Below are positions 1 through 64,000 of a DNA stretch of 64,000 bases, piece after piece. The notes under the pieces were generated by a model. The model saw only the letters and a list, made by a program, of their open reading frames with translations. It was not told the DNA's origin and ran no database searches. Numbering within the stretch: the first letter of the stretch is position 1; every line of letters begins with the position of its first letter. The translations under genes were made by a program, and so were the position numbers. This DNA comes from an uncultured Candidatus Saccharibacteria bacterium. Lineage in GTDB: Bacteria; Patescibacteriota; Andersenbacteria; UBA10190. The stretch is taken from NCBI GenBank assembly GCA_964359735.1, contig CAYHTZ010000005.1, positions 3,882 to 67,881 of the forward strand, read 5' to 3'.

Positions 1-1
1 T

Positions 2-1069
2 CAATTAACACGGCTGGCCCAAACCTTGGCTAAAGCAGAACTGGAGCTCAAGCAAACTCAACTCAACATCGAGGCAGTTCAAGATGAAAGCGAGCGGACC
101 ACGCGTTCCATTGAAGAAATCGAGCGCAATATTGTGAGCAAACGCCAGCAGCTGCGCAGTCTCTTTCGCAAATTATATGAAGAAGAGCAGAAGTCATTTC
201 TCAGCCTATTGCTCAGCTCGCAAAGTATCAGCGAGGTCCTAGCCGAGAGGTCGGCGTACGAAAAGATTCAGGCGCAAACTGCGGCTCTCGTCAGCGAGCT
301 CCAGGGCGAACTCGCGACGTTAGAAAAGGAAAAACAGGCGCTGGAAGTGCAACAGGCTGACTTAACCGAGCTCTCCGGGCTGCTTGAGGCCCAGCAAGCG
401 GGGATTGAGCAGCAGCGTTCCGTTCAAAAACAATTTTTAGCAGCCAAGCGGGGCGAACAAGCTACCTTTGATAATCTTTTAGCCGAAGCCCGCGCTGCTC
501 GCCAAGAAATCGAGCAAAATCTCTATAATCTAAAAGGCACTGGGGTCGAGCTCACCTTAACCGCTGCGAATGACATGGCGACCTTTGCAGGCAAACTTAC
601 CGGCGTGCGCCCCGCGCTGCTCTTGGCAGTCCTCAAGGTAGAATCCAATGTTGGTGCCAACGTGGGGAGCGGGAAGTTTCCCGATGATATGCACCCAGAC
701 AGCCGCGAGCCCTTCCTCCGCATTACACAAAAGTTAAAACTAGACCCGGCGGCCGCTCCTATCTCTGCCAGGCCGAGGAGCTACAGCGGCTGGGGAGGTG
801 CCATGGGCCCGGCTCAAATCATGCCCGAGACCTGGGAGCGTATCGAGGGCCGCGTAAGCTCCTTGATGGGCAAGCCGGCCCCGAACCCCTACGAGCTAAC
901 CGATGCCTTCGTGGCCACAGCGCTGCTCTTGGCTGACAAGGGGGCGGGGAATCCTGCCCAAGAATACGAAGCCGTCAACCGGTACTTAGCCGGCCCCAAC
1001 TGGCAGCGCTTTACATGGTATGGGGACCGGGTGCTGGCGGTGGCAAAGGAGTACGAAAAAGAAATATAA
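2..1069 (+). CDS. coiled-coil protein with C-terminal lytic-transglycosylase (SLT-like) domain; 5' end probably lies outside the window
   Basis: Reading frame is open from the window edge (no stop upstream of the TTG at 26). N-terminal ~190 aa is Q/E/L-rich heptad-like sequence. C-terminal part carries LLLAVLKVESN (catalytic E-S) and GPAQIMPETW plus YLAG, resembling SLT family motifs. Confidence 0.55.
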   Translation, partial: QLTRLAQTLAKAELELKQTQLNIEAVQDESERTTRSIEEIERNIVSKRQQLRSLFRKLYEEEQKSFLSLLLSSQSISEVLAERSAYEKIQAQTAALVSELQGELATLEKEKQALEVQQADLTELSGLLEAQQAGIEQQRSVQKQFLAAKRGEQATFDNLLAEARAARQEIEQNLYNLKGTGVELTLTAANDMATFAGKLTGVRPALLLAVLKVESNVGANVGSGKFPDDMHPDSREPFLRITQKLKLDPAAAPISARPRSYSGWGGAMGPAQIMPETWERIEGRVSSLMGKPAPNPYELTDAFVATALLLADKGAGNPAQEYEAVNRYLAGPNWQRFTWYGDRVLAVAKEYEKEI

Positions 1070-1383
1070 TGAAACTGATTTTTGCCGCCAGCGCTACTTT
1101 GAATGCACTGCTGTGGGCCGCCGCACTGTGGCTGTTTCCGAAAGGAGACCCGGCCACCATTCTGCACTACAGCCCGATTGTGGGAGTTGACTTTATTGGA
1201 AGCGGCCGGCAGATTTACATCCTCCCGCTCTCCGGTCTGCTGGTGCTGGGCGGGAACGCTACGCTAGCTCTCCTCGTGAGGAAAGCTTCGGCGCGCGCCA
1301 GTGCTATCCTGTGGATAGCACTGCTCATTATTCAAATCATTTTGATTTTATCATTCATCATTCTGTGGCGACTCAATCGCTAG
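1069..1383 (+). CDS. small hydrophobic membrane protein (hypothetical)
   Basis: ATG at 1069 overlaps the upstream TAA (TAATG). Product has three predicted TM helices. Overlaps the start of the downstream GT2 ORF by ~70 nt, so one of the two starts may be wrong. Confidence 0.3.
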   Translation: MKLIFAASATLNALLWAAALWLFPKGDPATILHYSPIVGVDFIGSGRQIYILPLSGLLVLGGNATLALLVRKASARASAILWIALLIIQIILILSFIILWRLNR

Positions 1384-2897
1384 TAGATTTTCAGTTTGAA
1401 CTTGACCTCCGGGAATTACGCCAGAGGATATGGCAAGTTATTCCTGGCTTGCTCTCTTGGACCACGCTCATTGGGCTAACCGTGCTGGCTTTTTGGTTGC
1501 CGTTTTGGATTGCCATTTTTGTCATTGTCTATGATGTCTATATTTTGATTCGCGCTGTCTACATGTCTATTCACCTGGTGTATGCGTACAACAAACTGAA
1601 GCGCTCCTCGAGCACGCCCTGGCGGAAAAAACTGGAAGATCTGCCAACCCAGGAGGTAGATTGGCGCAATGTTCATCATTTTATTGTCTTGCCCACCTAC
1701 GATGAGGAGATGGAAGTCCTCCGGGGGTCCATACGAGCGCTCGCGGGGAGCGACTTCCCCTTATCTCAGATGCATGTGGTAGTGGGGTTTGAAGAGCGGA
1801 GTGGTGAGGACGCGCGCTCCCGGGCCGCCGCCTTGCATGAAGAATTCGACCATGTCTTCGGAACATTCATGACCACTTTTCACCCGGACGGTTCACCCGG
1901 AGAGCGGCGCGTGAAGAGTGCCAATGCCACCTGGGCTCTGCGCCGGCTGGAAGAGAAGACAGCGCCTCTGGACATTCCGGTGCGCCATATTTTGGTGAGT
2001 AACTTTGACAGCGATACGGTTGTTCACGGTAATTATTTCTCGTACCTGACACATGTTTTTATCACGCACCCTGACCGCTACCATGTGAGCTACCAGCCGA
2101 TTCCTCTCTACAATAATAATCTCTGGGATGCGCCTGCATTTTCGCGCGTGATTGCCACCGGCTCCACATTTTGGCAGCTGATTGAGTCGACTCGTCCCGA
2201 ACGTCTCGTTACCTTCTCCAGCCACTCCATGACCTTACAAGCCTTGCATGATGTTGGATATTGGCAGCGTGATATTGTCTCCGAGGACTCGCGCATCTTC
2301 TGGCAGTGCCTTTTGCGTTACAACGATCGTTACCGTACCGAGCCTCTCTACACTACCGTCTCCATGGATGCGGCGCTGACTCCCACGCTGCCTCGGACGC
2401 TCGTGAGCCAATACCGCCAACAACGGCGGTGGGCCTGGGGAATTGAGAATTTTCCGTATTTAGTCGAAGGTTTCATCAGTAACAAGAGCATCCCCTGGCG
2501 CCGCAAGGCGATGTATCTCTTCCGAACGTTGGAAGGGCACTACTCCTGGGCTACGGCGCCTATTATTGTGGCGGGCTTAGGGTGGCTGCCCATTCTTTTT
2601 GGTGGACCGGAATTTCATACCACCGTATTGTCCTACAGTTTGCCGTTTATCACGCGCACTCTTATGACCGCGGCTATGTTTGGGTTGGTGATTTCAGCGA
2701 GCATCGCCTTCATGTTGCTCCCCCAGAAGCCTGAACGTGTGAGGCCGTGGCGGTATGGCGGTATGGTGCTACAGTGGGCGCTGGTACCTGTGATGGCCAC
2801 TGTGCTTTCTGCTTTTCCGGCACTGGACGCTGAAACCCGCTTGATGCTCGGCCGGGACCTTAACTTTCACGTCATGCAAAAAACGCGCCGTGTTTGA
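1311..2897 (+). CDS. processive family-2 glycosyltransferase (cellulose/chitin/NodC-like synthase), membrane-embedded
   Basis: N-terminal TM helices; central GT-A region with acidic motifs (YDEE, SDTVVH); hallmark Q-Q-R-R-W (QxxRW) motif; C-terminal multi-TM region. Start codon is uncertain because it overlaps the upstream small ORF. Confidence 0.7.
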   Translation: MDSTAHYSNHFDFIIHHSVATQSLVDFQFELDLRELRQRIWQVIPGLLSWTTLIGLTVLAFWLPFWIAIFVIVYDVYILIRAVYMSIHLVYAYNKLKRSSSTPWRKKLEDLPTQEVDWRNVHHFIVLPTYDEEMEVLRGSIRALAGSDFPLSQMHVVVGFEERSGEDARSRAAALHEEFDHVFGTFMTTFHPDGSPGERRVKSANATWALRRLEEKTAPLDIPVRHILVSNFDSDTVVHGNYFSYLTHVFITHPDRYHVSYQPIPLYNNNLWDAPAFSRVIATGSTFWQLIESTRPERLVTFSSHSMTLQALHDVGYWQRDIVSEDSRIFWQCLLRYNDRYRTEPLYTTVSMDAALTPTLPRTLVSQYRQQRRWAWGIENFPYLVEGFISNKSIPWRRKAMYLFRTLEGHYSWATAPIIVAGLGWLPILFGGPEFHTTVLSYSLPFITRTLMTAAMFGLVISASIAFMLLPQKPERVRPWRYGGMVLQWALVPVMATVLSAFPALDAETRLMLGRDLNFHVMQKTRRV

Positions 2898-3858
2898 CCT
2901 GCGTCTCCTCTCCGCCTCTCATTTCATATTTCTGTTACTAAGTTTCGCAGTGGGCTTCGCAGTCTTGCTGCGCTGGCACACAAAATTTGCCGGCATTATT
3001 CCCGCCACCGTGGCAACGATCCTGAGCGTTGTATTCTTGGGAAATACTATTTTAAGCGTCGGGCTGCTCTTGGCCTACGCGGTCATTGTGATAGTTGGCC
3101 GGGCTGACGAAAAAGAACCGCTTTCCCCGGCTGCTCAACTTTTCTGGCAGTTACTCGTGAGCGTCATCCTGGTGGTGTGCGGTTGGAATATTCCGTATGT
3201 GAGCAACCCTCTGGGATCCGGGGTGATTGAGCTCGGCGCCTTAAGTTTCCCCCTGACCGTTGCCTGGATCATGCTCATGATGAATGCTATGAACTGGCTC
3301 GATGGCGTCGATGGCTTGGCTGCCTTAGTTGGGAGCATTGGCTTCATCACGTTAGCAGCCGTGAGCGCTTTACCAGCCACGCAAGACACAGCTACTCTCG
3401 GCTTGGCGCTCGTGGGCGCTGGGGCATTCGCAGGTTTCTTTTTACACAATGCTCCGCCGGCTCGCTTTTATTTGGGTACCGTGGGCAGCTGGTTTTTGGG
3501 AGCTTTCTTAGCACTGACGGCTGCTTTCGGCGGGGGAAAAGTAGCCACCGCTACCCTGGTGTTAGCATTGCCGGTACTCGACGCATTCTTTGTCATCGGC
3601 CAGCGGCTGCTCTCGCGGCAAAAACCGTGGCAAGGAGATAAGAAACATCTTCACTTTCGCCTCGCCTCGCTCGGGTGGAAAGTGCCGCACATTGTTCTCG
3701 CCTCAGGGGTTGTATCGGCCACCTTAGGAGTAATCGCCGTGACCGCCCAAACGAGGGAGAAGCTCTGGGTGCTCGGTATAGTTGCTTTGTTTCTCTTACT
3801 CACTATACTGAGCCTGTTATATCTAACCTATGCGGGCCGGAAAACTGCTCATCGCTAG
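2890..3858 (+). CDS. MraY/WecA-family polyprenyl-phosphate N-acetylhexosamine-1-phosphate transferase (GT4 family)
   Basis: Polytopic membrane protein carrying the family signature NAMNWLDGVDGLAA. 8-nt overlap with the upstream GT2 gene suggests co-translation as a glycan-synthesis pair. Confidence 0.7.
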   Translation: MFDLRLLSASHFIFLLLSFAVGFAVLLRWHTKFAGIIPATVATILSVVFLGNTILSVGLLLAYAVIVIVGRADEKEPLSPAAQLFWQLLVSVILVVCGWNIPYVSNPLGSGVIELGALSFPLTVAWIMLMMNAMNWLDGVDGLAALVGSIGFITLAAVSALPATQDTATLGLALVGAGAFAGFFLHNAPPARFYLGTVGSWFLGAFLALTAAFGGGKVATATLVLALPVLDAFFVIGQRLLSRQKPWQGDKKHLHFRLASLGWKVPHIVLASGVVSATLGVIAVTAQTREKLWVLGIVALFLLLTILSLLYLTYAGRKTAHR

Positions 3859-4393
3859 TTTGACAGGGGTTCTGATTATTGTGGGAGGAATATTGCTGAT
3901 CCTGAGAACCCCCTCTAGCTCCCCCTTGTCAGGGGGAGAGATTTCTTCTTCTCCTTTACCCTCCCTTGATAAGGGGAGGCTGGGAGGGGTTTCTGGAGAA
4001 ACCGTCTGCCCTGATTTCCAGGAAGGGGAAGTCACAGTGGGGGAGGTAGAACTTACCGTATCGCTAGCTAATACCCAGGCGGAGAAGACCAAAGGCCTCT
4101 CGGGCTGCAGCGAACTGCCTGAAAAAGCCGGCATGCTGTTTCCCTATAAACCCGCCAAAACCGTGACCTTTTGGATGAAAAATATGGTTATGCCCATCGA
4201 CATCGTCTGGATCCACGAAGGCCGGGTAATTGGGATCGAGCCCAATATTCCTGCTCCGACACCGGGTGTCCCCGAGAAAGAGCTGCCTCAATACGCCTCT
4301 CCGGGAAGCGTAGATGCTGTTCTCGAAATCAAAGCCGGAGGTGCTGAGGAATACGGCATTGTACAAGGCACTGAAATTTCTTGGAATAATTGA
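3830..4393 (+). CDS. DUF192 (COG1430) family protein with N-terminal signal-anchor; carries an in-frame palindromic repeat insertion
   Basis: N-terminal TM (LIASLTGVLIIVGGILLIL). C-terminal region matches DUF192 (MLFPYKPAKTVTFWMKNMVMPIDIVWI). Residues ~25-55 (SSSPLSGGEISSSPLPSLDKGRLGGVSG) are encoded by repeat copy A. Confidence 0.6.
   Translation: MRAGKLLIASLTGVLIIVGGILLILRTPSSSPLSGGEISSSPLPSLDKGRLGGVSGETVCPDFQEGEVTVGEVELTVSLANTQAEKTKGLSGCSELPEKAGMLFPYKPAKTVTFWMKNMVMPIDIVWIHEGRVIGIEPNIPAPTPGVPEKELPQYASPGSVDAVLEIKAGGAEEYGIVQGTEISWNN
3906..3993 (+). repeat. MITE/RPE-like palindromic repeat, copy A (orientation as copy D), in-frame inside CDS
   Basis: gaaccccct...cccccttgtcaggggga...ccctcccttgataaggggagg...gggaggggtttc. 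Two internal hairpins and terminal inverted repeats (GAAACCCC / GGGGTTTC) shared with copies at 40964, 58185 and 62403. Confidence 0.8.
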
Positions 4394-4447
4394 CAATCAA
4401 TTTGAAATCCTCTACACATTACGCATTACTCATCACGCGTTACTTTT

Positions 4448-4765
4448 ATGAAATTGGCCGTTATTAAAACAGGTGGCAAGCAGTACCTCGTGGGGGAGGG
4501 AACAAAAGTGAAGGTGGAAAAGCTCTCTCAGAAGGAGGGCAAAGCCGTCGCCTTTCCCGATGTACTCATGACGGTCACGGACAAGGCCGTAACTTTGGGC
4601 GAACCTGATGTAGATGCCGCCAAGGTAGAAGGCAAAGTTGTGCGCCACGGTCGCCGCGAGAAGGTCTTTGGCGTCAAAATGAAAGCCAAGAAACGCGAAC
4701 GCAAATACTTCGGTCACAAGCAGTGGTTCACTGAGGTTGAAATTACGAAAATTACTACTCGTTAA
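4448..4765 (+). CDS. rplU: 50S ribosomal protein L21
   Basis: MKLAVIKTGGKQYLVGEG... is a typical L21 N-terminus; length 105 aa. Confidence 0.9.
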   Translation: MKLAVIKTGGKQYLVGEGTKVKVEKLSQKEGKAVAFPDVLMTVTDKAVTLGEPDVDAAKVEGKVVRHGRREKVFGVKMKAKKRERKYFGHKQWFTEVEITKITTR

Positions 4766-5379
4766 TCGCGAGCAGTTTCCAGAACTTTCCGGCCCTCAAA
4801 CGCGGCGCCAAGGGTGAGAGCATCAGCGAATTCAATATCGCCTCCAGTAGGCAGCCCTCTAGCGAGCCGACTCACGGTGATGCCTTTATTCGGCAAGTGC
4901 TTCAGAATGTGCCGCGCCGTCGCCTCGCCTTCTAAATTTTGATCCAGCGCAATGATCAATTCTTCCAGAGAAGGCGCCGTGAGCCGGCGGGTTAGCTCTT
5001 CCAACGTTAGTTGCTCCGGCCCGATACCCTCCAGCGGGGAAAGCCCACCCCCCAGGACATGGTACAAGCCATGGTAGATATTCGTTTTCTCAATCGCTTC
5101 TACATCCAGCGGGTCTTCCACCACGCACAGCCGCCTCATATCCCGCGTGGCATCGCCACATATGGTACAGAGCTCCTTCTCCGCTAAGTTGAAGCACTGC
5201 TTACAAATGCGGACGTTCAGATGCAGGTTCTTGAGCGTTTGCGCAAATCGGTTTACCACCACAGATGGTTGCCGCAGGAGATGAATAGACAGGCGCTGCG
5301 CTGTTTTAGGGCCGATTCCGGGCAGCCGCCGGAGTTCCTCGCTTAAATCCCGCACCGCTTTAGGCAATGTGGAAGGCAT
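4762..5379 (-). CDS. recR: recombination protein RecR
   Basis: N-terminal helix-hairpin-helix LPGIGPKTAQRL; C4 zinc finger CKQC...CTIC; Toprim region; ~200 aa. Confidence 0.9.
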   Translation of the reverse strand: MPSTLPKAVRDLSEELRRLPGIGPKTAQRLSIHLLRQPSVVVNRFAQTLKNLHLNVRICKQCFNLAEKELCTICGDATRDMRRLCVVEDPLDVEAIEKTNIYHGLYHVLGGGLSPLEGIGPEQLTLEELTRRLTAPSLEELIIALDQNLEGEATARHILKHLPNKGITVSRLARGLPTGGDIEFADALTLGAAFEGRKVLETARD

Positions 5380-5446
5380 AAAGCCAGTCTAGCTGACTCC
5401 CCGGTGAGTGTCACCAGTAGGTGACTCTCCCGGGGTGTTAGTGGGT

Positions 5447-6859
5447 TTAAGCAGCAACTGTTTCCTCCGCCGGAATCTGTGCGTCGCTGTAGAACTCCTC
5501 TGGCTCCGCGAATGTGACCTGGCTGGTATGGAAGCGCAGGCTGACATCCCCCGTGGGTCCATTGCGATGCTTTTCAATCAGAAGATCTAAGTCTACCGCG
5601 GCCGATGCTTCTTCACCATTCCCCGGCTGGCGGTGGAGAAACATGACGATATCGGCGTCTTGTTCGATACTTCCGCTCTCACGCAAATCAGAAAGCTTAG
5701 GCCGCTGATCGACTCTCATCTCAATCGAGCGGTTAAGCTGAGAAAGCGCGATGATCGGCACATTCAGCTCAATAGCCAGCTTCTTGAGACTGCGGGAGAT
5801 ATCCGATACTTCCTGTACTCGGTTATCTTGATACCGGCTCGATTCCATGAGCTGCAAATAATCAATAACCAGTAATCCCAATCCAAATTCGGCTTGCAGC
5901 CGCCGCGCCATCGTGCGCATACCCATCACGTTGTTGGAAGCGTGATCATCGATGTAAATAGGGAGTTGGCTGAGTTCTCCCATCGCTTGTCCTAAACGGG
6001 AGAAGTCATCGAATTCCTCTGCTCCTGATTCCAACCGCCCAGTCCTAAGCTTCCAAAGATCGACATGGGCGTGAGCAGCTAAGAGCCGGTCTACCAGCTG
6101 GTCGCGCGACATTTCCAGGCTGAAAATCCCCACCGGCGTACCCGCACTCGCGGCGTGCCTCGCAAAATCGAGAGCCAATGTGCTTTTACCCACGCTCGGG
6201 CGTGCTGCCAATACAATCAAATCAGACTTCTGCCACCCGGCGAGCTTGAGATCCAGCTGCTTGAAGCCTGTGGGCACCCCGCGCAGGGCTGATTCACCCT
6301 TCTGCAACTTGTCGATACGGGCAAAGGCGTCCTCCAATGCTTCAGAGAGCCGGGTAAACTTTTGGTGCTTGTAATCCTTCGATACGGAAAACAGCGTCTG
6401 CTCTGCGCTATCTAACGTAGTTTGTACGTCATCCGCCTCAGTAAACCCCATTTCGGTTATATCGGCCGCGGCCGATATAAGCCGGCGCCGCGTCGCTGTG
6501 CCTTGCACGATCCGTGCGTAGTGGACCACGTGTCCGGCCGTAGGCACCACTGTGGCTAAGTGGGTGACAGCCACTTCTCCTCCCACTTCTTCAAGCTCCC
6601 CGCGCTCTTTCAGGCGGTGAATCACCGACAGCACGTCGATCGGCTCGCCCGAGTTATACAATTCCACCATCGCGGCATAGATAGTTTGGTGACGCGTCTT
6701 ATAAAAATCTTCGGCGCCCAAAAAATCGGCAATTTTTACGATGGCATTCTTGTCTACCATAAGGCTGCCCAGCACAGATTCTTCCGCCTCGTAGCTATGC
6801 GGGGGAATACGCAAGCCTTCGGACATTTCTTTCATTTTGGACATACGGCCTCGTCTCAT
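5447..6859 (-). CDS. dnaB: replicative DNA helicase DnaB
   Basis: N-terminal PPHSYEAEESVLGSLM; Walker A GARPSVGKST; LLVIDYLQLM motif. True start may be the ATG for MSKMKEM about 15 nt downstream of the called start. Confidence 0.9.
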   Translation of the reverse strand: MRRGRMSKMKEMSEGLRIPPHSYEAEESVLGSLMVDKNAIVKIADFLGAEDFYKTRHQTIYAAMVELYNSGEPIDVLSVIHRLKERGELEEVGGEVAVTHLATVVPTAGHVVHYARIVQGTATRRRLISAAADITEMGFTEADDVQTTLDSAEQTLFSVSKDYKHQKFTRLSEALEDAFARIDKLQKGESALRGVPTGFKQLDLKLAGWQKSDLIVLAARPSVGKSTLALDFARHAASAGTPVGIFSLEMSRDQLVDRLLAAHAHVDLWKLRTGRLESGAEEFDDFSRLGQAMGELSQLPIYIDDHASNNVMGMRTMARRLQAEFGLGLLVIDYLQLMESSRYQDNRVQEVSDISRSLKKLAIELNVPIIALSQLNRSIEMRVDQRPKLSDLRESGSIEQDADIVMFLHRQPGNGEEASAAVDLDLLIEKHRNGPTGDVSLRFHTSQVTFAEPEEFYSDAQIPAEETVAA

Positions 6860-6924
6860 AGGGAAGGATGGTACCCCTCACTATACGCTGTCCGAATCTT
6901 CCTTGCGAGTGGATAAGGTGTGCA

Positions 6925-8349
6925 TTATCCCTTCATTACCCTGGGTCCGGTGCCGGTGTCTTCTACACGATACCCTTTGGCTTCAATGGCGCCCCGCAGT
7001 TCATCCGCCCGGTCAAATTGCTTGTTTTGGCGAGCTGTCTCACGCGCTTCCGCAAGCTGCTTGATCTCCTCTGGAATAGTTTCACCCTCAATCTCTGCTT
7101 CAAGTGGGGCTACCACGCCGACGACCTTATCAAGACGACGAAGGGTCGCTAATACCTCCCCAACAAAATCTGGAGAGGTATAAAAAGAATCAGGCATGCT
7201 ATTTGAGACACTAATAAAGTTTAGAAGGGCGGCAAGTGCACTGGGCGTGTTTAAATCATCTGCGATATGTCTGGAGAATAGAAGGATTGTCTTTTCATCA
7301 GCTTGAGCCGTCTTTGCGCTAACTTCTTTAAGTCGACGTAATAGTTGTTTAATGCTGTCTAGATTTTTTTGAGCTTGATGCATTGCCTCCCAGGAAAAAT
7401 CCAGGGGCGTGCGGTAGTGGCCGCCAAACACCAGCAAGCGGAAGGCGAGAGGGGAGAACCCTTTTTCTTTCAGCGAGTCCACTGTGAGCTGCTCGCCAGC
7501 GCGCTTCGCAAGCTTCTGCCCCTGTAATTTTAGGAAGGCATTATGCATCCACAGACGCACGAACGGCTTGCCGGTGGCCCCTTCTGATTGCGCGATTTCG
7601 TTCTCATGGTGGGGGAAACGGTTGTCTTCGCCGCCGGTGTGGATATCGATTTCACTGTCGAGGTACTTCATACTCATCGCAGAACACTCGATATGCCAGC
7701 CGGGGTAGCCCTTGCCCCAGGGTGAATCCCATTGCTGCAGGTGAGTGGGGTCATTCAGCTTCCACAAGGCGAAGTCGGCCGGATGCCTTTTTTCTTCCCG
7801 CACCTCTACCCGAGCCCCCGCGGCGATTTTTTCTAACGTATTACCCGAAAGTTTTCCGTACTCCGGAAAAGACTTCACGTCAAAATAGATTCCGCTCGGT
7901 GTCTGATACGCATGGCCGCGCGCCAGCAGCGCCTTCGTTATCTCAATCATCTCCGGAATATGCTGTGTCGCGCGCGGGTAGAGGTGGGCAGGTTGAATGT
8001 TAAGCGCGGATAAATCTTGAAAGTATTCTTGCGTAACCTGCTCAGCAATTTGCGCGGGCGTGCGTTTTTGTTCCTTCGCTGTTTTCTCTAACTTATCCTC
8101 GCCGGCATCAATATCATCCTGAGTGAGGTGGCCTACGTCTGTAATATTCGTAATGTCGCGCACCTCGTAACCGAAATATTCGAGAGATCGCCGCAGAAAA
8201 TCGGCAAATAAGAACCGGCGCATATTTCCGAGATGGGGGCGTTTGTACACCGTGGGTCCGCAATTATACATACGCACTTTACCACGCTCTTTCGATTGGA
8301 ATGGCTCAACCCTTTTGGTGAGAGAGTTGTAGAAACGTAGTTCAGTCAT
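6925..8349 (-). CDS. cysS: cysteinyl-tRNA synthetase
   Basis: MYNCGPTVY..HLGN (HIGH-class motif) and a KMSKS-like KLSGN; ~474 aa, typical for CysRS. Confidence 0.85.
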   Translation of the reverse strand: MTELRFYNSLTKRVEPFQSKERGKVRMYNCGPTVYKRPHLGNMRRFLFADFLRRSLEYFGYEVRDITNITDVGHLTQDDIDAGEDKLEKTAKEQKRTPAQIAEQVTQEYFQDLSALNIQPAHLYPRATQHIPEMIEITKALLARGHAYQTPSGIYFDVKSFPEYGKLSGNTLEKIAAGARVEVREEKRHPADFALWKLNDPTHLQQWDSPWGKGYPGWHIECSAMSMKYLDSEIDIHTGGEDNRFPHHENEIAQSEGATGKPFVRLWMHNAFLKLQGQKLAKRAGEQLTVDSLKEKGFSPLAFRLLVFGGHYRTPLDFSWEAMHQAQKNLDSIKQLLRRLKEVSAKTAQADEKTILLFSRHIADDLNTPSALAALLNFISVSNSMPDSFYTSPDFVGEVLATLRRLDKVVGVVAPLEAEIEGETIPEEIKQLAEARETARQNKQFDRADELRGAIEAKGYRVEDTGTGPRVMKG

Positions 8350-8470
8350 GAGTGCAGCGTAAATGACCCCTCCCCGGCACTCAAGTGCCGGACCTCCCCT
8401 TCGTAAGGGGCGGCAAATTTGCTCCCCCTGCCGGAGGGGGAGTCGCCGTCTGCGGCGGAAGGGGTGGGAG

Positions 8471-9379
8471 TCAGAATATGCGTTTCCCTCGAAAGCGCCA
8501 CAACGTGGCCACCAGCATCCCCACGGCTGCTATGAAAAGCACCCAAAACACGATCACATCAACTCGGGAGGCATGTACTGCCCGCGGAGAGAAGAAGGGA
8601 TCGACTAAAATCATGATAGGAATGGTCAAGATTGAATATAGGGTAAGCACCCGGAGCAGCTGATTTTCTTTATGCTGGAGCAGCGCATAGTTTGTTTTAC
8701 CTAACTGCTTCACCGCCTCCGCCAGACTCTCCAGAATATCCCACAGCTTCGCCATCTGGGCTGCCTGCCGCCGCCACGCCTCTCGCGAGTCTTCCTGGAC
8801 TAAGGCATGTGTCGGCGCCTCATAAAAAAGCCGCCGCTGAGGCCGGATCACGCGCCGGAAGTCCATCACATCCCGAGTGAGCAGGGCAACTTCCTCTACC
8901 ATTTTTCGCTCATTCCCGTGGAAGACAGCGTCCTCGGCAATTTCAATATGCTTATTGAGTTTTTCCAGCTTATCAAAGGCAGTGGAGAGCAGCCGGCGGA
9001 TGAGGTAGAGCGCCAAGGGGAGAGCCGTTGCACCAAAGTACTCTTCTCGCTGTTCGGCTTGCTTTTCCAGCTCTTCGTAAAGAGAATCCAACACGACCAG
9101 TGGCTCAAAGTGGAGCGTAGAAACAATACCTTCCCGCACCACCAGGTATAGGTTAACTCCCCGCGTCACGCGCTCTACCCGCTGAAACACAGGCACCTGA
9201 ATGAGGATCAGAACATAGCCCGCCCGGGCCACGACTTCTGGCCGCTGCCGTTCTTGCGCAATGAATTCAGCATCCAGCGGCGAAAGGTTGCTTTCTCGCA
9301 CGAACTCAGCCAGCTCCTCGGGAGAAGGCTCGGCTAAAACATGCCACGTTAGCTCTTTTGAGGTAAGCACCCTCCTCAT
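8471..9379 (-). CDS. CorA-like divalent cation transporter family protein (atypical; GMN signature absent)
   Basis: Cytoplasmic N-domain resembling CorA (acidic funnel region) plus two C-terminal TM helices. The loop between the helices reads LVDPFF where canonical CorA has YGMNF. Confidence 0.5.
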   Translation of the reverse strand: MRRVLTSKELTWHVLAEPSPEELAEFVRESNLSPLDAEFIAQERQRPEVVARAGYVLILIQVPVFQRVERVTRGVNLYLVVREGIVSTLHFEPLVVLDSLYEELEKQAEQREEYFGATALPLALYLIRRLLSTAFDKLEKLNKHIEIAEDAVFHGNERKMVEEVALLTRDVMDFRRVIRPQRRLFYEAPTHALVQEDSREAWRRQAAQMAKLWDILESLAEAVKQLGKTNYALLQHKENQLLRVLTLYSILTIPIMILVDPFFSPRAVHASRVDVIVFWVLFIAAVGMLVATLWRFRGKRIF

Positions 9380-9405
9380 GTACTATTGAGTATATCACTT
9401 TTTCT

Positions 9406-10599
9406 ATGCTTGCTCCCCGCGTCCGTTCGCTCACTTTGAGTATTATCAGCCCCATCCTTTTCTTGGGCGTTCTGCAAGCGGGGGGGTGCCTCCGGCGCAG
9501 CGTCCCGCCGCCTCCACCAGGTGGCACGTACGTGTCTCGGAGTGCGGGCGCCTCGTTCGAGCAAAAAGTTTTACTCGAAGGAGAAAAAGTTGAAGAAGGA
9601 GCTAATCTTGCCCGCTTCACCTTGCTGGGGGCTCACCAACCCAAACATAAGCCTGGGACAATTTACATTGCGGCGGCGGAACAAGGGCTAATTGTATCCC
9701 AAAATGATGGCGATACCTGGCAGCAAATTGCAACCCCTCTCACCTCTACGGTGGATGTAGCCTTGCTCGATAACGGTGTGCTGGTGGCAACCGGCACAGG
9801 CCCGGAAGGGCAGGGCTTTATTATTCGCAGCCTGGATGATGGGCTCTCGTGGCAAACGGTGCTGACGGTACCCATTCCCACTGAAGAAGGTCCCTTCCGC
9901 ATCATTGGCGGTCGCGAAATTATTGGCTCAGTGGTACTCACTATCGAAAGCGATCCTTTTAACGGCAACCGTCTCTACGCTGGCAGCAACCTGGGGGGAG
10001 TACTGGTAGGGGAACAATCCGCCAAAGTTTGGCGCGCTATCCACACGCTCACCCCGGGCCGCTTTGATCCTTCCCAGGAGGTTGGCCAAACCAGCGTGGA
10101 GAAGCTCGTGCCGTCTCCTCATGTGCCGAATGAGTTGCTTATTGTCACCGCTGAACAGAAGCTCTGGCGGGTAACTGAAGGCCGGCAAACTGAAATTCCT
10201 ATTCCCGTGGAGCAAAGTCCTGAGGAAAAGAAGTTCTTTGTATCTCGCGGTAACTATGAAGTTTTTGATGTTGGCTTTGCGCTGGGCGACCCGCAACTGC
10301 TCTTGGCTGGGGTAGGGAGCGCCGTGCTCCTCTCCCGAGACGCCGGCAGTACCTGGGTAGAGCTCCCGCTTCCCATAGAAGCAGTAGTGCAGTTCAACAG
10401 CATTCGCGTCACAGTCAGCCCGACCAACCCGAGCCGTTTTTTAGTGGCTATTAACAATGTTATCTACCGCTCTGAAGATGGCGGTGCCACCTGGAATACC
10501 TTTTCTTTGGGCCTGCCGGCACACAAAATCACTGATCTTCTCATTAACCCCACCAATGCCTCAAAGGTTCTCGCTATCACACAGCCTATTGAAGCGTAA
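9406..10599 (+). CDS. secreted BNR/Asp-box repeat protein (Ycf48/sialidase-like beta-propeller)
   Basis: Signal peptide. At least four S-x-D-x-G-x-T-W motifs (SQNDGDTW, SLDDGLSW, SRDAGSTW, SEDGGATW). Confidence 0.6.
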   Translation: MLAPRVRSLTLSIISPILFLGVLQAGGCLRRSVPPPPPGGTYVSRSAGASFEQKVLLEGEKVEEGANLARFTLLGAHQPKHKPGTIYIAAAEQGLIVSQNDGDTWQQIATPLTSTVDVALLDNGVLVATGTGPEGQGFIIRSLDDGLSWQTVLTVPIPTEEGPFRIIGGREIIGSVVLTIESDPFNGNRLYAGSNLGGVLVGEQSAKVWRAIHTLTPGRFDPSQEVGQTSVEKLVPSPHVPNELLIVTAEQKLWRVTEGRQTEIPIPVEQSPEEKKFFVSRGNYEVFDVGFALGDPQLLLAGVGSAVLLSRDAGSTWVELPLPIEAVVQFNSIRVTVSPTNPSRFLVAINNVIYRSEDGGATWNTFSLGLPAHKITDLLINPTNASKVLAITQPIEA

Positions 10600-10603
10600 G
10601 CCT

Positions 10604-10631
10604 TGACGGCGCTCATTCTCACGATATAGTT
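10604..10631 (+). promoter_or_regulatory. sigma70-like promoter for the hrcA-grpE-dnaK-dnaJ operon
   Basis: TTGACG - 16 nt - TATAGT located immediately 5' of the CIRCE operator. Confidence 0.4.
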
Positions 10632-10632
10632 C

Positions 10633-10664
10633 TTACTAGCACTCTCGTCTGAAGAGTGCTAGTA
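10633..10664 (+). promoter_or_regulatory. CIRCE operator (HrcA binding site)
   Basis: ttaCTAGCACTC-tcgtctgaa-GAGTGCTAGta is a 9-bp inverted repeat with 9-nt spacer, near-identical to the CIRCE consensus TTAGCACTC-N9-GAGTGCTAA, 8 nt upstream of the hrcA ATG. Confidence 0.75.
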
Positions 10665-10671
10665 TTTTCCT

Positions 10672-11331
10672 ATGATCAACGAGCGGTGCTCTAACCTACT
10701 TTGTGGCTTAGTAAAGGAATATATTCGCACAGCCGAGCCACTCTCGAGTGTGTATCTAAAACGAATACTGGAGTTATCAGTTTCGCCAGCCACCGTGCGC
10801 GCCTGGCTGAACGATTTGGAGGATGAGGGGTATATTGAACAACCGCATACTTCTGCAGGGCGCGTGCCTACCGACAGTGGTTATCGTCATTACGTAGATC
10901 GAGTACGTCCCGGAGGAAATCGCCGCACGGAAATTGAGGAAAACCCTCAAACCTTGGTGCGCTACCTTTCCCGAGCTGCGCACGCCCTCGCCGTCGCGGC
11001 GCTGCCGAGCGGGCGAGTAGAGCAGTACGGCTTACTGGAACTCATGCTCCAACCTGAAGGAAGCAACCGCTACGCTATCCAAGAGATTTCTTCGATACTT
11101 GACCATATCCACCACTATGTGGAAGAGGTCGCCGAACAAGGCTCGGCCCATACATCCGTGTTCATTGGCAGCGAAAACCCCTTCATGACAGCTGTCCACA
11201 CCAGCATGTTGGTGAAGAGCGTCGCCGATCGCGAGGGGCGCCACTCGGTGGTTATGTTAATTGGGCCTAAGCGTATGTCGTACTCGCAAAATATTTCTTT
11301 ACTGGAACGTGTCGGCGCTATTCTCGGCTAA
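10672..11331 (+). CDS. hrcA: heat-inducible transcription repressor HrcA (short form)
   Basis: N-terminal wHTH with PHTSAGRVPTDSGYRHYVD matches the HrcA signature. At 219 aa it is shorter than the usual ~340 aa. Confidence 0.8.
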   Translation: MINERCSNLLCGLVKEYIRTAEPLSSVYLKRILELSVSPATVRAWLNDLEDEGYIEQPHTSAGRVPTDSGYRHYVDRVRPGGNRRTEIEENPQTLVRYLSRAAHALAVAALPSGRVEQYGLLELMLQPEGSNRYAIQEISSILDHIHHYVEEVAEQGSAHTSVFIGSENPFMTAVHTSMLVKSVADREGRHSVVMLIGPKRMSYSQNISLLERVGAILG

Positions 11332-11334
11332 AGT

Positions 11335-11796
11335 ATGGTCTACTCCTCACAAGTTCATGGGGTAGCGAGCCCCAAAGAGATAGAATATCTCGAGGGCTGG
11401 CAGCGAGAGCGGGCCGAGTTCCAAAACTATCGCAAACGGGTGGAGAACGAGCAAAGGCAGGACCGCGTGCGCGCCAAGGCTGAAGCGGTGCAGCTACTTC
11501 TTAGTCTGGCCGACAATTTCCAGGCGGTGGTGAAGCACGTACCTTCTGAACTCACTGAGCATAGCTGGACCAAAGGGGTCATGCACGTAGCCCGCCAGCT
11601 GGATCAGCTCTTAGCCGAGCAAGGAGTGGCTGCTATCGCCGAAACAGGCGTTCCCTTTAATCCAGCCGTTCATGAGGCGATTGAAAAGGTAAAAGATGAG
11701 AAAGCCAAATCAGGTTTTGTGCTTGAAATTGTGCAGACAGGCTATAAATTAGGGGACAACGTTTTAAAACCCGCTCGGGTAAAAGTTTCCGCTTAA
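11335..11796 (+). CDS. grpE: nucleotide exchange factor GrpE
   Basis: Position between hrcA and dnaK; coiled-coil N-terminus and a GrpE-like C-terminal beta-domain (GYKLGDNVLKPARVKV). Confidence 0.8.
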   Translation: MVYSSQVHGVASPKEIEYLEGWQRERAEFQNYRKRVENEQRQDRVRAKAEAVQLLLSLADNFQAVVKHVPSELTEHSWTKGVMHVARQLDQLLAEQGVAAIAETGVPFNPAVHEAIEKVKDEKAKSGFVLEIVQTGYKLGDNVLKPARVKVSA

Positions 11797-11838
11797 TTCC
11801 ATATTCCATATTCCATATTCTAAATTCTAACTTCTAAA
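11797..11838 (+). repeat. tandem heptanucleotide repeat (TTCCATA)x3(TTCTAAM)x3 filling the grpE-dnaK intergenic gap
   Basis: ttccata ttccata ttccata ttctaaa ttctaac ttctaaa read directly between the grpE stop (11794-11796) and the dnaK ATG (11841). Confidence 0.7.
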
Positions 11839-11840
11839 TT

Positions 11841-13727
11841 ATGAGCAACATTATTCTCGGTATTGACTTAGGAACTACTAACTCCGCCATGGCGCATGTC
11901 GAAGGCGGTAAGCCAGTTATTTTAGAAAACAGCGAGGGAGCCCGCACTACTCCGTCCGTGGTGGCAGTGAGCAAATCTGGCGAGCGCCTCGTGGGGATTC
12001 TGGCCAAGCGCCAGGCTGTGGTAAACCACGAGAACACTATTTTCTCCGCTAAGCGCTTAATTGGCCGACGCTTCAGCGACGCCGAGGTTCAAAAAGACAA
12101 AGGGTGGCTGCCCTATGCTATTCAAGAGGGCAAGGATGGCGGCGTGGAAATAAAATTGGGCGACAAATGGTTGCAGCCGGCTGAAGTTTCCGCGGCCGTT
12201 TTGCAAAAGCTGAAGGCTGATGCTGAGGCTAAATTGGGTCAAACCATTAGCGATGCGGTGATTACCGTACCTGCTTATTTCGACGATAGCCAGCGCAAAG
12301 CTACGAAGGACGCTGGTACCATTGCCGGCTTTAACGTCCGCCGCATCCTGAACGAGCCCACCGCCGCCGCTTTAGCCTACGGCCTTGACAAGAAAAAGGA
12401 GGAAAAAATCGTGGTCTTTGATTTAGGTGGAGGCACCTTTGATGTCTCAATTCTGGAAGTAGCCGCCGATACGATTGAAGTACGCGGCACCCATGGTGAC
12501 ACTCATTTAGGCGGAGATGATTTTGACCAACGCATCATTAACTGGATTGTGACAGAATATAAAGCCCAAGAAGGAATTGATCTTTCGAAAGACCCCATGG
12601 CCTTACAGCGCCTCAAAGAAGCGGCGGAAAAGGCGAAGCATGAGCTCTCCAGCACTCCGACTTCCGAAATCAACCAGCCATTTATTACGACGGACAGCAG
12701 CGGTCCAAAGCACCTCGTGATGACACTAACGCGCGCCAAGCTCGAGGAATTAGTAAGTGATTACATTGACAAGGCTATTTCTCTCACCAAAGAAGCGCTG
12801 GCGGAGGCTAAAATTTCAGCTAGTGAAGTCGATGAGGTTGTTCTGGTAGGCGGGCAAACCCGCATGCCACGGGTGGTGGAAGAAGTTCAAAAACTCTTCA
12901 ACAAAGAACCACACCGGGGCATTAATCCTGACGAAGTTGTAGCTGCCGGCGCCGCCGTGCAAGGTGGCATCCTAGCTGGGGAGGTGAAAGACGTCTTACT
13001 CCTTGATGTAACTCCCCTGACACTTGGTCTTGAAACCCTGGGTGGGGTACGTACATCATTAATTGAAAAAAATACCACCGTACCTACCAAGAAATCCCAA
13101 GTTTTCTCCACCGCGAGCGACAGTCAGCCACAAGTGGAAATTCACGTTCTCCAAGGCGAACGGGAAATGGCGGCTGATAATAAATCACTCGGACGATTTG
13201 TATTGGATGGTATTCCACCTGCGCCACGCGGCGTGCCGCAAATTGAAGTCACGTTTGATATTGATGCTAACGGCATTCTCAATGTCACCGCAAAGGACAA
13301 GGCAACAAACAAACAGCAAAGTATCCGTATTGAGGGCTCATCCGGTATCTCAGCCGATGAGATCGAACGCATGAAAAAGGAAGCAGAGGCCCATGCTGTC
13401 GAGGATAAGGCCAAGAAAGAACTTATTGAGACCAAGAACCAGGCCGAGCAACTAGTATACCTCGCCGAAAAAACTCTCAAAGAAGCCGGCGATAAAGTAA
13501 AAACCGACGTAAAGAAAGATATCGAAAAGAAAGTTGAGTCGGTGAAGAAAGCTCGCGAGGGAAGCGACACCGCGGCGCTGAAAAATGCTACCGAGAACCT
13601 CTCGAAAGCTTTACAAACCGTGGGCCAACAAATGTATCAGCAACAACCGGCAGGTGCCGCTGGTGCTAGCCCAGGAACAAGTTCAGGACCGAACGTCGTC
13701 GACGGCAAAGCCGAAGAGAAGAAGTGA
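11841..13727 (+). CDS. dnaK: molecular chaperone DnaK (Hsp70)
   Basis: [24 protein letters not shown] and the full Hsp70 architecture; 628 aa. Confidence 0.95.
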
Positions 13728-13740
13728 TACACTGGAGAGC

Positions 13741-14532
13741 ATGACGCCACAGCGGGCGAAGGAAATTGGGATTGTTGTCTCAGTGCTGCTGATCAGCCTG
13801 CTCCTGTTTGCCTTAGTTAGTTTATTTATCGCCCAGGATCGATTTGGATCCACTCCTGTGGTAGCAGTGACTATTGTGTTGGCCGTACTTTGGGTAGGCG
13901 CCGTAGCGGTCGCCTTGGCCGTTCTCCAGCACCCGGGGAGCAGCTCCAGTCTCATCGCGGGCATCGCCGCCATGCTCGCGGTGGCAGGCTTGCTGCAACT
14001 GCCCGCCATCGTGGCGGCTCTCTTGCTGGCTCTCTTCTTAACAGTCGGCCGCCGTACTATGTACCATGAAATCAACAATCGTGTCTTGTACCGCACGCAC
14101 GAGGTATTTAGTCGGGGGCTCCGCTCCATTCTCTTCGGCGTGGGTATTGCGGCGCTTGGCTTGGCTTGGCCGCTGGTGGAGGAGAAGCTTACCGGCACGA
14201 ATGTGCTTCTGCCCACTGAGACAGTCGGAGCCGTAGTCAACCGCGTAGTTCCAGCTTTGCCCCCTCACCTCAAAGCGTTTCTCGACGTCGGCCAGCTCAC
14301 CGGCTTTGTTACCTTGGCTGTCAACCAGATGATTCAGTCGTTAATTTCCTCGTACCGTCTGGCATTCCTCTTGATCGTGCTGCTTATCGCCATCTCTGCC
14401 TACCGGGCGGTACTTCCCCTGATTACCTGGGGCATACTGCCTGTCATTGCCGGTCTTATCTACCTTGCGCGCAAAGCCAATCTCATATATCTTAGTCGTT
14501 CGCAAGCTACTATTGAGCGGCTTCATCTCTAA
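13741..14532 (+). CDS. hypothetical polytopic membrane protein
   Basis: The ORF track starts it at 13585 inside dnaK. The first ATG after the dnaK stop (MTPQRAKEIG) gives a ~263 aa protein with 6 or more TM helices between dnaK and dnaJ. Confidence 0.45.
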   Translation: MTPQRAKEIGIVVSVLLISLLLFALVSLFIAQDRFGSTPVVAVTIVLAVLWVGAVAVALAVLQHPGSSSSLIAGIAAMLAVAGLLQLPAIVAALLLALFLTVGRRTMYHEINNRVLYRTHEVFSRGLRSILFGVGIAALGLAWPLVEEKLTGTNVLLPTETVGAVVNRVVPALPPHLKAFLDVGQLTGFVTLAVNQMIQSLISSYRLAFLLIVLLIAISAYRAVLPLITWGILPVIAGLIYLARKANLIYLSRSQATIERLHL

Positions 14533-14537
14533 CCTCT

Positions 14538-15650
14538 ATGGCTGACGATTATTACGAAGTACTGGGAGTTTCCCGTACGGCCACTCAAGATGAAATCAAA
14601 CGCGCCTTTCGTAAGAAGGCACACGAGTTTCATCCCGATAAGGTCGGCGGGAATGAAGAAATGTTTAAGCGCGTGAATGAGGCGTATCAGGTTTTAAGCG
14701 ATGAAAGCAAGCGCAGCCAGTACGACCGCTTTGGCCGCACGGCCCCCGGCGCGGGTGGCGACCCCTTTGCCGGCTTTCGCGGCTTCAATGGTTTCAACGT
14801 GAATGTCGAAGACTTAGGCGACTTTGGTGATATCTTCTCGAATTTCTTTGGTGGAGCCGCGCCTCGCCCATCCCCGGCTAGGCGAAGACAGGGAAGCGAT
14901 ATCCAAGTTGATGTGACCGTCAGCTTCATCGAATCGGCCGAGGGGACGCAGCGGGAGCTTAGCCACCGTCTCTACCAGGTTTGTCCGCGTTGCCAAGGCA
15001 ACGGAGCCGAACCGGAGACCCCTATTGATACCTGTCCCACGTGCCAAGGAAGCGGTACCGTGGGGACCTCGAGACAAACTCCTTTTGGCATTTTTTCGCA
15101 ACAAACCGTCTGTCCTACCTGCCAAGGACAAGGAAAAACTCCTCGCACTCCCTGTTCCCAGTGCCGTGGGGAAGGGCGCGTCAGGAAGAGCCGCACCCTG
15201 GAGGTAAGTATTCCCGCCGGTATTGATGACGGTCAGGTTATCCGCCTAGCCGGCAAAGGCGAGGTCCCTGCCGGCGGAGGCAGCCCCGGCGACTTGTTTG
15301 TGGTGGTGCACCTTGAGCCTGACCCTGAACTCACACGGGACGGCAGGCATGTACGCTCCGCCGTAACCATTCCCTTTGCGGATGCCGCTTTAGGCACCGT
15401 GGTTTCAATGCGAACTCTAAAAGGAGAAGAAGAGCTGCGTATCCCGCCCGGCACTCAACCCGGCAGCGAATTTCGCCTGAAGGGTTTAGGATTTCCACTA
15501 CTCGGAGGGGGCTCGCCGGCCGAAGCCGCCCCGTACGCTGGGGATCACGTAGTGACCGTGAATGTAGAAGTACCAAAGCGTCTCTCTCGTGAGCAACGCA
15601 AACTTCTCGAAGAATTCAAGAACACGAAGAAAAAATCGGGCTGGTTTTAA
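14538..15650 (+). CDS. dnaJ: molecular chaperone DnaJ
   Basis: J-domain with HPD (EFHPDK); G/F-rich linker; four CxxCxGxG zinc-finger repeats; C-terminal substrate domain. Confidence 0.9.
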   Translation: MADDYYEVLGVSRTATQDEIKRAFRKKAHEFHPDKVGGNEEMFKRVNEAYQVLSDESKRSQYDRFGRTAPGAGGDPFAGFRGFNGFNVNVEDLGDFGDIFSNFFGGAAPRPSPARRRQGSDIQVDVTVSFIESAEGTQRELSHRLYQVCPRCQGNGAEPETPIDTCPTCQGSGTVGTSRQTPFGIFSQQTVCPTCQGQGKTPRTPCSQCRGEGRVRKSRTLEVSIPAGIDDGQVIRLAGKGEVPAGGGSPGDLFVVVHLEPDPELTRDGRHVRSAVTIPFADAALGTVVSMRTLKGEEELRIPPGTQPGSEFRLKGLGFPLLGGGSPAEAAPYAGDHVVTVNVEVPKRLSREQRKLLEEFKNTKKKSGWF

Positions 15651-15662
15651 GACCCGTAGCTC

Positions 15663-16367
15663 CTATTTGCCCGTATAATTATCCTGAAGCGTAGCGATTT
15701 CCCACTTCCCGTGATCGGTGACCGTACCCGTAATTCTTACTTTTTGGTCGCCCACGAGCACTTCATCTGCGTTACGCTCCACACCACCGCTGGTAAACTT
15801 GGTATTGCCGCCATAATTCATAATCACGTCCTTACCGTTATAGGTTCCTGGGCGGTACGTACTAGTGGTTACAGAGACCTTGTATTCCCTTAATCCTCGA
15901 TCTACATCTTTGAGCTTACCCACTACAGTGAAGGATCGGTCGTGAATGCGCAGCCATTTCACTACGTACGCTGTTTCCGTGGCCACACCTTTAATGGCTA
16001 CCTCAAGCCCAACGGAAATATTTTTGATAGTCACTCGCTTATCTTTACCAGCTGTATTCTTGTAGAATTTCGTAGCCGCTTCCGTTTTGAACGTCTGGAC
16101 TGATCCCCGGAGATCGTCTACGCCAGCCCCGGTAATGTGCGTGACGCTAATGTTGAAGGATTTATCGTCATTAACCCGGGTTACAATACCCCGCGCTACA
16201 AAGTTATACCGCGTGTCCGCCGCTGAGCTGAATCCGGCGTAGAGGGCCACCGCGGCGATGATGATAACGCCGGCAATGGCTACCCACGCATGGTGGTGCT
16301 CCACCGGCTCATGCCATCCTTCACGCTTTTTCGTTTTCTTGGCCATACTAGTTGCCTGTGTATCCAT
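15663..16367 (-). CDS. membrane-anchored secreted protein of unknown function (paralog 1 of tandem pair)
   Basis: N-terminal TM. ~30% identity to the upstream neighbour across the whole length (e.g. VSVTTSTYRPGTYNGK vs ILVTSSTYKPTTYKKG; C-terminal WEIATLQDNYTGK vs WEVASLIDGYTGN). Confidence 0.5.
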   Translation of the reverse strand: MDTQATSMAKKTKKREGWHEPVEHHHAWVAIAGVIIIAAVALYAGFSSAADTRYNFVARGIVTRVNDDKSFNISVTHITGAGVDDLRGSVQTFKTEAATKFYKNTAGKDKRVTIKNISVGLEVAIKGVATETAYVVKWLRIHDRSFTVVGKLKDVDRGLREYKVSVTTSTYRPGTYNGKDVIMNYGGNTKFTSGGVERNADEVLVGDQKVRITGTVTDHGKWEIATLQDNYTGK

Positions 16368-17010
16368 CGATCAAGCTGGCGACCTCCCAGGTATTGCTGC
16401 TGGTAAAGGTGCCGGTCACTTGCACTTTCTGGTTATTGGCCTTGACCACGCTAAAGCTCACGGGTGTCTTGGTGGATTTACTGTAGAACGTGGAATTGCT
16501 CTCAAAGTACTTCATCACGATCAAGGTTCCCTTCTTGTAGGTAGTAGGTTTGTACGTGGAAGACGTGACGAGGATCGTCAGTTCCCGGTTTGTCTCATCG
16601 TGCTTTTGCAGCAAGCCCACCACCTTAAACCCGCGGTCGTGGATGCGCACAAAGGAAAGTTCATAGGTATCGTTATCCTTAGCAGTTCCCTTAATACCAA
16701 GTTCTTGGCCGATTTGAATGTTCTTATAGGTAGCGGCTTTATCCAAGCCGTTAAAAACCTTTACCACCTTAGCGGTACCGGCCTTGAATTCAACGTTCCG
16801 CCCTTCAATATCGTCTTTCGCCTTCGTGGGAACCGCCTTGGTGACGTCAGCTTTAAAGGATTTATTGGCTTGATCAACTCCCGTGACGATCACCCGCGCC
16901 GTAAATGTGTATTTGGCCCCGGCAGCTCTCGATCCAGTTCCCCAAACTGCCACCGCAAAAACAGCTGCTACTGTGAGCGCCCCTAACCCCCAAACAGCCT
17001 CTTTTTTCAT
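16348..17010 (-). CDS. secreted protein of unknown function (paralog 2 of tandem pair)
   Basis: Signal peptide MKKEAVWGLGALTVAAVFAVAVWG; collinear similarity to 15663-16367; 20-nt overlap between the two genes. Confidence 0.5.
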   Translation of the reverse strand: MKKEAVWGLGALTVAAVFAVAVWGTGSRAAGAKYTFTARVIVTGVDQANKSFKADVTKAVPTKAKDDIEGRNVEFKAGTAKVVKVFNGLDKAATYKNIQIGQELGIKGTAKDNDTYELSFVRIHDRGFKVVGLLQKHDETNRELTILVTSSTYKPTTYKKGTLIVMKYFESNSTFYSKSTKTPVSFSVVKANNQKVQVTGTFTSSNTWEVASLIDGYTGN

Positions 17011-17172
17011 GTTGGTTTAATGAAGGATTATTAGGCCTATTATAGCACAGAATTTAAAGGAAGCCCAGCCTTCGCCAAGGCTACGGCGGGCACAGGCCGT
17101 AAGTAGTGCCTGCAGGCCATAGCTTTAGCGACGGCCTGTGGAAAAGTGGTTACACTGAGCGAAGTCAAAGTG

Positions 17173-17245
17173 TGCGTCCGGAGGGAATCGAACCCCCGAC
17201 CGTTGGCTTAAAAGGCCACTGCTCTACCAATTGAGCTACGGACGC
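17173..17245 (-). tRNA. tRNA-Lys (anticodon TTT)
   Basis: Reverse complement GCGTCCGTAGCTCAATTGGTAGAGCAGTGGCCTTTTAAGCCAACGGTCGGGGGTTCGATTCCCTCCGGACGCA. 7-bp acceptor stem, GTTCGATTCC T-arm, anticodon loop CTTTTAA. Confidence 0.85.
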
Positions 17246-17340
17246 GCAGTACCTAGAGTGTAAACGAGACTTGACAAAAATTCAAATCCGGTTATAGTTC
17301 TTAGTTCTTTCATGAACCCCTGTTTAGTGGTGAGGAGGGG

Positions 17341-17370
17341 CCCCCGCCCCGCCAGCTGGCGGGGCGGGGG
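17341..17370. repeat. perfect 30-bp GC-rich palindrome (13-bp stems around AGCT)
   Basis: cccccgccccgcc-agct-ggcggggcggggg is its own reverse complement. It sits in a 500-bp intergenic region between tRNA-Lys and aspS. Confidence 0.7.
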
Positions 17371-17499
17371 AATGGCGGTTTGCAACAAAGCTGGGGCAGT
17401 TTCGGCTTCCCCCGTCTTGAGCCAACTTGCTCGTCACGTAGTCCTACTGCGTACATGACATTACTCTTCATCACTGACAGGGCTTGATTTTTTCCGCCA

Positions 17500-17745
17500 G
17501 TTGTCTATAGTATCCAGTTCTGCTCGAATAGGGCAGATGTACCTTCTCTCTATTAGCCCCGTCTGAAGGAGCGGGGCGCATCCTGGGCATACGACCTCTC
17601 CCGCAACGCGGGAGAACCCAGGAGAGTGATGGTTTACCCTGAGCTTGTCGAAGGGTGAAAAATCCTCACTCTTCTGGGTTTTTTCGAGCGTAGCGAGAAC
17701 CCGCCGACCTGGCGGGTTGTTTATTGCTCCAAGATTAACTCTCAA
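17500..17745 (+). promoter_or_regulatory. putative structured 5' leader / attenuator upstream of aspS (identity unresolved)
   Basis: Nested stems (cctgggcatacgacctctcccgcaacgcgggagaacccagg), then a terminator-like hairpin aacccgcc-gacc-tggcgggtt followed by gtttattg about 30 nt before the aspS ATG. Confidence 0.25.
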
Positions 17746-17759
17746 GTACGCTACAACTC

Positions 17760-19172
17760 ATGTCGGCCATTTCTCAAAATCAATATCGCACACACGGTTG
17801 TTGTGAACTGCGGCCAATACATGCCGGGCAAGAAGTCACGCTGTCAGGCTGGGTAGACGTCCGCCGTGATCACGGCAAAATTGTATTTATCGATTTGCGT
17901 GATGAGAGCGGTATAGCCCAGCTCGTAATAACGCCGCCGCTGGCAACTGCCGAAGCCGCGCAACTCCGGTCAGAGTGGGTAATCAAAGTGTCAGGAAAAG
18001 TACAAGTTCGTCCGAAAGCTCAAGTGAATGCGAACATCGCAAGTGGAGAAATTGAGGTAGCAGTGGCCTCGCTTGAGATTATTAATGAGGCTGCCACGCC
18101 GCCGTTTGCCATTAACACTGACGGCCATGATATTAGCGAAGAGGTGCGACTCAAGTATCGCTACCTTGATCTGCGACGGCCGCGTCTGCAGCGTAATCTC
18201 CGCTTGCGCTCGAAGTTTGTAGAAGCCGCACGTCAATATTTATTTAGTCAGGGCTTTAACGAAGTTGAGACACCCTACTTTACCAGTACTACGCCAGAAG
18301 GATCGCGTGATTTTGTGGTACCCTCACGTCTCTATCCAGGTAAGTTCTTTGCCCTGCCACAGAGCCCGCAGCAGTATAAAGAGCTCCTGATGGTAGCTGG
18401 CTTCGAAAAGTACTTTCAAATCGCTCGCGCCTTCCGGGACGAAGACTTGAGAGCAGATCGCGGCTTTGAGCACACCCAAATTGACATGGAGATGAGCTTC
18501 GTAACGCGGGAAGATATTATGGCGCTTGACGAGGCAATGATCACATCAGCCGTGGAGGCTGTGGGCTTGACAGTGAAGGAGAAACCATTTCCACGATACA
18601 CCTACGCCGAGGCTATGAAGCAATTTGGCGCCGATAAGTTTGATCTCCGCACGGAAGAAGACAAAAAAGCCGGCCATCTGGCCTTTGCCTGGGTCACTGA
18701 TTTCCCATTTTTTGAGAAAACCGATGAAGAAGGTTGGACCTTTACGCATAACCCTTTCTCGGCGCCTCTGCCGGAACATCTCGAGTGGCACCTCAAAGGG
18801 GAAAACGTGGAGAAGATTATTGCGCAGCAATACGACTTGGTGTGTAATGGCGTTGAAGTAGGGGGTGGCAGCGTCCGCGCTCACAGGCCCGATATTTTGA
18901 AAGCAACATTTCGCATTATGGGGTACGACGAAGAGCGGATTGAACGTGACTTTGGCCATATGCTGAAAGCCTTGGGATCTGGCGCACCTCCGCACGGCGG
19001 CATTGCACATGGCGTGGAGCGCTTACTTATGACCCTCACCGGTGAGCAATACTTGCGCGAAGTCGTAGCCTTTCCGCAAACTTCCACCGGCCGCACTTCT
19101 GTCATGGATGCCCCCAGCCCCCTCACACCCGAACAACTCAAAGAACTCCACCTCAAATTGGATCTGAAATGA
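17760..19172 (+). CDS. aspS: aspartyl-tRNA synthetase, bacterial-type catalytic core but lacking the GAD insertion domain
   Basis: N-terminal OB-fold anticodon-binding domain; class II motif 2 FRDEDLRADRGFEHTQID; motif 3 region GGIAHGVERL. At 470 aa versus ~590, the sequence runs directly from ...DKFDLR into the WVTDFPFF segment with no room for a GAD domain. Confidence 0.8.
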   Translation: MSAISQNQYRTHGCCELRPIHAGQEVTLSGWVDVRRDHGKIVFIDLRDESGIAQLVITPPLATAEAAQLRSEWVIKVSGKVQVRPKAQVNANIASGEIEVAVASLEIINEAATPPFAINTDGHDISEEVRLKYRYLDLRRPRLQRNLRLRSKFVEAARQYLFSQGFNEVETPYFTSTTPEGSRDFVVPSRLYPGKFFALPQSPQQYKELLMVAGFEKYFQIARAFRDEDLRADRGFEHTQIDMEMSFVTREDIMALDEAMITSAVEAVGLTVKEKPFPRYTYAEAMKQFGADKFDLRTEEDKKAGHLAFAWVTDFPFFEKTDEEGWTFTHNPFSAPLPEHLEWHLKGENVEKIIAQQYDLVCNGVEVGGGSVRAHRPDILKATFRIMGYDEERIERDFGHMLKALGSGAPPHGGIAHGVERLLMTLTGEQYLREVVAFPQTSTGRTSVMDAPSPLTPEQLKELHLKLDLK

Positions 19173-20590
19173 CCTGGAAGAAAGTCTGGTCCAAACGGTT
19201 TTCGATTCGCTTAGCCGAGAACTGGCTCTATTCGGTTGAGCAATTTCCTCAGATATTCGGGGTGAAATTTCCCGACCAACTGATTGTTATCAAGGACGAG
19301 ATGGGGACGGGGTACCATGATGCCGAACAGCTTGAGAAGTGTCTCCAGGGCATTCTTAGAAAGATTTACGCATCCTCATTTGAGACTGTATACGAAACCA
19401 AAGCTTTACCAGTGCTGGAAAGTTTTCGGAAGTTTTGTCTCGCCATAGGGAAGCGCGATTTGGAAAAGCACTCCGCCGATCAGTTCATTGAGTTATGGCA
19501 AGAATTTATTACCCAAGAGGATGACTGGATGAATTATGTGTGGGCAGTCTTCAGTCTTGATGAAATCCTTTCGCGCGAGCTGAACAAGGAGCTACCTAAG
19601 GCTGTTACCAAAGATAAATTGGAACAGATTCTCTCGGCCATATTTTCCACCGAAAGGAAGACCGCAGCTGCTCAGCAACGCATAGACCTCTTGAACCTGG
19701 CTGCCCGAGCAACTCCTGAAAATCGAGAAGAAGGGCTCGCCCAGCTAACTAATCACTACGCCTACTTTCCTATACTCAACATGGATGAAGATCCCTTATC
19801 TCCCGAATACTTTGCCCGCGAGCTCAAGAAAATACCGCCGGAAGATGCTAAAGCTGAGCTCAAAAAGCTCGCAACCGCAGCCAGGCAGCATCAGAAAGCA
19901 TACAAAGAATTTCTCGCCTCCATTGAAAACAACCAAAAACTTTACCGCCTCGTCGATGCCTGCCACAGGGTGGCCTTTTACCGCGAATACCGTAACGACC
20001 TGCGCCAGGAAAGCTATTACCACGCACGAGCGCTCTATCAGGAAATAGCTCGCCGCCTGCAGCTGAGTATTTCTGGCGTTACCTATCTCACCAGATATGA
20101 AGTGAAAGAGTCGCTAGAGAAAGAAAACCCGGCGATCTCGCCAAGCCTAATCGCAGAGCGGAAAAAGTTTTCGGTTCTTCGTATCGAGGGAGGGCAAGTT
20201 TCGTATCACTTTGACCCGGCCACAGCGGATTTTTTGCCGCATACTGAAGAGTTACAGGGTGGTAAAAATATATTAACCGGAGTAGCGGCTTACCCTGGCA
20301 CAGTCCGTGGCAGAGTGAAGGTAGTACTGAGCGTTAAAAAAGACACAGATAAGTTTGAGCCCGGGGATATTCTTGTAGCCACCACGACTAACCTTAGTTT
20401 CATGCCGCTCATCTCGAAGGCCAGCGCCATTGTGACTGACGAAGGTGGTATGCTCACTCACACAGCCATTGTGGCCCGGGAGCTCAAAAAACCCTGCGTT
20501 GTCGGTACTGAAGTAGCTACCACGTTCCTCAAAGACGGAGATGAAATAGAAGTTCAAGCTGATAAAGGAATCGTAAGAATACTTGGGTAG
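19169..20590 (+). CDS. protein with C-terminal PEP-utilizing-enzyme mobile (phosphohistidine swivel) domain and uncharacterized alpha-helical N-terminal domain
   Basis: C-terminal ~110 aa (GTVRGRVKVV...GDILVATTTNLSFMPLISKASAIVTDEGGMLTHTAIVARELKKPCVVG) matches the PEP-synthase/PPDK swivel domain, including the conserved His. No ATP-grasp or PEP/pyruvate-binding TIM barrel is present. Confidence 0.6.
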   Translation: MTWKKVWSKRFSIRLAENWLYSVEQFPQIFGVKFPDQLIVIKDEMGTGYHDAEQLEKCLQGILRKIYASSFETVYETKALPVLESFRKFCLAIGKRDLEKHSADQFIELWQEFITQEDDWMNYVWAVFSLDEILSRELNKELPKAVTKDKLEQILSAIFSTERKTAAAQQRIDLLNLAARATPENREEGLAQLTNHYAYFPILNMDEDPLSPEYFARELKKIPPEDAKAELKKLATAARQHQKAYKEFLASIENNQKLYRLVDACHRVAFYREYRNDLRQESYYHARALYQEIARRLQLSISGVTYLTRYEVKESLEKENPAISPSLIAERKKFSVLRIEGGQVSYHFDPATADFLPHTEELQGGKNILTGVAAYPGTVRGRVKVVLSVKKDTDKFEPGDILVATTTNLSFMPLISKASAIVTDEGGMLTHTAIVARELKKPCVVGTEVATTFLKDGDEIEVQADKGIVRILG

Positions 20591-20633
20591 GAATAGTGGA
20601 AGATTGGGAGAAGATGTGTATACTTAACCGGTA

Positions 20634-21866
20634 ATGGAAACAAGCTCCATGCCGCCAACCCCAGTGGGGGAGGCCCGCCCCAAAAAACGACGGCTAGGGA
20701 AACTAGCCGCCATTTTGTTATTGTTCCTGGCTGGCTTGTTTGTGGGGCGCTACGTTGTGCCTGCCGCTGAATTGGCTCAGACACCCCTCCAATTTGTGGC
20801 CGTAAAAGAAGGGGAGAGGCAATTAGTATTCCCAACGTTCTGGGAAGCCTGGGATATCCTGCATCAAGAATTCATTGGCGAGGTCAATGACAGGAATTTG
20901 TTCTATGGGGCCGTGTCAGGCCTCGTGAGCGCTGCCGGCGACCCGTACACCGTTTTCTCCGACCCTGAAGAGACCAAACAATTCGAAGAAAACATCGAAG
21001 GTTCCTTTAGCGGCATCGGTGTGGAAATCGGCATGCGCGATGGAGCCGTGACGGTGATTGCTCCGCTGGACGGGTCTCCTGCCGCTCAGGCGGGAGTGCG
21101 GGAGGAAGATATTATCGCGGCCATTAACGGCGAGCCTATCCGCCCGGAGGAAAACCTCGACGATGTGGTGGATCGCATCCGCGGCCCCAAGGGATCAAGC
21201 GTAAAGCTAACCGTGCTGCACAAAGATGAAGCGTCCTCGGTTGAAATTACGATTGTGCGCGACACGATTCACATCGAAAGCGTAAAAATGAATATCACTG
21301 ACGGCGTGGCCCACATGGAAATTACCAGCTTCAATGGCGATACCCCGAAGCTTTTTACTGACGCTGCCCATGAAGCCGCCCGCGCTGGTGTCAAAGGGGT
21401 AATTTTGGACCTGCGCAACAACCCTGGCGGCTTCCTCGATGGGGCCGTGAAGATTGCCGGCGTCTTTCTAGAGCCGAATACAGTCGTAGTTTCAGAAAAG
21501 GGCGATCAAGAAAGAGAGTACCACTCCAAAGGCCAGCCTATTTTAAAAGACCAGCCTATCGTTGTTCTCATTAACGGCGGTTCGGCCTCAGCGGCGGAGA
21601 TTGTAGCCGGTGCGCTGCAGGATAAGCGCGGCGCCCGTCTCGTCGGGCAAAAGACGTTTGGGAAAGGTTCGGTGCAGGAATTCAAGAAGCTCTCGGATGG
21701 ATCCAGCATTCGCATAACTGTTGCCAAGTGGTTTACCCCATCCGGGCGTTCTATTGAGGATGCGGGCATTGAGCCTACTATCGTGGTAGAAAATAACCGG
21801 GATACTCCCGCAGACGAGCCCCTTGACCGCGCGGTCGAGGAGCTGCAAACTTTGCTAAAGGTATGA
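20634..21866 (+). CDS. ctpA: carboxyl-terminal processing protease (S41 family, Ctp)
   Basis: Signal-anchor; PDZ domain; S41 catalytic region GVILDLRNNPGGFL...GGSASAAEI...FGKGSVQ. Confidence 0.85.
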   Translation: METSSMPPTPVGEARPKKRRLGKLAAILLLFLAGLFVGRYVVPAAELAQTPLQFVAVKEGERQLVFPTFWEAWDILHQEFIGEVNDRNLFYGAVSGLVSAAGDPYTVFSDPEETKQFEENIEGSFSGIGVEIGMRDGAVTVIAPLDGSPAAQAGVREEDIIAAINGEPIRPEENLDDVVDRIRGPKGSSVKLTVLHKDEASSVEITIVRDTIHIESVKMNITDGVAHMEITSFNGDTPKLFTDAAHEAARAGVKGVILDLRNNPGGFLDGAVKIAGVFLEPNTVVVSEKGDQEREYHSKGQPILKDQPIVVLINGGSASAAEIVAGALQDKRGARLVGQKTFGKGSVQEFKKLSDGSSIRITVAKWFTPSGRSIEDAGIEPTIVVENNRDTPADEPLDRAVEELQTLLKV

Positions 21867-22339
21867 GCCGCAAAGTGACGGTACTTCTCCTGGAAGATAT
21901 TAAGGAGCTCGGAAAAGCAGGGGATATCGTCACCGTCAGTGAAGGTCACGCGCGCAACTTTCTATTTCCCGAGGGCACAGCGGCTCTCGCGGATGAGAAT
22001 GCGCAGCGCCAGGCCGAGCGGCGCCGTGAGCGCGCTCAAGCTGAAAGCAATAAAGTGCTCGCCGAAGCCCAGGTGCTGGCAGAAAAGCTTGAAGGCACTG
22101 AGCTCACGATCAAGGCGAGGCGCAAGGAAGAAGACGAAGGCGACGAAATCTTTGGCAGCATCAATGCGCGACGGGTTGCCGACGAGTTAAATCAAGCCGC
22201 TCAAATCGACGTAAAACCCAAAGATATTAGGCTGCCAAAAGCCATTACCCGGCTCGGCAGCCAACCCGTGGTGGTGCACCTTTCGCCCGAAGTAGATATA
22301 ACTATTCAGGTAACTATTATTCCCGATGAAGAGGCCTAA
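21863..22339 (+). CDS. rplI: 50S ribosomal protein L9
   Basis: MSRKVTVLLLEDIKELGKAGDIVTVSEGHARNFLFP matches the L9 N-domain; ~158 aa. Confidence 0.85.
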   Translation: MSRKVTVLLLEDIKELGKAGDIVTVSEGHARNFLFPEGTAALADENAQRQAERRRERAQAESNKVLAEAQVLAEKLEGTELTIKARRKEEDEGDEIFGSINARRVADELNQAAQIDVKPKDIRLPKAITRLGSQPVVVHLSPEVDITIQVTIIPDEEA

Positions 22340-23951
22340 ATACATTTTTGTCACCGGCGGCGTGCTTTCCGGATTAGGGAAAGGAGTTACCGCCGCCTCC
22401 ATCGGCAACATTTTGAAAGAGCGGGGGTTTAAGGTAAACATGCAAAAGTTTGATCAGTACATCAACGTCGATGCAGGAACATTAAACCCTGGCGAGCACG
22501 GCGAGGTTTTCGTTACCGATGATGGAGCGGAGACAGACTTGGACTTGGGACACTACGAGAGGTTCTTGCACCAGAACCTCACCGCTGACTCTTCTATTAT
22601 GACAGGGAAAATTTATCAGTCTCTTATAGCTCGCGAGCGCCGCGGCGACTACCTGGGGAAAACCGTCCAAGTTATTCCGCATGTGACGGACGAAGTGAAG
22701 CTGCGCGCGCGCGAAGCTGCGGAGAGCAGCCGCTGCGACATCCATATCGTGGAAATTGGAGGCACAGTGGGGGACGACGAAGGGTTTCATTTCATTGAAG
22801 CTGCTCGGCAGATGTTTTTGGATGAAGGCGACGAAAACGTGTTGTATGTGCACGTGGTGTTTTTGCCATACCTCAAGGTGTCTGATGAAGTGAAAACCAA
22901 GCCGGCGCAAAATAGCGTCAGGGAACTGCGCAGCATTGGTATTCAACCTGACATCTTAGTAGCCAGAACTGATCATCCGGTGCGGGCTGACATTGTTAAT
23001 AAACTTTCGCTGTACACCAACGTCCAGAAGGATTCTATTCTGCCGCTCCTCACCGTAGAGAGCGTCTACGAGGTGCCTCTCATCATGGAGCAGCACAATC
23101 TCGACGAGGTTATTTTGAAAAAACTTGGACTGCGCCCTCGCCAGCGGGTAAGCGGTCGGTGGGAGAAACTCGTGAAAAAAATTAAGCAAGAAAAGCCGAG
23201 GGTGACGATCGGTATGGTGGGAAAGTACACTACCATGCTCGATACGTACGCAAGTTTAGTTGAGGCTCTCAAAGCCGCGGCTTGGCAAAATAACCACGAT
23301 TTGAACCTAAGCTGGGTAGACGCAGAGGAAGTAGAAAAATATGGGCCGGAAAAGTTTTTGGGAGATGTGGATGGCGTTGTTGTGCCAGGTGGCTTTGGCG
23401 TGCGGGGCACTGAGGGGAAAATTGCTGCTATTCAGTACGCGCGCGAGCACAAAATTCCGTACTACGGTTTGTGCCTTGGCATGCAACTCGCCGTGATCGA
23501 ATACGCGCGCAATGTGCTAGGTATTGCTCAAGCAACTTCTGAGGAGTTCTTGCCTGCGCCTGGGCAGCGTAGCTCTGCTCAAGAGCGAAGTTGCCTCATT
23601 CACATCATGGAGCGTCAGAAAACTGTCACTGATAAAGGCGGTACCATGCGCTTAGGCGGATGGGATTGTGTCCTCAATAAGAAGTCGTTTGCCTTCAAAG
23701 CGTATGGAAAGGAAAAAATTCGTGAGCGCCATCGCCACCGCTACGAATTTAATAATGATTTTCGTGAGCGCCTACAGGAAGCTGGTATGCGTATTGCAGG
23801 CACAACTCCGGATAAGGAACTGGTGGAAATTATTGAAGTCGAAGACCATCCCTGGTTTGTGGGCGTGCAGTTCCACCCTGAATTTACCTCCCGCCCCTTA
23901 ACGGGTCACCCACTCTTTAATGCATTCATAGCGGCGGCAGTAAAAAAGTGA
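22326..23951 (+). CDS. pyrG: CTP synthase
   Basis: KYIFVTGGVLSGLGKG N-terminus; synthetase domain; C-terminal class I glutamine amidotransferase (GLCLGMQ, HPEF). Confidence 0.95.
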   Translation: MKRPKYIFVTGGVLSGLGKGVTAASIGNILKERGFKVNMQKFDQYINVDAGTLNPGEHGEVFVTDDGAETDLDLGHYERFLHQNLTADSSIMTGKIYQSLIARERRGDYLGKTVQVIPHVTDEVKLRAREAAESSRCDIHIVEIGGTVGDDEGFHFIEAARQMFLDEGDENVLYVHVVFLPYLKVSDEVKTKPAQNSVRELRSIGIQPDILVARTDHPVRADIVNKLSLYTNVQKDSILPLLTVESVYEVPLIMEQHNLDEVILKKLGLRPRQRVSGRWEKLVKKIKQEKPRVTIGMVGKYTTMLDTYASLVEALKAAAWQNNHDLNLSWVDAEEVEKYGPEKFLGDVDGVVVPGGFGVRGTEGKIAAIQYAREHKIPYYGLCLGMQLAVIEYARNVLGIAQATSEEFLPAPGQRSSAQERSCLIHIMERQKTVTDKGGTMRLGGWDCVLNKKSFAFKAYGKEKIRERHRHRYEFNNDFRERLQEAGMRIAGTTPDKELVEIIEVEDHPWFVGVQFHPEFTSRPLTGHPLFNAFIAAAVKK

Positions 23952-23969
23952 CAGGGTAAAAAGAGACCT

Positions 23970-24293
23970 ATGTCCAAGAAGAAGCAACCTATTGACTTTA
24001 AGGCTCCAGCTACAAAGGGAGATGTGGAAGAGCTAGCCTTGCTAACTGATAAGAATTTTCGAAGAGTCGAACGCAATATGGCGACCAAACGAGATATTGC
24101 ACGACTTGAGAAAAAGAAAGAGCAATACAAGCAAGATATTATTAGTGCATTTAAGACCTCCACTGAGGAACAGAAACATGATCTCGAGGCTGCCCACCAG
24201 GATCAGCTTGATATAGTTGCCGGCAAAAAAGATGCTCCGCTGCAATGGAAATCCATCCCTCGCCGCGCTCGGCAAAGCTGCTGGTATGGCTAG
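23970..24293 (+). CDS. hypothetical small charged/coiled-coil protein
   Basis: 107-aa ORF 18 nt after the pyrG stop; no recognisable motif. Confidence 0.35.
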   Translation: MSKKKQPIDFKAPATKGDVEELALLTDKNFRRVERNMATKRDIARLEKKKEQYKQDIISAFKTSTEEQKHDLEAAHQDQLDIVAGKKDAPLQWKSIPRRARQSCWYG

Positions 24294-24390
24294 CGCGTTT
24301 GGGTATAGTGCATTAGCTACGACCCTGATTGCATGGGCGAGAAGAATAGCAAGTCGAGCAAAAGAGAAGTAATAGACGACTAATCTTCAA

Positions 24391-24672
24391 TTACTTCCCA
24401 GTTTTGATGCCAACAAAAGTTCGTTTCGTAAGTTTGCCGGTGAAATTCTTCATCGTGCGGCGGCTAAAAGTCACAATACCGGAAACCACGGCGTAGAGTG
24501 TGTCATCTGAACCCTGGCGGACATTTTCTCCGGGATGGTATTTGCTGCCGCGCTGACGGATTATGATTTGCCCTGGCCGCGCAGGCTGGCCGGCGTAAAT
24601 TTTAACGCCCAGGCGCTTGCTCTCTGATTCGCGTCCGAGTTGGGTTGAGCCGGCTGCCTTCTTGTGTGCCAT
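24391..24672 (-). CDS. rpmA: 50S ribosomal protein L27
   Basis: [24 protein letters not shown]... is a canonical L27 N-terminus. Confidence 0.9.
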
Positions 24673-24673
24673 A

Positions 24674-25897
24674 TTATTTCTTCTTCCAAAGGGTTAATTC
24701 TCGTCCCACCCAGGCGTCTGGCCGAGCGTATAAAAGCTCTTGCCGACTCCCAAATGGATGCACCCTACGATACCCAAGCTTCTCGATTGCGTCAAGAATG
24801 CCCTCAGGGAAAAGTACGAAATCCTGGCCTCTCTTTTGAGCAAAAGCCGGAAAAATGAAAACAACTTTTCCTTCGGTCTCTAACACAGGCAGGAAATTGC
24901 GAAATGCTTGAATATAAAGCGTGCCAAGTTTTTGGAGTAGGGGCCTGCCCGCCGAAGCCTTGGCGAAGGCGGGAGAACGTAGCGGGGGACCTAAGTGCGG
25001 CTCCGTCACCACGGCATCTACCGTACCAATCATTTCCTTGGGAAAGGCCTGCTGCGCATCATGCAGAAAGACTTTCGGCACAGGGTCGCTTGAAACATCA
25101 AAGTGTTCAGCGAGCCAAGCAAGGTTTACCTGGGTAGCCTCTACCATTTTCTTGTTGTTATCGGACCCAATCATGTGATATCCCATGAGCTGTCCCTCCT
25201 GAAGCGTAGTCCCCATACCGCAAAAAGGGTCAAAAATGGTGGCTTCAGCAGCATCTCCCACAGCCACGTTAATCATGATCTGTGCCAGTTTGGGCGGCAG
25301 CATCCCCACCTCACCCGAGCGCGCTGGACGGGCCGTATCTCGGATTTCATAGGCACGAATATCTTGGATCCAAATTGTTTTCAATGCCCACCACTCCTGA
25401 GCGGAAGGTACCAAGACAAGCTCGGCATTGGGTGCCTGGTCTAAACGGTTAAAGATCACTTGGGCTGCATTTAGTTCGGCTCCGTTGCCTTTCGGAAGAA
25501 CAAATTTCAGCTTGCTGCCTTGCTCTTGCGCCCCTGACTTCAGTTCGAAGGCCAGTGAATTTAACTTCAAGCGGTCGTCAGGTGTGCCGAGCCCCAGCAT
25601 CCACTTCTTGGGGAGGGGAGAGAGTTTCTCGAGCAAGGTTCCGGCATCCCAAGGCTGTGGCTGCCGGCCAAGGATTATACTCACGCGATCGGTACCCCCT
25701 AGCCGATCAAAAAGATTTTCTGGGATGTCTGCCTCACATTTTGCGACGCAGAGGGGAAGGGGAGCTGCCACGGTTTCAACGCGGCAGCGATTACCAAGCA
25801 CCTTGGTAATCTCCAGTTCAGAAAGGCGAGGGTGGGAACCCAAAAAGAAAGTATATTCTGGCATACTAGGTATATAGTACCGCACGAAGGAACACAT
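24674..25897 (-). CDS. SAM-dependent N-methyltransferase, UPF0020/THUMP-type putative RNA (guanine-N2)-methyltransferase
   Basis: Motif [12 protein letters not shown] and motif [10 protein letters not shown] (a (D/N/S)PPY variant), preceded by a ~200 aa N-terminal domain. Placement next to rpmA supports a housekeeping RNA-methylase role rather than a restriction-modification role. Confidence 0.5.
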
Positions 25898-25899
25898 CT

Positions 25900-26370
25900 A
25901 TGAGCCTGACAAGTACATGGGTATTTCTAAAGCAGCACAGCGGCTATCTCTGGCCGACCGTGGCGGTGCTGCTCGCTTTTGGCGCCGGCTGGCAGGTAGG
26001 GAAGGTGACTTCTCCTTACTATGCTGCTCACCCCATTGTGTTTGAGGAGTCGTGTGAGGCAGACTGTGCCTCACCTGGGCGTGAAAATGGTTCTCCTGAA
26101 GCACTTAATTCCTTGCTTGAAGAGTCCCGGGCACTACAGGCGGAAGTAAAAGAGTCAGCGACCCCGGAGCCCTCTGTGGCTGCGGCTGTCGCAACTTCAG
26201 GCAAGCAATTCGTCGGCAGCGTGAATTCAGACTTATACCATGACCCCAGCTGCCCTGCGGCAGGGAGGATCAAAGACGCTAACCAAGTGTGGTTTGCCTC
26301 GCGGGAAGAGGCAGAGGCCGCGGGGTATTCGCCCAGCCAGTGCACCAAAGAAAAACTTGGTTTACCTTGA
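25900..26370 (+). CDS. hypothetical membrane-anchored protein with Cys-containing C-terminal domain
   Basis: N-terminal TM. C-terminal YHDPSCPAAGRI...NQVWFASREEAEAAGYSPSQC pattern (Y-H-x3-C ... G-Y-x-P-x2-C). Confidence 0.4.
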   Translation: MSLTSTWVFLKQHSGYLWPTVAVLLAFGAGWQVGKVTSPYYAAHPIVFEESCEADCASPGRENGSPEALNSLLEESRALQAEVKESATPEPSVAAAVATSGKQFVGSVNSDLYHDPSCPAAGRIKDANQVWFASREEAEAAGYSPSQCTKEKLGLP

Positions 26371-26437
26371 GCGAAGTCGATAGGCCAGCGGAGTGGGGGA
26401 GAGAAGAATAGAAGCGAATTGATCCCGTTAGAAACAT

Positions 26438-26476
26438 GCTCTGCTAAGAGCAGAGCAGTGCCTCCAGTCTTTTTAG
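26438..26476 (+). terminator. candidate intrinsic terminator after the 25900-26370 gene
   Basis: gctctgct-aag-agcagagc hairpin followed 14 nt later by TCTTTTT. Confidence 0.3.
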
Positions 26477-26920
26477 AACTGGATTTCTAACGAGATTGAC
26501 TTTAGTACCAATAATGTTCGGAGGCTGTGGATAAGGTGAAACGTCCCTCTTGTCGTAAAAGGTATATTGTGCGACGCTAACCATTCTCCTTGCCTCACGC
26601 TGTTTACATCTCTCTCGTACTGCCACACTTCATTCTTCCACTCTCTTCCTGCTTCTACCTCTCTGCTCTTCCCTAGCAAAATGAAAATTTTTTCCTTCCC
26701 GCTTCCCCGCAACTTGAGACGTCGGAAAAGTTCCTTCTCTTTGCCTCTCCAGGGCCCAGCTAATCGATTCCCTTACTTTCTAAAACAGTGGTTTTGCAAC
26801 GACATGCCGCAGCGGCCCTTTTCCTACATTTTGAGGGCATTTAAGGCGCCTTTTTGCCCCAAAATGGCGCTAGGCCGCGTCTTTTTTGCCCCCCGAAGCT
26901 GAGGGGAAGGACTTTTTGGG

Positions 26921-27124
26921 CTAAAGAATGTCGGAAAATACTTTGAAGACTGCTAACACAATCAGAGCCAAAGCTGCTAAGACGAAGAACCATTTAATAG
27001 TTTTGAAGATGAACTTGGTTACGAGAGCGGTGAGTATCACCAAGACAAAACCGATGATGTACCAGCGGTATGGCCCTTCCAATTGCAGAACTACCTCCGC
27101 AATCTTATCAAAATTAATATCCAT
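26921..27124 (-). CDS. small hydrophobic protein (hypothetical)
   Basis: 67-aa ORF with two predicted TM helices; no other support. Confidence 0.3.
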   Translation of the reverse strand: MDINFDKIAEVVLQLEGPYRWYIIGFVLVILTALVTKFIFKTIKWFFVLAALALIVLAVFKVFSDIL

Positions 27125-27292
27125 GCTTGTTCCCTGTGCCTCTCGTGCTCAGTGCCTCTTTTTGAAGATCTCGCGCCACACGTGCCGTAAAAGATAATAA
27201 AAGGCATAGATTGGCCCCCAGATTGGCGAAAGCTTAACGACTACCTTCTCAAAGAATTCGTCAGGATTATAGGTGGCCATAGAGGGTGCGAT

Positions 27293-28486
27293 TTAGGAAA
27301 GATACTTTCTCGGGTTTACAGGATTTGGAGAGCGGACCTCAAAATGCAAATGTGCACCAGTGGACAGCCCAGCTCCTCGCCCGATTCCCCCACTATACCC
27401 AACTATTTGCCCCCGTGTCACCATTTGCCCTTCGTTAACGGCGAACCCGGAGAGGTGCCCATACACAGTGGTTACATTATCGCCATGGAGAATCATGAGG
27501 TAGCTGTAGTTGTTGTCCCCTGAGTCATGTACCCGCGCGACGTACCCGTCGGCCGCCGCTTTCACAGGAGTGCCTAGATACGTAGGAATATCAATGCCGC
27601 TGTGGGGGCCGATCAAATACGCATAGGGGTAGCCCCCACAGTGAAATTCGCAAGAAACGCCGAAGATAGGATCAACGGGCCATTCCATAGTCCCTACCGA
27701 GGGCAGGTTGCCCAGGCCTTGCTTGCGGAGTTCTTCACGAATGGCGGCGTCGATTGCTCTGATTTCCGACTCAGCTGCCTTGTGGGCTGACTGAGCTTCT
27801 TTAAGCAGTGTCTGATATTGAGCTTCTTGCGCGTTGGTCAAGTCAAGAATCCTCTGCTTTGAAGCAATTTGATTTTCTAAAGTCTGTTGTTGATGTTCTT
27901 GGCGGGCGTGCAGTTCTTCCAGTGTTTGTTTAAAGTCTTCTAAGATATGCTTTTTATCTTCCAATTGCTTGCGTAGCTCCAAAATAGCGAACAGTGTTTG
28001 CTGTCCCCTACTCTGCAACTCTTCAATTGTAGCAGCCTCGCTGACAGCTTCTGAGAACGTTTGATATTTTAAAAACACCGTCACTCCTGATTGCTGATCC
28101 AAGTTATGCATCGCGCGGATGTATTCACCTAAGAGCCGCTTTTGTGCGGCTATCTGCTCTTCCTTATCCTCAATTTCTCTTTCTACTGAACCAATCTCTG
28201 ATTTGGTAGCGTCGATCTCCTGAATCGTCCGAGTAATCTCGAGTTCTAAGATATCTGCATTTCTATCGAGAACCCCGATTTGATCCTCCAAGGTCCGCGC
28301 CTCGCTCTTTTCCGTCTGAATCTTATCCTGCAGTTCCTTAATTCTTGCGTTGGTATCTTTCAGTCTCTCCTTTTTTGCTTGCAACTCTGCTCTGAGCTCC
28401 TCCACAGATTTTTCCTGCGCCGAAGCTACCGGCGCAAAAACCATGCTCAACACCAAAAAAACGCTTAGAAGGAATATCCAGCGCAT
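27293..28486 (-). CDS. M23 family metallopeptidase with N-terminal coiled-coil (EnvC/LytM-like murein hydrolase)
   Basis: Signal peptide; long coiled coil; C-terminal HxxxD and HLHFEVR M23 motifs (HSGIDIP, TGAHLHFEVR). Confidence 0.8.
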   Translation of the reverse strand: MRWIFLLSVFLVLSMVFAPVASAQEKSVEELRAELQAKKERLKDTNARIKELQDKIQTEKSEARTLEDQIGVLDRNADILELEITRTIQEIDATKSEIGSVEREIEDKEEQIAAQKRLLGEYIRAMHNLDQQSGVTVFLKYQTFSEAVSEAATIEELQSRGQQTLFAILELRKQLEDKKHILEDFKQTLEELHARQEHQQQTLENQIASKQRILDLTNAQEAQYQTLLKEAQSAHKAAESEIRAIDAAIREELRKQGLGNLPSVGTMEWPVDPIFGVSCEFHCGGYPYAYLIGPHSGIDIPTYLGTPVKAAADGYVARVHDSGDNNYSYLMILHGDNVTTVYGHLSGFAVNEGQMVTRGQIVGYSGGIGRGAGLSTGAHLHFEVRSPNPVNPRKYLS

Positions 28487-28639
28487 CTCGAATATTATCG
28501 CACCTTCTCCCCTATATTGACAACCTCTGCAAAAGTCCGTGATTCAAATCAAAAAATTCCCATCAACGAAGCCCCAACCATACCGATAACCACCATCGCC
28601 GTCAGGATGATGTACACAATCCGCACCCACTTTTTCATT

Positions 28640-29968
28640 CTAGCCATGAAGTTTTTCTAGTGCCTTATTGATTCTAAGTACAGTTTCATTCTGGCCCAAA
28701 ACCGCACTGACTTCAAATGGCCCAGGGGAATTTTCTTTGCCTGTTAAGGCTACTCGCATAGGCCAGAGCGTGTCTCCCCTACCCAATTTGTGTTCATCGA
28801 TCCAAGCAATTAATGCTTTTTCTAGCTTTTCTTCTGTAAAAGCATCCGCTGGAAGATTTTCTAATTTGTCTTTGAGCTGGTTTAGCAGCTTCACGGTTGT
28901 TTCTTTGTCGCTCTTCTTCCAAATAAGAATTTCGGCCGGGTAATCTGCTAGCCAGTCGAGCAGAAAGAATTCAATTGCCTCAGCTAGCTCTTTCAGCGTC
29001 GCCACGCGCTCTTGCTCTGTTTGAAGCGCCGCAGTAAGATACTCCCTTTTTACACCTCCGGGGTGTAAAAAGGGTAACGTCCGCTCATACAACTCTTCAC
29101 TAGAGAGCTTACGTAGGTAGTGCTTGTTCATTGCCTGTAACTTTTCTATCGAAAATATTGCCCCAGGTTTTTGAATGCCATCCAAGGTGAAGGCTTGAAT
29201 CAATTCTTCGCGATTCAGGTACTCCCTATCATCTTTGGGGCTCCAGCCCAGCTGCGCCAAGTAATTCATCATGGCCTCTGGCAGGTAGCCCAGATCCCGG
29301 TACGCCAAGAGGCTTGTTTCCCCACTCCTCTTGGAAAGTTTTCTGCGCTGCTCATCCAGGAGTAAAGGCATGTGGGCGTACTGTGGGGTTGGGTACTCAA
29401 GCGCGCGCTGTATCAAGATATGGCGCGCGGTGTTGCTGAGGTGGTCTTCTCCCCGGATTACATGCGTAATACGCATCTCGGCATCATCAACTACTACTGC
29501 CAAGTGAAACACTGGGTCTCCGCTTGAGCGGGCAATGACAAAATCCCCACCCCAGACGTCGGTATGGGTCTTGACCATCCCCCGTACAAGGTCTTCGAAC
29601 ACTACTTCTTGTGGCTCGACGGATAGGTATACCGCACCCTCCTTTTTGTAGGCCTTCCCTTCTTCTAGGAGCTTAGCAATTGCGTCTTTATGATTTTGTA
29701 CCCGTTCCGTATCCCGATATGGGCCGTATTCGCCGCCGACGTCAGGCCCTTCGTCCCACGTGATTCCGAGCCACGTAAATCCTTCTAAAATATTTTGCTC
29801 GTATTCCGGTTTTGAGCGCGTCTTATCTGTATCTTCAATGCGCACGACAAATTTTCCGCCTTCATGGCGAGCAAAAAGTTCATTGAACAACGCTGCCCGT
29901 GCCGTGCCCACATGTAAGTTTCCCGTTGGGCTCGGCGCAATCCGCACTCTCAGGTCATGCTTATTCAT
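28640..29968 (-). CDS. gltX: glutamyl-tRNA synthetase
   Basis: VRIAPSPTGNLHVGTARAALFN (HIGH region) and KLSKRSG (KMSKS). The ORF track extends 13 codons further upstream to 30007; the ATG at 29968 (MNKHDLRV) matches the usual N-terminus. Confidence 0.85.
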   Translation of the reverse strand: MNKHDLRVRIAPSPTGNLHVGTARAALFNELFARHEGGKFVVRIEDTDKTRSKPEYEQNILEGFTWLGITWDEGPDVGGEYGPYRDTERVQNHKDAIAKLLEEGKAYKKEGAVYLSVEPQEVVFEDLVRGMVKTHTDVWGGDFVIARSSGDPVFHLAVVVDDAEMRITHVIRGEDHLSNTARHILIQRALEYPTPQYAHMPLLLDEQRRKLSKRSGETSLLAYRDLGYLPEAMMNYLAQLGWSPKDDREYLNREELIQAFTLDGIQKPGAIFSIEKLQAMNKHYLRKLSSEELYERTLPFLHPGGVKREYLTAALQTEQERVATLKELAEAIEFFLLDWLADYPAEILIWKKSDKETTVKLLNQLKDKLENLPADAFTEEKLEKALIAWIDEHKLGRGDTLWPMRVALTGKENSPGPFEVSAVLGQNETVLRINKALEKLHG

Positions 29969-30536
29969 ACAATAGCTTTCGCAGCGCTTCTCTTTTCTTT
30001 GAGTCAACCTGCGCCTCCAGCAGCTTTACGCGCAGCATCCAGTCGCGCAACTTGGGGTTTTGCCCAAGGGCCAAAAATTCTTCAAATGAATATGTTACTT
30101 CCCTCATTCTCTCCCCTGGCTCCGGCCGCGCTTCTCCGGCGCGCTTGAGGCTGCGCGCAATAAACCCATATGTCACCATTTCCATCTTGGTGCTCGGGCG
30201 GTAGGCAAACCACTCTCTAATCTCCCCGATCTCAAACCCTGTCTCCTCCAAGAACTCTCGCCTCAGCGCCTCCTCTGGCGTTTCTCCCTCGTCTACCTTG
30301 CCTCCCGCGGGGGTAAGGACTGCTTCCCTATCTGGCTGCTCGTCATACAGAAGCATAATCCGGCTATCTTCCAGCACCCCCACGCCAAAGGCGTAATCCG
30401 GCCGCGCAATACGCTCAAAGGTGGCATAGCTGCCGTCGTAGAGCTCCTGTTCCCATTGCCAAACGCTGAAAATTTTGCCCTGGAAAACCTTCTTCGCATC
30501 CACCGGGAGAGGCTTCTGGTAACCGTCGATTTCCAT
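29961..30536 (-). CDS. NUDIX hydrolase
   Basis: Nudix box GGKVDEGETPEEALRREFLEETG. Confidence 0.75.
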   Translation of the reverse strand: MEIDGYQKPLPVDAKKVFQGKIFSVWQWEQELYDGSYATFERIARPDYAFGVGVLEDSRIMLLYDEQPDREAVLTPAGGKVDEGETPEEALRREFLEETGFEIGEIREWFAYRPSTKMEMVTYGFIARSLKRAGEARPEPGERMREVTYSFEEFLALGQNPKLRDWMLRVKLLEAQVDSKKREALRKLLYE

Positions 30537-30598
30537 AGCATTAGTGTAGCAAAAAGCCCCGCACTTAGCGGAGCTTTTTACCTTCCCCTATTTTTCTT

Positions 30599-31222
30599 CT
30601 ATTCCAGCACGTACGTGTATTGAGTGAGGTTGTTGAGCTGCCGCGGGGTTAGCTCCCCGGCCGCTGCCACTGCTTCTTCAATGAGTCCAAAAGAAACCGT
30701 CTGATTTTCGCCTACTTCCAGCCGTGGCGACTCCATTTTTTTCTGGATGTAGTCTTCGATAAAGATGCGGTGCTCGTTGGTAACCGAGTATCCTGGGTTA
30801 TTCTGAGTGAGCCAGCGAGTTGCAGCACGCCGCGCTAAGTGTGTCATACCGTCCCCCGCCTCAGCTGCCTCCACATATCCCTCGGCGGTGGTGGTAACTT
30901 GCGGAAGCGCTTCGCTTTGCTCAGTGAGAACCTCTCGAGCGACAGGTTCTGGCGTAGCGGCTGTGCTTACTTCTTCCGCGCCGGCAGGCGCGGAAGCCTC
31001 CTCCGTTTGAGTTTCGGGTGTTGGGCTTTCTTCAGCCGGTCCGGCAGAGTCATTACCCGAAAAAGCGTAAATGGCTGCGGCCACTACCAAAATGATGATC
31101 AAGGCTGAAACTGTCCGCGGAGATTCTTTAAGCCGCTCCCATGCACCCGGTTGTTTTTCTGATTCGTACTCCATGCTGCTCCTCACCTCCTTCGCAAGCC
31201 ACCTCCGGTAAGGAATTGGCAC
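30599..31222 (-). CDS. hypothetical secreted/anchored protein, Ala/Glu/Pro-rich
   Basis: N-terminal TM; low-complexity acidic linker; conserved-looking C-terminal ~90 aa of unknown family. Confidence 0.4.
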   Translation of the reverse strand: MPIPYRRWLAKEVRSSMEYESEKQPGAWERLKESPRTVSALIIILVVAAAIYAFSGNDSAGPAEESPTPETQTEEASAPAGAEEVSTAATPEPVAREVLTEQSEALPQVTTTAEGYVEAAEAGDGMTHLARRAATRWLTQNNPGYSVTNEHRIFIEDYIQKKMESPRLEVGENQTVSFGLIEEAVAAAGELTPRQLNNLTQYTYVLE

Positions 31223-31255
31223 ATCTCCTCACCCTATGCTGCACGTAACTGGACG

Positions 31256-32086
31256 TCAATGTGAATAAGTGTGGATTTTCTGACGCCGAATCAGCTGCGG
31301 AAACTTCACCACGGCCTGCCAGATGCGGGGAAAGCGAGAGGGCTCGAGCAAGAGACGCCATAGCCACTCTACATTCAGGTGTCTCATCCATCGGGGGGCC
31401 CGCCTCTTTTCTTCGCTCAAGATGGCGAAGGCTCCTCCCACACCCACCGCAATTCGTACTGTGGGAAGATCCTGTCTGTGGCGCTCTATCCAAAGAGTTT
31501 GTTTTGGTGCGCCGTATGCCACCAGCAGCACCGCTGGTCCGTGTCCCTGTATATCACGGATAATCTCAGGCGGCCCCGCCACATCGAACGTATGTTCAGG
31601 GGAAACGAACACATGAAGACCAGGAAATTTTTTCTGAAGACGCCGCCGTGCCCCCTCAACTTGCGCAGCTGTCCCCCCGAGTAAGTAGAGTGGGAGTCCT
31701 TCATCAGCGCACATATCGGCAAGCGCGTATACCACTTCCACGCCGGGGATGCGCTCCACGTGCCGGAAAGAGAACGCTAAAAGGCTTGGGAAAAGCGCCC
31801 AGAACTCAGAGCGAATGTACCACTGAGCCCAGATCAACCCCGCCCCATCAGGAATACGGATATCGGCGCGCTGAACTGCCTTGCAGAACTCGTCGTCGGA
31901 TTCTGCCTCCACCACCATCTCTGGGTTTAAAGTAACAATGTGTTGAAATTCGGCGCTATGAAGCCACATTTTGCATAAGGCCAGGAAAGCTGATCGAGGC
32001 AAAAAATCGCCTGTTACCTTCCCCAGCGGCAGGTGGTCAATTTCTTCAAAATGGGATGGTAGCCTCGATTGTGTAGGTTGATCCAT
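31256..32086 (-). CDS. WecB/TagA/CpsF family glycosyltransferase (GT26)
   Basis: DGAGLIWA, LLGG, YGAPKQTLW and EWLWRLLLEPSR motifs are characteristic of the TagA/WecG family. Confidence 0.7.
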   Translation of the reverse strand: MDQPTQSRLPSHFEEIDHLPLGKVTGDFLPRSAFLALCKMWLHSAEFQHIVTLNPEMVVEAESDDEFCKAVQRADIRIPDGAGLIWAQWYIRSEFWALFPSLLAFSFRHVERIPGVEVVYALADMCADEGLPLYLLGGTAAQVEGARRRLQKKFPGLHVFVSPEHTFDVAGPPEIIRDIQGHGPAVLLVAYGAPKQTLWIERHRQDLPTVRIAVGVGGAFAILSEEKRRAPRWMRHLNVEWLWRLLLEPSRFPRIWQAVVKFPQLIRRQKIHTYSH

Positions 32087-32627
32087 GAGGGGCTAGCGTG
32101 CTGCGATAAAGATAAGCTTCTCGTATGGCATAGGCCGTACGGTGGGGCACATCGGCGATTCCGAGACGGCGCACCACTGGATAGAACTTTGCCAAACGGA
32201 TGTGAGGATGGAAAGAGCGAAATTCGACTGGGCGGGGAAAGTGAATTTTTCGCAACCGTTCGTTCAACGCTTCCCGAAGATTAAGCAGAGCAGGCGTCGG
32301 GTTAACATACGCCCACAGCTGGTCTCTGGCTTTACCCCGGCCGATGTGGCTAATGGTGATCGTGGGGACGAAGGCTTCTTTAAGCGGCAGCGTAAGTCTT
32401 CCCAGGTACTGCGCGTGGTTGCGTACGTCTCCGAAGAAAAATAATGTCAGGTGCCACTGTTCGGCAGGTACTATGCGTTCAATGTATTGTCCAAACGAAG
32501 ATTTTGCCGTTTCCTGCAGGCGGGTTTTTACCGGCTCCGGCACACTCACGCCCAGGAAGAGCCGTGCGACTGTGTCCGGCCGATCGAGCACCGAGACTGG
32601 TTCTCTTGACATCTCATCTGCCACCAT
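32046..32627 (-). CDS. 2H phosphoesterase family protein (2'-5' RNA ligase LigT/ThpR-like)
   Basis: Two H-x-T/S-x-like motifs (HLTLFFFG and HIRLAKF) in a ~190 aa protein. Assignment is tentative. Confidence 0.4.
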   Translation of the reverse strand: MVADEMSREPVSVLDRPDTVARLFLGVSVPEPVKTRLQETAKSSFGQYIERIVPAEQWHLTLFFFGDVRNHAQYLGRLTLPLKEAFVPTITISHIGRGKARDQLWAYVNPTPALLNLREALNERLRKIHFPRPVEFRSFHPHIRLAKFYPVVRRLGIADVPHRTAYAIREAYLYRSTLAPHGSTYTIEATIPF

Positions 32628-32646
32628 TTAATGGTAAGCTTGGAAC

Positions 32647-33168
32647 ATGACAGGGGGCAAGTATGCACGCTTGAGCGAAGCTGCCGCACGGCAGTATGTT
32701 TTGCATCAGCGGATGCTTCCCCTGCCGGCCTCTCTCGCTCCTGATCTTAAGCGTCAACAGGCGTGTTACATCACCGTCTACGAAGACCCGGGCCAGCGGT
32801 TTCGCTCAATTTATGGTACACCGCTCCCCACCAGCTCCTGTCTCGCTCAAGAAATTATCAATAACACCACCCAGGCGCTCGCGCGTGAGTCGCACCGGGT
32901 CGTACGCCAGGCTGACCTCAACGACCTTCATTTCGAAGTCGCTATTTTAGGACCCTTAGAGCGTATTGGCGGCCCAGAGCATCTCGATATCCGGCGGTAC
33001 GGCGTATATGTTCGCTCAGATCGCGGAAAATCATCGGTCGTGCTTCCCCATCGCGTGGGCGTAGAGACTGCCGAAGAGCAATTTGCGACCGTATTGCGGG
33101 AATCGGGAATCAACCCTCGCCACGAGGCGCATACATTTTACCGCTTTACTGTGGCGTACCACACATGA
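32647..33168 (+). CDS. AMMECR1-domain protein (AmmeMemoRadiSam system protein A-like)
   Basis: QACYITVYEDPG..FRSIYGT resembles the AMMECR1 core (ACFVTL...LRGCIG); length 173 aa. Confidence 0.4.
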   Translation: MTGGKYARLSEAAARQYVLHQRMLPLPASLAPDLKRQQACYITVYEDPGQRFRSIYGTPLPTSSCLAQEIINNTTQALARESHRVVRQADLNDLHFEVAILGPLERIGGPEHLDIRRYGVYVRSDRGKSSVVLPHRVGVETAEEQFATVLRESGINPRHEAHTFYRFTVAYHT

Positions 33169-34775
33169 GTCCGCGCTCCTCCCAGTATGTGGCTGTTTCC
33201 CCCGCTGTCCCTGTCCCTGCCGGCAAGAGGCAAGAGTTTACCTATCGTCTGGCCGGTAACACTGCTGCCCAAGTGGGATCAGCAGCGCTGATTCCGTTTG
33301 GCCGGCGCCGCGTGTTGGGGATCATTACTGGTTTTCTAAAGACAACTGCTGCCATGGAGCTTAAAGTGGCCTATCCCCTCTCGGGTCTGTCCTTGACTCC
33401 CAAACAAATGAAATTTGCTGATTGGATGGCCAAAACGATGCACGGGAGTTTTGGATACACCTTGCGCCTTTTTTTACCTCCGAGGGTAGCCCGCCCGCCC
33501 GCGCCGGCTGTTTTTCCTGCTCAGAAGCCCAAGCGGGCTCGCACAACGGATATTTCTGTTCTGGCCCACCCGGTAATCGTGGCCCTAGACGGAAACGCGC
33601 CGCGACGCCGCACACAGCTCAAAGAACTCATACAAAAAGTCGCCTCCCAGCCTGGCCAGGTTCTCGTTCTGGTACCCGAGAAAAGTTTTTTGCGAGAATG
33701 GCAGGAGTTTCCCCAGCTTCACGCAGCCCTGCCTGCCAAAGAGCTTTCCAGCCTCTGGCATGGCGCTGCCGCGGGCTCCCTGCAAGTGATAGTCGGCACC
33801 CAAAAAGCGCTGTTTTTGCCCTTCAAGAATTTGCGGCTCATTGTGGTAGACGAGGAGCAGTTTCCCACCCACAAGTTATGGGACCAGTATCCCCGTCTCG
33901 ATAACCGCGATGGAGCAGCTATGCTCGCCAAGCAACACCAGGCCGCGCTGCTTCTCTCGGCCAGCTTTCCCTCGTTGAGTCTTTACCAGCGCTTACAGAA
34001 TGATATCCCTACTCTGAGTGCGCATCTCCCGACGCTACGGGTATCTGCCTTTCCTTTTACGGGGGGAGATCGTGGACAAAGGAATGTACTGCCTCTCGAT
34101 TTCGTGGAAACGCTTAAAAGTTGGGTGAAAAAGAAGCATCACACAATGCTGCTCTTAAACCGCACCGGCAATGACGTCGAGACACTGCGCCACTCACTGC
34201 AGCATACCTTCGGTACAGGTATTAAGTATTTGACTATTGCCACTACCGGGATTTTTTCTGAGGATGCACTCCCCTCCTTTCAACACGTGGCGTGGCTATT
34301 TCCCGAAGACACCTTCACATATCCTGATTTCCGCAGTGTCGAGCGCGGGTTTATCCTACTCTCGCGTCTACAGCAACTCCTTCCCGAAGAACAATCTGTT
34401 GCCCTCGTCACACGCAATGTACTGCTTGCGCATGAACTCGCTTCTCTCGACTGGAAACAGCGCTATGAACTGCTCCTTGCCGAGCGTAAGTCGCTCCTGC
34501 TTCCCCCTTTCTCCGACGCTATTCTTTTAACAGTCCGCGATGCTAAAAAGAGGCGCTCCCACACCCTGGCCGGCCAGTTGCGTCAAACCCTTGAGACGCG
34601 TATCCGGGAAGCAAAGTTCAGCGGCACCCGCCTCCAAGGACCCTTCCAATCATTGTCCCCCGAGACACCAAACGAGTATCACCTATTGCTGTTAGGGAAA
34701 GCAGCACAGCTTGCGCCCCTGTACGAGGATCTTGCAATCGACCGCGTCGAGCTTTCTCCACGTCGTATTCTCTAA
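33165..34775 (+). CDS. PriA-like primosomal protein with degenerate helicase motifs
   Basis: N-terminal PriA 3'-DNA-binding domain pattern (VAVSPAVPVP...EFTYRL...VGSAALIPFGRRRVLGIITG). LVLVPEKSFLREWQ and LIVVDEEQ...THKLW...RD align with PriA motifs Ia/II, but the Walker A GxGKT is replaced by GNAPRRRT and the C-terminal Cys-rich zinc motifs are absent. Confidence 0.5.
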   Translation: MSPRSSQYVAVSPAVPVPAGKRQEFTYRLAGNTAAQVGSAALIPFGRRRVLGIITGFLKTTAAMELKVAYPLSGLSLTPKQMKFADWMAKTMHGSFGYTLRLFLPPRVARPPAPAVFPAQKPKRARTTDISVLAHPVIVALDGNAPRRRTQLKELIQKVASQPGQVLVLVPEKSFLREWQEFPQLHAALPAKELSSLWHGAAAGSLQVIVGTQKALFLPFKNLRLIVVDEEQFPTHKLWDQYPRLDNRDGAAMLAKQHQAALLLSASFPSLSLYQRLQNDIPTLSAHLPTLRVSAFPFTGGDRGQRNVLPLDFVETLKSWVKKKHHTMLLLNRTGNDVETLRHSLQHTFGTGIKYLTIATTGIFSEDALPSFQHVAWLFPEDTFTYPDFRSVERGFILLSRLQQLLPEEQSVALVTRNVLLAHELASLDWKQRYELLLAERKSLLLPPFSDAILLTVRDAKKRRSHTLAGQLRQTLETRIREAKFSGTRLQGPFQSLSPETPNEYHLLLLGKAAQLAPLYEDLAIDRVELSPRRIL

Positions 34776-35290
34776 CTTGGCACAGGCTTTTTTTGCTGCG
34801 AAAATCCTGGCTGGATTCGAAGAGGTAGACTCGTTACCGTTTTCTCGGGGCGAAAGATCTGTAACGTATAGGTGCCGGGTTTTTCGATTCGCCAACAGCA
34901 GAATGTGGAAGTTCCTGGTTGAAACTCCACACTCGAAGGCGAAATATCGTGGATCCCACCTCCCTTGTCTAAGAGACGCACCCCAATTTGGATTGGTTCG
35001 TGAACGTCCTCAGCGGTGGTTATGCGCAGCGCTAGTGGCTCCCCGGCGATGTAGCTTGGCTGTTGCCGCAGCACCGGATTTTCACTTTGCTCTTGTTCCG
35101 GAGTGCGCAGCCCCGCCAGCGTTATCTCGGTGATAATGGCGCTATCTCCCTCGCGGACCTGCGGCGCCCGCTGGCCCCATAGCAGGGCGGTCCACACCCC
35201 CGCCAGAATTACCAGCCCGACCACGACCGCCAAGAGAAGGTAGCGCTGCTGCTTGTGTGAAGACTTAACAATCTCGGTGAGATCTACCAT
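34772..35290 (-). CDS. hypothetical membrane-anchored protein
   Basis: N-terminal TM; no known motif. Confidence 0.4.
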   Translation of the reverse strand: MVDLTEIVKSSHKQQRYLLLAVVVGLVILAGVWTALLWGQRAPQVREGDSAIITEITLAGLRTPEQEQSENPVLRQQPSYIAGEPLALRITTAEDVHEPIQIGVRLLDKGGGIHDISPSSVEFQPGTSTFCCWRIEKPGTYTLQIFRPEKTVTSLPLRIQPGFSQQKKPVPS

Positions 35291-35304
35291 AGGCTCGTGT
35301 CCGA

Positions 35305-36378
35305 CTAGTCTGCTGCCATGGGTTTACGCCCGATGTACCGCTCCATAACTTGGCTGCCGGTGACAGCGGCCGCTAAGAGAAGCGCATACGTGAGGAGCAG
35401 TGTTGGAAGTGAAAACGGGAGAGAAGGAAAAGCACCCAAGATAAGAGCGCTGTACCACGAAACCATCGAAATAGCGCCCAGCGCGAACGCTATTCGCCTC
35501 TCCCGCTGCAGCTCTTCCTCAGGGCTCTTATGGGGATCGTCGCCAAAGGAAATGTGGATTAAGTGCGGCGTGATTTTCAAATTGAGGAAAGCGCCGTTTA
35601 CGATAACCACCGCTACCACTATCATTTTAGTGAGAAATTTGGCGGACTGGCTGTACGCAGCCGGGTCTGTCAGGAACAGGCCGACGCCGCTGAGCACTAA
35701 GAGCCCGAGGCCAAACCAAACTACCTGCGAAATAGTTTGTAAAATCCCGGCCTCGTCTTTGGAAATCTTTAAATCTCTAATGAACTTGAAGAAGAACACA
35801 TCGGCGAACAAGGCTCCGCCCACTCCCATGGCCAAGCCCACCAGGTGGACTATCAGAATAGGCGTCCGCCAGCCAACGAGCCACGGTGTGAAAATGAAAT
35901 CTGAAGCGGCCAGCGAAGTGAAAAATATGATGGTGGAAAGAATTGCAGACAAAAGACACCAAGTACAAATGCTGCGGAGGAACCCGATCTGAATGAATGT
36001 CAGGTACAGCGAGAACAGAAATGCAGCGGCCGAGAGGCCCACTATCAGGAAAACGTTGGTGGGGGTAGCTAAAGCTGGCCACGCGACCAGGGCGCCGTAC
36101 GCTACGGCAATGACCAGGTAGTAGACCATTCCTAATTTTTCTACGCCGATTCCAAAGAAGCTCGAAAATTCGCTACGTATCACGGCCTTACAGTCGCCTT
36201 TCAGGGGGCAGATCATAGGTTCCGGAGCCTTTTTCTTGTGACTCAAGTATGCGGCCAGCACAAACCCTCCAAAGGCCGCAAAAATAATGACTACTACTGG
36301 CAAAAGTTCCATGCTGCCAGTATACACAAAACTCCTGCTGTCAGCTCGCCTTCGCTCTCCGCCAAAACCAAAGCCCAA
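35305..36378 (-). CDS. vitamin K epoxide reductase (VKOR) family membrane protein with extra C-terminal transmembrane domain
   Basis: Loop cysteine pair CPLKGDC and an in-membrane CTWC (CxxC) are arranged as in bacterial VKOR homologues; ~10 TM segments. Confidence 0.5.
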   Translation of the reverse strand: MGFGFGGERRRADSRSFVYTGSMELLPVVVIIFAAFGGFVLAAYLSHKKKAPEPMICPLKGDCKAVIRSEFSSFFGIGVEKLGMVYYLVIAVAYGALVAWPALATPTNVFLIVGLSAAAFLFSLYLTFIQIGFLRSICTWCLLSAILSTIIFFTSLAASDFIFTPWLVGWRTPILIVHLVGLAMGVGGALFADVFFFKFIRDLKISKDEAGILQTISQVVWFGLGLLVLSGVGLFLTDPAAYSQSAKFLTKMIVVAVVIVNGAFLNLKITPHLIHISFGDDPHKSPEEELQRERRIAFALGAISMVSWYSALILGAFPSLPFSLPTLLLTYALLLAAAVTGSQVMERYIGRKPMAAD

Positions 36379-36793
36379 TGAGCGCTAGCAAGAGTACAAC
36401 ACCCGCTCCCCACCCCAGGCGCATATCGGAAGGCAGCGGCACCGTCACCAGCCCCGCCGCCTTGTCCGCTTGCTCTGCTAAGGAGTTGTATTCTTCAATG
36501 ACCAGCTGCGCGCCTTCGTCGCACGTGCATGATTTGGCGCATTCCTCCATCGCGGAAAGCTGTTCACGCTGTACCCTCCACGTGTCGAGCTCGCGCGTTT
36601 TCTCCTGGACCTTTTCAACGTTGTCTAAAAAATCCGGCGCTGTCTGCAGGCGGCCGATTTCGTCAAACGTACTGCGCAAATATTGCTCCACCGATTCCCG
36701 CGCGAGCGTTATCGCTTGCACGGTGGCTGTCTCGCACAACTGCATGAAGATAGTGTACCATGAGGCTCGTGACAACCGAGGCGAAAAGCCCAT
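36341..36793 (-). CDS. hypothetical protein with C-terminal TM anchor
   Basis: ORF only; cysteine-containing helical region. Confidence 0.3.
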   Translation of the reverse strand: MGFSPRLSRASWYTIFMQLCETATVQAITLARESVEQYLRSTFDEIGRLQTAPDFLDNVEKVQEKTRELDTWRVQREQLSAMEECAKSCTCDEGAQLVIEEYNSLAEQADKAAGLVTVPLPSDMRLGWGAGVVLLLALIGLWFWRRAKAS

Positions 36794-37386
36794 CCCGTAC
36801 CCGTCGCTGGACGCTTAATTTTGTTACGACCACGTTTGCAATCGCGCTCGCCCTGCTCTACGTGTTAGTACTGCGCAGTATTTCGGTGCAAATTGCTCCC
36901 CCGCCGGGGCCGCTCTCAGAACCATACCCAGACACCAGTACGCAGGAACTATGTGAAGAGGCTGGCGGCCGCTGGATTAGCCCCGTTAGAGACCCGGTCT
37001 CAGAGAGACCGGCAGTCCCGCCAGATGCGGGACTTGTCTCTAACGGGGTAGAAACGCGGTCTCCCACTCCCTATTGCCAGAGTCCCCTTGCCTTTGAGCG
37101 TGAGCGGGAAATGCAGCAAGAGAAGAGTCAGCAAACTATGCTGTTTGTCTTCGCCATTGGGGGCGCCATCGTGGTAGCGGCTAGCCTTCTGGTTGACCTG
37201 TTAAAACCCGTTGCCCCCGGCCTCATGTTGGGAGGCATTGTTTCGTTCTTTATTGCTGGCATTCAAATTTGGGTCCTCGCCCCCGGCTGGGGCCGCCTGG
37301 TTACGATTGTTGCGATCTTCTTGATTCTCGTCGGCGTGGGTCTCTACACCTTGCGTAAGGAAGAAGATAAATCATCTACCCGCTAA
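36760..37386 (+). CDS. hypothetical membrane protein
   Basis: N-terminal TM, extracytoplasmic Pro-rich segment, two C-terminal TMs. Confidence 0.35.
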   Translation: MRLVTTEAKSPSRTRRWTLNFVTTTFAIALALLYVLVLRSISVQIAPPPGPLSEPYPDTSTQELCEEAGGRWISPVRDPVSERPAVPPDAGLVSNGVETRSPTPYCQSPLAFEREREMQQEKSQQTMLFVFAIGGAIVVAASLLVDLLKPVAPGLMLGGIVSFFIAGIQIWVLAPGWGRLVTIVAIFLILVGVGLYTLRKEEDKSSTR

Positions 37387-37411
37387 TAATTTCCTGGTAT
37401 AGACTTGATCT

Positions 37412-37717
37412 ATGGCTGAAAAGAAACAGTCCAACGATTTCCGTGACCCTACTCCGGCTACCCATGGGGATCTGAACATTTGGGGCGGGAAGATTCAGGA
37501 AGATATTCAAGAGATTCGTGGCGAATTGGCCATGAAGCCGAATAAGGAAGATTTAGAAAAGTTTGCTAAGAAGATCACGGATCACTTCGATAAGCATATC
37601 GAAGCGTTCGTCGAAAATCGTGCTTCACAGCTACTTGGGGTAAAGCATGACGAAATCCGCGAAATTCAACGCAAGGTTAAAAACCACGAACAGCGGATTA
37701 CTGTTTTAGAGCGATAA
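37412..37717 (+). CDS. hypothetical small soluble protein
   Basis: 101-aa charged ORF. Confidence 0.35.
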   Translation: MAEKKQSNDFRDPTPATHGDLNIWGGKIQEDIQEIRGELAMKPNKEDLEKFAKKITDHFDKHIEAFVENRASQLLGVKHDEIREIQRKVKNHEQRITVLER

Positions 37718-37961
37718 TTTGAAGACCGAATTTGTTAACGTCCTCGTTCGGCCAGAAGTCAACATCTTTTGTTTTGAGGACGTACGTCACCTCTTTCTCA
37801 ATTTGTCGCCCAGTATACGTTTGTTCCTCCGAGTTCCACTCTTGTAAAACGAGAATATCGCCAGGCGTGCACTCAAAATCAGCTAACCGCAGCTCAAAAG
37901 TTTTTTCCCCAGACAAAACTTTCTCAAAAAACCTGGGCAAGATTTTCTTTTCGATCCTCAT
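37698..37961 (-). CDS. small ASCH/PUA-like fold protein (DUF3850-like), tentative
   Basis: KTFELRLADFECTPGDILVLQEW resembles ASCH-domain beta-barrel signatures. Confidence 0.3.
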   Translation of the reverse strand: MRIEKKILPRFFEKVLSGEKTFELRLADFECTPGDILVLQEWNSEEQTYTGRQIEKEVTYVLKTKDVDFWPNEDVNKFGLQIIALKQ

Positions 37962-38948
37962 CTAGCGCTTCCGCTTGAGCACGCGCTGAACGGCGGTGGT
38001 GATGGCGTCGGCATCCATTTTGTATTTTTTGAGAAGCTCTTCGGGCTGGCCCGATTCGCCAAAAGAATTCTGCATGCCAACGAATTCTATGGGCACGGGG
38101 TACGTGCGCACTACTACTTCGGCAATAGCGCTTCCCACGCCAGCCATTATTTGATGTTCTTCCACGGTAACGATGGCTCCGCACTCCCGGGCTGCTCGTT
38201 CGATGGCATCCTCATCCATCGGTTTAATGCTGGGAGAATTTATCACCCGGCATTTAATGCCGCGCTCCAGCAGCCGGTCGGCGGCGAGAAGCGCCGAGTG
38301 AATAATTGGTCCCGCGCCGATGATGGCCACATCACTTCCCTCTTGCAAAACTAGAGCTTTGCCCGGTTTAAACGGCGTTTTATCGGTCGTGAATGCTGGA
38401 GTCGCCGCCCGAGCATAGCGAAAATACACCGGACCCTGTATCCCCACTGCCGCGTGCACCACTTTGCGCGTTTCCTCCGTATCGCACGGCACAAACACGG
38501 TCATGCGGGGTAACACCCGGGTCAATGCCACGTCTTCCATCGCCTGGTGGGTGGCGCCATCCGGGCCCACGGAAATGCCCGTGTGAGCCCCCGCGTACTT
38601 TACGTTGGCGCCATTATAGGCGCCGGAAATACGCACCTGATCCCAATTTCTCCCCGGGCAGAAGACGGCGTATGTGGAAACAAAAGGAATTTTGCCGTTG
38701 AGGGAAAGCCCCACCGCCACGTTCGCCATATTCTGTTCCTGAATGCCGCACTGAATGTATCGGTCGGGAAATTTTGCCTGGAATTTACTCGCCTTGGTAG
38801 AATCACCGAGGTCAGCGGTGAGCACCACCACGTCTTTGTTTTTCTCCCCTACTTCCACGAGACCCATGCCATATCCGTCTCGCGTGCCTACTACCTCGAC
38901 ATCCTTCGAGAGTGTATTGCGTTTTAGATGTGCGTTCTTGGCTAGCAT
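37962..38948 (-). CDS. transketolase, C-terminal (pyrimidine-binding + C-terminal domain) subunit
   Basis: CGIQEQNMANVAVGLSLNGKIPFVSTYAVF and the downstream domains align with the second half of transketolase. Split tktA/tktB arrangement. Confidence 0.85.
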   Translation of the reverse strand: MLAKNAHLKRNTLSKDVEVVGTRDGYGMGLVEVGEKNKDVVVLTADLGDSTKASKFQAKFPDRYIQCGIQEQNMANVAVGLSLNGKIPFVSTYAVFCPGRNWDQVRISGAYNGANVKYAGAHTGISVGPDGATHQAMEDVALTRVLPRMTVFVPCDTEETRKVVHAAVGIQGPVYFRYARAATPAFTTDKTPFKPGKALVLQEGSDVAIIGAGPIIHSALLAADRLLERGIKCRVINSPSIKPMDEDAIERAARECGAIVTVEEHQIMAGVGSAIAEVVVRTYPVPIEFVGMQNSFGESGQPEELLKKYKMDADAITTAVQRVLKRKR

Positions 38949-38950
38949 AA

Positions 38951-39805
38951 TTACAAATCCATGTTATCGATCTTTCCCTCCAGTGTGCGCAGTTGATGAA
39001 GCGCCACCTTGCCTTGTTGGGCATCGGGAGGGTTACCGTGCCATTTAAAGTCGTACTCCATGAAGTCCACTCCCTTACCGGCAATCGTATGGGCAATAAT
39101 GGCGACGGGCTTCTCCACAATGGCTTTAGCTTCATTGCAGGCGTCAATAATGTGTTCGATATTATGACCGTCGATCTCTAGCACATGCCAGCCGAAGGCC
39201 TCGTAACGGTCTCGCAGAGGCTCTTTAGTCATGATTTTTTCCGTCGGTCCGTCAATCTGAATATTATTACGGTCGACAATCGCCGTAAGGTGCGCCAGCT
39301 TGTAATGCCCGGCAAACATAATGGCTTCCCAGGTTGAGCCTTCATCGTGCTCCCCATCAGAAAGGACGCAGTATGTCTGGTAGTTTTTCCTATCCATCTG
39401 CCCCGCGTAGGCGCACCCGCACGCAATGGAAAGCCCCTGTCCAAGGCTTGCGGCCGTACTCTCCACCCCGGGGGTATATTCCCGGTCCATGTGCCCCTGC
39501 AGGCGGCTGCCGAGCTTCCGCAATGTTTTTAGCTCTTCCACTGGGAAAAACCCCGCGTGTGCAAGCACGGCGTACCAAATGGGTGCCGTGTGGCCGCACG
39601 ATATATACAGCCGGTCGCGCATCGGGTCATTTCTTTTTTTCGGGTCAATATTCATCACGTTGAAATACAGCGCGCACGCTATATCGGCGAGATCCAGAGG
39701 GCCAGCCGAGTGCCCACTGCCTGCCGCTAGCAACATTTTAATGACATCTTGTCGCAACGTATTCGCCATTCGATTCAAGTCCTTGAGGTTGTTCAAGCGT
39801 TTCAT
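38951..39805 (-). CDS. transketolase, N-terminal (thiamine-diphosphate-binding) subunit
   Basis: AGSGHSAGPLDLADI...SCGHTAP...LSDGEHDEGSTWEA TPP-binding motifs. The ORF track's 5' extension to 40012 has no similarity; start reassigned to the ATG at 39805 (MKRLNNL). Confidence 0.85.
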   Translation of the reverse strand: MKRLNNLKDLNRMANTLRQDVIKMLLAAGSGHSAGPLDLADIACALYFNVMNIDPKKRNDPMRDRLYISCGHTAPIWYAVLAHAGFFPVEELKTLRKLGSRLQGHMDREYTPGVESTAASLGQGLSIACGCAYAGQMDRKNYQTYCVLSDGEHDEGSTWEAIMFAGHYKLAHLTAIVDRNNIQIDGPTEKIMTKEPLRDRYEAFGWHVLEIDGHNIEHIIDACNEAKAIVEKPVAIIAHTIAGKGVDFMEYDFKWHGNPPDAQQGKVALHQLRTLEGKIDNMDL

Positions 39806-39857
39806 GCCTTTCAGTATACACAATTGCGCTTTTCGCTCACCACGGTAGATTAAAAGC

Positions 39858-40289
39858 GTGAAGATGAAGTTCACCTCAGGCTCGCTGCTTGCCGGCCTAG
39901 CTCTGGCAGTTGCGATCATTGCCCTGATTGTGGGCGTTGTAGCTCTCAGGCGCCCCGGGACGCTTATCACAGGCCCCGAAACTAATTTCAAAGAACAAAT
40001 TGGCATCATCACTGCCCGCGCTCGCAGCGAAGCGCGGCTTAAGTTGGTTCAGGCTCAGCTTGTTGCCAAGGAAGGGTACGATGACGCGGCCACGCAGGTG
40101 CAGGATATCCGGGCTGATTTACGTGGGGCTTATGCCGAAGCAAAAGAAGAGTCCAAGCAGGAATGGGTTGAGCTCGATAAAGACCTAGAACAGCTGGAAG
40201 TACAAATCCGCGATAAGAGCGCCGATGCGTTGCAAACGCTTGAGAATATCTTGACGCGGCTGCGCCAAGAGGTCCGCACTGACGATTGA
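39858..40289 (+). CDS. hypothetical membrane-anchored coiled-coil protein
   Basis: N-terminal TM followed by a charged helical region. Confidence 0.4.
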   Translation: MKMKFTSGSLLAGLALAVAIIALIVGVVALRRPGTLITGPETNFKEQIGIITARARSEARLKLVQAQLVAKEGYDDAATQVQDIRADLRGAYAEAKEESKQEWVELDKDLEQLEVQIRDKSADALQTLENILTRLRQEVRTDD

Positions 40290-40290
40290 T

Positions 40291-41052
40291 TTACTTCCCT
40301 CGCTCAGCAGAGTTGGCTAAGAGGCGCAGCTGTTCGTAATTTTCGCGAGGGTCGCCCTGCCCGAAGATAGATGTATTTGCACAAAGAATTGTGGCCCCGG
40401 CCCGGACATAATCAGGCACAGATTCTTTTTTCACTCCCCCATCCACCGCAATGGGAATGCCGGGATGCTTGTCGTAAAACTGTCCGATCTTGTTATAGAC
40501 AATGGGGTTAATAGGCTGGTTAGCGAATCCTGGGTTGTAGCCCATGAATAGAACGTAATCAAGTAACGTGAGTTGCTCCTCAAGGCGTTGATTTGGGCTT
40601 TCCGGGTTTACGGCTAACGCTAACTGTGATTGGGTTTTCTCCCGCAGCGTTTCGTAGACAAATTTTACGCCATTTGTTCCTTCAAATGCTTCTAAGTGAA
40701 ATACTACTCGGGCCGGATTCAAATCAATGATGTCATCAACGAAATTCCCTGGTGTGTGCACCATCATATGCAGCTCAACCTTGCTGCTCTCTGGGAGCCG
40801 CTTAAACCGTTTTATGTCGCGAAAAGTCCCATCTCCGGCAAAAACTCCATCCGTAATATCGATTTGAATGTGATCCGGCAGTTTATAAATCTTTTTCCAA
40901 TCTTCCTCAATTCCCTCCCATGTTTTGCGGAGAATGGCAGGGACAATCTCGATCGGGGGTAAAGAAATCCCTCCCAACCTCCCTTTATCAAGGGAGGGGA
41001 TTTTTTCAGCAAGTCCACTTGATAAGGGGGATTTAGGGGGTTTTGTTTTCAT
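40291..41052 (-). CDS. rpe: ribulose-phosphate 3-epimerase family protein; N-terminus encoded by repeat copy B
   Basis: IQIDITDGVF..., HLMVHTP..., VVFHLEAF motifs of the RPE (beta/alpha)8 family. The ATG at 41052 is followed immediately by the repeat, giving MKTKPPKSPLSSGLAEKIPSLDKGRLGGISLPP before the conserved IEIVPAIL start. Confidence 0.65.
   Translation of the reverse strand: MKTKPPKSPLSSGLAEKIPSLDKGRLGGISLPPIEIVPAILRKTWEGIEEDWKKIYKLPDHIQIDITDGVFAGDGTFRDIKRFKRLPESSKVELHMMVHTPGNFVDDIIDLNPARVVFHLEAFEGTNGVKFVYETLREKTQSQLALAVNPESPNQRLEEQLTLLDYVLFMGYNPGFANQPINPIVYNKIGQFYDKHPGIPIAVDGGVKKESVPDYVRAGATILCANTSIFGQGDPRENYEQLRLLANSAERGK
40964..41044 (-). repeat. MITE/RPE-like palindromic repeat, copy B (inverted orientation, most diverged)
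   Basis: gaaatccctcccaacctccctttatcaagggagggg...cacttgataagggggatttagggggtttt is the reverse complement of the family consensus. Lies in the overlap of the rpiB 3' end and the rpe 5' end. Confidence 0.7.
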
Positions 41053-41485
41053 ACTCTTCAATGGTCTTAATGCGCCGAATATGTCTTTCTTCCCCGCTGA
41101 ATGGAGTCTCAAGGAAGACTTTTAAAATCTTCTTGGCTTCTTTTTCCGAGAGCCAATCGCCGGACAGGACCACCACGTTAGCATCGTTCTTCTCTCTGGC
41201 GAGCCCGGCCGAATTCTCGTCGTGGACGGTGATGGCGCGGACACCTTTAACCTTGTTAGCGGCTATGACCATACCAGCCGCTGATCGGCAGGCAAGGATC
41301 CCAATTGCATCCCTTGTCTTGCCGACTTTTTCTGCTACCGCGAGTGCAAATGGTGGGTAATCGTCCCCTTTGTCATATGTTGTATTCCCTAAATCTTCCC
41401 AGGTGTGTCCCCACTCCACAAGCCACCTTTTGATACGCTCCTTCAGCTCAAATCCCCCATGGTCCGCTCCTAGGTAAACATGCAT
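41033..41485 (-). CDS. rpiB: ribose-5-phosphate isomerase B
   Basis: MHVYLGADHGGFELKE... with Cys/His active-site pattern; 150 aa. Confidence 0.85.
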   Translation of the reverse strand: MHVYLGADHGGFELKERIKRWLVEWGHTWEDLGNTTYDKGDDYPPFALAVAEKVGKTRDAIGILACRSAAGMVIAANKVKGVRAITVHDENSAGLAREKNDANVVVLSGDWLSEKEAKKILKVFLETPFSGEERHIRRIKTIEEYENKTP

Positions 41486-41576
41486 ATATCAGTTATACAC
41501 AGCTAAAAAGAAAGACAACAGAGGATAACTGCACTTGCTTGACAAGGGCCTGGGCTCCAAGCTACAAGCTAGCTGT

Positions 41577-43403
41577 ATGTGCGGCATTGTTGGGTGTATT
41601 AGCAAAGATAATGTCGTCCCATTTTTGTTAGAGGGATTGCATAAAGAAAGTTACCGCGGCTACGACAGCAGCGGTCTCTGTGTCTTTGCTCCTGCCCCGG
41701 TAACAATCAAAGCTGTTGGCCACCTCGACCAGTTAGAATCAAAATTGGCAGGCTTGGACATGAGCGGCCACTTAGGCATTGGCCATAACCGCTGGGCCAC
41801 CCATGGCGGTGTCACCGAGCAAAATGCTCATCCTCACGCCGACTGTAAGGAGCGTATCTTCGTGGTACACAATGGCATTATCGAAAATCACGCTGAACTC
41901 AAAGGAAAGCTGCAAGAGAAAGGCCACACCTTCGGCTCCGAAACCGATACCGAAGTCCTGGCTCACCTGATCGAACAATTCTACACAGGCAACTTGGAAG
42001 ATGCTGTCCGCCAATCCCTGCAAGTCGTGCGCGGCACGTATGGGCTGATTGCAATCTCCGCCGACGAGCCCGATAAAATGGTGGCAGCCCGCATGTCGAG
42101 TCCGGTGGTGGTTTCGGTGGCGGGAACCAAAGGCTATGTGGCTTCAGACCCCACCGCGCTGGCCGGCCACACGGAGCATCTCACGTTCTTAGATGACGGC
42201 GAGGTGGCCGTCATTAAAGCAGGTGAATTTCACGTCACGGATTTGAACAGCAAGATCAAGTACAAACCGCTCACCAAATTAGATTGGAGCAGCGAAGCGG
42301 TGGATTTGGGCGCCTATCCCCACTTCATGCTGAAGGAAATTCACGAGCAGCCAGTGAGCCTCACGAATACTCTGCGCGGGCGCCTTTTACCTAAAACCGG
42401 CGACGTTCGCTTGGGTGGGCTCACGAGTATCACCGGGCAGCTACGCCGCGTCAAGCGCTGCCAAATCGTGGCCTGCGGGACGGCCTGTTATGCCGGCCGT
42501 GTCGGTGAGTACATGTTAGAAGAGCAAGCCGGGATACCCTGCGAAGTTGATATCGCCAGTGAATACCGCTATCGCAACCCTATGGTGGATAAATACACCG
42601 CCTTCGTTTTTATTTCGCAATCAGGAGAAACTGGCGATACCTTAGCGGCTCTTGAGGAAGTGAAGCGCAAAGGCGGACTGACGCTAGGCATTGTGAATAC
42701 CATCGGTTCCTCCATTGCCCGCGCTACCGAGGCCGGAGTCTACAATCATGCCGGCCCGGAAATCGGCGTCGCGTCTACCAAAGCGTTTACCTCGCAACTG
42801 GCAGTGCTCGCTATGCTCACTGTGCTGCTGGGCAGGCAACGCCACATGTCCCAAAGCACTGCGGCCGAGATTATCCAGGAGCTGGCTCGCCTGCCGGAGA
42901 AATTAGCCGCGGCCGCCAGTGTTAGCGAGAAGACCCTGCAACGCTTAGCCGAGAATCTCGTGAATGCCCGCACCGTCCTCTACATTGGCAGGAAGTATCA
43001 GTACCCTATTGCACTCGAGGGAGCGCTTAAACTAAAGGAAGTTTCTTACATTCACGCGGAAGGATATGGTGCAGGAGAACTGAAGCATGGTGCTATGGCC
43101 TTGATTGACAAAGCCGTGCCAACGGTCGCCATCTGCACCCAAGATAGCGTCTACGAGAAAACCCTGTCGAATTTGCAAGAAATAAAATCACGCAGCGGGC
43201 CAATCATTGCCATTGCTACGGAGGGCGACACCCAGATCGAAAGCGTCACCAAAGATGTTATCTACGTACCGCAGACGCTGGAGATGTTGCAACCGATTAT
43301 CAACGTTGTGCCCCTGCAGCTCCTCGCCTACTACGCGGGCGTAGCACGCGGCCTGAATATCGACAAGCCGCGCAACTTGGCGAAATCGGTCACGGTTGAG
43401 TAA
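41577..43403 (+). CDS. glmS: glutamine--fructose-6-phosphate aminotransferase (GlcN-6-P synthase)
   Basis: MCGIVG N-terminal nucleophile (start reassigned to the ATG at 41577; the ORF track begins 14 codons upstream at 41535); two SIS domains; C-terminal ...KSVTVE. Confidence 0.9.
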   Translation: MCGIVGCISKDNVVPFLLEGLHKESYRGYDSSGLCVFAPAPVTIKAVGHLDQLESKLAGLDMSGHLGIGHNRWATHGGVTEQNAHPHADCKERIFVVHNGIIENHAELKGKLQEKGHTFGSETDTEVLAHLIEQFYTGNLEDAVRQSLQVVRGTYGLIAISADEPDKMVAARMSSPVVVSVAGTKGYVASDPTALAGHTEHLTFLDDGEVAVIKAGEFHVTDLNSKIKYKPLTKLDWSSEAVDLGAYPHFMLKEIHEQPVSLTNTLRGRLLPKTGDVRLGGLTSITGQLRRVKRCQIVACGTACYAGRVGEYMLEEQAGIPCEVDIASEYRYRNPMVDKYTAFVFISQSGETGDTLAALEEVKRKGGLTLGIVNTIGSSIARATEAGVYNHAGPEIGVASTKAFTSQLAVLAMLTVLLGRQRHMSQSTAAEIIQELARLPEKLAAAASVSEKTLQRLAENLVNARTVLYIGRKYQYPIALEGALKLKEVSYIHAEGYGAGELKHGAMALIDKAVPTVAICTQDSVYEKTLSNLQEIKSRSGPIIAIATEGDTQIESVTKDVIYVPQTLEMLQPIINVVPLQLLAYYAGVARGLNIDKPRNLAKSVTVE

Positions 43404-43405
43404 GT

Positions 43406-43852
43406 ATGTCTCGAGATATTTTAATGACCGCCAACCCGGCGCAGTACCGCCGCCAGAAAACTGCGCCTTTTAAAACCTTGTTTTTGCCTGTTGAGGAATT
43501 TTATCAAAATGAGACTTTAACTCAGCGGCACGACGAAGTGCTCTGGCAGGATTTCCACACCCATGGCAAATATGCCCGCATTGCTAAACACGTTGAGTAC
43601 GTAGCCGTGGCAGTGGATAAAGACGAACGGTATGTAGCCTCGGCCTTGATCGTTCCCTTAGGGGCTAAGTGGATCCTGGAATATGTTATGACGGATCCCC
43701 TTCACCAAGGCAAAGGAGCGGGGTCAGCCGTCATGGATTGCGTGATGCGAGAAGCGAAGCGGCACAAAGCTCAGTGGGTTATTCTCAACTGCGACCCGAA
43801 AAAAAATCAGGGCCAGTTGCCCCGTTTCTACGCCAAATTCGGATTTTCATAG
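43406..43852 (+). CDS. GNAT family N-acetyltransferase
   Basis: Acetyl-CoA-binding motif A HQGKGAGSAVMDCV; 148 aa. Confidence 0.7.
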   Translation: MSRDILMTANPAQYRRQKTAPFKTLFLPVEEFYQNETLTQRHDEVLWQDFHTHGKYARIAKHVEYVAVAVDKDERYVASALIVPLGAKWILEYVMTDPLHQGKGAGSAVMDCVMREAKRHKAQWVILNCDPKKNQGQLPRFYAKFGFS

Positions 43853-44410
43853 TTACCACTCTCTGGCCACAAGCCCGATTGCGAGAATCCCCAAAAAGTT
43901 TGCCACGAGCGAGAGAAGAAAAAAGTCTTTCTTCCGAGTCTTCATAAATCCAAGCAGGGCAATGCCGATTTCGTCAGGCAGTGGTGAGGCAATAATAATC
44001 ATGCCGAGAATAATGGTAAGCCACCGCGCAGATGGAAGCTTCCAAATTTTTGGTAAACGCCTCACTTTGTGACCCAACAGCGAACGAATGTCTTCCGACA
44101 GCCTGTCTCTCACGAATCGGAAAATAAGATAGTCCCCTGCCAGCGCTCCAAAGGCACCTACTGCTGCCACATCCCAAACGGAATTCGCCTGTGCTAATTC
44201 TCCTAAGAGTACGGCGGCCGGGGCGGCGGTAAAGACAGAAGTAAAAAGCATTCCCGCCAGAAAGCTACCAACAAGGCGCCATTCTCCTACGGTCACGAGA
44301 AATGTTTCCAAGGCGCCGGACTTTCCTAGCAGTACCGCTACTAAAACGCTCAACGCGATGATACCTATATCCTGGTATATGTTCCGGGGGATTTGGCCTT
44401 GCATGTGCAT
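43853..44410 (-). CDS. hypothetical polytopic membrane protein
   Basis: ~5 TM helices; no confident family assignment. Confidence 0.4.
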   Translation of the reverse strand: MHMQGQIPRNIYQDIGIIALSVLVAVLLGKSGALETFLVTVGEWRLVGSFLAGMLFTSVFTAAPAAVLLGELAQANSVWDVAAVGAFGALAGDYLIFRFVRDRLSEDIRSLLGHKVRRLPKIWKLPSARWLTIILGMIIIASPLPDEIGIALLGFMKTRKKDFFLLSLVANFLGILAIGLVAREW

Positions 44411-44460
44411 ATTCCCAGTATACTCGCTGAAATAGCGAGCCCTGGGTAGTATATAAATAC

Positions 44461-44533
44461 GTCCCTATAGCTCAGCGGATAGAGCGCTGCCCTCCGAAGG
44501 CAGAGGCCGCAGGTTCGATTCCTGCTGGGGACA
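44461..44533 (+). tRNA. tRNA-Arg (anticodon CCG)
   Basis: GTCCCTATAGCTCAGCGGATAGAGCGCTGCCCTCCGAAGGCAGAGGCCGCAGGTTCGATTCCTGCTGGGGACA; anticodon loop CTCCGAA. Confidence 0.85.
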
Positions 44534-44539
44534 CAAAAT

Positions 44540-45442
44540 ATGGCCACCCAAGCTGAAATATCACGGACGTACGACTGGATCGACGAAATATTCCGATTGA
44601 GCATGGGTGAGCATGGCGACTTCACGTGTGCTTTTTACGATGGCGATTACTCTAAAACGCTGGAAAAAGCTCAAGCAGATAAACACGAATACATACTAAA
44701 CGGCATTCGCTTTCACGCCGGGCTGCGAGTATTGGACATTGGGTCGGGCTGGGGCCCGATGCTGAGAGCGGTGGAGAGTAAGGCAGGTGAGGCAGTTGGC
44801 CTGACCCTATCCCCCGCGCAGGCAAGGTGGTGCCTCAAAAGGGGGCTAAAAGTTCTTTTGCAGGATTATAAAACCACTGATCCTCAGAAACTGGGTATGT
44901 TTGATGGAGTTGTTTCCGTGGGTGCCTTTGAACATTTTTGTTCCATCTCAGAATTTCTGGCGGGAAAGCAGGAGCAGATCTACCAACAATTTTTTCAGTT
45001 CTGTGCCTCGGTTTTGCCACCGGGAGGCAGGCTATACCTGCAAACCATGACCTGGGGGAAGGCAGTCCCCGACCCAGGATTAATTGAGCGAGAACACCCC
45101 GCCGGCAGTGATGAGTTTCATTTGAAACTCGCCACTCATTTTTACCCCGGCTCCTGGCTTCCTTCTGGATTAGATCAAATGAAGAAATGTGGCGAACCAA
45201 GCTTTGATTTTATTTCAAGTAATAATGGAAGGCTCGATTATATCAAAACCCTGACAGAGTGGGGAAAAAGAGCTAACAAATTTAGTTTCAAGCTCCTGGC
45301 AGCTAAGGTGAAACTGTTGCCGAGGTATCTAGCCGATAAGGAGTTTAGAACTCAGCTCAGGTTTGTTTTTAACGGCTCGCAATCTGAGATTTTCAAGCGA
45401 AACCTTTTCAGCCACGAACGAATGATCTTCGAGAAGAGATAG
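44540..45442 (+). CDS. cyclopropane-fatty-acyl-phospholipid synthase family SAM-dependent methyltransferase
   Basis: VLDIGSGWGPML (motif I of the CFA-synthase/mycolic-acid cyclopropane synthase family); N-terminal ...CAFYDGDYSKTLEKAQADKHEYIL pattern. Starts 7 nt after tRNA-Arg. Confidence 0.7.
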   Translation: MATQAEISRTYDWIDEIFRLSMGEHGDFTCAFYDGDYSKTLEKAQADKHEYILNGIRFHAGLRVLDIGSGWGPMLRAVESKAGEAVGLTLSPAQARWCLKRGLKVLLQDYKTTDPQKLGMFDGVVSVGAFEHFCSISEFLAGKQEQIYQQFFQFCASVLPPGGRLYLQTMTWGKAVPDPGLIEREHPAGSDEFHLKLATHFYPGSWLPSGLDQMKKCGEPSFDFISSNNGRLDYIKTLTEWGKRANKFSFKLLAAKVKLLPRYLADKEFRTQLRFVFNGSQSEIFKRNLFSHERMIFEKR

Positions 45443-45443
45443 T

Positions 45444-45773
45444 TCAGAGGAGTTCACGTTGTTCGACATCTAGATGATTTTGAATGTCAAGAAGTAGTTG
45501 GATATATTTGGCCGCTGTTCGATTTCGAATCCCCTCAATTCTTATCGGAGTCATTACACCTTCGGGTAACGATTTGGCCGTTTTCTCAATAATTGAAACT
45601 AGTTTCTTAAAATCCTTCTTGTATTTTTCCGGTACGTAAGGCTCGTGAAGTTGAAATAGTATCTCTGGAGCTGCACTTGCCAGTCGTCTATTCGCATTTC
45701 CCTCGTGAGTAGCGATGCGGTAATTGATACCAGAGAGCTTTGAAAAAAAGTAATTCTTCATCGCCAAGTCCAT
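45444..45773 (-). CDS. hypothetical small protein
   Basis: The ORF track's 144-aa version overlaps tRNA-Gln. Trimmed to the ATG (MDLAMKNY) downstream of the tRNA, giving 109 aa. Confidence 0.35.
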   Translation of the reverse strand: MDLAMKNYFFSKLSGINYRIATHEGNANRRLASAAPEILFQLHEPYVPEKYKKDFKKLVSIIEKTAKSLPEGVMTPIRIEGIRNRTAAKYIQLLLDIQNHLDVEQRELL

Positions 45774-45787
45774 TGGTTCTCTAAATG

Positions 45788-45858
45788 TTCCGGGACTTGG
45801 ATTCGAACCAAGATTAGCAGATTCAGAGTCTGCTGTCCTGCCATTAGACGATCCCGGA
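45788..45858 (-). tRNA. tRNA-Gln (anticodon CTG)
   Basis: Reverse complement TCCGGGATCGTCTAATGGCAGGACAGCAGACTCTGAATCTGCTAATCTTGGTTCGAATCCAAGTCCCGGAA. Acceptor stem TCCGGGA/TCCCGGA, T-arm CTTGG-TTCGAAT-CCAAG, anticodon loop CTCTGAA. Confidence 0.75.
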
Positions 45859-45930
45859 GTGTATCGAAGGTATACCAAACATTCATGTGATTCTGCAAAT
45901 GGAAGGAGCCTGCTATGATGACTTTCAGAT

Positions 45931-46869
45931 ATGCAAGGTCTTGTAAATGAAATTCGGGAAATGCCGGCTCGCGCTGAAGAATGTTACCGGCAGAATCATA
46001 CTCTTACTTTACCCACTGCAGTTCCCTACCTGGGCATGGGATCCTCATATTTTGCACCTCTGACTCTCTCCTTTTGTGGCAAGAAAATGTTCCCTCAGCT
46101 TGCCTCGGAATACTACTACTACCTTTCCTCTGTGCAAAAACCACTCGGAGTACTCATTTCGCAATCTGGTGAAAGTTCTGAGACCATTTGGAATCTAGAG
46201 AAATTTAAGAGAGTAGTCACGATTGTAAATGAAAAGAATTCTGCATTAGGCCAGGCGCGTAATGCAGAGCAAGTAATTGAAATTTTGGCTGGCCCGGAAC
46301 AATTTTACTCCTCCACCAAAACATATCTCAACACTTTAGTGACATTATACTGCGGGCTCAAACTTGATCCTGGGTCTGCCCTGAAGGTTCTTTCTCGAGA
46401 GTTCCAAAATCTAGAATCTGCTGGCAAGCAGGCTGCAAGCGAAGTCCATCACTATCTAACTCGCCATCAAATTCGGGGAGTATGTATGATCGGTAGCGGA
46501 CCCAACTTGGCAACCGCAAGAGAAGGCGCCCTCATTTTGAGTGAAACTACGAAATGGGCCTGGGGAGGGATGTCAGTGGCAGAGTATGATCATGGCCCAA
46601 AGGAAACAGCCAATCAAACTATTGTTATTACCTTAAATGGCAAGGGAAAGGATCAGAGTCGAATCGAGGCCTTAAAGCAAACTCTTGCGGCAAAGAGCGA
46701 CGCGCTGATGGTGGAGCTTGTTGAAACCGAATTGCCCGAAGAATTAACTCCGTTAACTCTTTTCACACAAGTTTGTTTCTTGATGAATTATCTAGCTGAT
46801 GCTCTCAATGTCAACGGAAGTTTCACAATAGGTGACAAGATCACCAGAGTTCCAGATTCAGCTAAGTAG
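45931..46869 (+). CDS. SIS-domain sugar phosphate isomerase/aminotransferase-like protein (AgaS/GlmS C-terminal-like, no glutaminase domain)
   Basis: Two SIS repeats (LGMGSSYF...; LISQSGESSET...; MIGSGPN...) without the N-terminal Ntn amidotransferase domain. Confidence 0.65.
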   Translation: MQGLVNEIREMPARAEECYRQNHTLTLPTAVPYLGMGSSYFAPLTLSFCGKKMFPQLASEYYYYLSSVQKPLGVLISQSGESSETIWNLEKFKRVVTIVNEKNSALGQARNAEQVIEILAGPEQFYSSTKTYLNTLVTLYCGLKLDPGSALKVLSREFQNLESAGKQAASEVHHYLTRHQIRGVCMIGSGPNLATAREGALILSETTKWAWGGMSVAEYDHGPKETANQTIVITLNGKGKDQSRIEALKQTLAAKSDALMVELVETELPEELTPLTLFTQVCFLMNYLADALNVNGSFTIGDKITRVPDSAK

Positions 46870-46883
46870 TCTTCCTGGCCAGT

Positions 46884-48509
46884 TTAACGGCTAATCAGAG
46901 TCTCAAAGAGAACTTTACCACCTTCTTTACGCAGGCGCACGAGCTTAGCGGTGGAAGTGGGTACGGCATCTGTCTGGTCGAAGATGAAGTTTCCCAGGCC
47001 GGTGAAAATAGGGCGGTTTTTGTAGATGAACATGTCCCCCATCACATGGCTGTGGCTTACAAGCACAGCATCCGCGCCGGCATCAATAAAACTCTGGTAA
47101 AACTCTTTCTCTTCTTTTGAAGTCAAAGTTTGGTACTCTACCCCCGCGTGGATATAGGCAATTCTTAGGAGGTTAGGATCAGCATTCCTAAGGTCTTCAA
47201 TGGCTCTCTCGTACTCTTCTCGCAAGTTTACTGCCGCTTGCTGTGGTACCGGGTTTGTGACACGCGTCAGCGCCACAATGAAGTACTTTGAGTCCTGGTA
47301 TGGCGACGTACTAATTGCTCCCTCTCCGGCTTCTTCGATAAGCGCCTTCGTTTCCGCATACCCTGCCTTTCCCTTATCCAACATGTGGTTGTTTTGCACG
47401 CCCCAATGAGTGGCGAAGTCCCGAATGTCTGACCATAAGTCTTGGGGGTTACAGAATATGAATGGGTTAGGCGCACTCATACAACTTGGCGATAATGGCC
47501 CCTCCAGGTTCACTACGCGTAGCCCCTCCCCCGCCCAGAACTTTTGAATATCGCCCGACAAAACCGGTACTTGCTTCGTCCGAGTTAACGTCACATCCCC
47601 CGCAAGCGCAATATCCTCTGGACCCAGCGCTTCGTTCGCGTAAAAAACTAACGCAAAGTGGCTCGTGGTCTCTGGAACAGTCGTGTCATTCAAAAGACGA
47701 GCCGAGTTCGTGTGGAGAAGTACCGAAGGATTATAGAAGTCTTGCGCCTCTGCCAGCGATGCCAAGAGCCACAGGCACCGGGGACAATCGCTTTGGGCAG
47801 GATTATCCAGGGCTTTCAAGCCGTCCAGATCTTTCGCAAAAATTGTTTGAGCTGTTTCCTCATCTTTTTTATCTGCCTCGCTGATGGTGAGGTAGTGGGA
47901 AAAGTCGCTGCTTATGACGAGGTCCGTCTCGTCATCCAAAGCTTCTGCAAAAAGCTTCAAGATTGCTTCCTCATCGGCACTCTCCCACGGGTGTTTCTGA
48001 GAAAACACGATTGGCACCACGGTCGTTCCCGGCAAATAGTGCGCAATGTATGGGAGTACCGCTCTGATCCCATGCTCCTTTTTAAAAAGGTCGGGCGCGG
48101 CGGTGACGAGCGACGCCGTGCCTAAATTCAGACGCAGTGGCTCGCCCTGTACGTTCCCGAGCAGAGTTTCGAATGTTCCGGAAGTGGTACAAAGAGGCGT
48201 AGGGCAGCCCTCAAAGTGGTCAGGCGAAAGCAGTAAGATCCGCTGCGGGTCATTGGGCACGAGCACCTTAACCCCCGCCGCCATGGCCTCGGTGGACACG
48301 ACGTGGTGTGGTACCACAGCTGCACGTATATGATACGGAGAAGGTTGAGTCGCTTGGTCAGCTGCATAGATGCCCTTCAAGTATTCATGAGGACTCTCGC
48401 CGGCAGGCAGCGAATATACATAGTCGGCCTCTCTTTCTCTCTGGAGCCACACCACCGCTGCGGCAGCTGCCGCTAAGAGGAGCAAGACAGTAACAACAGT
48501 CCGATTCAC
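46884..48509 (-). CDS. fusion protein: N-terminal Memo-like (AmmeMemoRadiSam system protein B) domain + C-terminal CapA/PgsA-type metallophosphatase domain
   Basis: Memo motifs AVVPHHVVS, LLLSPDHF and LVISSDFSHY in the N-terminal half. PGA_cap-like C-terminal half (IALAGDVTL, VVNLEGP, WGVQNNHMLD, YIHAGVEY, LVSHSHVMGD). Confidence 0.55.
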   Translation of the reverse strand: MNRTVVTVLLLLAAAAAAVVWLQREREADYVYSLPAGESPHEYLKGIYAADQATQPSPYHIRAAVVPHHVVSTEAMAAGVKVLVPNDPQRILLLSPDHFEGCPTPLCTTSGTFETLLGNVQGEPLRLNLGTASLVTAAPDLFKKEHGIRAVLPYIAHYLPGTTVVPIVFSQKHPWESADEEAILKLFAEALDDETDLVISSDFSHYLTISEADKKDEETAQTIFAKDLDGLKALDNPAQSDCPRCLWLLASLAEAQDFYNPSVLLHTNSARLLNDTTVPETTSHFALVFYANEALGPEDIALAGDVTLTRTKQVPVLSGDIQKFWAGEGLRVVNLEGPLSPSCMSAPNPFIFCNPQDLWSDIRDFATHWGVQNNHMLDKGKAGYAETKALIEEAGEGAISTSPYQDSKYFIVALTRVTNPVPQQAAVNLREEYERAIEDLRNADPNLLRIAYIHAGVEYQTLTSKEEKEFYQSFIDAGADAVLVSHSHVMGDMFIYKNRPIFTGLGNFIFDQTDAVPTSTAKLVRLRKEGGKVLFETLISR

Positions 48510-48518
48510 GTCAAATTT

Positions 48519-51068
48519 CTACTTTCCTCGGAGGAGCGATGTATACCAGCTGGGCAGCACAGGCCAGCTACCTTTCGGCGTGTACTGGAAGGCATCATAG
48601 TCATCGCCGCCGACGTAGAAGTTTTTCTGCCACTCCTCATCCGTGAGCCTGGATCCACCGAGAAGCTGTGTGAATTCGTAGTGGGAGTACGTGAACCCTG
48701 TCGTAAGCCGCGCTCCATTGGCATCTTTTACCGCCACAAAGATGACGCGCGGCACACCTGTGCCCTCGTAAAGAATGCGCCGCGGGTTAGCGGAGTCCCC
48801 TCCCGTATGAACGTCCGCCACCAGTGCGGCTCGCTTGTCCTTGGCGGGTAACACGACTCCTTCCACAGGGTCAGGCAGCGACTGCTCCATCAGGTTAACC
48901 ATCTCCCATCTGAGTTTTTCCCACTCGCTTTCCCCTTCAATGCTGTATGATACGCACGTTTTGCTGGGGTCCTCAGGGTCAGGGTCGCGGTGCTCCACGA
49001 CTTGCTCCGTAAGTTGCGAGTTACTCAGTTCCTTACCCGTGTAATCGCGCACCAGCTCTAGCAGCGGAATGTAAGCAGTCCGCATTCTGTCTAGGTTATT
49101 GAGTTCCAGCCCCTGCGCTTCGAGCCCCGCGGCCGTCTTGCGGGCTAAGTAGTACAAGCGATCGTACGCGACAGGCTGAGGTTCGATATAGGCTTTCGGG
49201 GGCTCTGGAACTTTACGGGGGTCGCACTCATCCGGCCCGCCCCCGCCGAGTTCAGCGAAGGATTGTTTGGCGTACAGCAGCGTAGCGTGGCGTAGTTCCG
49301 TCCAAAAGCCTGACGCGGTCATGAGCGTCTTGGCGTCCCAAAGAAGCGATTGCATAAACTGCGGCAGCTTGGTGCGGTTCCCCTGGAACCACTCAAATAG
49401 CCCTTGGATGGTCCAAAGCCCCGTCCCGTGCGCCGTACTTTTCCAGTAGTCTTCATCTAAAGTTTCCATTTCCTGTTTGAGTTCAGTTAAAGCTTGGGTG
49501 ATCGCTTGTGAGTTATTGGGCGAGTAGAAATCGAGGGTAGGAATCTGGCTTTCGGCGTACTTCGAGCCTAAAAGAGACATAACCTGCAATGATGACGCCA
49601 TCGGCGGCAACTTTTGCGTGTACCCGGGGCGTGGGGCCTCATCGCCTTGGGTCAGGCGCCCAGTCCAGTAAGAATCAACAATGAACTTCCCGCTAAAGAA
49701 ACGCATCCCTTTTGTGGCTGCCACAGCGTCCTCTGTTTGTACCTCTCCTACGGTGGGGTACGCGGCGGCCAAGTTCTTGATCTTGGGCTCTTTCGCGGAC
49801 ATGAGATACTCTATCGCGGCGCCTCTTTCCCCTCGGCCCACTCTCTGCGCTTCTTGGTAATCGTTCGGAGTTAAATCATCACTCTCCCCTACCAAAAATG
49901 AGATAGTCGCATCCAGGCGGTCATACGCTTGCTTGTCTTCCGGGAAGACCGTGAACAGGTCGCTGATAGCAAAGGCATAATCGGACAGCGCCTCGCTTTT
50001 CACAAAGAATGGCAACTGGTTAAACCACATCATGCCGCGGAAGTACTGCCGGCGCAGGGAGCTGCTCGTGTAATGGCTGCGCGGGGTGAATTGGGTGAAG
50101 TCCACGCTGTATTCTATCCCGGCATCCTGCGCGTACTGGGTGTATTCGTCCTTGAAAACAGCCGGCATATCCGGCCCCTCGGTTGCATAAATTTTCTGCA
50201 AGTCCGCTAAAATGGCCGCCTCGCTGGCACTGCTTAGTTTTAGCTCTTTCACAAATTCGGCTACGTTACTATACGTATCTATCTCCGCATCTTGCTTGGC
50301 ATGTTCGCCTGCCAGCTGGTTTGGGTCAGCGAGCGCTCCGGCTTCATCAAAGTAGTCATCGCTGGTAAGAGGTTGAGCCACCGTGGAGAAAATAGCGTAG
50401 GGGACGGCGAAATAGTCTCGTACCTTTGTCCAAACGATTTTTTTCTCTGCTTCCTGTTCTGCCGCAGCTCGTTTTTCTGCTTCCCAATAAAATTTCTCAC
50501 TCAGCGCTTTGATAGCTGGGTAAAACACTTCGTTCTCCGCTTCTTTCAAAAGTTCGGTTAAGAGAATGGTGTAATGGTTCAAGAATACGTCCGCCGAGAA
50601 GAATATAGCATTCTCCGCTTTGCGTTCTTTGTAGTCCGCAGGGCCGCGGATAGCGTTATAGAGATCCGTAAATTCGCGGTTTTTATCTGCCAGTACTGGT
50701 TGTTTGGGGCGAATGGAGGTGTCGAGAAGATTCTTCACCACAAATTTGTGCTGGGCGAGCAAGCTCCTCTCCTCCGGTGTAAAGGTAAACCCATACGCGC
50801 TTTCAACTGCGGCCAGGTTCCCCACTTCCTCCAGCAGAAAATCTTGGGGAAGATCCGGATGCAAAGATACCTTGAGCTCGTCAAACTCCACTGAGGCAAC
50901 CTGCTTTTCCGCCCGTTCCTTTTGCGAGGGTAAACCGTATTTGGTGAGGCCCAAACGTTCAAACCACCCTTGCCGTGCGCCGACCGCAATGACAACCACT
51001 GCGATCAAGACGAATACTGCCCACCATGCTCCTTGGTTACCTTTACCTGCACCTGGTTCAGCTTCCAT
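48519..51068 (-). CDS. large (849 aa) membrane-anchored extracytoplasmic protein of unknown function
   Basis: Single N-terminal TM then a long, well-composed ORF with no low-complexity segments. No family recognised from the sequence alone. Confidence 0.5.
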   Translation of the reverse strand: MEAEPGAGKGNQGAWWAVFVLIAVVVIAVGARQGWFERLGLTKYGLPSQKERAEKQVASVEFDELKVSLHPDLPQDFLLEEVGNLAAVESAYGFTFTPEERSLLAQHKFVVKNLLDTSIRPKQPVLADKNREFTDLYNAIRGPADYKERKAENAIFFSADVFLNHYTILLTELLKEAENEVFYPAIKALSEKFYWEAEKRAAAEQEAEKKIVWTKVRDYFAVPYAIFSTVAQPLTSDDYFDEAGALADPNQLAGEHAKQDAEIDTYSNVAEFVKELKLSSASEAAILADLQKIYATEGPDMPAVFKDEYTQYAQDAGIEYSVDFTQFTPRSHYTSSSLRRQYFRGMMWFNQLPFFVKSEALSDYAFAISDLFTVFPEDKQAYDRLDATISFLVGESDDLTPNDYQEAQRVGRGERGAAIEYLMSAKEPKIKNLAAAYPTVGEVQTEDAVAATKGMRFFSGKFIVDSYWTGRLTQGDEAPRPGYTQKLPPMASSLQVMSLLGSKYAESQIPTLDFYSPNNSQAITQALTELKQEMETLDEDYWKSTAHGTGLWTIQGLFEWFQGNRTKLPQFMQSLLWDAKTLMTASGFWTELRHATLLYAKQSFAELGGGGPDECDPRKVPEPPKAYIEPQPVAYDRLYYLARKTAAGLEAQGLELNNLDRMRTAYIPLLELVRDYTGKELSNSQLTEQVVEHRDPDPEDPSKTCVSYSIEGESEWEKLRWEMVNLMEQSLPDPVEGVVLPAKDKRAALVADVHTGGDSANPRRILYEGTGVPRVIFVAVKDANGARLTTGFTYSHYEFTQLLGGSRLTDEEWQKNFYVGGDDYDAFQYTPKGSWPVLPSWYTSLLRGK

Positions 51069-51076
51069 TGTTCACA

Positions 51077-52471
51077 CTATACTCCCAGTACCTTTGTAGC
51101 ATCAACCGGGGCCACTGGAGTTGGCCCTTCTGCCACTCCCGCCTTTGGCGGAGTCCCGCTTGAGGCGGCGACTGGGACTTTCATAGCGGCCAGCGCGTCG
51201 CCAACCATGTAGAGCGAACCCGTGACCAGCATCATCTCGCCCTCATGAAGAACCGAGCCGGCTTCTGCCAGCGCCTGCTGTATATTGGGAACAGCCCGTA
51301 CCTTAGCGTGGCGGGTAGCAATAAGCTTCGCTAAATCATCCGCCGGCCAGGCCTGGTAGTTTCCCTCCGTTACAATTATTTCTTCAAAAAGCGGCACAAT
51401 GAGTTCTTGCACTGGCTTTATGTCCTTGTCTTGTTTGAGGCCCAGCACTAGCACCTTTGGCCGTACTGTTATTCCGTGGCAGTTGGGGATGTCGTCGAGG
51501 AATTCCCGCAAGCTGCGGATGCCGCCTTCGTTGTGCGCCCCATCGATCAGAACCAGCGGGTCGTGCGAAAGCACCATCAGTCGTCCTTCCCAATGCGTCT
51601 CTCGAAAAGCTTGCTGAATGCGGGAAAGTTCGACTTCAAATCCCTGTGCGGCTAGTGAGTGTAGAACACTGAGCGCCGTGCAGGCGTTGGTAATTTGGTG
51701 CTTACCCAGAAGCGGCATCGTGAATTCTGCGTTGTATACTCCCCGGGTGCGGAAAGTTTGCTCTTGCAGCGTGGCGCGGCGAACCCTGGCGCGAATGAGA
51801 TCTTGGACGCGATAAAATGGAGCACCGCACTCCCCGGCTACGTTTCCCAGGTAGCGCACAATTTTAGGATCCGTATCCGCGGTAATGGCCACACTCCCCG
51901 GCTTAAATATGCCTGATTTATGCCTGGCAATTTCATGTTTCGTTTTTCCCAAAATGTGAGTGTGGTCGTAGCCAATGTTGGTAATGACAGACACGAAGGG
52001 GCGGATGACATTCGTCGCGTCTAAATCGCCGCCCATGCCGACTTCAATAACAGCAATGTCGACTTTCTGCCGGGCGAAGTAGAGAAAGGCTATCGCTGTT
52101 GTAAATTCAAAAAAGGTCGGTGCGATTTCCCGCTCTTCCGCTACCAGCTGCACCTCTTCAATCAGGGCGGAGAGATCCTCGTCGCTAATGGGTATGCCAT
52201 CCACTCGAATCCGCTCATTGAAGTGGATCAGGTGAGGGCTGTTGTAGAATCCAACTCGGAAACCGCCCGCTTGGAGTGCGTTCGCCGTCAGGATGGCCGT
52301 ACTTCCCTTCCCGTTTGTGCCACTCACGTGCACGCTTTTGAATTTCTCGTGAGGTCTGTCTAACGCTCGCATAAACTCTTCCATAGCTTCTAGCCCCAGG
52401 CGGATGCCAAACCGCTCTAGGCCGTACATGTATTCCAGCTGCCACGAAAGTTTAGACATGGCGGATAGCAT
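51077..52471 (-). CDS. folC: bifunctional folylpolyglutamate synthase / dihydrofolate synthase
   Basis: Mur-ligase P-loop VSGTNGKGST; FolC-type central and C-terminal domains; extra Ala/Pro-rich C-terminal tail. Confidence 0.85.
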   Translation of the reverse strand: MLSAMSKLSWQLEYMYGLERFGIRLGLEAMEEFMRALDRPHEKFKSVHVSGTNGKGSTAILTANALQAGGFRVGFYNSPHLIHFNERIRVDGIPISDEDLSALIEEVQLVAEEREIAPTFFEFTTAIAFLYFARQKVDIAVIEVGMGGDLDATNVIRPFVSVITNIGYDHTHILGKTKHEIARHKSGIFKPGSVAITADTDPKIVRYLGNVAGECGAPFYRVQDLIRARVRRATLQEQTFRTRGVYNAEFTMPLLGKHQITNACTALSVLHSLAAQGFEVELSRIQQAFRETHWEGRLMVLSHDPLVLIDGAHNEGGIRSLREFLDDIPNCHGITVRPKVLVLGLKQDKDIKPVQELIVPLFEEIIVTEGNYQAWPADDLAKLIATRHAKVRAVPNIQQALAEAGSVLHEGEMMLVTGSLYMVGDALAAMKVPVAASSGTPPKAGVAEGPTPVAPVDATKVLGV

Positions 52472-53267
52472 CTGCGACGGCCAGAGCCTGCCGACACTCT
52501 TTCACGTCGTGTACACGGACGATAGCTGCGCCATTCATTGCTGCCACAGTTACGGCCGCCAGCGTTCCCGCGATTCTCTCATGGGCAGCAGCACCTGTGA
52601 GCTGCCCAATGAACGACTTACGCGATGGTCCCACGAGGATAGGGTATCCCAAAGATTCAAATTCGCGAAGCCGCTGCAAAATTTCCAGGTTGTGCTCGAC
52701 AGTCTTGCCAAACCCGATCCCCGGGTCGATCACAATATCAGATATTCCGGCCGTCTGCGCACTCTTCGCCTGTTCCCCTATCCAGGCTTTAATGTCTTCC
52801 ACTGCGTCGTTGTAGTGCGGGTTCTCTTGCATTGTTTTCGGCTCCCCTTGCATATGCATAATCACAACCGGCACTGCGAGCTCTGCCACCGCCTTCACCA
52901 TCTCAGGATTGCGCAACCCGGTGATGTCATTAACCATACCTGCCCCCGCGGCTACCGCGGCTCGGGCTACTTCTGGCTTGCGTGTATCAATGGAAATGGG
53001 AACAGGAATTGCCGAAGAGAGCTGGTCAATGACGGGCAGGACGCGCTTCAATTCTTCCTCTACCGCCACTGCCTCTGACCCAGGGCGCGAGCTTTCCCCG
53101 CCGATATCAATAATATCGGCTCCATCCGCCACCATTTGTTTCGCATGGGAAAGCGCCGCATCGCTCTCGAGAAATTGTCCCCCGTCTGAAAAAGAATCAG
53201 GCGTCACATTGAGCACCCCCATAACCAACGTGCGCTCCGCGGGGAACGTCAGCCTCCCCACCTTCAT
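52452..53267 (-). CDS. folP: dihydropteroate synthase
   Basis: GVLNVTPDSFSDGG and the pterin-binding TIM-barrel pattern. Confidence 0.9.
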   Translation of the reverse strand: MKVGRLTFPAERTLVMGVLNVTPDSFSDGGQFLESDAALSHAKQMVADGADIIDIGGESSRPGSEAVAVEEELKRVLPVIDQLSSAIPVPISIDTRKPEVARAAVAAGAGMVNDITGLRNPEMVKAVAELAVPVVIMHMQGEPKTMQENPHYNDAVEDIKAWIGEQAKSAQTAGISDIVIDPGIGFGKTVEHNLEILQRLREFESLGYPILVGPSRKSFIGQLTGAAAHERIAGTLAAVTVAAMNGAAIVRVHDVKECRQALAVADAIRHV

Positions 53268-54019
53268 GACTGATAGTGTAGATTGTAGACGCCGTCGAGG
53301 AGACCCCAGAGAGACGCCAGAGACTGCTTCAGCGCCCGCCGCGCGGCTTGCTGCTGGCTGGCTGTTTTCGCGTCCTTAGCTAGCAAACGTTTCCAAGTCT
53401 TTTGGTGCTCAATATCCACTTGGCCGTGCACTTCAAAAAATTCCAGCGCCGATTTCTTAGTAACCTTGTAGAATTTCTTAAGTCCCCGCTTTTTCAGTTC
53501 CGCGATGTCAGATATTTGAGCTTCATACGCTAAGACCGCCGCCGCTCCTTGGAGAAAATCAGCCTGGCAAAATTTCTTCATTGTTTGAATAGCCTTACGC
53601 GTTTCGGGAAGCAGCTTGGTACGACTGAGCGCTTGGCGGGAAACGCCGATGCCTTCCGCGAACGCTACCCACATATCTTCATGGGGGTTCTTCTTGTTTT
53701 CTTCTTCGGAGAGATTCTCCAGAATCTCAAGCCGGCGGGCAAGCTCAGGCGTATTTGCATGAATTTGGCTCACCAGGCGCGGGAAGTACGCAACAAAATG
53801 GTAGTATTGCTTAGCGTAATCGCGGAGTGCCGCGCGTGACAGCTTGCCATGATTCCAGAGCTGGTAGAAGGGGTGCTGAGATAAGTGGTGAAGGTCAAGA
53901 TCCTCCTCAAGTAGCTGTATAAACTCCGCGCCACCTTTCTTCATATGGTATGTATCCCACTTAGTATCTGCGAGGACGTGTGCAATTGCAAGCGCCTGGA
54001 GCTTGCCCCATACTGGCAT
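53264..54019 (-). CDS. heme-oxygenase-like TenA/PqqC/CADD family protein; candidate CADD-type self-sacrificing p-aminobenzoate synthase
   Basis: HPFYQLWNHGKLSRAALRDYAKQYYHFVAYFPRLVSQIH...EEENKKNPHEDMW...AVLAYEAQI...VHGQVDIEH resembles chlamydial CADD (CT610) as I recall its sequence. 4-nt overlap with folP. The true start may be the ATG at 53944 (MKKGG). Confidence 0.55.
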   Translation of the reverse strand: MPVWGKLQALAIAHVLADTKWDTYHMKKGGAEFIQLLEEDLDLHHLSQHPFYQLWNHGKLSRAALRDYAKQYYHFVAYFPRLVSQIHANTPELARRLEILENLSEEENKKNPHEDMWVAFAEGIGVSRQALSRTKLLPETRKAIQTMKKFCQADFLQGAAAVLAYEAQISDIAELKKRGLKKFYKVTKKSALEFFEVHGQVDIEHQKTWKRLLAKDAKTASQQQAARRALKQSLASLWGLLDGVYNLHYQS

Positions 54020-54030
54020 CAGAACCCTCT

Positions 54031-55698
54031 ATGCCCCGCCCCGCCGATTTCTCCCCCTTGTTTGCCCCAGACGAGTATTCAACTGAGGAAAGGCAAAGGC
54101 TCGCTCCCTTTTTCACCAACCTTGACCAGTCGGTGTATGCCCCGCTCATTTTTTCGCCTGAAGTAATTGGCGCCTTGTGCTCGCGCACCAGCCGGGCGGC
54201 AGACGATTTGCGCAAAATTTTCTTGAGCGAATATATTACTCCCTTCCTGGAAGACGGCTCCGAGTACGGGAAGGCTTTGCAAGAATTCATTGAGTTTCTG
54301 CATCGCCACCCCATTGAACAAATTTTTTCTAACCCCCGTGCCCGTTCTTTTTATGCTAAGTGGCTGGCTCAGTACGGTGATGATTCCATCGCACAGATGG
54401 CCGGCATGCACATTGTATTTTCTTCCCTGTCTCTTGTTTCCATCGTGTACCTCGAAAGCCAGCGCATCGGCTTAGCCCCCATTGAAAAATCTACCCGCTA
54501 CGTGAATTACTCTGCCAAAGTGAATCGAAAGTATCGGTATTACGTCGACCCCACCTTGAAGGACTATGGACTTGAGAAAGAGTACCGGGCCGCCGCTGAC
54601 AGTTTATTCGATACGTACACCTCTCTCCTTTCCCCGCTGCAGAATTACTACGTGACTCGCTTCCCGAAAGAGAAACCGGGAGTGGTTGAGAAGAAAGCCT
54701 TTGACACTCTGCGCCGCATTTTACCTTCCTCTACCCTTTCTCAAGTGGCCTTCTTCGGCAACGGGCAAGCCTTTGAGTATTTGGTGGCCCGTACGCTGAA
54801 ACACCCTCTCGGCGAGGTACGCTGGGCCGGTGAGCGAGCATATGAAGAACTCTTCAAAATCGCGCCTTCCTTCCTCCGCCGCGTGAAAGACCCTGAAGGG
54901 GCTGAAGTGGCTGGGCAGTATCAAGAGTATTTAGCAGGACGCGGACAACGCATGGTGCCCTTCGTAGCAAAGACAGGCCGGGGACCCGCGGCGAGTCTAG
55001 TGCGATTATTAGAATACGATCGCCTTGGCGAAGAAAAAGTGATTACGGGTATGCTCTACGCTGTGCCGGGTAACCACGCTTCCTGGAAAGATATTTTCGC
55101 TCGCGTGAAAAAGATGAGCAAAAAACAAAAGCAGCAAGTACTGAGCGCCTACCTCACGGGCCGCGATCAGCGCTGGCAGAAAGTGGGCCGCGCTTTTGAG
55201 AATGCGTACGTGCGGTTCGAAATCACCACCAACATCGGCGCCTTTCGGGATCTCCACCGCCACCGCATGCTCACTGAGCAGTACCAGCTCTTCAGCTGCG
55301 AGCATGGCTATGAAGTCCCGCAAGATGTCACTGATGCCGGCTTTGAAGATGAATACCGCGGCGCAGTCGAGCGTATGGAAGATGTGTATGCCAAGATCGC
55401 GCGCAAAGATGCGTATTTGGCCCAATACGCCACGACGCTCGCCCATCGTATGCGTTTTCAGCAATGGAAGAACTTACGCGAGTGTTTCTGGGAGATGGAG
55501 CTGCGCAGTACCCCGGAAGGCCACCCCGATTACCGCAAAATCGAGCAAGAAAAGTTCAAGCTCTTAGAGAAGGTGTACCCCCTCGTCGCTGAGCACATGC
55601 GCGTGAATATGGGCGACTACGATTTCGCCCGGCGTGGACAAGAAGAGAAAATTCAGGCAAAGTTGAAGGAGTTAGAAAAGATGAATACACGTGTCTAA
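54031..55698 (+). CDS. ThyX-like protein (possible long-form flavin-dependent thymidylate synthase), tentative
   Basis: Contains HRHRMLTEQYQ and EKSTRYVNYS segments reminiscent of the ThyX RHR...S-x-R-Y signature, but split and imperfect. Start moved to the ATG at 54031 to avoid a head-on overlap with the CADD-like gene. Confidence 0.3.
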   Translation: MPRPADFSPLFAPDEYSTEERQRLAPFFTNLDQSVYAPLIFSPEVIGALCSRTSRAADDLRKIFLSEYITPFLEDGSEYGKALQEFIEFLHRHPIEQIFSNPRARSFYAKWLAQYGDDSIAQMAGMHIVFSSLSLVSIVYLESQRIGLAPIEKSTRYVNYSAKVNRKYRYYVDPTLKDYGLEKEYRAAADSLFDTYTSLLSPLQNYYVTRFPKEKPGVVEKKAFDTLRRILPSSTLSQVAFFGNGQAFEYLVARTLKHPLGEVRWAGERAYEELFKIAPSFLRRVKDPEGAEVAGQYQEYLAGRGQRMVPFVAKTGRGPAASLVRLLEYDRLGEEKVITGMLYAVPGNHASWKDIFARVKKMSKKQKQQVLSAYLTGRDQRWQKVGRAFENAYVRFEITTNIGAFRDLHRHRMLTEQYQLFSCEHGYEVPQDVTDAGFEDEYRGAVERMEDVYAKIARKDAYLAQYATTLAHRMRFQQWKNLRECFWEMELRSTPEGHPDYRKIEQEKFKLLEKVYPLVAEHMRVNMGDYDFARRGQEEKIQAKLKELEKMNTRV

Positions 55699-55801
55699 TA
55701 CCTCATCCGGCCTATGGCCGGCTTCTCCTTGAGAAGGAGAAGCACCTCTCCTTACGAAGGAGAGGTCGACAGAAGGTCGGGTGAGGTGATAGCCTAGTAG
55801 C

Positions 55802-57190
55802 ATGAACCCCCTCCAAAAAACTGACCCCGAATTCTACGAAATCCTGCAAAAGGAGGAGGAACGCCAGCAAACAAATCTGTCGATGATTGCTTCGGAAAAT
55901 ATCTTCTCTCCAGCTGTACACGAGGCCGTGGGCTCAGTTTTTAGCCACAAATATTCTGAGGGTAATATGGGGGCTCGCTACTACGAGGGCAACCAGTTCG
56001 TAGACGAAATGGAAGCTTTAGCTGTTCAGCGTGCGCGCAAACTTTTTAGACTCCCCGATGATTGGGATGTAAACGTTCAAGCACTTTCGGGATGCAACGC
56101 GAACTTAGCTGTTTACTTAGCTGTCTTGGAGCCGGGAGACACTTTAATGGCGATGTACTTGCCCGATGGTGGTCATCTTTCTCATGGATGGTCATATGAA
56201 CCGGATGCCGACAAGCGCGAAGCTGGCAAAAATACCCCTGTGTATTTGGGGGGTAGCCGTAAAGTAAACATTACCTCCAAGTTGTTTCGTTCGATTCAGT
56301 ATAAAACGGATCCTGATACAAGAGTGTTTGACTATGACGAGATTGAGAAGATTGCAAAAAAGTATAAACCGAAATTGATCATTACCGGCGGCACCGCCTA
56401 TCCCCGTAACATTGATTATGAGCGTATGCGGCAGATTGCTGACAGCGTCGAGGCACTTTACATGGCAGATATTGCTCATGAAGCCGGCCTAGTGGCTGCT
56501 GGCGTCGTCCCCTCTCCTGTTGGCATTGCAGATATTGTTACTATGACCACCCACAAAACCCTTCGCTCTGGTCGTGGTGCAATCATTCTAGCCCGCCAGG
56601 ATCTCATGAAGAAGATTAATCGAGGAGTATTGCCTGGCTTACAAGGAGGCCCGCACAATCACAATATTGCGGGGATTTGCGTGGGTCTAGGTGAAGCGCT
56701 GCGCCCTGAATTTGCTTTGTATGCCCGACAGATCCTCGCCAATGCCGAATACTTAGCTGATCAGCTCGTCCACTATGATTTCAATTTGGTCTCAGGCGGG
56801 ACAGATAAACACCTCGTTCTCATTGATCTGACTAGTAAGCCTCTCCTAGGCAAGAAATACGCCCGCGCTCTAAATTGGGCAGGAATTGTGGCGAACTACA
56901 GCACTATGCCAGGCGACACGCGTCCTCCCGCTGACCCATCTGCATTACGTGTTGGCACTCCTCTAGCGACTACCCGCGGTATGAAAGAGAAAGAAATGGT
57001 TAAGGTTGCGTCCTGGATGAATGAAGTTATGGAGGTTGCAGCTCAATGGAAAGATCTGGAATTCGCCGAGTTCGAAGAAGCCGTGAAAAATTCCCCTAAT
57101 ATTGCCCGGGTAGCTTCCGAAGTGCGCTCGCTGTGCCAGAAATTCCCTCTCAAAATTGAAGCTAAAGAAAGAGCACGCGCACGCGCCTGA
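55802..57190 (+). CDS. glyA: serine hydroxymethyltransferase
   Basis: SHKYSEGNMGARYYEGN, PLP-lysine region TTHKTLRSGRGA; 462 aa with a small insertion. Confidence 0.95.
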   Translation: MNPLQKTDPEFYEILQKEEERQQTNLSMIASENIFSPAVHEAVGSVFSHKYSEGNMGARYYEGNQFVDEMEALAVQRARKLFRLPDDWDVNVQALSGCNANLAVYLAVLEPGDTLMAMYLPDGGHLSHGWSYEPDADKREAGKNTPVYLGGSRKVNITSKLFRSIQYKTDPDTRVFDYDEIEKIAKKYKPKLIITGGTAYPRNIDYERMRQIADSVEALYMADIAHEAGLVAAGVVPSPVGIADIVTMTTHKTLRSGRGAIILARQDLMKKINRGVLPGLQGGPHNHNIAGICVGLGEALRPEFALYARQILANAEYLADQLVHYDFNLVSGGTDKHLVLIDLTSKPLLGKKYARALNWAGIVANYSTMPGDTRPPADPSALRVGTPLATTRGMKEKEMVKVASWMNEVMEVAAQWKDLEFAEFEEAVKNSPNIARVASEVRSLCQKFPLKIEAKERARARA

Positions 57191-57223
57191 GCAACGAAGT
57201 TAAGAATCGGCTATAATGGCCGA

Positions 57224-58186
57224 ATGGAGGCTCATTCCTTCGTGTCTGCTCGCCAAGTGGGGTTCGATGTGGAAGAGGCACAAAGCGTCTTGGCTCGGCT
57301 GTCCGCCAGCTGGCGGAGACGTCCGCGCCTCGTCAAACCTATTTTGGATAATGTCTCCTTTACCTTGAACCAAGGTGATTGGGTAGCCCTCTACGGCGGG
57401 GCCGGGGCTGGCAAGACCACGTTGCTGCGCTTGCTCACCGGAGTGATCAAGCCTAGCCGCGGGCATGTCACCGTAAACGGCAAAGCAGCTCACGAACACA
57501 CGGGTTTAGCCGCCGGCTACGTTTCCCCCGAAGAACATGAAGATATCCCAGAAAACGTAGGCAAGATTCTCCGCACCTTTGGAGCCACTCACGGCATCGG
57601 CAATCTACCTTCCCGCATTGGAGCAGTTACCGAAGCTCTCTCGCTGCGGCATCTTATGACCCGCCGGGCCGATACACTTTCGGCCACCGAACGCATCAAG
57701 GTAAATCTCGCCCGGGCTGCACTCTCTGACGCCCCGCTGATTTTGTTAGACGACTGCAACGGTCTGCTAGGGGCGACAGCGCTTTCGGCGATTCTTTTTC
57801 AGCTGTTCCAGCGCCGTACCGTCATTATTGCTACTCGCTCTGCCGCGTTCGCCGAGGACCTAAATTTGCCAGTGTTGTTGCTTCATCAGGGTACACTTGC
57901 CTGCTCCGGCACCTGTAACGAAATCGCCGACCGCCTCTCCGCTCCCCGTGTCATGGATGTTTGGGTGGAAGGCATGCGGTACGACATGTTCCGCACCATC
58001 AAGAAGCACCCCGGTGTGGCCCAAGTGCTGCTATTACCCGATGGCCGCTTCCACGGGCAGCGTCTCAGGGTTACCCTAAAATCCTCTCATCACTTGCCAG
58101 CTCTCTACGACTTGGTGAGCCGCGTACCCCTCATCCGGATAGAAGAGCTGCCTGTGAATCTCGAAGATATTCTCTCGCGGCTTTGA
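57224..58186 (+). CDS. ABC-ATPase-like protein with degenerate signature and Walker B motifs (probable pseudo-ATPase)
   Basis: Walker A GGAGAGKTT is intact, but the ABC signature LSGGQ is replaced by LSATER and Walker B is LILLDD-C with no catalytic Glu. Convergent with ftsX. Confidence 0.55.
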   Translation: MEAHSFVSARQVGFDVEEAQSVLARLSASWRRRPRLVKPILDNVSFTLNQGDWVALYGGAGAGKTTLLRLLTGVIKPSRGHVTVNGKAAHEHTGLAAGYVSPEEHEDIPENVGKILRTFGATHGIGNLPSRIGAVTEALSLRHLMTRRADTLSATERIKVNLARAALSDAPLILLDDCNGLLGATALSAILFQLFQRRTVIIATRSAAFAEDLNLPVLLLHQGTLACSGTCNEIADRLSAPRVMDVWVEGMRYDMFRTIKKHPGVAQVLLLPDGRFHGQRLRVTLKSSHHLPALYDLVSRVPLIRIEELPVNLEDILSRL

Positions 58187-58261
58187 AAACCCCTCCTATC
58201 CTCCCCTTATCAAGGGAGGGACTCTTGCTTTCCCCCTGATAAGGGGGAACAAGGGGGTTTC
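58185..58261 (-). repeat. MITE/RPE-like palindromic repeat, copy C (inverted orientation), exactly filling the gap between two convergent stop codons
   Basis: gaaaacccctcctatcctccccttatcaagggagggactcttgctttccccctgataagggggaacaagggggtttc. Its reverse complement is ~90% identical to copy D. Confidence 0.85.
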
Positions 58262-59187
58262 TATCTTTTCCGTAGGTATCGGCGGATCGCAATAACACTG
58301 GAGAAGGTTGCGAGCCCTACCGCTGCCGCAATTTGTAAGCCCACAATGGTTGGCCAGGATTGAACGGCATATTCAAAGACATCAAATTGCACCGTATCGC
58401 TAAAGAAGAAATCTTGCAGCCGGGGGCCAATGGCGTTGAGTACCGGGTACATAATCGCGGACGATGCAGCCACAGCCAAGAGAGCCACGAACATAGCCTC
58501 GATTACAAATGGTCCGCGGATAAACCAATTCGAAGCCCCCACGAGGCGCATGATATCGATTTCCTCGCGAAAGCTGTATATTGCCAGCCTGACGGTGTTG
58601 AACATAATGAGCACCACGAGCGCGGCAAATGTCACGGTTACCACCAGCGCCCCATTGCGCACCGTGTTCATGACTTCGATCAGCCGGGCAATAACTGGCC
58701 GTAAATCTTGGAAGTTCACGCTCTCAATAAAAGGTTCATATTTTTCTGACTCCAGCTGGGTGGCGATATTCTGGTAGAAGCGAGGGTCAGAGGATACGAC
58801 GAACATGCTAGCCGGCAACGGGTTCGCTTCGAGTTCCCGCAAGGAATCCTCAATAAATGGCTCATCGGTATGGCGCTGCTTAAAGCTTTCTAAGGCCTCC
58901 TCGCTACTTACTACGCGCACTTCTTCCACGTCTTCCCGCGACTCTATTTCCTGCGCGATGGCCTTGATTTGCGCCTCAGTCACGGTGTCCTTAAAGGTGG
59001 CAGAGAGGTCCACCTTTTGCTCAATCGTGCGCAGCACTTGCGACCCGAATACGTTAGCAAAGTAGAGAAGGAGCATCATCAGGAGCGTGATTGTCATAAC
59101 GACCAGCGTGGCCAGCGACAGCCATACATTCCGCCAGAAATTCTGAAACGCCGATTTAAAAACTCTGAGGAAAGAAACTCCGATCAT
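58261..59187 (-). CDS. ftsX: cell division ABC transporter permease FtsX
   Basis: Four-TM FtsX topology with large periplasmic loop; 4-nt overlap with the upstream ftsE. Confidence 0.8.
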   Translation of the reverse strand: MIGVSFLRVFKSAFQNFWRNVWLSLATLVVMTITLLMMLLLYFANVFGSQVLRTIEQKVDLSATFKDTVTEAQIKAIAQEIESREDVEEVRVVSSEEALESFKQRHTDEPFIEDSLRELEANPLPASMFVVSSDPRFYQNIATQLESEKYEPFIESVNFQDLRPVIARLIEVMNTVRNGALVVTVTFAALVVLIMFNTVRLAIYSFREEIDIMRLVGASNWFIRGPFVIEAMFVALLAVAASSAIMYPVLNAIGPRLQDFFFSDTVQFDVFEYAVQSWPTIVGLQIAAAVGLATFSSVIAIRRYLRKR

Positions 59188-59873
59188 ATTTTGTACGTGC
59201 CGCCTTGCTGATCGGAAACAAGTTTGCCACCTGCCAAAGTTATAACTCGTTTCTTGATGGCGTTGACAATATCATCGTTGTGAGTAGCTAGGAGCACCGT
59301 TGTCCCCAGTTTGTTGATCTTAAGCAGCAACTGCACGATATCCCAGGAATGGAGCGCATCTAGATTGCCCGTGGGCTCATCCGCCAGTAATATTTGCGGC
59401 TTGTAGGCCAAGGCCCGGGCAATAGACACACGCTGTTTCTCTCCGCCCGACATCTCATTTGGGTATTTATCTGCTTTGTCCAACAAATTCACTAGCTTTA
59501 GAATATGTGGCACGGTTTTGCGGATTTCGCGCGTGGCTGCTCCCCCTACCTCCATGGCGAAGGCCACGTTCTCGAAAGCAGTCCGCTTGGGTAAGAGTTT
59601 AAAATCTTGAAATACCGTTCCAATCTGCCGCCGGAGGTACGGTACTTGCCACCGTTTAATCCGAGTGATGTCCCATCCATCAATGATAAGCTTGCCCTCA
59701 GATGGCTGTTCCTCGGCGGAGAGCAGCTTCAGCATGGTAGACTTCCCCGCCCCGCTTTGCCCCACGATTGAAACGAAATCCCCGGTAGGGATCGTGAGGG
59801 TCACGCTATGGAGAGCTTCCACTCCCATCGCAAATGCCTTCGAAACTGCTTGAAACGTTATCATTCCCCGCAA
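59184..59873 (-). CDS. ftsE: cell division ABC transporter ATP-binding protein FtsE
   Basis: Walker A GQSGAGKST, signature LSGGEKQRV, Walker B ILLADEPTGNLD. Confidence 0.9.
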   Translation of the reverse strand: MRGMITFQAVSKAFAMGVEALHSVTLTIPTGDFVSIVGQSGAGKSTMLKLLSAEEQPSEGKLIIDGWDITRIKRWQVPYLRRQIGTVFQDFKLLPKRTAFENVAFAMEVGGAATREIRKTVPHILKLVNLLDKADKYPNEMSGGEKQRVSIARALAYKPQILLADEPTGNLDALHSWDIVQLLLKINKLGTTVLLATHNDDIVNAIKKRVITLAGGKLVSDQQGGTYKI

Positions 59874-60957
59874 TTATAGCACATCAATAAATGCGTCTAA
59901 TTTGCCATTTAGCACACCTTCGGCGTCTTTGTCCTCTTTCTTGGTCCGATGGTCCTTTACGAGCTTATACGGGTGAAGTACGTAGGAACGAATCTGGTTG
60001 CCCCAGGCCGCTTCTTTAACTTCACCCTTTAAATCTTTGATAGTTTTTGCCTGCTGCTCCTCAGCCAGTTTCTGCAGCTTGGCGGCTAATACAGAGAGCG
60101 CCATCGCCTTGTTCTGCCCTTGGGAGCGTTCTTGGTCAACCTTCACCGTAATACCTGTGGGGATGTGCTTAACCCGCACCGCCGAACTCGTTTTATTGAC
60201 GTGTTGCCCGCCGGCGCCGCCGCTCCGAAAAGCATCGATCTCTAAATCATCTGGGTCAATCACGGGAGCTTCGCGGGCGGGTAACTTCGGCAGCACCTCC
60301 ACCCGAGCAAATGATGTTTGGCGCAAGTGATCCGCATTGAAAGGAGATTGCCTCACCAGCCGGTGCACCCCGTGCTCTTCTTGCAGCGAACCATACACGT
60401 ATGACCCGCGCACCTCGAACGTTGTATGTTTTATTCCTGCCTCCTCCCCCGGTTGCCGTTCCAGCGCATGAGTCTGCCAACCTTGGGAGGTTGCAAAGCG
60501 CAAATACATCCGCTCAAGCATCTCGGCCCAATCTTGTGCATCTGTACCCCCTGCCCCCGCGGCAATTGTGACAATCGCATCATTTTTGTCGTGCGGGCCG
60601 GCAAATCGCAGTACCTTCTCTTTGTCGGCGACCGCTGCGGCTACCTGGGCAATTTCTTTTTCAATATCGCTTGCCACAGTAGCTTCGGCCTCTTGTTGAG
60701 CCATGGAGATGAATTCCCCCGCCTCCGTGAGCCGCCGCCGCGCGTTCTCAAAGAATGCTAATCCCTCTGTAATTTCCGCGAGTTCCCGGGTGACTGCCTG
60801 GGCGCTCTCGTTATCGCGCCAGAAATCTGGCTGCTGGGCCGCCGCTGCAAGTTCTCTGTGTTTGTCTCGCAGCTTTTCTACCTCAAAGACGGTCGGCCAG
60901 GGTTGCCAGCCGCCGTTCAAGGTCTGAAATTCGATTGCGAATCTCCTTCGTTTCCAT
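59874..60957 (-). CDS. prfB: peptide chain release factor 2 with programmed +1 ribosomal frameshift (frame 0: ATG at 60957 to CTT-TGA at 60888-60883; +1 frame continues to 59874)
   Basis: SPF tripeptide (RQSPFNADH), GGQ motif (GGAGGQHVNKT). Frame-0 leader METKEIRNRISDLERRLATLADRL ends at CTT TGA G; the +1 frame then reads EVEKLRDKHRELAAAAQQPDFW, collinear with E. coli RF2 around its frameshift site. Confidence 0.8.
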
Positions 60958-60979
60958 ACGTGTTAAGTATACAGGATTC

Positions 60980-61054
60980 TGGAGCCAACCGAGGGGATCG
61001 AACCCTCAACCTGCACGTTACGAATGTGCTGCTCTACCATTGAGCTAGGTTGGC
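60980..61054 (-). tRNA. tRNA-Thr (anticodon CGT), CCA encoded
   Basis: Reverse complement GCCAACCTAGCTCAATGGTAGAGCAGCACATTCGTAACGTGCAGGTTGAGGGTTCGATCCCCTCGGTTGGCTCCA; anticodon loop TTCGTAA. Confidence 0.85.
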
Positions 61055-61090
61055 AGTAGTTTGCTCTATAACACAAAAGGAATATTTGTG

Positions 61091-62182
61091 CTATTGGGGA
61101 CGCAGACCAAGTAATCGGAAAAGCTGTTTGACATAATCCAGCTTGCGATCCCCCCTCGCCAAATCATATGCATTCCTCCCTATCTTGCCTGTCAAAGGAT
61201 TAAACCCCTTTCCTTTTCTCCAAGAGATACTTTTCGCGCTCAATTCGATTGTGATGGCACCCATATTGCCCGCGACCGCACCCCCGCAGGCGCTGCGAAC
61301 CTGATCAGTCCACTGATCCATACGACCCTGACTTGACAGTACAGTGATTTTTAATCCCTCTTTGGATTCTTTCTCATATCTCACGGCGACAGCAAGATTA
61401 GGCAGCCCTTGCGGCCCACCTCCCACACAACATAGCAGCTTCACGCCTAATGCGGTGTCGAGACGTGGGTCCGGGAGAAACGCACGAACGTCATGGTCAT
61501 GGAATATCAAGCGCAATACTTCGAGAGCTGCCACCGGGGCCGTCAGCTGGGCACACTGGTCCCGAAAATCCGTCGTGAGATGTCCTTCCTCAAGTTCTGG
61601 CGCGTAGAAAGGGGGGAGTGGCTCCCTAGCCAACCCTCCCACTACGGTCGCGTGATGATTCGCTGGCCGGTACCTTTTCATCCTCAGAAGCCCGTACAGC
61701 AGGACCACTGATTGCACCGCATCTGGTCGCGCCTCATCTTTCTTAGTGAAAGTCAGGACTACTCGCTGCCCTAAGAGTTTAGCTGCGGCATCGTAATACT
61801 CTTGCTTTTGCTTTTTGTCCGGCTCCACCCATAACCCTAAAGTTGCTCGTGCGTCTTCGATGTACTCAAGTGTTCGCGCGACAACGACACACCACACCAT
61901 TTGTTGCACCCATACCAGCGGGTCACTTGACTGTGCTGCCTCTTCGTAGGGGAGAAGCCGACTTTCAGCGGCTGACGCAAGTTTTTGGAACTGAGCGATT
62001 TGATGATGCGGGTTTGAGGGGAGATGACGCACATGTTCTTCCTCTAGTGCGTCTAACTCGTAAAAGATCTGCCAATATACTTTCTGCTTGAGATCTTCTA
62101 GAGAAAGTTCCTGCCGAGGGGTATCGGGAATGGCTACATATGGCACTGGGCCTCTATGCCACGCGCTTTCGTGACTCTGCAT
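61091..62182 (-). CDS. hypothetical protein (363 aa), unknown family
   Basis: Long clean ORF between tRNA-Thr and ogt; Gly-rich segments (CCVGGGPQGLP, CGGAVAGNMGA) but no motif I can assign. The called start overlaps ogt by 28 nt, so the start is uncertain. Confidence 0.4.
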   Translation of the reverse strand: MQSHESAWHRGPVPYVAIPDTPRQELSLEDLKQKVYWQIFYELDALEEEHVRHLPSNPHHQIAQFQKLASAAESRLLPYEEAAQSSDPLVWVQQMVWCVVVARTLEYIEDARATLGLWVEPDKKQKQEYYDAAAKLLGQRVVLTFTKKDEARPDAVQSVVLLYGLLRMKRYRPANHHATVVGGLAREPLPPFYAPELEEGHLTTDFRDQCAQLTAPVAALEVLRLIFHDHDVRAFLPDPRLDTALGVKLLCCVGGGPQGLPNLAVAVRYEKESKEGLKITVLSSQGRMDQWTDQVRSACGGAVAGNMGAITIELSAKSISWRKGKGFNPLTGKIGRNAYDLARGDRKLDYVKQLFRLLGLRPQ

Positions 62183-62399
62183 ATAGAAGTCTACGCTTGC
62201 GTTCCCTCCCGCGATTATACCCTCCTAGTTTCCCATCGCTCCGTATTACGCGGTGACAAGGAATGTCTGTGTTGTAGTTGCGGTTCATGATGTTTCCCAC
62301 CGCCCGTGCCGCCCCCGGCCGCCCCGCTGCCTCTGCTACTTCTCCATACGTCATGGTTTTTCCGGCGGGAATCTTCTTTACAACCTCAAGAACACGCAT
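62154..62399 (-). CDS. ogt: methylated-DNA--protein-cysteine methyltransferase (Ogt/MGMT), C-terminal-domain-only short form
   Basis: PCHRVIRSDGKLGGY active-site motif and the preceding helix-turn-helix (TYGEVAEAAGRPGAARAVG). Start placed at the ATG at 62399 (MRVLEVV). The ORF track's longer form reads through repeat copy D. Confidence 0.7.
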   Translation of the reverse strand: MRVLEVVKKIPAGKTMTYGEVAEAAGRPGAARAVGNIMNRNYNTDIPCHRVIRSDGKLGGYNRGRERKRRLLYAESRKRVA

Positions 62400-62402
62400 A
62401 CT

Positions 62403-62478
62403 GAAACCCCCTCGTTCCCCCTTATCAGGGGGAAGCAAGAGTTCCTTCCTTGATAAGGGGAGGATAGGAGGGGTTTTC
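62403..62478 (+). repeat. MITE/RPE-like palindromic repeat, copy D (reference orientation), between the ogt start codon and the htrA stop codon
   Basis: gaaaccccctcgttcccccttatcagggggaagcaagagttccttccttgataaggggaggataggaggggttttc. Terminal inverted repeats GAAACCCC/GGGGTTTC and two internal hairpins (ttccccct-tatc-agggggaa; cctycc-ttgataa-ggggagg). Confidence 0.85.
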
Positions 62479-63708
62479 TTATTCCGGTAATTCATCCAGG
62501 GTTACACTCACTTCCCGCTCCTGCCCATCATGCAAAATTTTTAGACGTACGCCTTGCCCCACCTGCTTGCGCCGAATTTGCGAGGCCAAGGAGTGCGCCT
62601 CGTCAAGCTTTACGCCGTCGATTTCCAAAATGATGTCGTTCTCCGTGAGTCCCGCCTTATCTGCCGGCGAGCCTGGTGTCACCGCCAGTTCCTGCCCCCC
62701 TTCTCCCCGCACGATCAAGGCGCCGTGGTCCACCGGGAGGTTTTCTTGTTCCTTCAGAGCTGGCGTGATTTGAATATGCCGGACTCCCAGGAAAGCGCGG
62801 GAAATTTTCTTCCCCGATTTCGCTGCTTCAATCACTGCCTGGGCTTCATTAATCGGGATGGCGAATCCAATGTTTTCTGACCCAAAGGCTACCGCTACAT
62901 TTACGGCCATTGCCTGCCCCCGTAGGTTTAAGAGAGGCCCGCCGGAGTTCCCGGGGTTAATGGCTGCGTCGGTTTGCACCACCTGCTCCAAGAGTTCCGC
63001 CTGCCCCAACTCATCCCCAGCCACGATCGAACGGGAAAGCCCTGATATCACCCCCACCGACACCGTGTTGTGCAGCTCCGCCAAGGCGTTGCCAATGGCA
63101 ATTACTGTTTGCCCTGTAATGAGTTCGTCGGAGTTGCCTATTCCTAAAAATGGGAAATTGGTGCCTTCAATTTTCACCACCGCCAAATCCAAGGATGGGT
63201 CGCGCGTCACCAGTTTAGCCTCATGCCGCTTCCCATCATTCGTAAAAACCGTGTATTGGACGTTTTCTCGATCTACAACGTGGCGGTTGGTGAGAATAAG
63301 ACCGTCAGGGGAAACCAAGAACCCTGACCCACCGCCAATTTCTTGTCGCTGTGTTCCCCGTTGCTGCAGTTGTGGTACTTGAATTTCAAATGGCAATCTT
63401 TCACCAAAGAACTCTTCAAACGGGCTGCCGAACGACCGCTCCAGCACCGGCACGTCAGCGGTAAGCACAATTGAAACAACTGCCGGGGAGGCTGTCTTGA
63501 CTGCTGCCGTTACTGCCTGCTCATGGCTTGATATCCCGGGGAGCACCGGTGCATCTTTCTGCTCGCTAATAGGCAGCTGAGCAGGCGCCGGTGCGGGGTC
63601 CTGCGTCAGGGGCTGTGTGATCCCTAGCTCGGAGCCGAAACTCAAAATCAACCATCCCCCAATTGCTCCTGCCAGCAAACTTATTAGGAAATTACGTGCC
63701 GTGTTCAT
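62479..63708 (-). CDS. htrA: HtrA/DegP family periplasmic serine protease with C-terminal PDZ domain
   Basis: Catalytic triad context (HVVD...; D..A; GNSGGPL), a PDZ domain, N-terminal TM. Start moved from 63780 to the ATG at 63708 (MNTARNF) to remove overlap with the upstream partial ORF. Confidence 0.8.
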   Translation of the reverse strand: MNTARNFLISLLAGAIGGWLILSFGSELGITQPLTQDPAPAPAQLPISEQKDAPVLPGISSHEQAVTAAVKTASPAVVSIVLTADVPVLERSFGSPFEEFFGERLPFEIQVPQLQQRGTQRQEIGGGSGFLVSPDGLILTNRHVVDRENVQYTVFTNDGKRHEAKLVTRDPSLDLAVVKIEGTNFPFLGIGNSDELITGQTVIAIGNALAELHNTVSVGVISGLSRSIVAGDELGQAELLEQVVQTDAAINPGNSGGPLLNLRGQAMAVNVAVAFGSENIGFAIPINEAQAVIEAAKSGKKISRAFLGVRHIQITPALKEQENLPVDHGALIVRGEGGQELAVTPGSPADKAGLTENDIILEIDGVKLDEAHSLASQIRRKQVGQGVRLKILHDGQEREVSVTLDELPE

Positions 63709-63749
63709 CTCAAGGAAGTTATACCTAAATACCTTCCTCTCTACAAGAT

Positions 63750-64000
63750 TTACCTCTGCTTGTTCCGGTTCACCCACCACGTGTCATTCTTATTAGCAAA
63801 CCACCAGTGGTCGGAGTCGGTCTTCACAATTTCCTGGGCTAACTTTTTCGCTGACGCTGTCGAAAGTCTCTTTACTGCCAATGGAATCCAGGTTTTAGCC
63901 CGCTCGTTACCGATATCAAGCTGTTCTTTGAGAGATAAAATGAGCTCCAGCTGGTCGGCATCCTTCGCTACCTGTGCTTCACGTGTGGCTCTACTGTTGA
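63750..64000 (-). CDS. 3' end of an unidentified gene whose 5' portion lies beyond the window
   Basis: Minus-strand frame open from the window edge to a TAA at 63750-63752 (...DSDHWWFANKNDTWWVNRNKQR*). Confidence 0.3.
   Translation of the reverse strand, partial: NSRATREAQVAKDADQLELILSLKEQLDIGNERAKTWIPLAVKRLSTASAKKLAQEIVKTDSDHWWFANKNDTWWVNRNKQR

Follow-up and report, generated by a model that had tools for sequence, protein, structure and literature searches.

A methyltransferase gene and a small ORF between two tRNA genes of a groundwater patescibacterium

The compact genome of a small groundwater bacterium of the Patescibacteria (CPR) contains two tRNA genes that enclose exactly two protein-coding genes, one for a methyltransferase and one for a small protein. 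A sequence-only reading of this stretch had proposed that the enclosed pair may be a horizontally acquired cargo at a tRNA integration target, or else a modifying function linked to adjacent sugar genes. Does either proposal account for the locus? In the 64 kb of DNA analyzed here (the window), the locus is commonplace for a compact genome and yields two modest leads; a tRNA-integrated islet as originally posed does not hold up, and thus matters little in that form.

Layout and composition of the tRNA-bracketed stretch

The tRNA-Arg(CCG) gene is on the forward strand (44461-44533/44534) and the tRNA-Gln(CTG) gene on the reverse strand (45787/45788-45858), both called by ARAGORN and by Rfam RF00005 (71.7 bits for 44461-44533 and 63.9 bits for 45788-45858; gathering score 29); CCA is not encoded in tRNA-Arg(CCG). 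Between them are a SAM methyltransferase of the CMAS/CFA-synthase family (44540-45442, forward strand, 300 aa; Pfam CMAS, E-value 1e-35) and a small ORF of 109 aa (45444-45773, reverse strand). The two genes are convergent, their stop codons 1 nt apart, and the ATG of the methyltransferase gene stands 5-6 nt past the 3' end of tRNA-Arg, which points at it just as the 3' end of tRNA-Gln points at the small ORF. ARAGORN, Rfam and the ORF calls therefore bear out the earlier description of two oppositely oriented tRNA genes flanking just two genes, and the Pfam match agrees with the assignment of the first gene, then based on its VLDIGSGWG motif, to the CFA-synthase family. The further remark that the small ORF runs into the tRNA gene applies to a mechanically TTG-extended form (to 45878) and not to the 109-aa form starting at 45773; the homologs begin at MKNYF, equivalent to a start at 45761 and a product of 105 aa, and either start leaves 14-26 nt before tRNA-Gln. 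The window holds four tRNA genes in 64 kb, two of them within 1.4 kb of each other, for which a simple uniform-placement estimate gives a chance of about 0.2, so that the proximity of the pair would not be improbable.

When GC content and codon usage were compared with those of the window, as had been suggested, the two bracketed genes differed: among 60 genes, none is as low in GC and GC3 as the small ORF (z about -3.6 and -3.7, respectively), whereas the methyltransferase gene is host-like (GC z -1.3, GC3 z -0.8, codon log-likelihood z -0.5). The second most GC-poor gene of the window (GC z -2.2, GC3 z -2.6) lies outside the bracket and encodes a stand-alone SIS-domain protein (45931-46869, forward strand, 312 aa; Pfam SIS, E-value 5e-9). 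The composition profile, per-gene z-scores and dinucleotide distance delimit a low-GC patch without strand (45200-46900; GC 0.40-0.47 versus 0.525 for the window) that has a deviant dinucleotide signature and reaches beyond the small ORF on both sides, over the 3' end of the methyltransferase gene on one and over tRNA-Gln and the SIS gene on the other. Its extent differs from that of the tRNA bracket, and because it runs over tRNA-Gln into the SIS gene, the tRNA genes are not its borders. Thus, the idea of a horizontally acquired cargo is supported for the small ORF, which has relatives in restriction-modification (RM)/defense islets besides the lowest GC and GC3, but the GC3 and codon usage of the methyltransferase gene give no support to its recent acquisition.

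Insertion at the tRNA genes and conservation of the site

Pfam searches identified no integrase or recombinase among the two bracketed ORFs or the flanking genes. A partial direct repeat of a tRNA near the bracket had been proposed as a check, and none was found: general repeat finding in the 42-49 kb interval detected no repeat of the 3' part of either tRNA (attL/attR), and tiling of both tRNAs over the whole window gave only weak 14-22-mer matches (1-4 mismatches) more than 14 kb away. Deviant composition is not coextensive with the supposed island, given the host-like methyltransferase gene and a deviant patch (45.2-46.9 kb) that crosses tRNA-Gln. The stretch resembles tRNA-targeted genomic islands in having cargo downstream of tRNA 3' ends, partly deviant composition and a site that varies among relatives, but differs from them in the lack of an integrase and of att direct repeats and in a composition boundary that is off the tRNA genes. 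Neither protein family occurs in IMG/VR, where the methyltransferase query yielded only a 24% giant-virus match, and the small ORF is absent from phage and plasmid collections. A tRNA-targeted integrative element is not supported, given the missing integrase, the missing att-like tRNA fragments and the course of the low-GC patch; nothing shows that the methyltransferase and the small ORF arrived as a pair on a mobile island, and the evidence bears out the reading as a tRNA-integrated islet only in part.

The methyltransferase family offers two striking cases of tRNA adjacency, one homolog being located directly after tRNA-Asp and adjoining a LAGLIDADG gene (locus L088) and another inside a tRNA array (locus L142). 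Adjacency was nevertheless dropped as a family property after a control on the same loci, in which 4.8% of the methyltransferase genes and 2.7% of the other genes were within 60 nt of a tRNA (p = 0.24), indicating no enrichment.

The nearest available relatives, which are Patescibacteria, have kept only the DUF3160-Memo/PGA_cap pair and diverge immediately after it, which places the block at a synteny break and not in a conserved region; the closest relatives found are distant (51-55% identity in the flanking gene) and lack the whole block, tRNAs included, so that a genuine empty site was not observed among them. No synteny was found with the closest methyltransferase homologs. Conservation of the tRNA-methyltransferase-tRNA arrangement in distant relatives, named beforehand as evidence against an islet, was looked for and is not seen, so the islet idea is not refuted on that ground. 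A scan of GTDB genomes for GlmS was uninformative on synteny because the matches listed, at most 52% identical and from unrelated phyla, included none with the methyltransferase, the small ORF or the other flanking genes.

Alternatively, one or two islets that targeted tRNA genes may have decayed to the present stretch: their cargo would have entered at the 3' end of tRNA-Arg, of tRNA-Gln or of both, and genome streamlining would afterwards have removed the integrase and the att repeats. Both tRNA 3' ends face the cargo, the geometry expected for such an insertion, next to a patch that is low in GC and dinucleotide-deviant; the site is a synteny break at which one relative (L172) has HEPN/nucleotidyltransferase and Csx3-like genes; a homolog of the small ORF belongs to an islet that has entered between mreC and mreD; and the tRNA-Asp/LAGLIDADG and tRNA-array loci described above would fit as well. 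This history is nonetheless unlikely in view of the missing integrase or recombinase in or beside the bracket, tRNA matches that are weak and more than 14 kb off, a methyltransferase gene of host-like composition, a low-GC patch that does not stop at tRNA-Gln but extends into the SIS gene, tRNA adjacency that is not enriched in the methyltransferase family, and the absence of the family from viral, phage and plasmid collections.

The reading that we favor, with slightly more confidence than doubt, is that the bracket is incidental, the methyltransferase being a Glu-Gln-Tyr acyl-lipid-methylating enzyme transferred long ago and the small ORF a later, RM-derived orphan. Two native tRNA genes, each followed by one gene on its own strand, would have come to frame two convergent genes at a variable place specific to the lineage. 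The methyltransferase clade would have spread horizontally long ago, the copy in the window becoming compositionally host-like by now, and the small ORF would have been acquired more recently, as a copy, now orphaned, of a small helical protein that is elsewhere carried in RM operons.

A Glu-Gln-Tyr clade of CFA-synthase-like methyltransferases

The methyltransferase belongs to Pfam PF02353 (CMAS; score 123.8 bits, cut-off 27, residues 4-246 covered) and has the class I SAM-binding glycine-rich motif VLDxGxGxG as VLDIGSGWG (residues 63-71); D66, G68, G70 and G72, like M1 and A2, do not vary among 34 homologs. It has no lipid-binding domain at its N terminus and scores below both relevant NCBIfam equivalogs, namely phospholipid CFA synthase (NF008686, 82.8 versus 400 bits, profile positions 118-330 of 383 only) and mycolic_MTase (NF040660, 97.1 versus 390 bits). 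A PADLOC match to 'mad2' (2e-16) was set aside, as it covers residues 47-169, the generic SAM-binding region, and nothing else. In PDB alignments, E131, Q168 and Y234 are located at the Glu-His-Tyr bicarbonate-ligand positions of cyclopropane synthases, Q168 being aligned with H167 of CmaA1. The residues of this triad, with their roles, are Glu239/His266/Tyr317 in E. coli CFAS and E140/H167/Y232 in CmaA1 (PMC11387697); H266 of E. coli CFAS corresponds to Q168 by family numbering only, and not by a residue-by-residue alignment. With Gln in place of His, the enzyme departs from the triad of cyclopropane synthases proper (Cfa, CmaA1/2, PcaA); of 85 clade members, 81 have Gln here, the Glu and Tyr are invariant throughout the clade, and a PDB chain named hydroxymycolate synthase MmaA4 has Gln there too. 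By these residues, the protein is a member of a distinct Glu-Gln-Tyr clade in the CMAS/CFA-synthase family. The roles of small CFAS-like proteins (280-320 aa) are unknown (PMC11387697).

The best PDB matches are the mycolic-acid methyltransferases/cyclopropane synthases CmaA1, PcaA, MmaA4/Hma and UmaA (1KPH, 1L1E, 2FK8 and 7L9U; profile E-values 1e-31 to 1e-30), which have the GAFEHF motif, the Glu and the Tyr in common with the methyltransferase, MmaA4 also sharing the Gln at the His167 position. In contrast to these enzymes, it is only about 25-30% identical to them, its NCBIfam score is 97 bits where 390 are needed, it comes from a CPR bacterium, which does not produce mycolic acids, and the Gln that is an exception among them is the rule in its clade. 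The phospholipid CFA synthases (Cfa of E. coli, P. aeruginosa and Aquifex; 6BQC and 7QOS) align over the catalytic domain (residues 9-247 with 119-331 of 6BQC) and presumably act on the same type of substrate, cis double bonds of acyl chains, but have His266 (PMC11387697) where the methyltransferase has Gln, and a cut-off of 400 bits against its 83. UfaM, the cis-vaccenate 11-methyltransferase of the furan fatty-acid pathway, works with the NAD/FAD phytoene-desaturase-like UfaD (PMC7380195); likened here by description and not by sequence, it is a CFA-synthase-type SAM enzyme that together with a desaturase forms a methyl-branched olefin rather than a ring. The desaturase that accompanies the present clade is instead a di-iron membrane enzyme (PF00487), and no UfaO-like gene was seen.

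The clade is large and patchily distributed among CPR, DPANN, Verrucomicrobiota and Chloroflexota. A PF00487 fatty-acid desaturase gene directly adjoins that of the methyltransferase in 19 of 81 metagenomic loci, co-oriented in 18 of the 19 with a gap of at most 92 nt or an overlap. On Saccharibacteria, Paceibacterota and Nanoarchaeota contigs, the methyltransferase gene stands alone among unrelated housekeeping genes, and members occur on genuine DPANN archaeal contigs. Acyl lipids, methylated at their double bonds, are the most likely substrate, for which the operonic desaturases are indirect support; SAM would donate the methyl group and a cis double bond in the acyl chain would receive it. 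The window contains no desaturase gene, so that the lipid is probably scavenged from a host. Given Gln where cyclopropane synthases bind bicarbonate with His, the enzyme may not close a cyclopropane ring and may instead yield a chain that is methyl-branched, hydroxylated or has a methylene group; substrate, scavenging and product chemistry are inferred for this biochemically uncharacterized clade. A CFA-synthase-like clade that has Gln at the site binding the catalytic base, is widespread in ultra-small symbionts unable to make fatty acids, and operonic with desaturases elsewhere, is a testable candidate for the editing of scavenged membrane lipids by episymbionts. A broader proposal is put forward tentatively, as possible but short of probable: that the clade consists of lipid olefin methyltransferases paired with a front-end-type membrane desaturase in free-living bacteria and alone in CPR and DPANN, where they would remodel host-derived unsaturated lipids to non-cyclopropane products (methyl-branched, methylene, hydroxy-methyl), and that the small ORF is a new RM accessory component.

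Cis-olefinic acyl chains are not expected in DPANN archaeal lipids, so the presence of the clade in DPANN leaves room for a non-lipid substrate. The methyltransferase might then act on a small molecule or on RNA, and its position beside tRNA genes might be functional; plant alkaloid N-methyltransferases also have the CMAS fold, and several homologs are within 60 nt of tRNAs. Against a tRNA-linked function, such adjacency is no commoner than for other genes of the same loci, and the identities of the neighboring tRNAs vary (Arg, Asp, Ser, Glu, Pro, Lys). A non-lipid substrate is further opposed by the operonic desaturases in 19 of 81 loci, by the invariance of the Glu and Tyr ligands of olefin-methylating enzymes, and by PDB matches to mycolic-acid/phospholipid enzymes at a profile E-value of 1e-31 as against 1e-11 for N-methyltransferases, and is rather improbable.

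The SIS protein outside the bracket resembles the isomerase half of GlmS and NagB-II, and falls far below the NCBIfam cut-offs for both. The supposed link to sugar genes, in the form of a module of the methyltransferase and the small ORF with GlmS, GNAT and SIS proteins that might modify, for example, a glycolipid or cell-envelope precursor, has physical proximity in the window as its only favorable point and is largely refuted and very improbable, since the recurrent neighbor of the methyltransferase in 81 loci is a fatty-acid desaturase and never a sugar gene (neither GlmS, SIS nor GNAT recurs there or in CPR/DPANN contexts), neither bracketed gene is near GlmS among the matches listed from 80 genomes, the small ORF occurs with the methyltransferase in this genome only, as judged against the GlmS-scan matches listed, and the genes are on different strands with tRNAs in between.

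The small ORF and restriction-modification loci

The small ORF has 13 homologs (52-64% identity) and belongs to a rare, uncharacterized family, for which 1.84 billion proteins yielded 94 cluster representatives. It has no significant match in Pfam, NCBIfam, PADLOC, PHROGs, a PDB profile search or Foldseek against the PDB; AF2 predicts with confidence a five-helix bundle (pLDDT 92.9). A resemblance to HEPN proteins was weak (E-value about 1, TM 0.44-0.50) and was not accepted, the conserved R-x3-H in helix 1 not fitting the HEPN motif Rx4-6H.

No RM or defense gene was found around the small ORF within 42-48.5 kb or in the whole-window list of ORF starts, and it looks like a recently acquired orphan. 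Accessory ORFs embedded in RM operons are exemplified by prrC in the EcoprrI locus and by the rlo genes. The small ORF differs from these in having neither sequence nor fold similarity to known accessory or defense proteins and no RM gene near the copy in the window, but its homologs are similarly placed, inside or downstream in RM operons, in all three contexts examined: between hsdM and hsdS (L184), downstream of hsdM and an AriA-like ATPase gene (L006), and downstream of an MmeI-type enzyme gene (L003). One of the RM/defense islets with a relative of the small ORF is the islet between mreC and mreD. This family of helical proteins of about 100 aa, recurrent in RM operons, is a candidate for a new RM or defense accessory.

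Two tRNA genes and the two genes between them

Two of the four tRNA genes found in the window by ARAGORN, tRNA-Arg(CCG) (44461-44534, plus strand, 71.7 bits with the Rfam tRNA model, gathering score 29) and tRNA-Gln(CTG) (45787-45858, minus strand, 63.9 bits), enclose two convergent genes: a methyltransferase ORF of 300 aa (44540-45442, plus strand) and a small ORF of 109 aa (minus strand, start at 45773, end at 45444), with stop codons 1 nt apart. ARAGORN, Rfam and the ORF calls agree on this arrangement, and the coordinates and gene identities of the sequence-only reading were right. The overlap that it saw between the small ORF and the tRNA is an exception: only a mechanical TTG-extended form (to 45878) reaches tRNA-Gln, whereas the 109-aa form begins at 45773 and every homologue begins at MKNYF, equivalent to 45761 in the window, so that the small ORF is free of the tRNA.

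The methyltransferase start has good support, as 34 homologues all keep M1 and A2, and its ATG lies 5-6 nt past the 3' end of tRNA-Arg. Co-transcription with tRNA-Arg, followed by processing of the tRNA 3' end, would leave a nearly leaderless methyltransferase mRNA. The sole purine-rich, SD-like stretch within 44530-44542 is GGGGA, 8 nt upstream of the ATG and inside the tRNA acceptor stem.

With four tRNA genes placed uniformly per 64 kb, a pair no more than 1.4 kb apart would arise with p ~0.2, and the bracket therefore carries low statistical weight. It is best seen as a chance pairing of tRNA genes at a variable site in a compact CPR genome (GC 52.5%), which would enclose a lipid methyltransferase that spread horizontally long ago and has since ameliorated, and an orphan that came recently from restriction-modification (RM) islands.

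Integration, composition and synteny

The proposal that the tRNA genes had been the integration target of this cargo met no positive evidence. No integrase domain is encoded in the bracket or in the genes beside it, and searches with 14-22-mers allowing 1-4 mismatches detected neither partial copies of either tRNA nor an att-like direct repeat near the bracket, the only weak matches lying more than 14 kb away. Viral contigs carry neither family, save for one giant-virus match (24%), and phage and plasmid collections lack the small ORF. That the bracket is a fully decayed tRNA-targeted element is the less likely reading.

Measured against 60 window genes (mean GC 0.526 ± 0.034, mean GC3 0.565 ± 0.056), the methyltransferase is unremarkable (z of -1.3 for GC, -0.8 for GC3 and -0.5 for codon log-likelihood), the small ORF is the GC minimum of the window genes (-3.6, -3.7 and -1.1), and the second-lowest GC belongs to the SIS gene, which lies beyond the bracket (-2.2, -2.6 and -1.2). 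Windows spanning ~44.8-47.2 kb rank in the top 4-10% of dinucleotide-signature deviation, and since this anomalous patch spans tRNA-Gln, it is not bounded by the tRNAs. Horizontal acquisition has support for the small ORF, lowest in GC and with relatives in RM operons; recent acquisition has none for the methyltransferase, whose composition is host-like.

The block coincides with a break in synteny. The nearest relatives reached are 51-55% identical in the flanking Memo/PGA_cap protein and 55-67% in the DUF3160 protein next to it, a distance too great for them to count as an empty site. They keep the DUF3160-Memo/PGA_cap pair, but the genes directly downstream differ from those of the window and among relatives: MoxR/VWA genes, HEPN/nucleotidyltransferase and Csx3-like genes in L172, GroES/GroEL in L175 and L176, and genes without assigned function in L173. 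The SIS gene, both tRNAs, the methyltransferase and the small ORF are absent at that spot in all of these relatives, and the conserved arrangement that would have counted against an islet is accordingly not seen at this distance.

DUF3160 followed by the Memo+PGA_cap fusion (46884-51068 in the window; L172-L176) is a conserved pair in this Patescibacteria lineage, with DUF3160 duplicated in L173. The fusion protein (541 aa) has relatives in Patescibacteria (matches named Peribacteraceae, Parcubacteria and Gracilibacteria), and its 90%-identity cluster includes a protein labelled "Patescibacteria group bacterium". The SIS gene (45931-46869), just beyond the bracket and not beside Memo/PGA_cap in relatives, encodes a stand-alone double-SIS protein resembling the isomerase half of GlmS and NagB-II, far under equivalog cut-offs; it may be another recent acquisition.

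The methyltransferase

Assignment to the CFA-synthase family was borne out by Pfam CMAS (1e-35) and by the best solved relatives, PcaA, Aquifex CFAS, MmaA4, UmaA and CmaA1 (profile E 1e-31 to 1e-30), but the protein falls far under every NCBIfam equivalog cut-off (97 versus 390 bits for mycolic-acid methyltransferase, 83 versus 400 bits for Cfa) and, unlike phospholipid CFA synthases, has only their catalytic domain (6BQC residues 119-331). It belongs to a clade without a characterised member. In cyclopropane synthases the catalytic bicarbonate ion is held by Glu, His and Tyr (E239, H266 and Y317 in E. coli; PMC11387697). Residue-level alignment places E131, Q168 and Y234 opposite E140, H167 and Y232 of CmaA1; Glu and Tyr are invariant in 85 clade members, and position 168 is Gln in 81 and His in four. 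MmaA4 (named hydroxymycolate synthase in its PDB chain) also has Gln here, and its product is methyl-branched and hydroxylated, not a ring. The change from His to Gln places a cyclopropane product in doubt. CFA-type enzymes such as UfaM can make methyl-branched olefins (PMC7380195).

The clade has more than 6,500 matches, the best 120 all at least 50% identical, on contigs of 0.25 to 0.73 GC, and the window protein is about equally far (51-57%) from proteins labelled Paceibacterota, Saccharibacteria, Nanoarchaeota, Pacearchaeota, Limisphaerales, Opitutaceae and Ktedonobacteraceae, as expected of an old gene that has spread horizontally. The five relatives nearest to it (65-69%) have unrelated gene contexts. 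Contigs from Hainich groundwater (well H51, 0.1-µm-filtered) carry identical copies of the gene.

A link to the SIS/GlmS sugar genes had been suggested but is not supported: no sugar-metabolism neighbour recurs in 81 metagenomic loci. A membrane fatty-acid desaturase (PF00487, 1e-36) does, directly adjoining the methyltransferase in 19, co-oriented in 18 of these with a gap of at most 92 nt or an overlap, in either gene order. All 19 desaturase-linked methyltransferases have Gln at position 168. The best-supported mechanism would be SAM-dependent methylation of an acyl-lipid cis double bond. Tight, co-oriented pairs are found at L104, L105, L106, L108, L110, L112, L114-L116, L119, L120, L122, L123, L125, L133, L138, L146 and L148; the L104 desaturase has QIEHH as its third histidine box, the front-end-desaturase form. 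A limited literature search found no characterised counterpart of the pair. The window has no desaturase, and in CPR and DPANN genomes the methyltransferase is solitary amid housekeeping genes (RF-1/PrmC and L31; LysA; NUDIX and a metallo-beta-lactamase-fold (Lactamase_B) gene). CPR bacteria are generally unable to make fatty acids, so the substrate in the window would be a scavenged lipid. CFA-synthase-like genes in DPANN have been remarked on in a commentary (PMC11481508) and small CFAS-like proteins of 280-320 aa described with roles unassigned (PMC11387697), so that the occurrence of this kind of gene is not in itself new.

Proximity to tRNA genes is not a family property, despite single cases: in 4.8% of 83 related loci the methyltransferase has a tRNA no more than 60 nt away, versus 2.7% for other genes there (p = 0.24), and at 110 nt the shares are 6.0% versus 5.6%. 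One homologue (L088, 65% identical) lies 53 nt downstream of tRNA-Asp, beside a LAGLIDADG gene, and another (L142) sits between tRNA-Arg(TCT), 20 nt upstream, and tRNA-Lys, 48 nt downstream. The L088 contig is from the same aquifer sample, and its LAGLIDADG homing-endonuclease-like gene (839-1522) ends within the start of tRNA-Asp (1513-1589). L142 (3000-8500) is a co-oriented array of tRNAs Pro, Pro, Arg, Gly, His and Arg(TCT), the methyltransferase, Lys and Glu.

The small ORF family

The small ORF represents an uncharacterised family, without matches in Pfam, NCBIfam, PADLOC, PHROGs or PDB sequence profiles. Thirteen close homologues (52-64% identity) were found among 5.8 billion proteins, sharing the motifs INYRIATHEGNANRRLAS and NRTAAKYIKLLIDI, and a profile search of 1.84 billion proteins yielded 94 cluster representatives, all stand-alone and ~100 aa long. 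AlphaFold predicts a five-helix bundle (mean pLDDT 92.9) with no significant Foldseek match in the PDB.

All three independent contexts of homologues are RM operons on low-GC contigs (0.29-0.38): a ~4.3-kb cassette of HTH_17, Fic, an MmeI-type RM enzyme, a protein of 188 aa and the homologue (L003, positions 1964-6297 of a low-GC contig of 113 kb), which has evidently inserted into a conserved operon, with mreC on one side and an mreD-like gene and then pbp2 on the other; a position following hsdM and a gene for an AriA-like ATPase (L006); and one between hsdM and hsdS (L184-L189, from the same Hainich aquifer). The only conserved immediate neighbour is an N6-adenine methyltransferase gene. 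No RM gene lies near the small ORF in the window, where it is read as a recently acquired orphan, possibly defence-related. Among the matches listed, it occurs together with a CMAS methyltransferase only in this genome, and the two are therefore not a module.

The type I RM operon of L184 (851-6732, Hainich H52; also in L185-L189) has six unannotated ORFs (99-218 aa), including the small-ORF homologue, between hsdM and hsdS, and a T5orf172/MUG113 nuclease-like gene comes after. Two other low-GC ORFs of ~100 aa without a Pfam match (23970-24293 and 37412-37717 in the window) both begin M..KKQ..DF and share weak similarity (29% over 80 aa, pairwise E 2e-4); they may be paralogues.

Follow-up and report, generated by a model that had tools for sequence, protein, structure and literature searches.

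A CADD-family p-aminobenzoate synthase and a dihydropteroate synthase, probably inserted as a pair into a conserved folate-use locus of groundwater Patescibacteria

Layout of the locus

The source of the window (the whole 64-kb stretch of DNA that was analysed) is a Patescibacteria (CPR) bacterium of groundwater that is kin to Candidatus Andersenbacteria. At the locus, folC, folP and a gene for a CADD-like protein lie on one strand and thyX and glyA diverge from them (Table 1). An earlier note, made from the sequence alone, had described these five ORFs, and all are found in the ORF list with the same coordinates and overlaps: 20 nt between the folP stop and the folC start and 4 nt between the CADD stop and the folP start. 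With Met5 as the folC start, the point at which the alignments of sister FolC proteins begin, the folP/folC overlap shrinks to 8 nt. The divergent spacer between CADD and thyX is 86 nt long with the CADD start at Met26 and 11 nt long with the start at 54019, and no match to a sigma-70-like promoter was found in it. An Rfam search of the thyX-glyA spacer identified no THF or ZTP riboswitch; the best match, to whalefall-1, was sub-threshold (20.6 bits versus 37, E = 0.1).

Table 1. Genes and other features of the locus, in positions of the window
Feature	Position	Strand	Comment
folC	51077-52471	(-)	ORF of 464 aa; Met5 (52459) is the likely true start
folP	52452-53267	(-)	271 aa, stand-alone; second gene of the putatively inserted pair
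CADD-family pABA synthase (predicted)	53264-53944	(-)	226-aa conserved core; ORF to ATG 54019 = 251 aa
CADD-thyX divergent spacer	53945-54030		presumed bidirectional promoter region
thyX, long two-domain	54031-55698	(+)	555 aa; alternative start 53980 gives 572 aa
thyX, N-half	~54031-54930	(+)	
thyX, C-half	~54931-55698	(+)	
Hairpins (two) between thyX and glyA	55707-55721 and 55744-55766		from a terminator-like scan; possible terminator or attenuator
glyA, serine hydroxymethyltransferase	55802-57190	(+)	462 aa

The CADD-like protein has the residues of a self-sacrificing pABA synthase

The CADD-like protein matches the family model TIGR04305 (fol_rel_CADD) with 222.9 bits (cutoff 200) over the complete profile (1-212 of 212), and Pfam places it no finer than TENA_THI-4 and Haem_oxygenas_2. 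The closest solved structure is 9pj4, a '4-aminobenzoate synthase' (9e-38); 8va9 and 1rcw (CT610) are matched with about 1e-30 each, and sequence identity to CT610 is 29%. All peptide blocks that the earlier note had listed for this protein (YAKQYY, YFPRLVSQIH, EEENKKNPHEDMW, AVLAYEAQI and VHGQVDIEH) are present in the translation. The CADD core starts at Met26 (53944), homologues being 216-235 aa long, and with this start the N-terminal numbering of the window CADD is identical to that of CT610. Residues are given here in the numbering of the 251-aa ORF, with the CT610 equivalents in brackets.

All six dimetal ligands are present, namely E106, H113, E166, H198, D202 and H205 (E81, H88, E142, H174, D178 and H181), and so are both sacrificial residues, Y52 (Tyr27) and K176 (Lys152). 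Tyr43 and the aromatic residues of the radical relay are kept too: Y68 (Y43), Y72 (Y47) and W117 (W92). Tyr27 is known as the carbon scaffold and Lys152 as the amine donor; Tyr43 is essential and Tyr47 and Trp92 serve as radical relay (PMC9522330, PMC11965152). The six ligands as well as Y27, K152, Y43, Y47, W92 and Y141 (CT610 numbering) are invariant in 43 of 43 aligned CADD sequences. The earlier note had ascribed to CADD a self-sacrificing Tyr/Lys chemistry with a di-iron centre: the first part agrees with the residues that are kept, the second does not hold for Chlamydia, whose CADD has a Mn/Fe and not a plain di-iron site (PMC9522330). The metal-selector pair of the window protein is mixed, with Tyr165 (Y141) and Phe194 (Y170), and Phe is found at the latter position in 39 of the 43 aligned sequences. 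According to the selector rule, Tyr/Tyr results in Mn/Fe and Phe/Phe in Fe/Fe (PMC9522330, PMC11965152), and the engineered F148Y variant of NePabS is cambialistic (PMC11965152); its selectors match the Tyr/Phe of the window CADD, which could use either Fe/Fe or Mn/Fe. Sequence comparisons thus confirm the third gene as encoding a CADD-family self-sacrificing pABA synthase, with the enzymatic activity itself being predicted.

FolP, FolC, GlyA and a long ThyX

The neighbouring genes are what the earlier note had called them. FolP reaches 351.1 bits with TIGR01496 (cutoff 162.6) and 309 bits with Pterin_bind; the models of the sul resistance variants (Sul1-4) score 128-246 bits and stay below their cutoffs of 475-600. 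GlyA reaches 473 bits with Pfam SHMT and 475.5 bits with NF000586 (cutoff 335). FolC, with 370.9 bits for TIGR01499 (cutoff 162.65) and the domains Mur_ligase_M and Mur_ligase_C, is by its sequence a member of the folylpolyglutamate synthase / dihydrofolate synthase family, in which dihydrofolate synthase activity cannot be read from the sequence; it scores below the cutoffs of the bifunctional equivalogs NF008101 and NF047860.

The long ORF, which had been noticed for its ThyX-like motifs, has Thy1 domains (PF02511, 103.7 bits, cutoff 24.8, in two stretches) and a ThyX fold, and it fails the single-domain equivalog TIGR02170 (27.7 bits, cutoff 87.9). In the N-terminal half, S154, R156 and Y157 align with the dUMP loop of Mycobacterium tuberculosis ThyX (S105, R107 and Y108); in the C-terminal half, R410-H411-R412 aligns with the RHR flavin motif. 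Both RHR and S-x-R-Y are invariant and they lie on opposite halves: the C-half alone has RHR, R483, R492 and H498, and the N-half alone has E-x-S-x-R-Y and R228. In canonical ThyX, RHR and S-x-R-Y are contributed by different subunits (PMC6514825). Whereas the ThyX/FDTS enzymes of Thermotoga maritima and M. tuberculosis (PDB 5CHP, 2AF6) are homotetramers, a single 555-aa chain of the window protein carries two ThyX-like domains, which gives it the look of a fused pseudo-heterodimer whose halves divide the canonical active-site motifs between them. Per domain, it is predicted to have half as many complete active sites as the canonical enzyme. With more than 3,000 homologues, this long ThyX is widespread in the bacterial group and is its normal form.

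CADD-FolP lies at the folC/thyX junction of a conserved locus

In sister Patescibacteria, folC is divergent from thyX-(DHFR)-glyA. Three such loci (L068, L069 and L070) have no CADD and no FolP at this position, and the folC-thyX spacer is only 44 nt in L068 and 41 nt in L069. Identities between the window and L068/L069/L070 are 58/52/42% for FolC (with alignments that begin at residues 4-11), 80/70/67% for ThyX and 65/65/46% for the GlyA downstream of thyX, and synteny of L068 and L069 with the window extends to FtsE (93%) and FtsX (76-81%). A closer sister, L071, has the same arrangement as the window: ThyX (91% identity) is followed, across a divergent spacer of 61 nt, by CADD (78%) and FolP (70%). 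In both the window and L071, CADD-FolP sits exactly at the folC/thyX junction. To judge from this synteny, folC, thyX and glyA are residents of a conserved Patescibacteria locus and CADD-FolP alone appears to be an unusual insertion.

The pair is under purifying selection: between the window and L071, CADD has a pN of 0.16 and a pS of 0.72 (dN/dS about 0.08), and FolP has a pN of 0.20 and a pS of 0.80. The GC content of the two genes (0.51 and 0.56) equals that of the host (0.525) and thus leaves no compositional trace of a transfer.

In a phylogenetic tree of CADD, the three CPR sequences are monophyletic in 100/100 bootstraps and form a joint clade with a Woesearchaeota-dominated group, again in 100/100, with the trio as sister to the DPANN-dominated clade rather than nested in it (94/100). 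The window CADD is 52-60% identical to the CADDs of this Woesearchaeota/DPANN clade. In the Woesearchaeota-dominated clade, CADD is linked to FolP in 11 of 17 loci, to FolB in 7, to FolK in 6 and to FolE in 4; the more distant CADD loci give 1 of 125. The usual operon of the clade is CADD-(FolE)-FolP-FolB-FolK, complete with FolE in L007; our literature searches found no published description of such operons from Woesearchaeota/DPANN and groundwater MAGs. The CADDs of the Woesearchaeota/DPANN operons are annotated as 'CADD family putative folate metabolism protein'. Like the window, the operons of Woesearchaeota/DPANN and unclassified groundwater MAGs (L007, L073 and L077) have CADD immediately upstream of FolP, and they share its habitat, the same Hainich well included. 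Their Woesearchaeota/DPANN hosts belong, however, to another domain of life, and they carry FolB, FolK and often FolE, whereas the window has only CADD-FolP, placed before the resident folC.

That CADD and FolP came from one source is not confirmed by the phylogeny of FolP. The FolPs nearest to that of the window are linked to CADDs of 36-37% identity and not to those of the high-identity clade, and all FolP distances fall within a narrow band (0.46-0.64), which leaves a single-donor transfer of the pair unproven.

An alternative is that CADD-FolP belonged to a folate operon that was ancestral to this group of Patescibacteria and passed on vertically, and that L068, L069 and L070 lost the pair precisely. 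The host-like GC, the sister position of the CPR trio and the saturated dS between the window and L071, which indicates that the pair is old, agree with such a history. It would nevertheless need several independent clean deletions, in three sister lineages (67-80% ThyX identity) of which two have compact spacers; moreover, a search with exact peptide patterns in 185,579 genomes matched no Patescibacteria species representative, and just two other CPR-type sequences are among the CADD matches listed. We consider ancestry with repeated loss unlikely. A gain of the pair is favoured by parsimony, from which any direction of transfer would also have to be argued.

Folate pathway genes within the window

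FolE, FolB, FolK, DHFR, FolM, PabABC and ThyA were not found by Pfam among the 65 ORFs of the 64-kb window, and tblastn of the window with FolE, FolB, FolK and DHFR of the related loci gave only matches with E > 0.02; these absences hold for the 64 kb, which are about 6% of a genome of roughly 1 Mb. Within this stretch, the absence of pabABC, thyA, folE, folB, folK and folA that the earlier note expected is borne out. As seen in the window, FolP has no source of its pterin substrate and dihydrofolate has no reductase. The note's route from pABA to dTMP stands for the identities of its genes, which the HMM scores support, but not as a complete route, given that the pterin branch and DHFR are missing from the window. 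FolK together with FolP is regarded as the signature of de novo synthesis, and FolC, ThyX and GlyA without them mark a salvager (PMC1971073).

CADD-FolP could be a stranded remnant, the first two genes captured from a CADD-FolP-FolB-FolK operon, which for want of HPPK and aldolase to supply the substrate of FolP supports no folate synthesis and is either idle or used for pABA export or cross-feeding: the operons of the relatives usually run on into FolB-FolK, and FolB, FolK, FolE and DHFR are all missing from the 64 kb. However, both ORFs are intact with every catalytic residue conserved, non-synonymous divergence is strongly suppressed between lineages in which synonymous sites have reached saturation, the close overlaps with folC point to integration into the expression of the host, and folB and folK may lie in the large remainder of the genome. 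Such a remnant is in our view improbable.

Still less probable, and by a wide measure, is that the CADD-like protein belongs elsewhere in the TenA/PqqC/HDO superfamily, as a PqqC-like oxidase, a thiaminase II or some unknown oxygenase, and lies beside folP by chance. The coarse Pfam placement and the low identity to CT610 would permit this, and relatives are labelled 'pyrroloquinoline-quinone synthase' by JGI pipelines. Yet the PqqC model TIGR02111 (60 bits, cutoff 240) and the BesC model (26 bits, cutoff 500) failed where TIGR04305 passed, and structure matches are far weaker to PqqC (1e-8 to 5e-11 in the PDB) and to a TenA domain (6e-5) than to three 4-aminobenzoate synthases (1e-30 to 1e-38). 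The two sacrificial residues, Tyr and Lys, belong specifically to the pABA reaction and are invariant, and CADD is linked to folP, folB and folK throughout its clade. The earlier note's assignment to CADD is upheld by these comparisons.

An assembly or binning artefact that joined archaeal (DPANN) DNA to a CPR contig is effectively refuted: DPANN-type CADD contigs (L079, L081) do occur in the same Hainich samples, but a second, independent assembly (L001) has the same junctions at 99.96-99.99% identity to the window, the diverged genome L071 shares the thyX-CADD-folP order, genes overlap by 4 and 20 nt with uniform GC, and the window CADD shares just 55-60% identity with those of DPANN.

Comparison with known systems

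CADD of Chlamydia trachomatis (CT610; 1RCW, 8VA9) belongs to the same TIGR04305 family as the window CADD, and the two share six identical ligands, Tyr27, Lys152, Tyr43, Tyr47, Trp92 and Tyr141; both are clustered with folate genes. The window protein differs by Phe in place of Tyr170, one of the two residues of Mn/Fe preference, and it comes from a CPR bacterium of groundwater, free or episymbiotic, rather than from an intracellular pathogen. The folate cluster of Chlamydia (CT610-CT614) encodes CADD, FolC2, FolA, FolKP and FolX (PMC1971073). FolC2 is CofE-like and FolKP is fused, whereas the window has a canonical Mur-ligase FolC and a stand-alone FolP and, unlike Chlamydia, no FolA, FolK or FolX beside CADD in its 64 kb. 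The likeness to Chlamydia seen in the earlier note accordingly extends to CADD, in family and residues, but not to FolC and FolP.

NePabS of Nitrosomonas europaea (NE1434), a self-sacrificing Fe/Fe pABA synthase (PMC11965152), has the same sacrificial residues as the window CADD, and the solved sequence closest to the latter, 9pj4, resembles NePabS. Both proteins have Phe at the Tyr170-equivalent (F177 in NePabS), but the Tyr141-equivalent is Phe in NePabS (F148) and Tyr in the window. The ne1434 gene lies near glyA, as in the window, but has no folate synthesis genes clustered with it, while the window CADD is in a putative operon with folP-folC.

Proposed working of the locus and its significance

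Taken as a whole, the insertion of a CADD-FolP pair for pABA and dihydropteroate synthesis into a conserved CPR locus of folate use is the explanation that we consider probable. With O2 and its dimetal centre, the oxygenase CADD would cleave off the side chain of its own Tyr (Y52), draw the amine from a Lys of its own (K176) and release one p-aminobenzoate per protein molecule. FolP would condense this pABA with hydroxymethyl-dihydropterin pyrophosphate, and the addition of glutamate by FolC would yield dihydrofolate or polyglutamates. GlyA (SHMT) is expected to make the 5,10-methylene-THF that ThyX would use for dTMP. CADD and folP may be translationally coupled, and the operon is presumably co-transcribed. 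The pair would be useful only with a pterin branch (FolE/FolB/FolK) and a dihydrofolate reductase, both of which would be encoded elsewhere in the genome.

In the window, a known enzyme family is met in a new host and a new context, and the system itself is not of a new kind: in the relatives, the cluster appears to be used only for handling folate, and the window adds a pABA synthase and a dihydropteroate synthase. More speculatively, and doubtful at present, a self-sacrificing pABA module could be common to DPANN archaea and CPR bacteria, the two radiations of very small groundwater prokaryotes, and be present here as a truncated CADD-FolP within a salvage locus, with the pterin half and the reduction of dihydrofolate supplied by a partner or by an unrecognised kinase or aldolase. 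If true, the vitamin pathway of this episymbiont would be split and cross-fed, with the pABA half of folate made by the organism itself.

A CADD-family gene in a folate cluster

The earlier note had described three overlapping minus-strand genes and, diverging from them, a ThyX-like ORF and glyA; the ORF list for 48-60 kb bore out this arrangement, with overlaps of 20 and 4 nt, and all peptide blocks quoted in the note were found in the translation.

Genes of the folate cluster with their best profile matches
Gene	Position	Strand	Profile match	Remark
folC	51077-52471	minus	TIGR01499, 371 bits	
folP	52452-53267	minus	TIGR01496, 351 bits	
CADD-family gene	53264-54019	minus	TIGR04305, 222.9 bits	curated cutoff 200
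thyX	54031-55698	plus	PF02511, 103.7 bits	ATG at 54031 (555 aa), GTG further upstream at 53980
glyA (SHMT)	55802-57190	plus	SHMT, 473 bits	

An independent assembly of the locus (L001, an ENA assembly from Hainich groundwater well H51, 0.1-µm fraction) is 99.96-99.99% identical to the window, and exact or near-exact database fragments of ThyX and FolP carry the label "Patescibacteria group bacterium". At the glyA start of L001, 10 nt (5177-5186) replace 82 nt of the window (55797-55878): the start codon and ~26 conserved N-terminal codons are missing and the SHMT is therefore called as 407 aa rather than 462 aa. Either the strain carries a deletion here or the assembly is in error.

The identification of the third minus-strand gene as CADD is supported by the match to the curated family model (TIGR04305) and by the ranking of solved structures, with 9pj4 (9e-38) followed by 8va9 and 1rcw (CT610, the CADD of Chlamydia trachomatis; ~1e-30), all three annotated as 4-aminobenzoate synthases. 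PqqC was rejected (60 bits against an equivalog cutoff of 240; PqqC structures reach only 1e-8 to 5e-11), as were TenA (6e-5 for a TenA-domain protein in the PDB, versus 9e-38 for the pABA synthase) and BesC, by the cutoff of its curated model.

In characterised enzymes, Tyr27 (CT610 numbering) is cut from the backbone to give the carbon skeleton of pABA and Lys152 gives the amine; further residues are the essential Tyr43 and the relay candidates Tyr47 and Trp92, and Tyr141 and Tyr170 set the preference for Mn/Fe or Fe/Fe (PMC9522330, PMC11965152). The six metal ligands and the Tyr/Lys pair singled out in the earlier note are all conserved in the window CADD: in an alignment of CT610, the window CADD and 41 homologues (43 sequences), E81, H88, E142, H174, D178 and H181 are invariant, as are Y27, K152, Y43, Y47, W92 and Y141. 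At the Y170 position, 39 of the 43 sequences, the window CADD among them, have Phe. A start at Met26 (53944) brings the N-terminal numbering into register with CT610 and is supported by the length of the homologues (216-235 aa) and by the gene of a closer sister locus (L071, 78% identical), which agrees. By every criterion of membership that can be read from sequence, the window protein thus belongs to the CADD/PabS family. Its Tyr/Phe selector pair equals that of the engineered F148Y variant of NePabS, the Fe/Fe pABA synthase of Nitrosomonas europaea, which was cambialistic; the window CADD is a natural Tyr/Phe selector variant, bearing on the question of Fe/Fe versus Mn/Fe.

A probable insertion of CADD and FolP into a resident folate locus

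Three sister loci (L068, L069 and L070) share with the window the order folC (minus), thyX (plus), glyA (plus), with folC and thyX divergent, and in L068 and L069 the genes for ABC, FtsX, FtsE and PrfB come next, the same as in the window. Neither CADD nor FolP is present at the locus in any of the three, and folC and thyX are separated by 44 nt in L068 and by 41 nt in L069.

Identity of proteins at the sister loci to those of the window
Locus	ThyX	FolC	GlyA	FtsE
L068	80%	58%	65%	93%
L069	70%	52%	65%	93%
L070 (Andersenbacteria GCA_016178385.1)	67%	42%	46%	not found

In the closer sister L071, a short contig, thyX (ThyX 91%) diverges from the CADD gene (78%), which overlaps folP (70%). With the pair absent from L068-L070 and present in L071, the 1.57-kb CADD-FolP pair occupies precisely the folC/thyX junction in one sub-lineage, and the locus is a composite of resident folC/thyX/glyA and probably inserted CADD-FolP. 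FolC, ThyX and GlyA in the absence of FolK and FolP mark a folate salvager; FolP counts as a signature enzyme of de novo synthesis (de Crecy-Lagard et al. 2007, PMC1971073). We infer that a lineage whose relatives have folate-use genes alone (FolC, ThyX, GlyA) has gained, and kept, two genes of folate synthesis. When the window is compared with L071, CADD and FolP are both saturated at synonymous sites (pS 0.72-0.80) with a low pN (0.16-0.20); both are therefore kept by selection, and the insertion is not recent, as the GC content of the pair (0.51 and 0.56) equals that of the host (0.525).

Continuing downstream from folC, the same strand carries, at intervals of only 8-9 nt, genes for an 849-aa DUF3160 protein and a 541-aa fusion of Memo-like and PGA_cap (capsule synthesis) domains (46884-51068). 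Neither adjoins folC in L068 or L069; this minus-strand gene string is therefore lineage-specific.

The 103-nt spacer between thyX and glyA holds two hairpins, one directly after the thyX stop (55707-55721, 6-bp all-GC stem) and one with a 10-bp stem (55744-55766) that overlaps a sub-threshold Rfam match to whalefall-1 (20.6 bits, E = 0.1). At this position L068 has overlapping thyX and glyA, and L070 has a DHFR gene (11674-12159), which is absent there from the window, L068 and L069; thus, the capacity to reduce DHF varies among close ThyX-using relatives. THF and ZTP riboswitches were not found by Rfam at E <= 1, the sole match being a sub-threshold sRNA, and the promoter and terminator scan did no better than on shuffled sequence.

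Distribution and phylogeny of CADD

Scans for CADD returned 62 loci from 185,579 species-representative genomes and 80 loci from a metagenome collection; no further CPR-type locus (>70%) was among the latter. The closest CADDs (52-60% identity) bear the labels Woesearchaeota, uncultured archaeon or, in a few cases, "MAG: bacterium", and some derive from the same Hainich wells as the window organism. The remaining bacterial CADDs, at 33-45%, are from Ignavibacteria, Kapabacteria, Chthoniobacterales, Terriglobia, Rickettsiales and others. In a neighbour-joining tree the three CPR CADDs form a clade (100/100 bootstraps), as they do together with the Woesearchaeota-dominated group (100/100), and the latter group without them has 94/100. 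The kinship of the CPR trio with the Woesearchaeota-dominated CADDs is real; the trio is sister to them and not nested, so the tree fixes no direction of transfer. Two DPANN-type CADDs from Hainich wells H14 (L079) and H51 (L081), 55-57% identical to the window CADD, are linked to FolP; L081 shares both well and 0.1-µm fraction with the window organism, and possible exchange partners therefore co-occur.

The linkage of CADD to folate genes is clade-specific: among the 17 CADD loci of at least 50% identity, FolP lies within ~1.6 kb in 11, FolB in 7, FolK in 6 and FolE in 4, while for more distant CADD loci the figure is 1/125. Two example loci have the orders CADD-FolE-FolP-FolB-FolK (L007) and MetE-like, MTHFR-like, CADD, FolP-FolB-FolK (L073).

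A mobile resistance DHPS of the sul type was rejected for the window FolP, with the Sul1-4 models far under cutoff. FolPs at 59-66% identity number in thousands, and the two closest sampled (L075, GCA_023246655.1, and L076; 64-65%) belong to CADD-FolP-FolB-FolK operons in which CADD shares only 36-37% identity with that of the window, which suggests either discordant histories of CADD and FolP or different rates. FolP identity was therefore rejected as a sign of DPANN origin. FolP distances do not follow the CADD clade, and a joint origin of the two genes is not corroborated by the sampled FolPs. In L075, a 1,381-aa flagellin-domain protein adjoins the operon.

A long, two-domain ThyX

The Thy1 domain suspected in the long ORF was detected in two stretches (PF02511), and the protein fails the single-domain equivalog model (27.7 versus 87.9 bits). 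It is a tandem fusion with the canonical active-site elements divided between the halves. Across 32 homologues, the N-half has invariant E152-K-S154-T-R156-Y157 and R228-x-x-L-P, with S-Q-R in place of RHR; the C-half has invariant R410-H411-R412, R483, R492 and H498 and no S-x-R-Y loop. In canonical ThyX three subunits build one active site: the first gives RHR and R199, the second R190 and the third S105, R107 and the Y108 lid (PMC6514825); S154, R156 and Y157 of the window protein align to S105, R107 and Y108 of the M. tuberculosis enzyme. As phmmer found no ThyX match to the C-half in the PDB, profile, hhalign and structure comparison were used in its place. In hhalign, the C-half RHR and distal Arg/His aligned to the canonical positions, with weak statistics against single canonical sequences (of these, Mtb 102-227 was confirmed against the sequence alignment); hhalign served for residue correspondence only, anchored by the Mtb alignment and the invariant residues. 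The long ThyX would accordingly be a pseudo-heterodimer in which each chain retains a single full set of active-site elements, and a dimer of such chains with two complete sites is predicted. Relatives that are 60-80% identical carry the names Candidatus Andersenbacteria or Sungbacteria, the family has >3,000 members in CPR-type genomes, and we found no paper on this split-motif architecture.

Folate steps missing from the window

DHPS requires hydroxymethyl-dihydropterin pyrophosphate, and the product of DHFS requires reduction. Pfam searches of all 65 window ORFs identified no pterin-branch genes, DHFR, pabABC or thyA, and tblastn with proteins from related loci found no FolE, FolB, FolK or DHFR in the 64 kb. 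CADD operons of relatives usually go on with FolB-FolK, whereas the window folP runs directly into the resident folC; other neighbours of the cluster are housekeeping genes. Elsewhere in the window, a 473-aa ORF (19169-20590) has a C-terminal PEP-utilising mobile domain (residues 396-467) as its only Pfam match, the remaining ~395 residues matching no Pfam family. Most likely, the pterin branch and DHF reduction are encoded elsewhere in the genome, which we take to be ~1 Mb; this reading is favoured by the purifying selection on CADD-FolP. A folate pathway split with a partner organism is the less likely alternative.

Significance

CPR bacteria are usually seen as host-dependent auxotrophs for vitamins and nucleotides. 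In the biochemical literature consulted, CADD-type pABA synthases are known from Chlamydia, Wolbachia, Rickettsia, Nitrosomonas, Chloroflexi and Sphingomonas; our literature search found no paper tying the family to CPR or DPANN, one seeming match being the cadmium gene cadD. DPANN homologues are named "CADD family putative folate metabolism protein" by NCBI and PqqC by JGI pipelines, and genes called 'PqqC' in metagenomic CPR/DPANN sequence probably encode pABA synthases. For Chlamydia and Nitrosomonas, the family, how it works chemically and its link to folate genes are well known; what is new is the host and the genomic context. Of the Chlamydia-like route proposed in the earlier note, CADD alone is shared: unlike in Chlamydia, FolC is canonical and FolP stand-alone. 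The insertion into a salvage locus, the CPR-DPANN CADD clade, the absence of a pterin branch from the window and the split-motif ThyX are secondary points of modest interest. The long ThyX is very common in CPR-type organisms, and the predicted fused pseudo-heterodimer deserves structural study. Patescibacteria and DPANN archaea can now be added to the hosts of CADD-type pABA synthases. The locus illustrates concretely how a pathway can be patched in a reduced genome, and the enzyme gained is predicted to be O2-dependent and single-turnover, with a whole protein spent per molecule of pABA.
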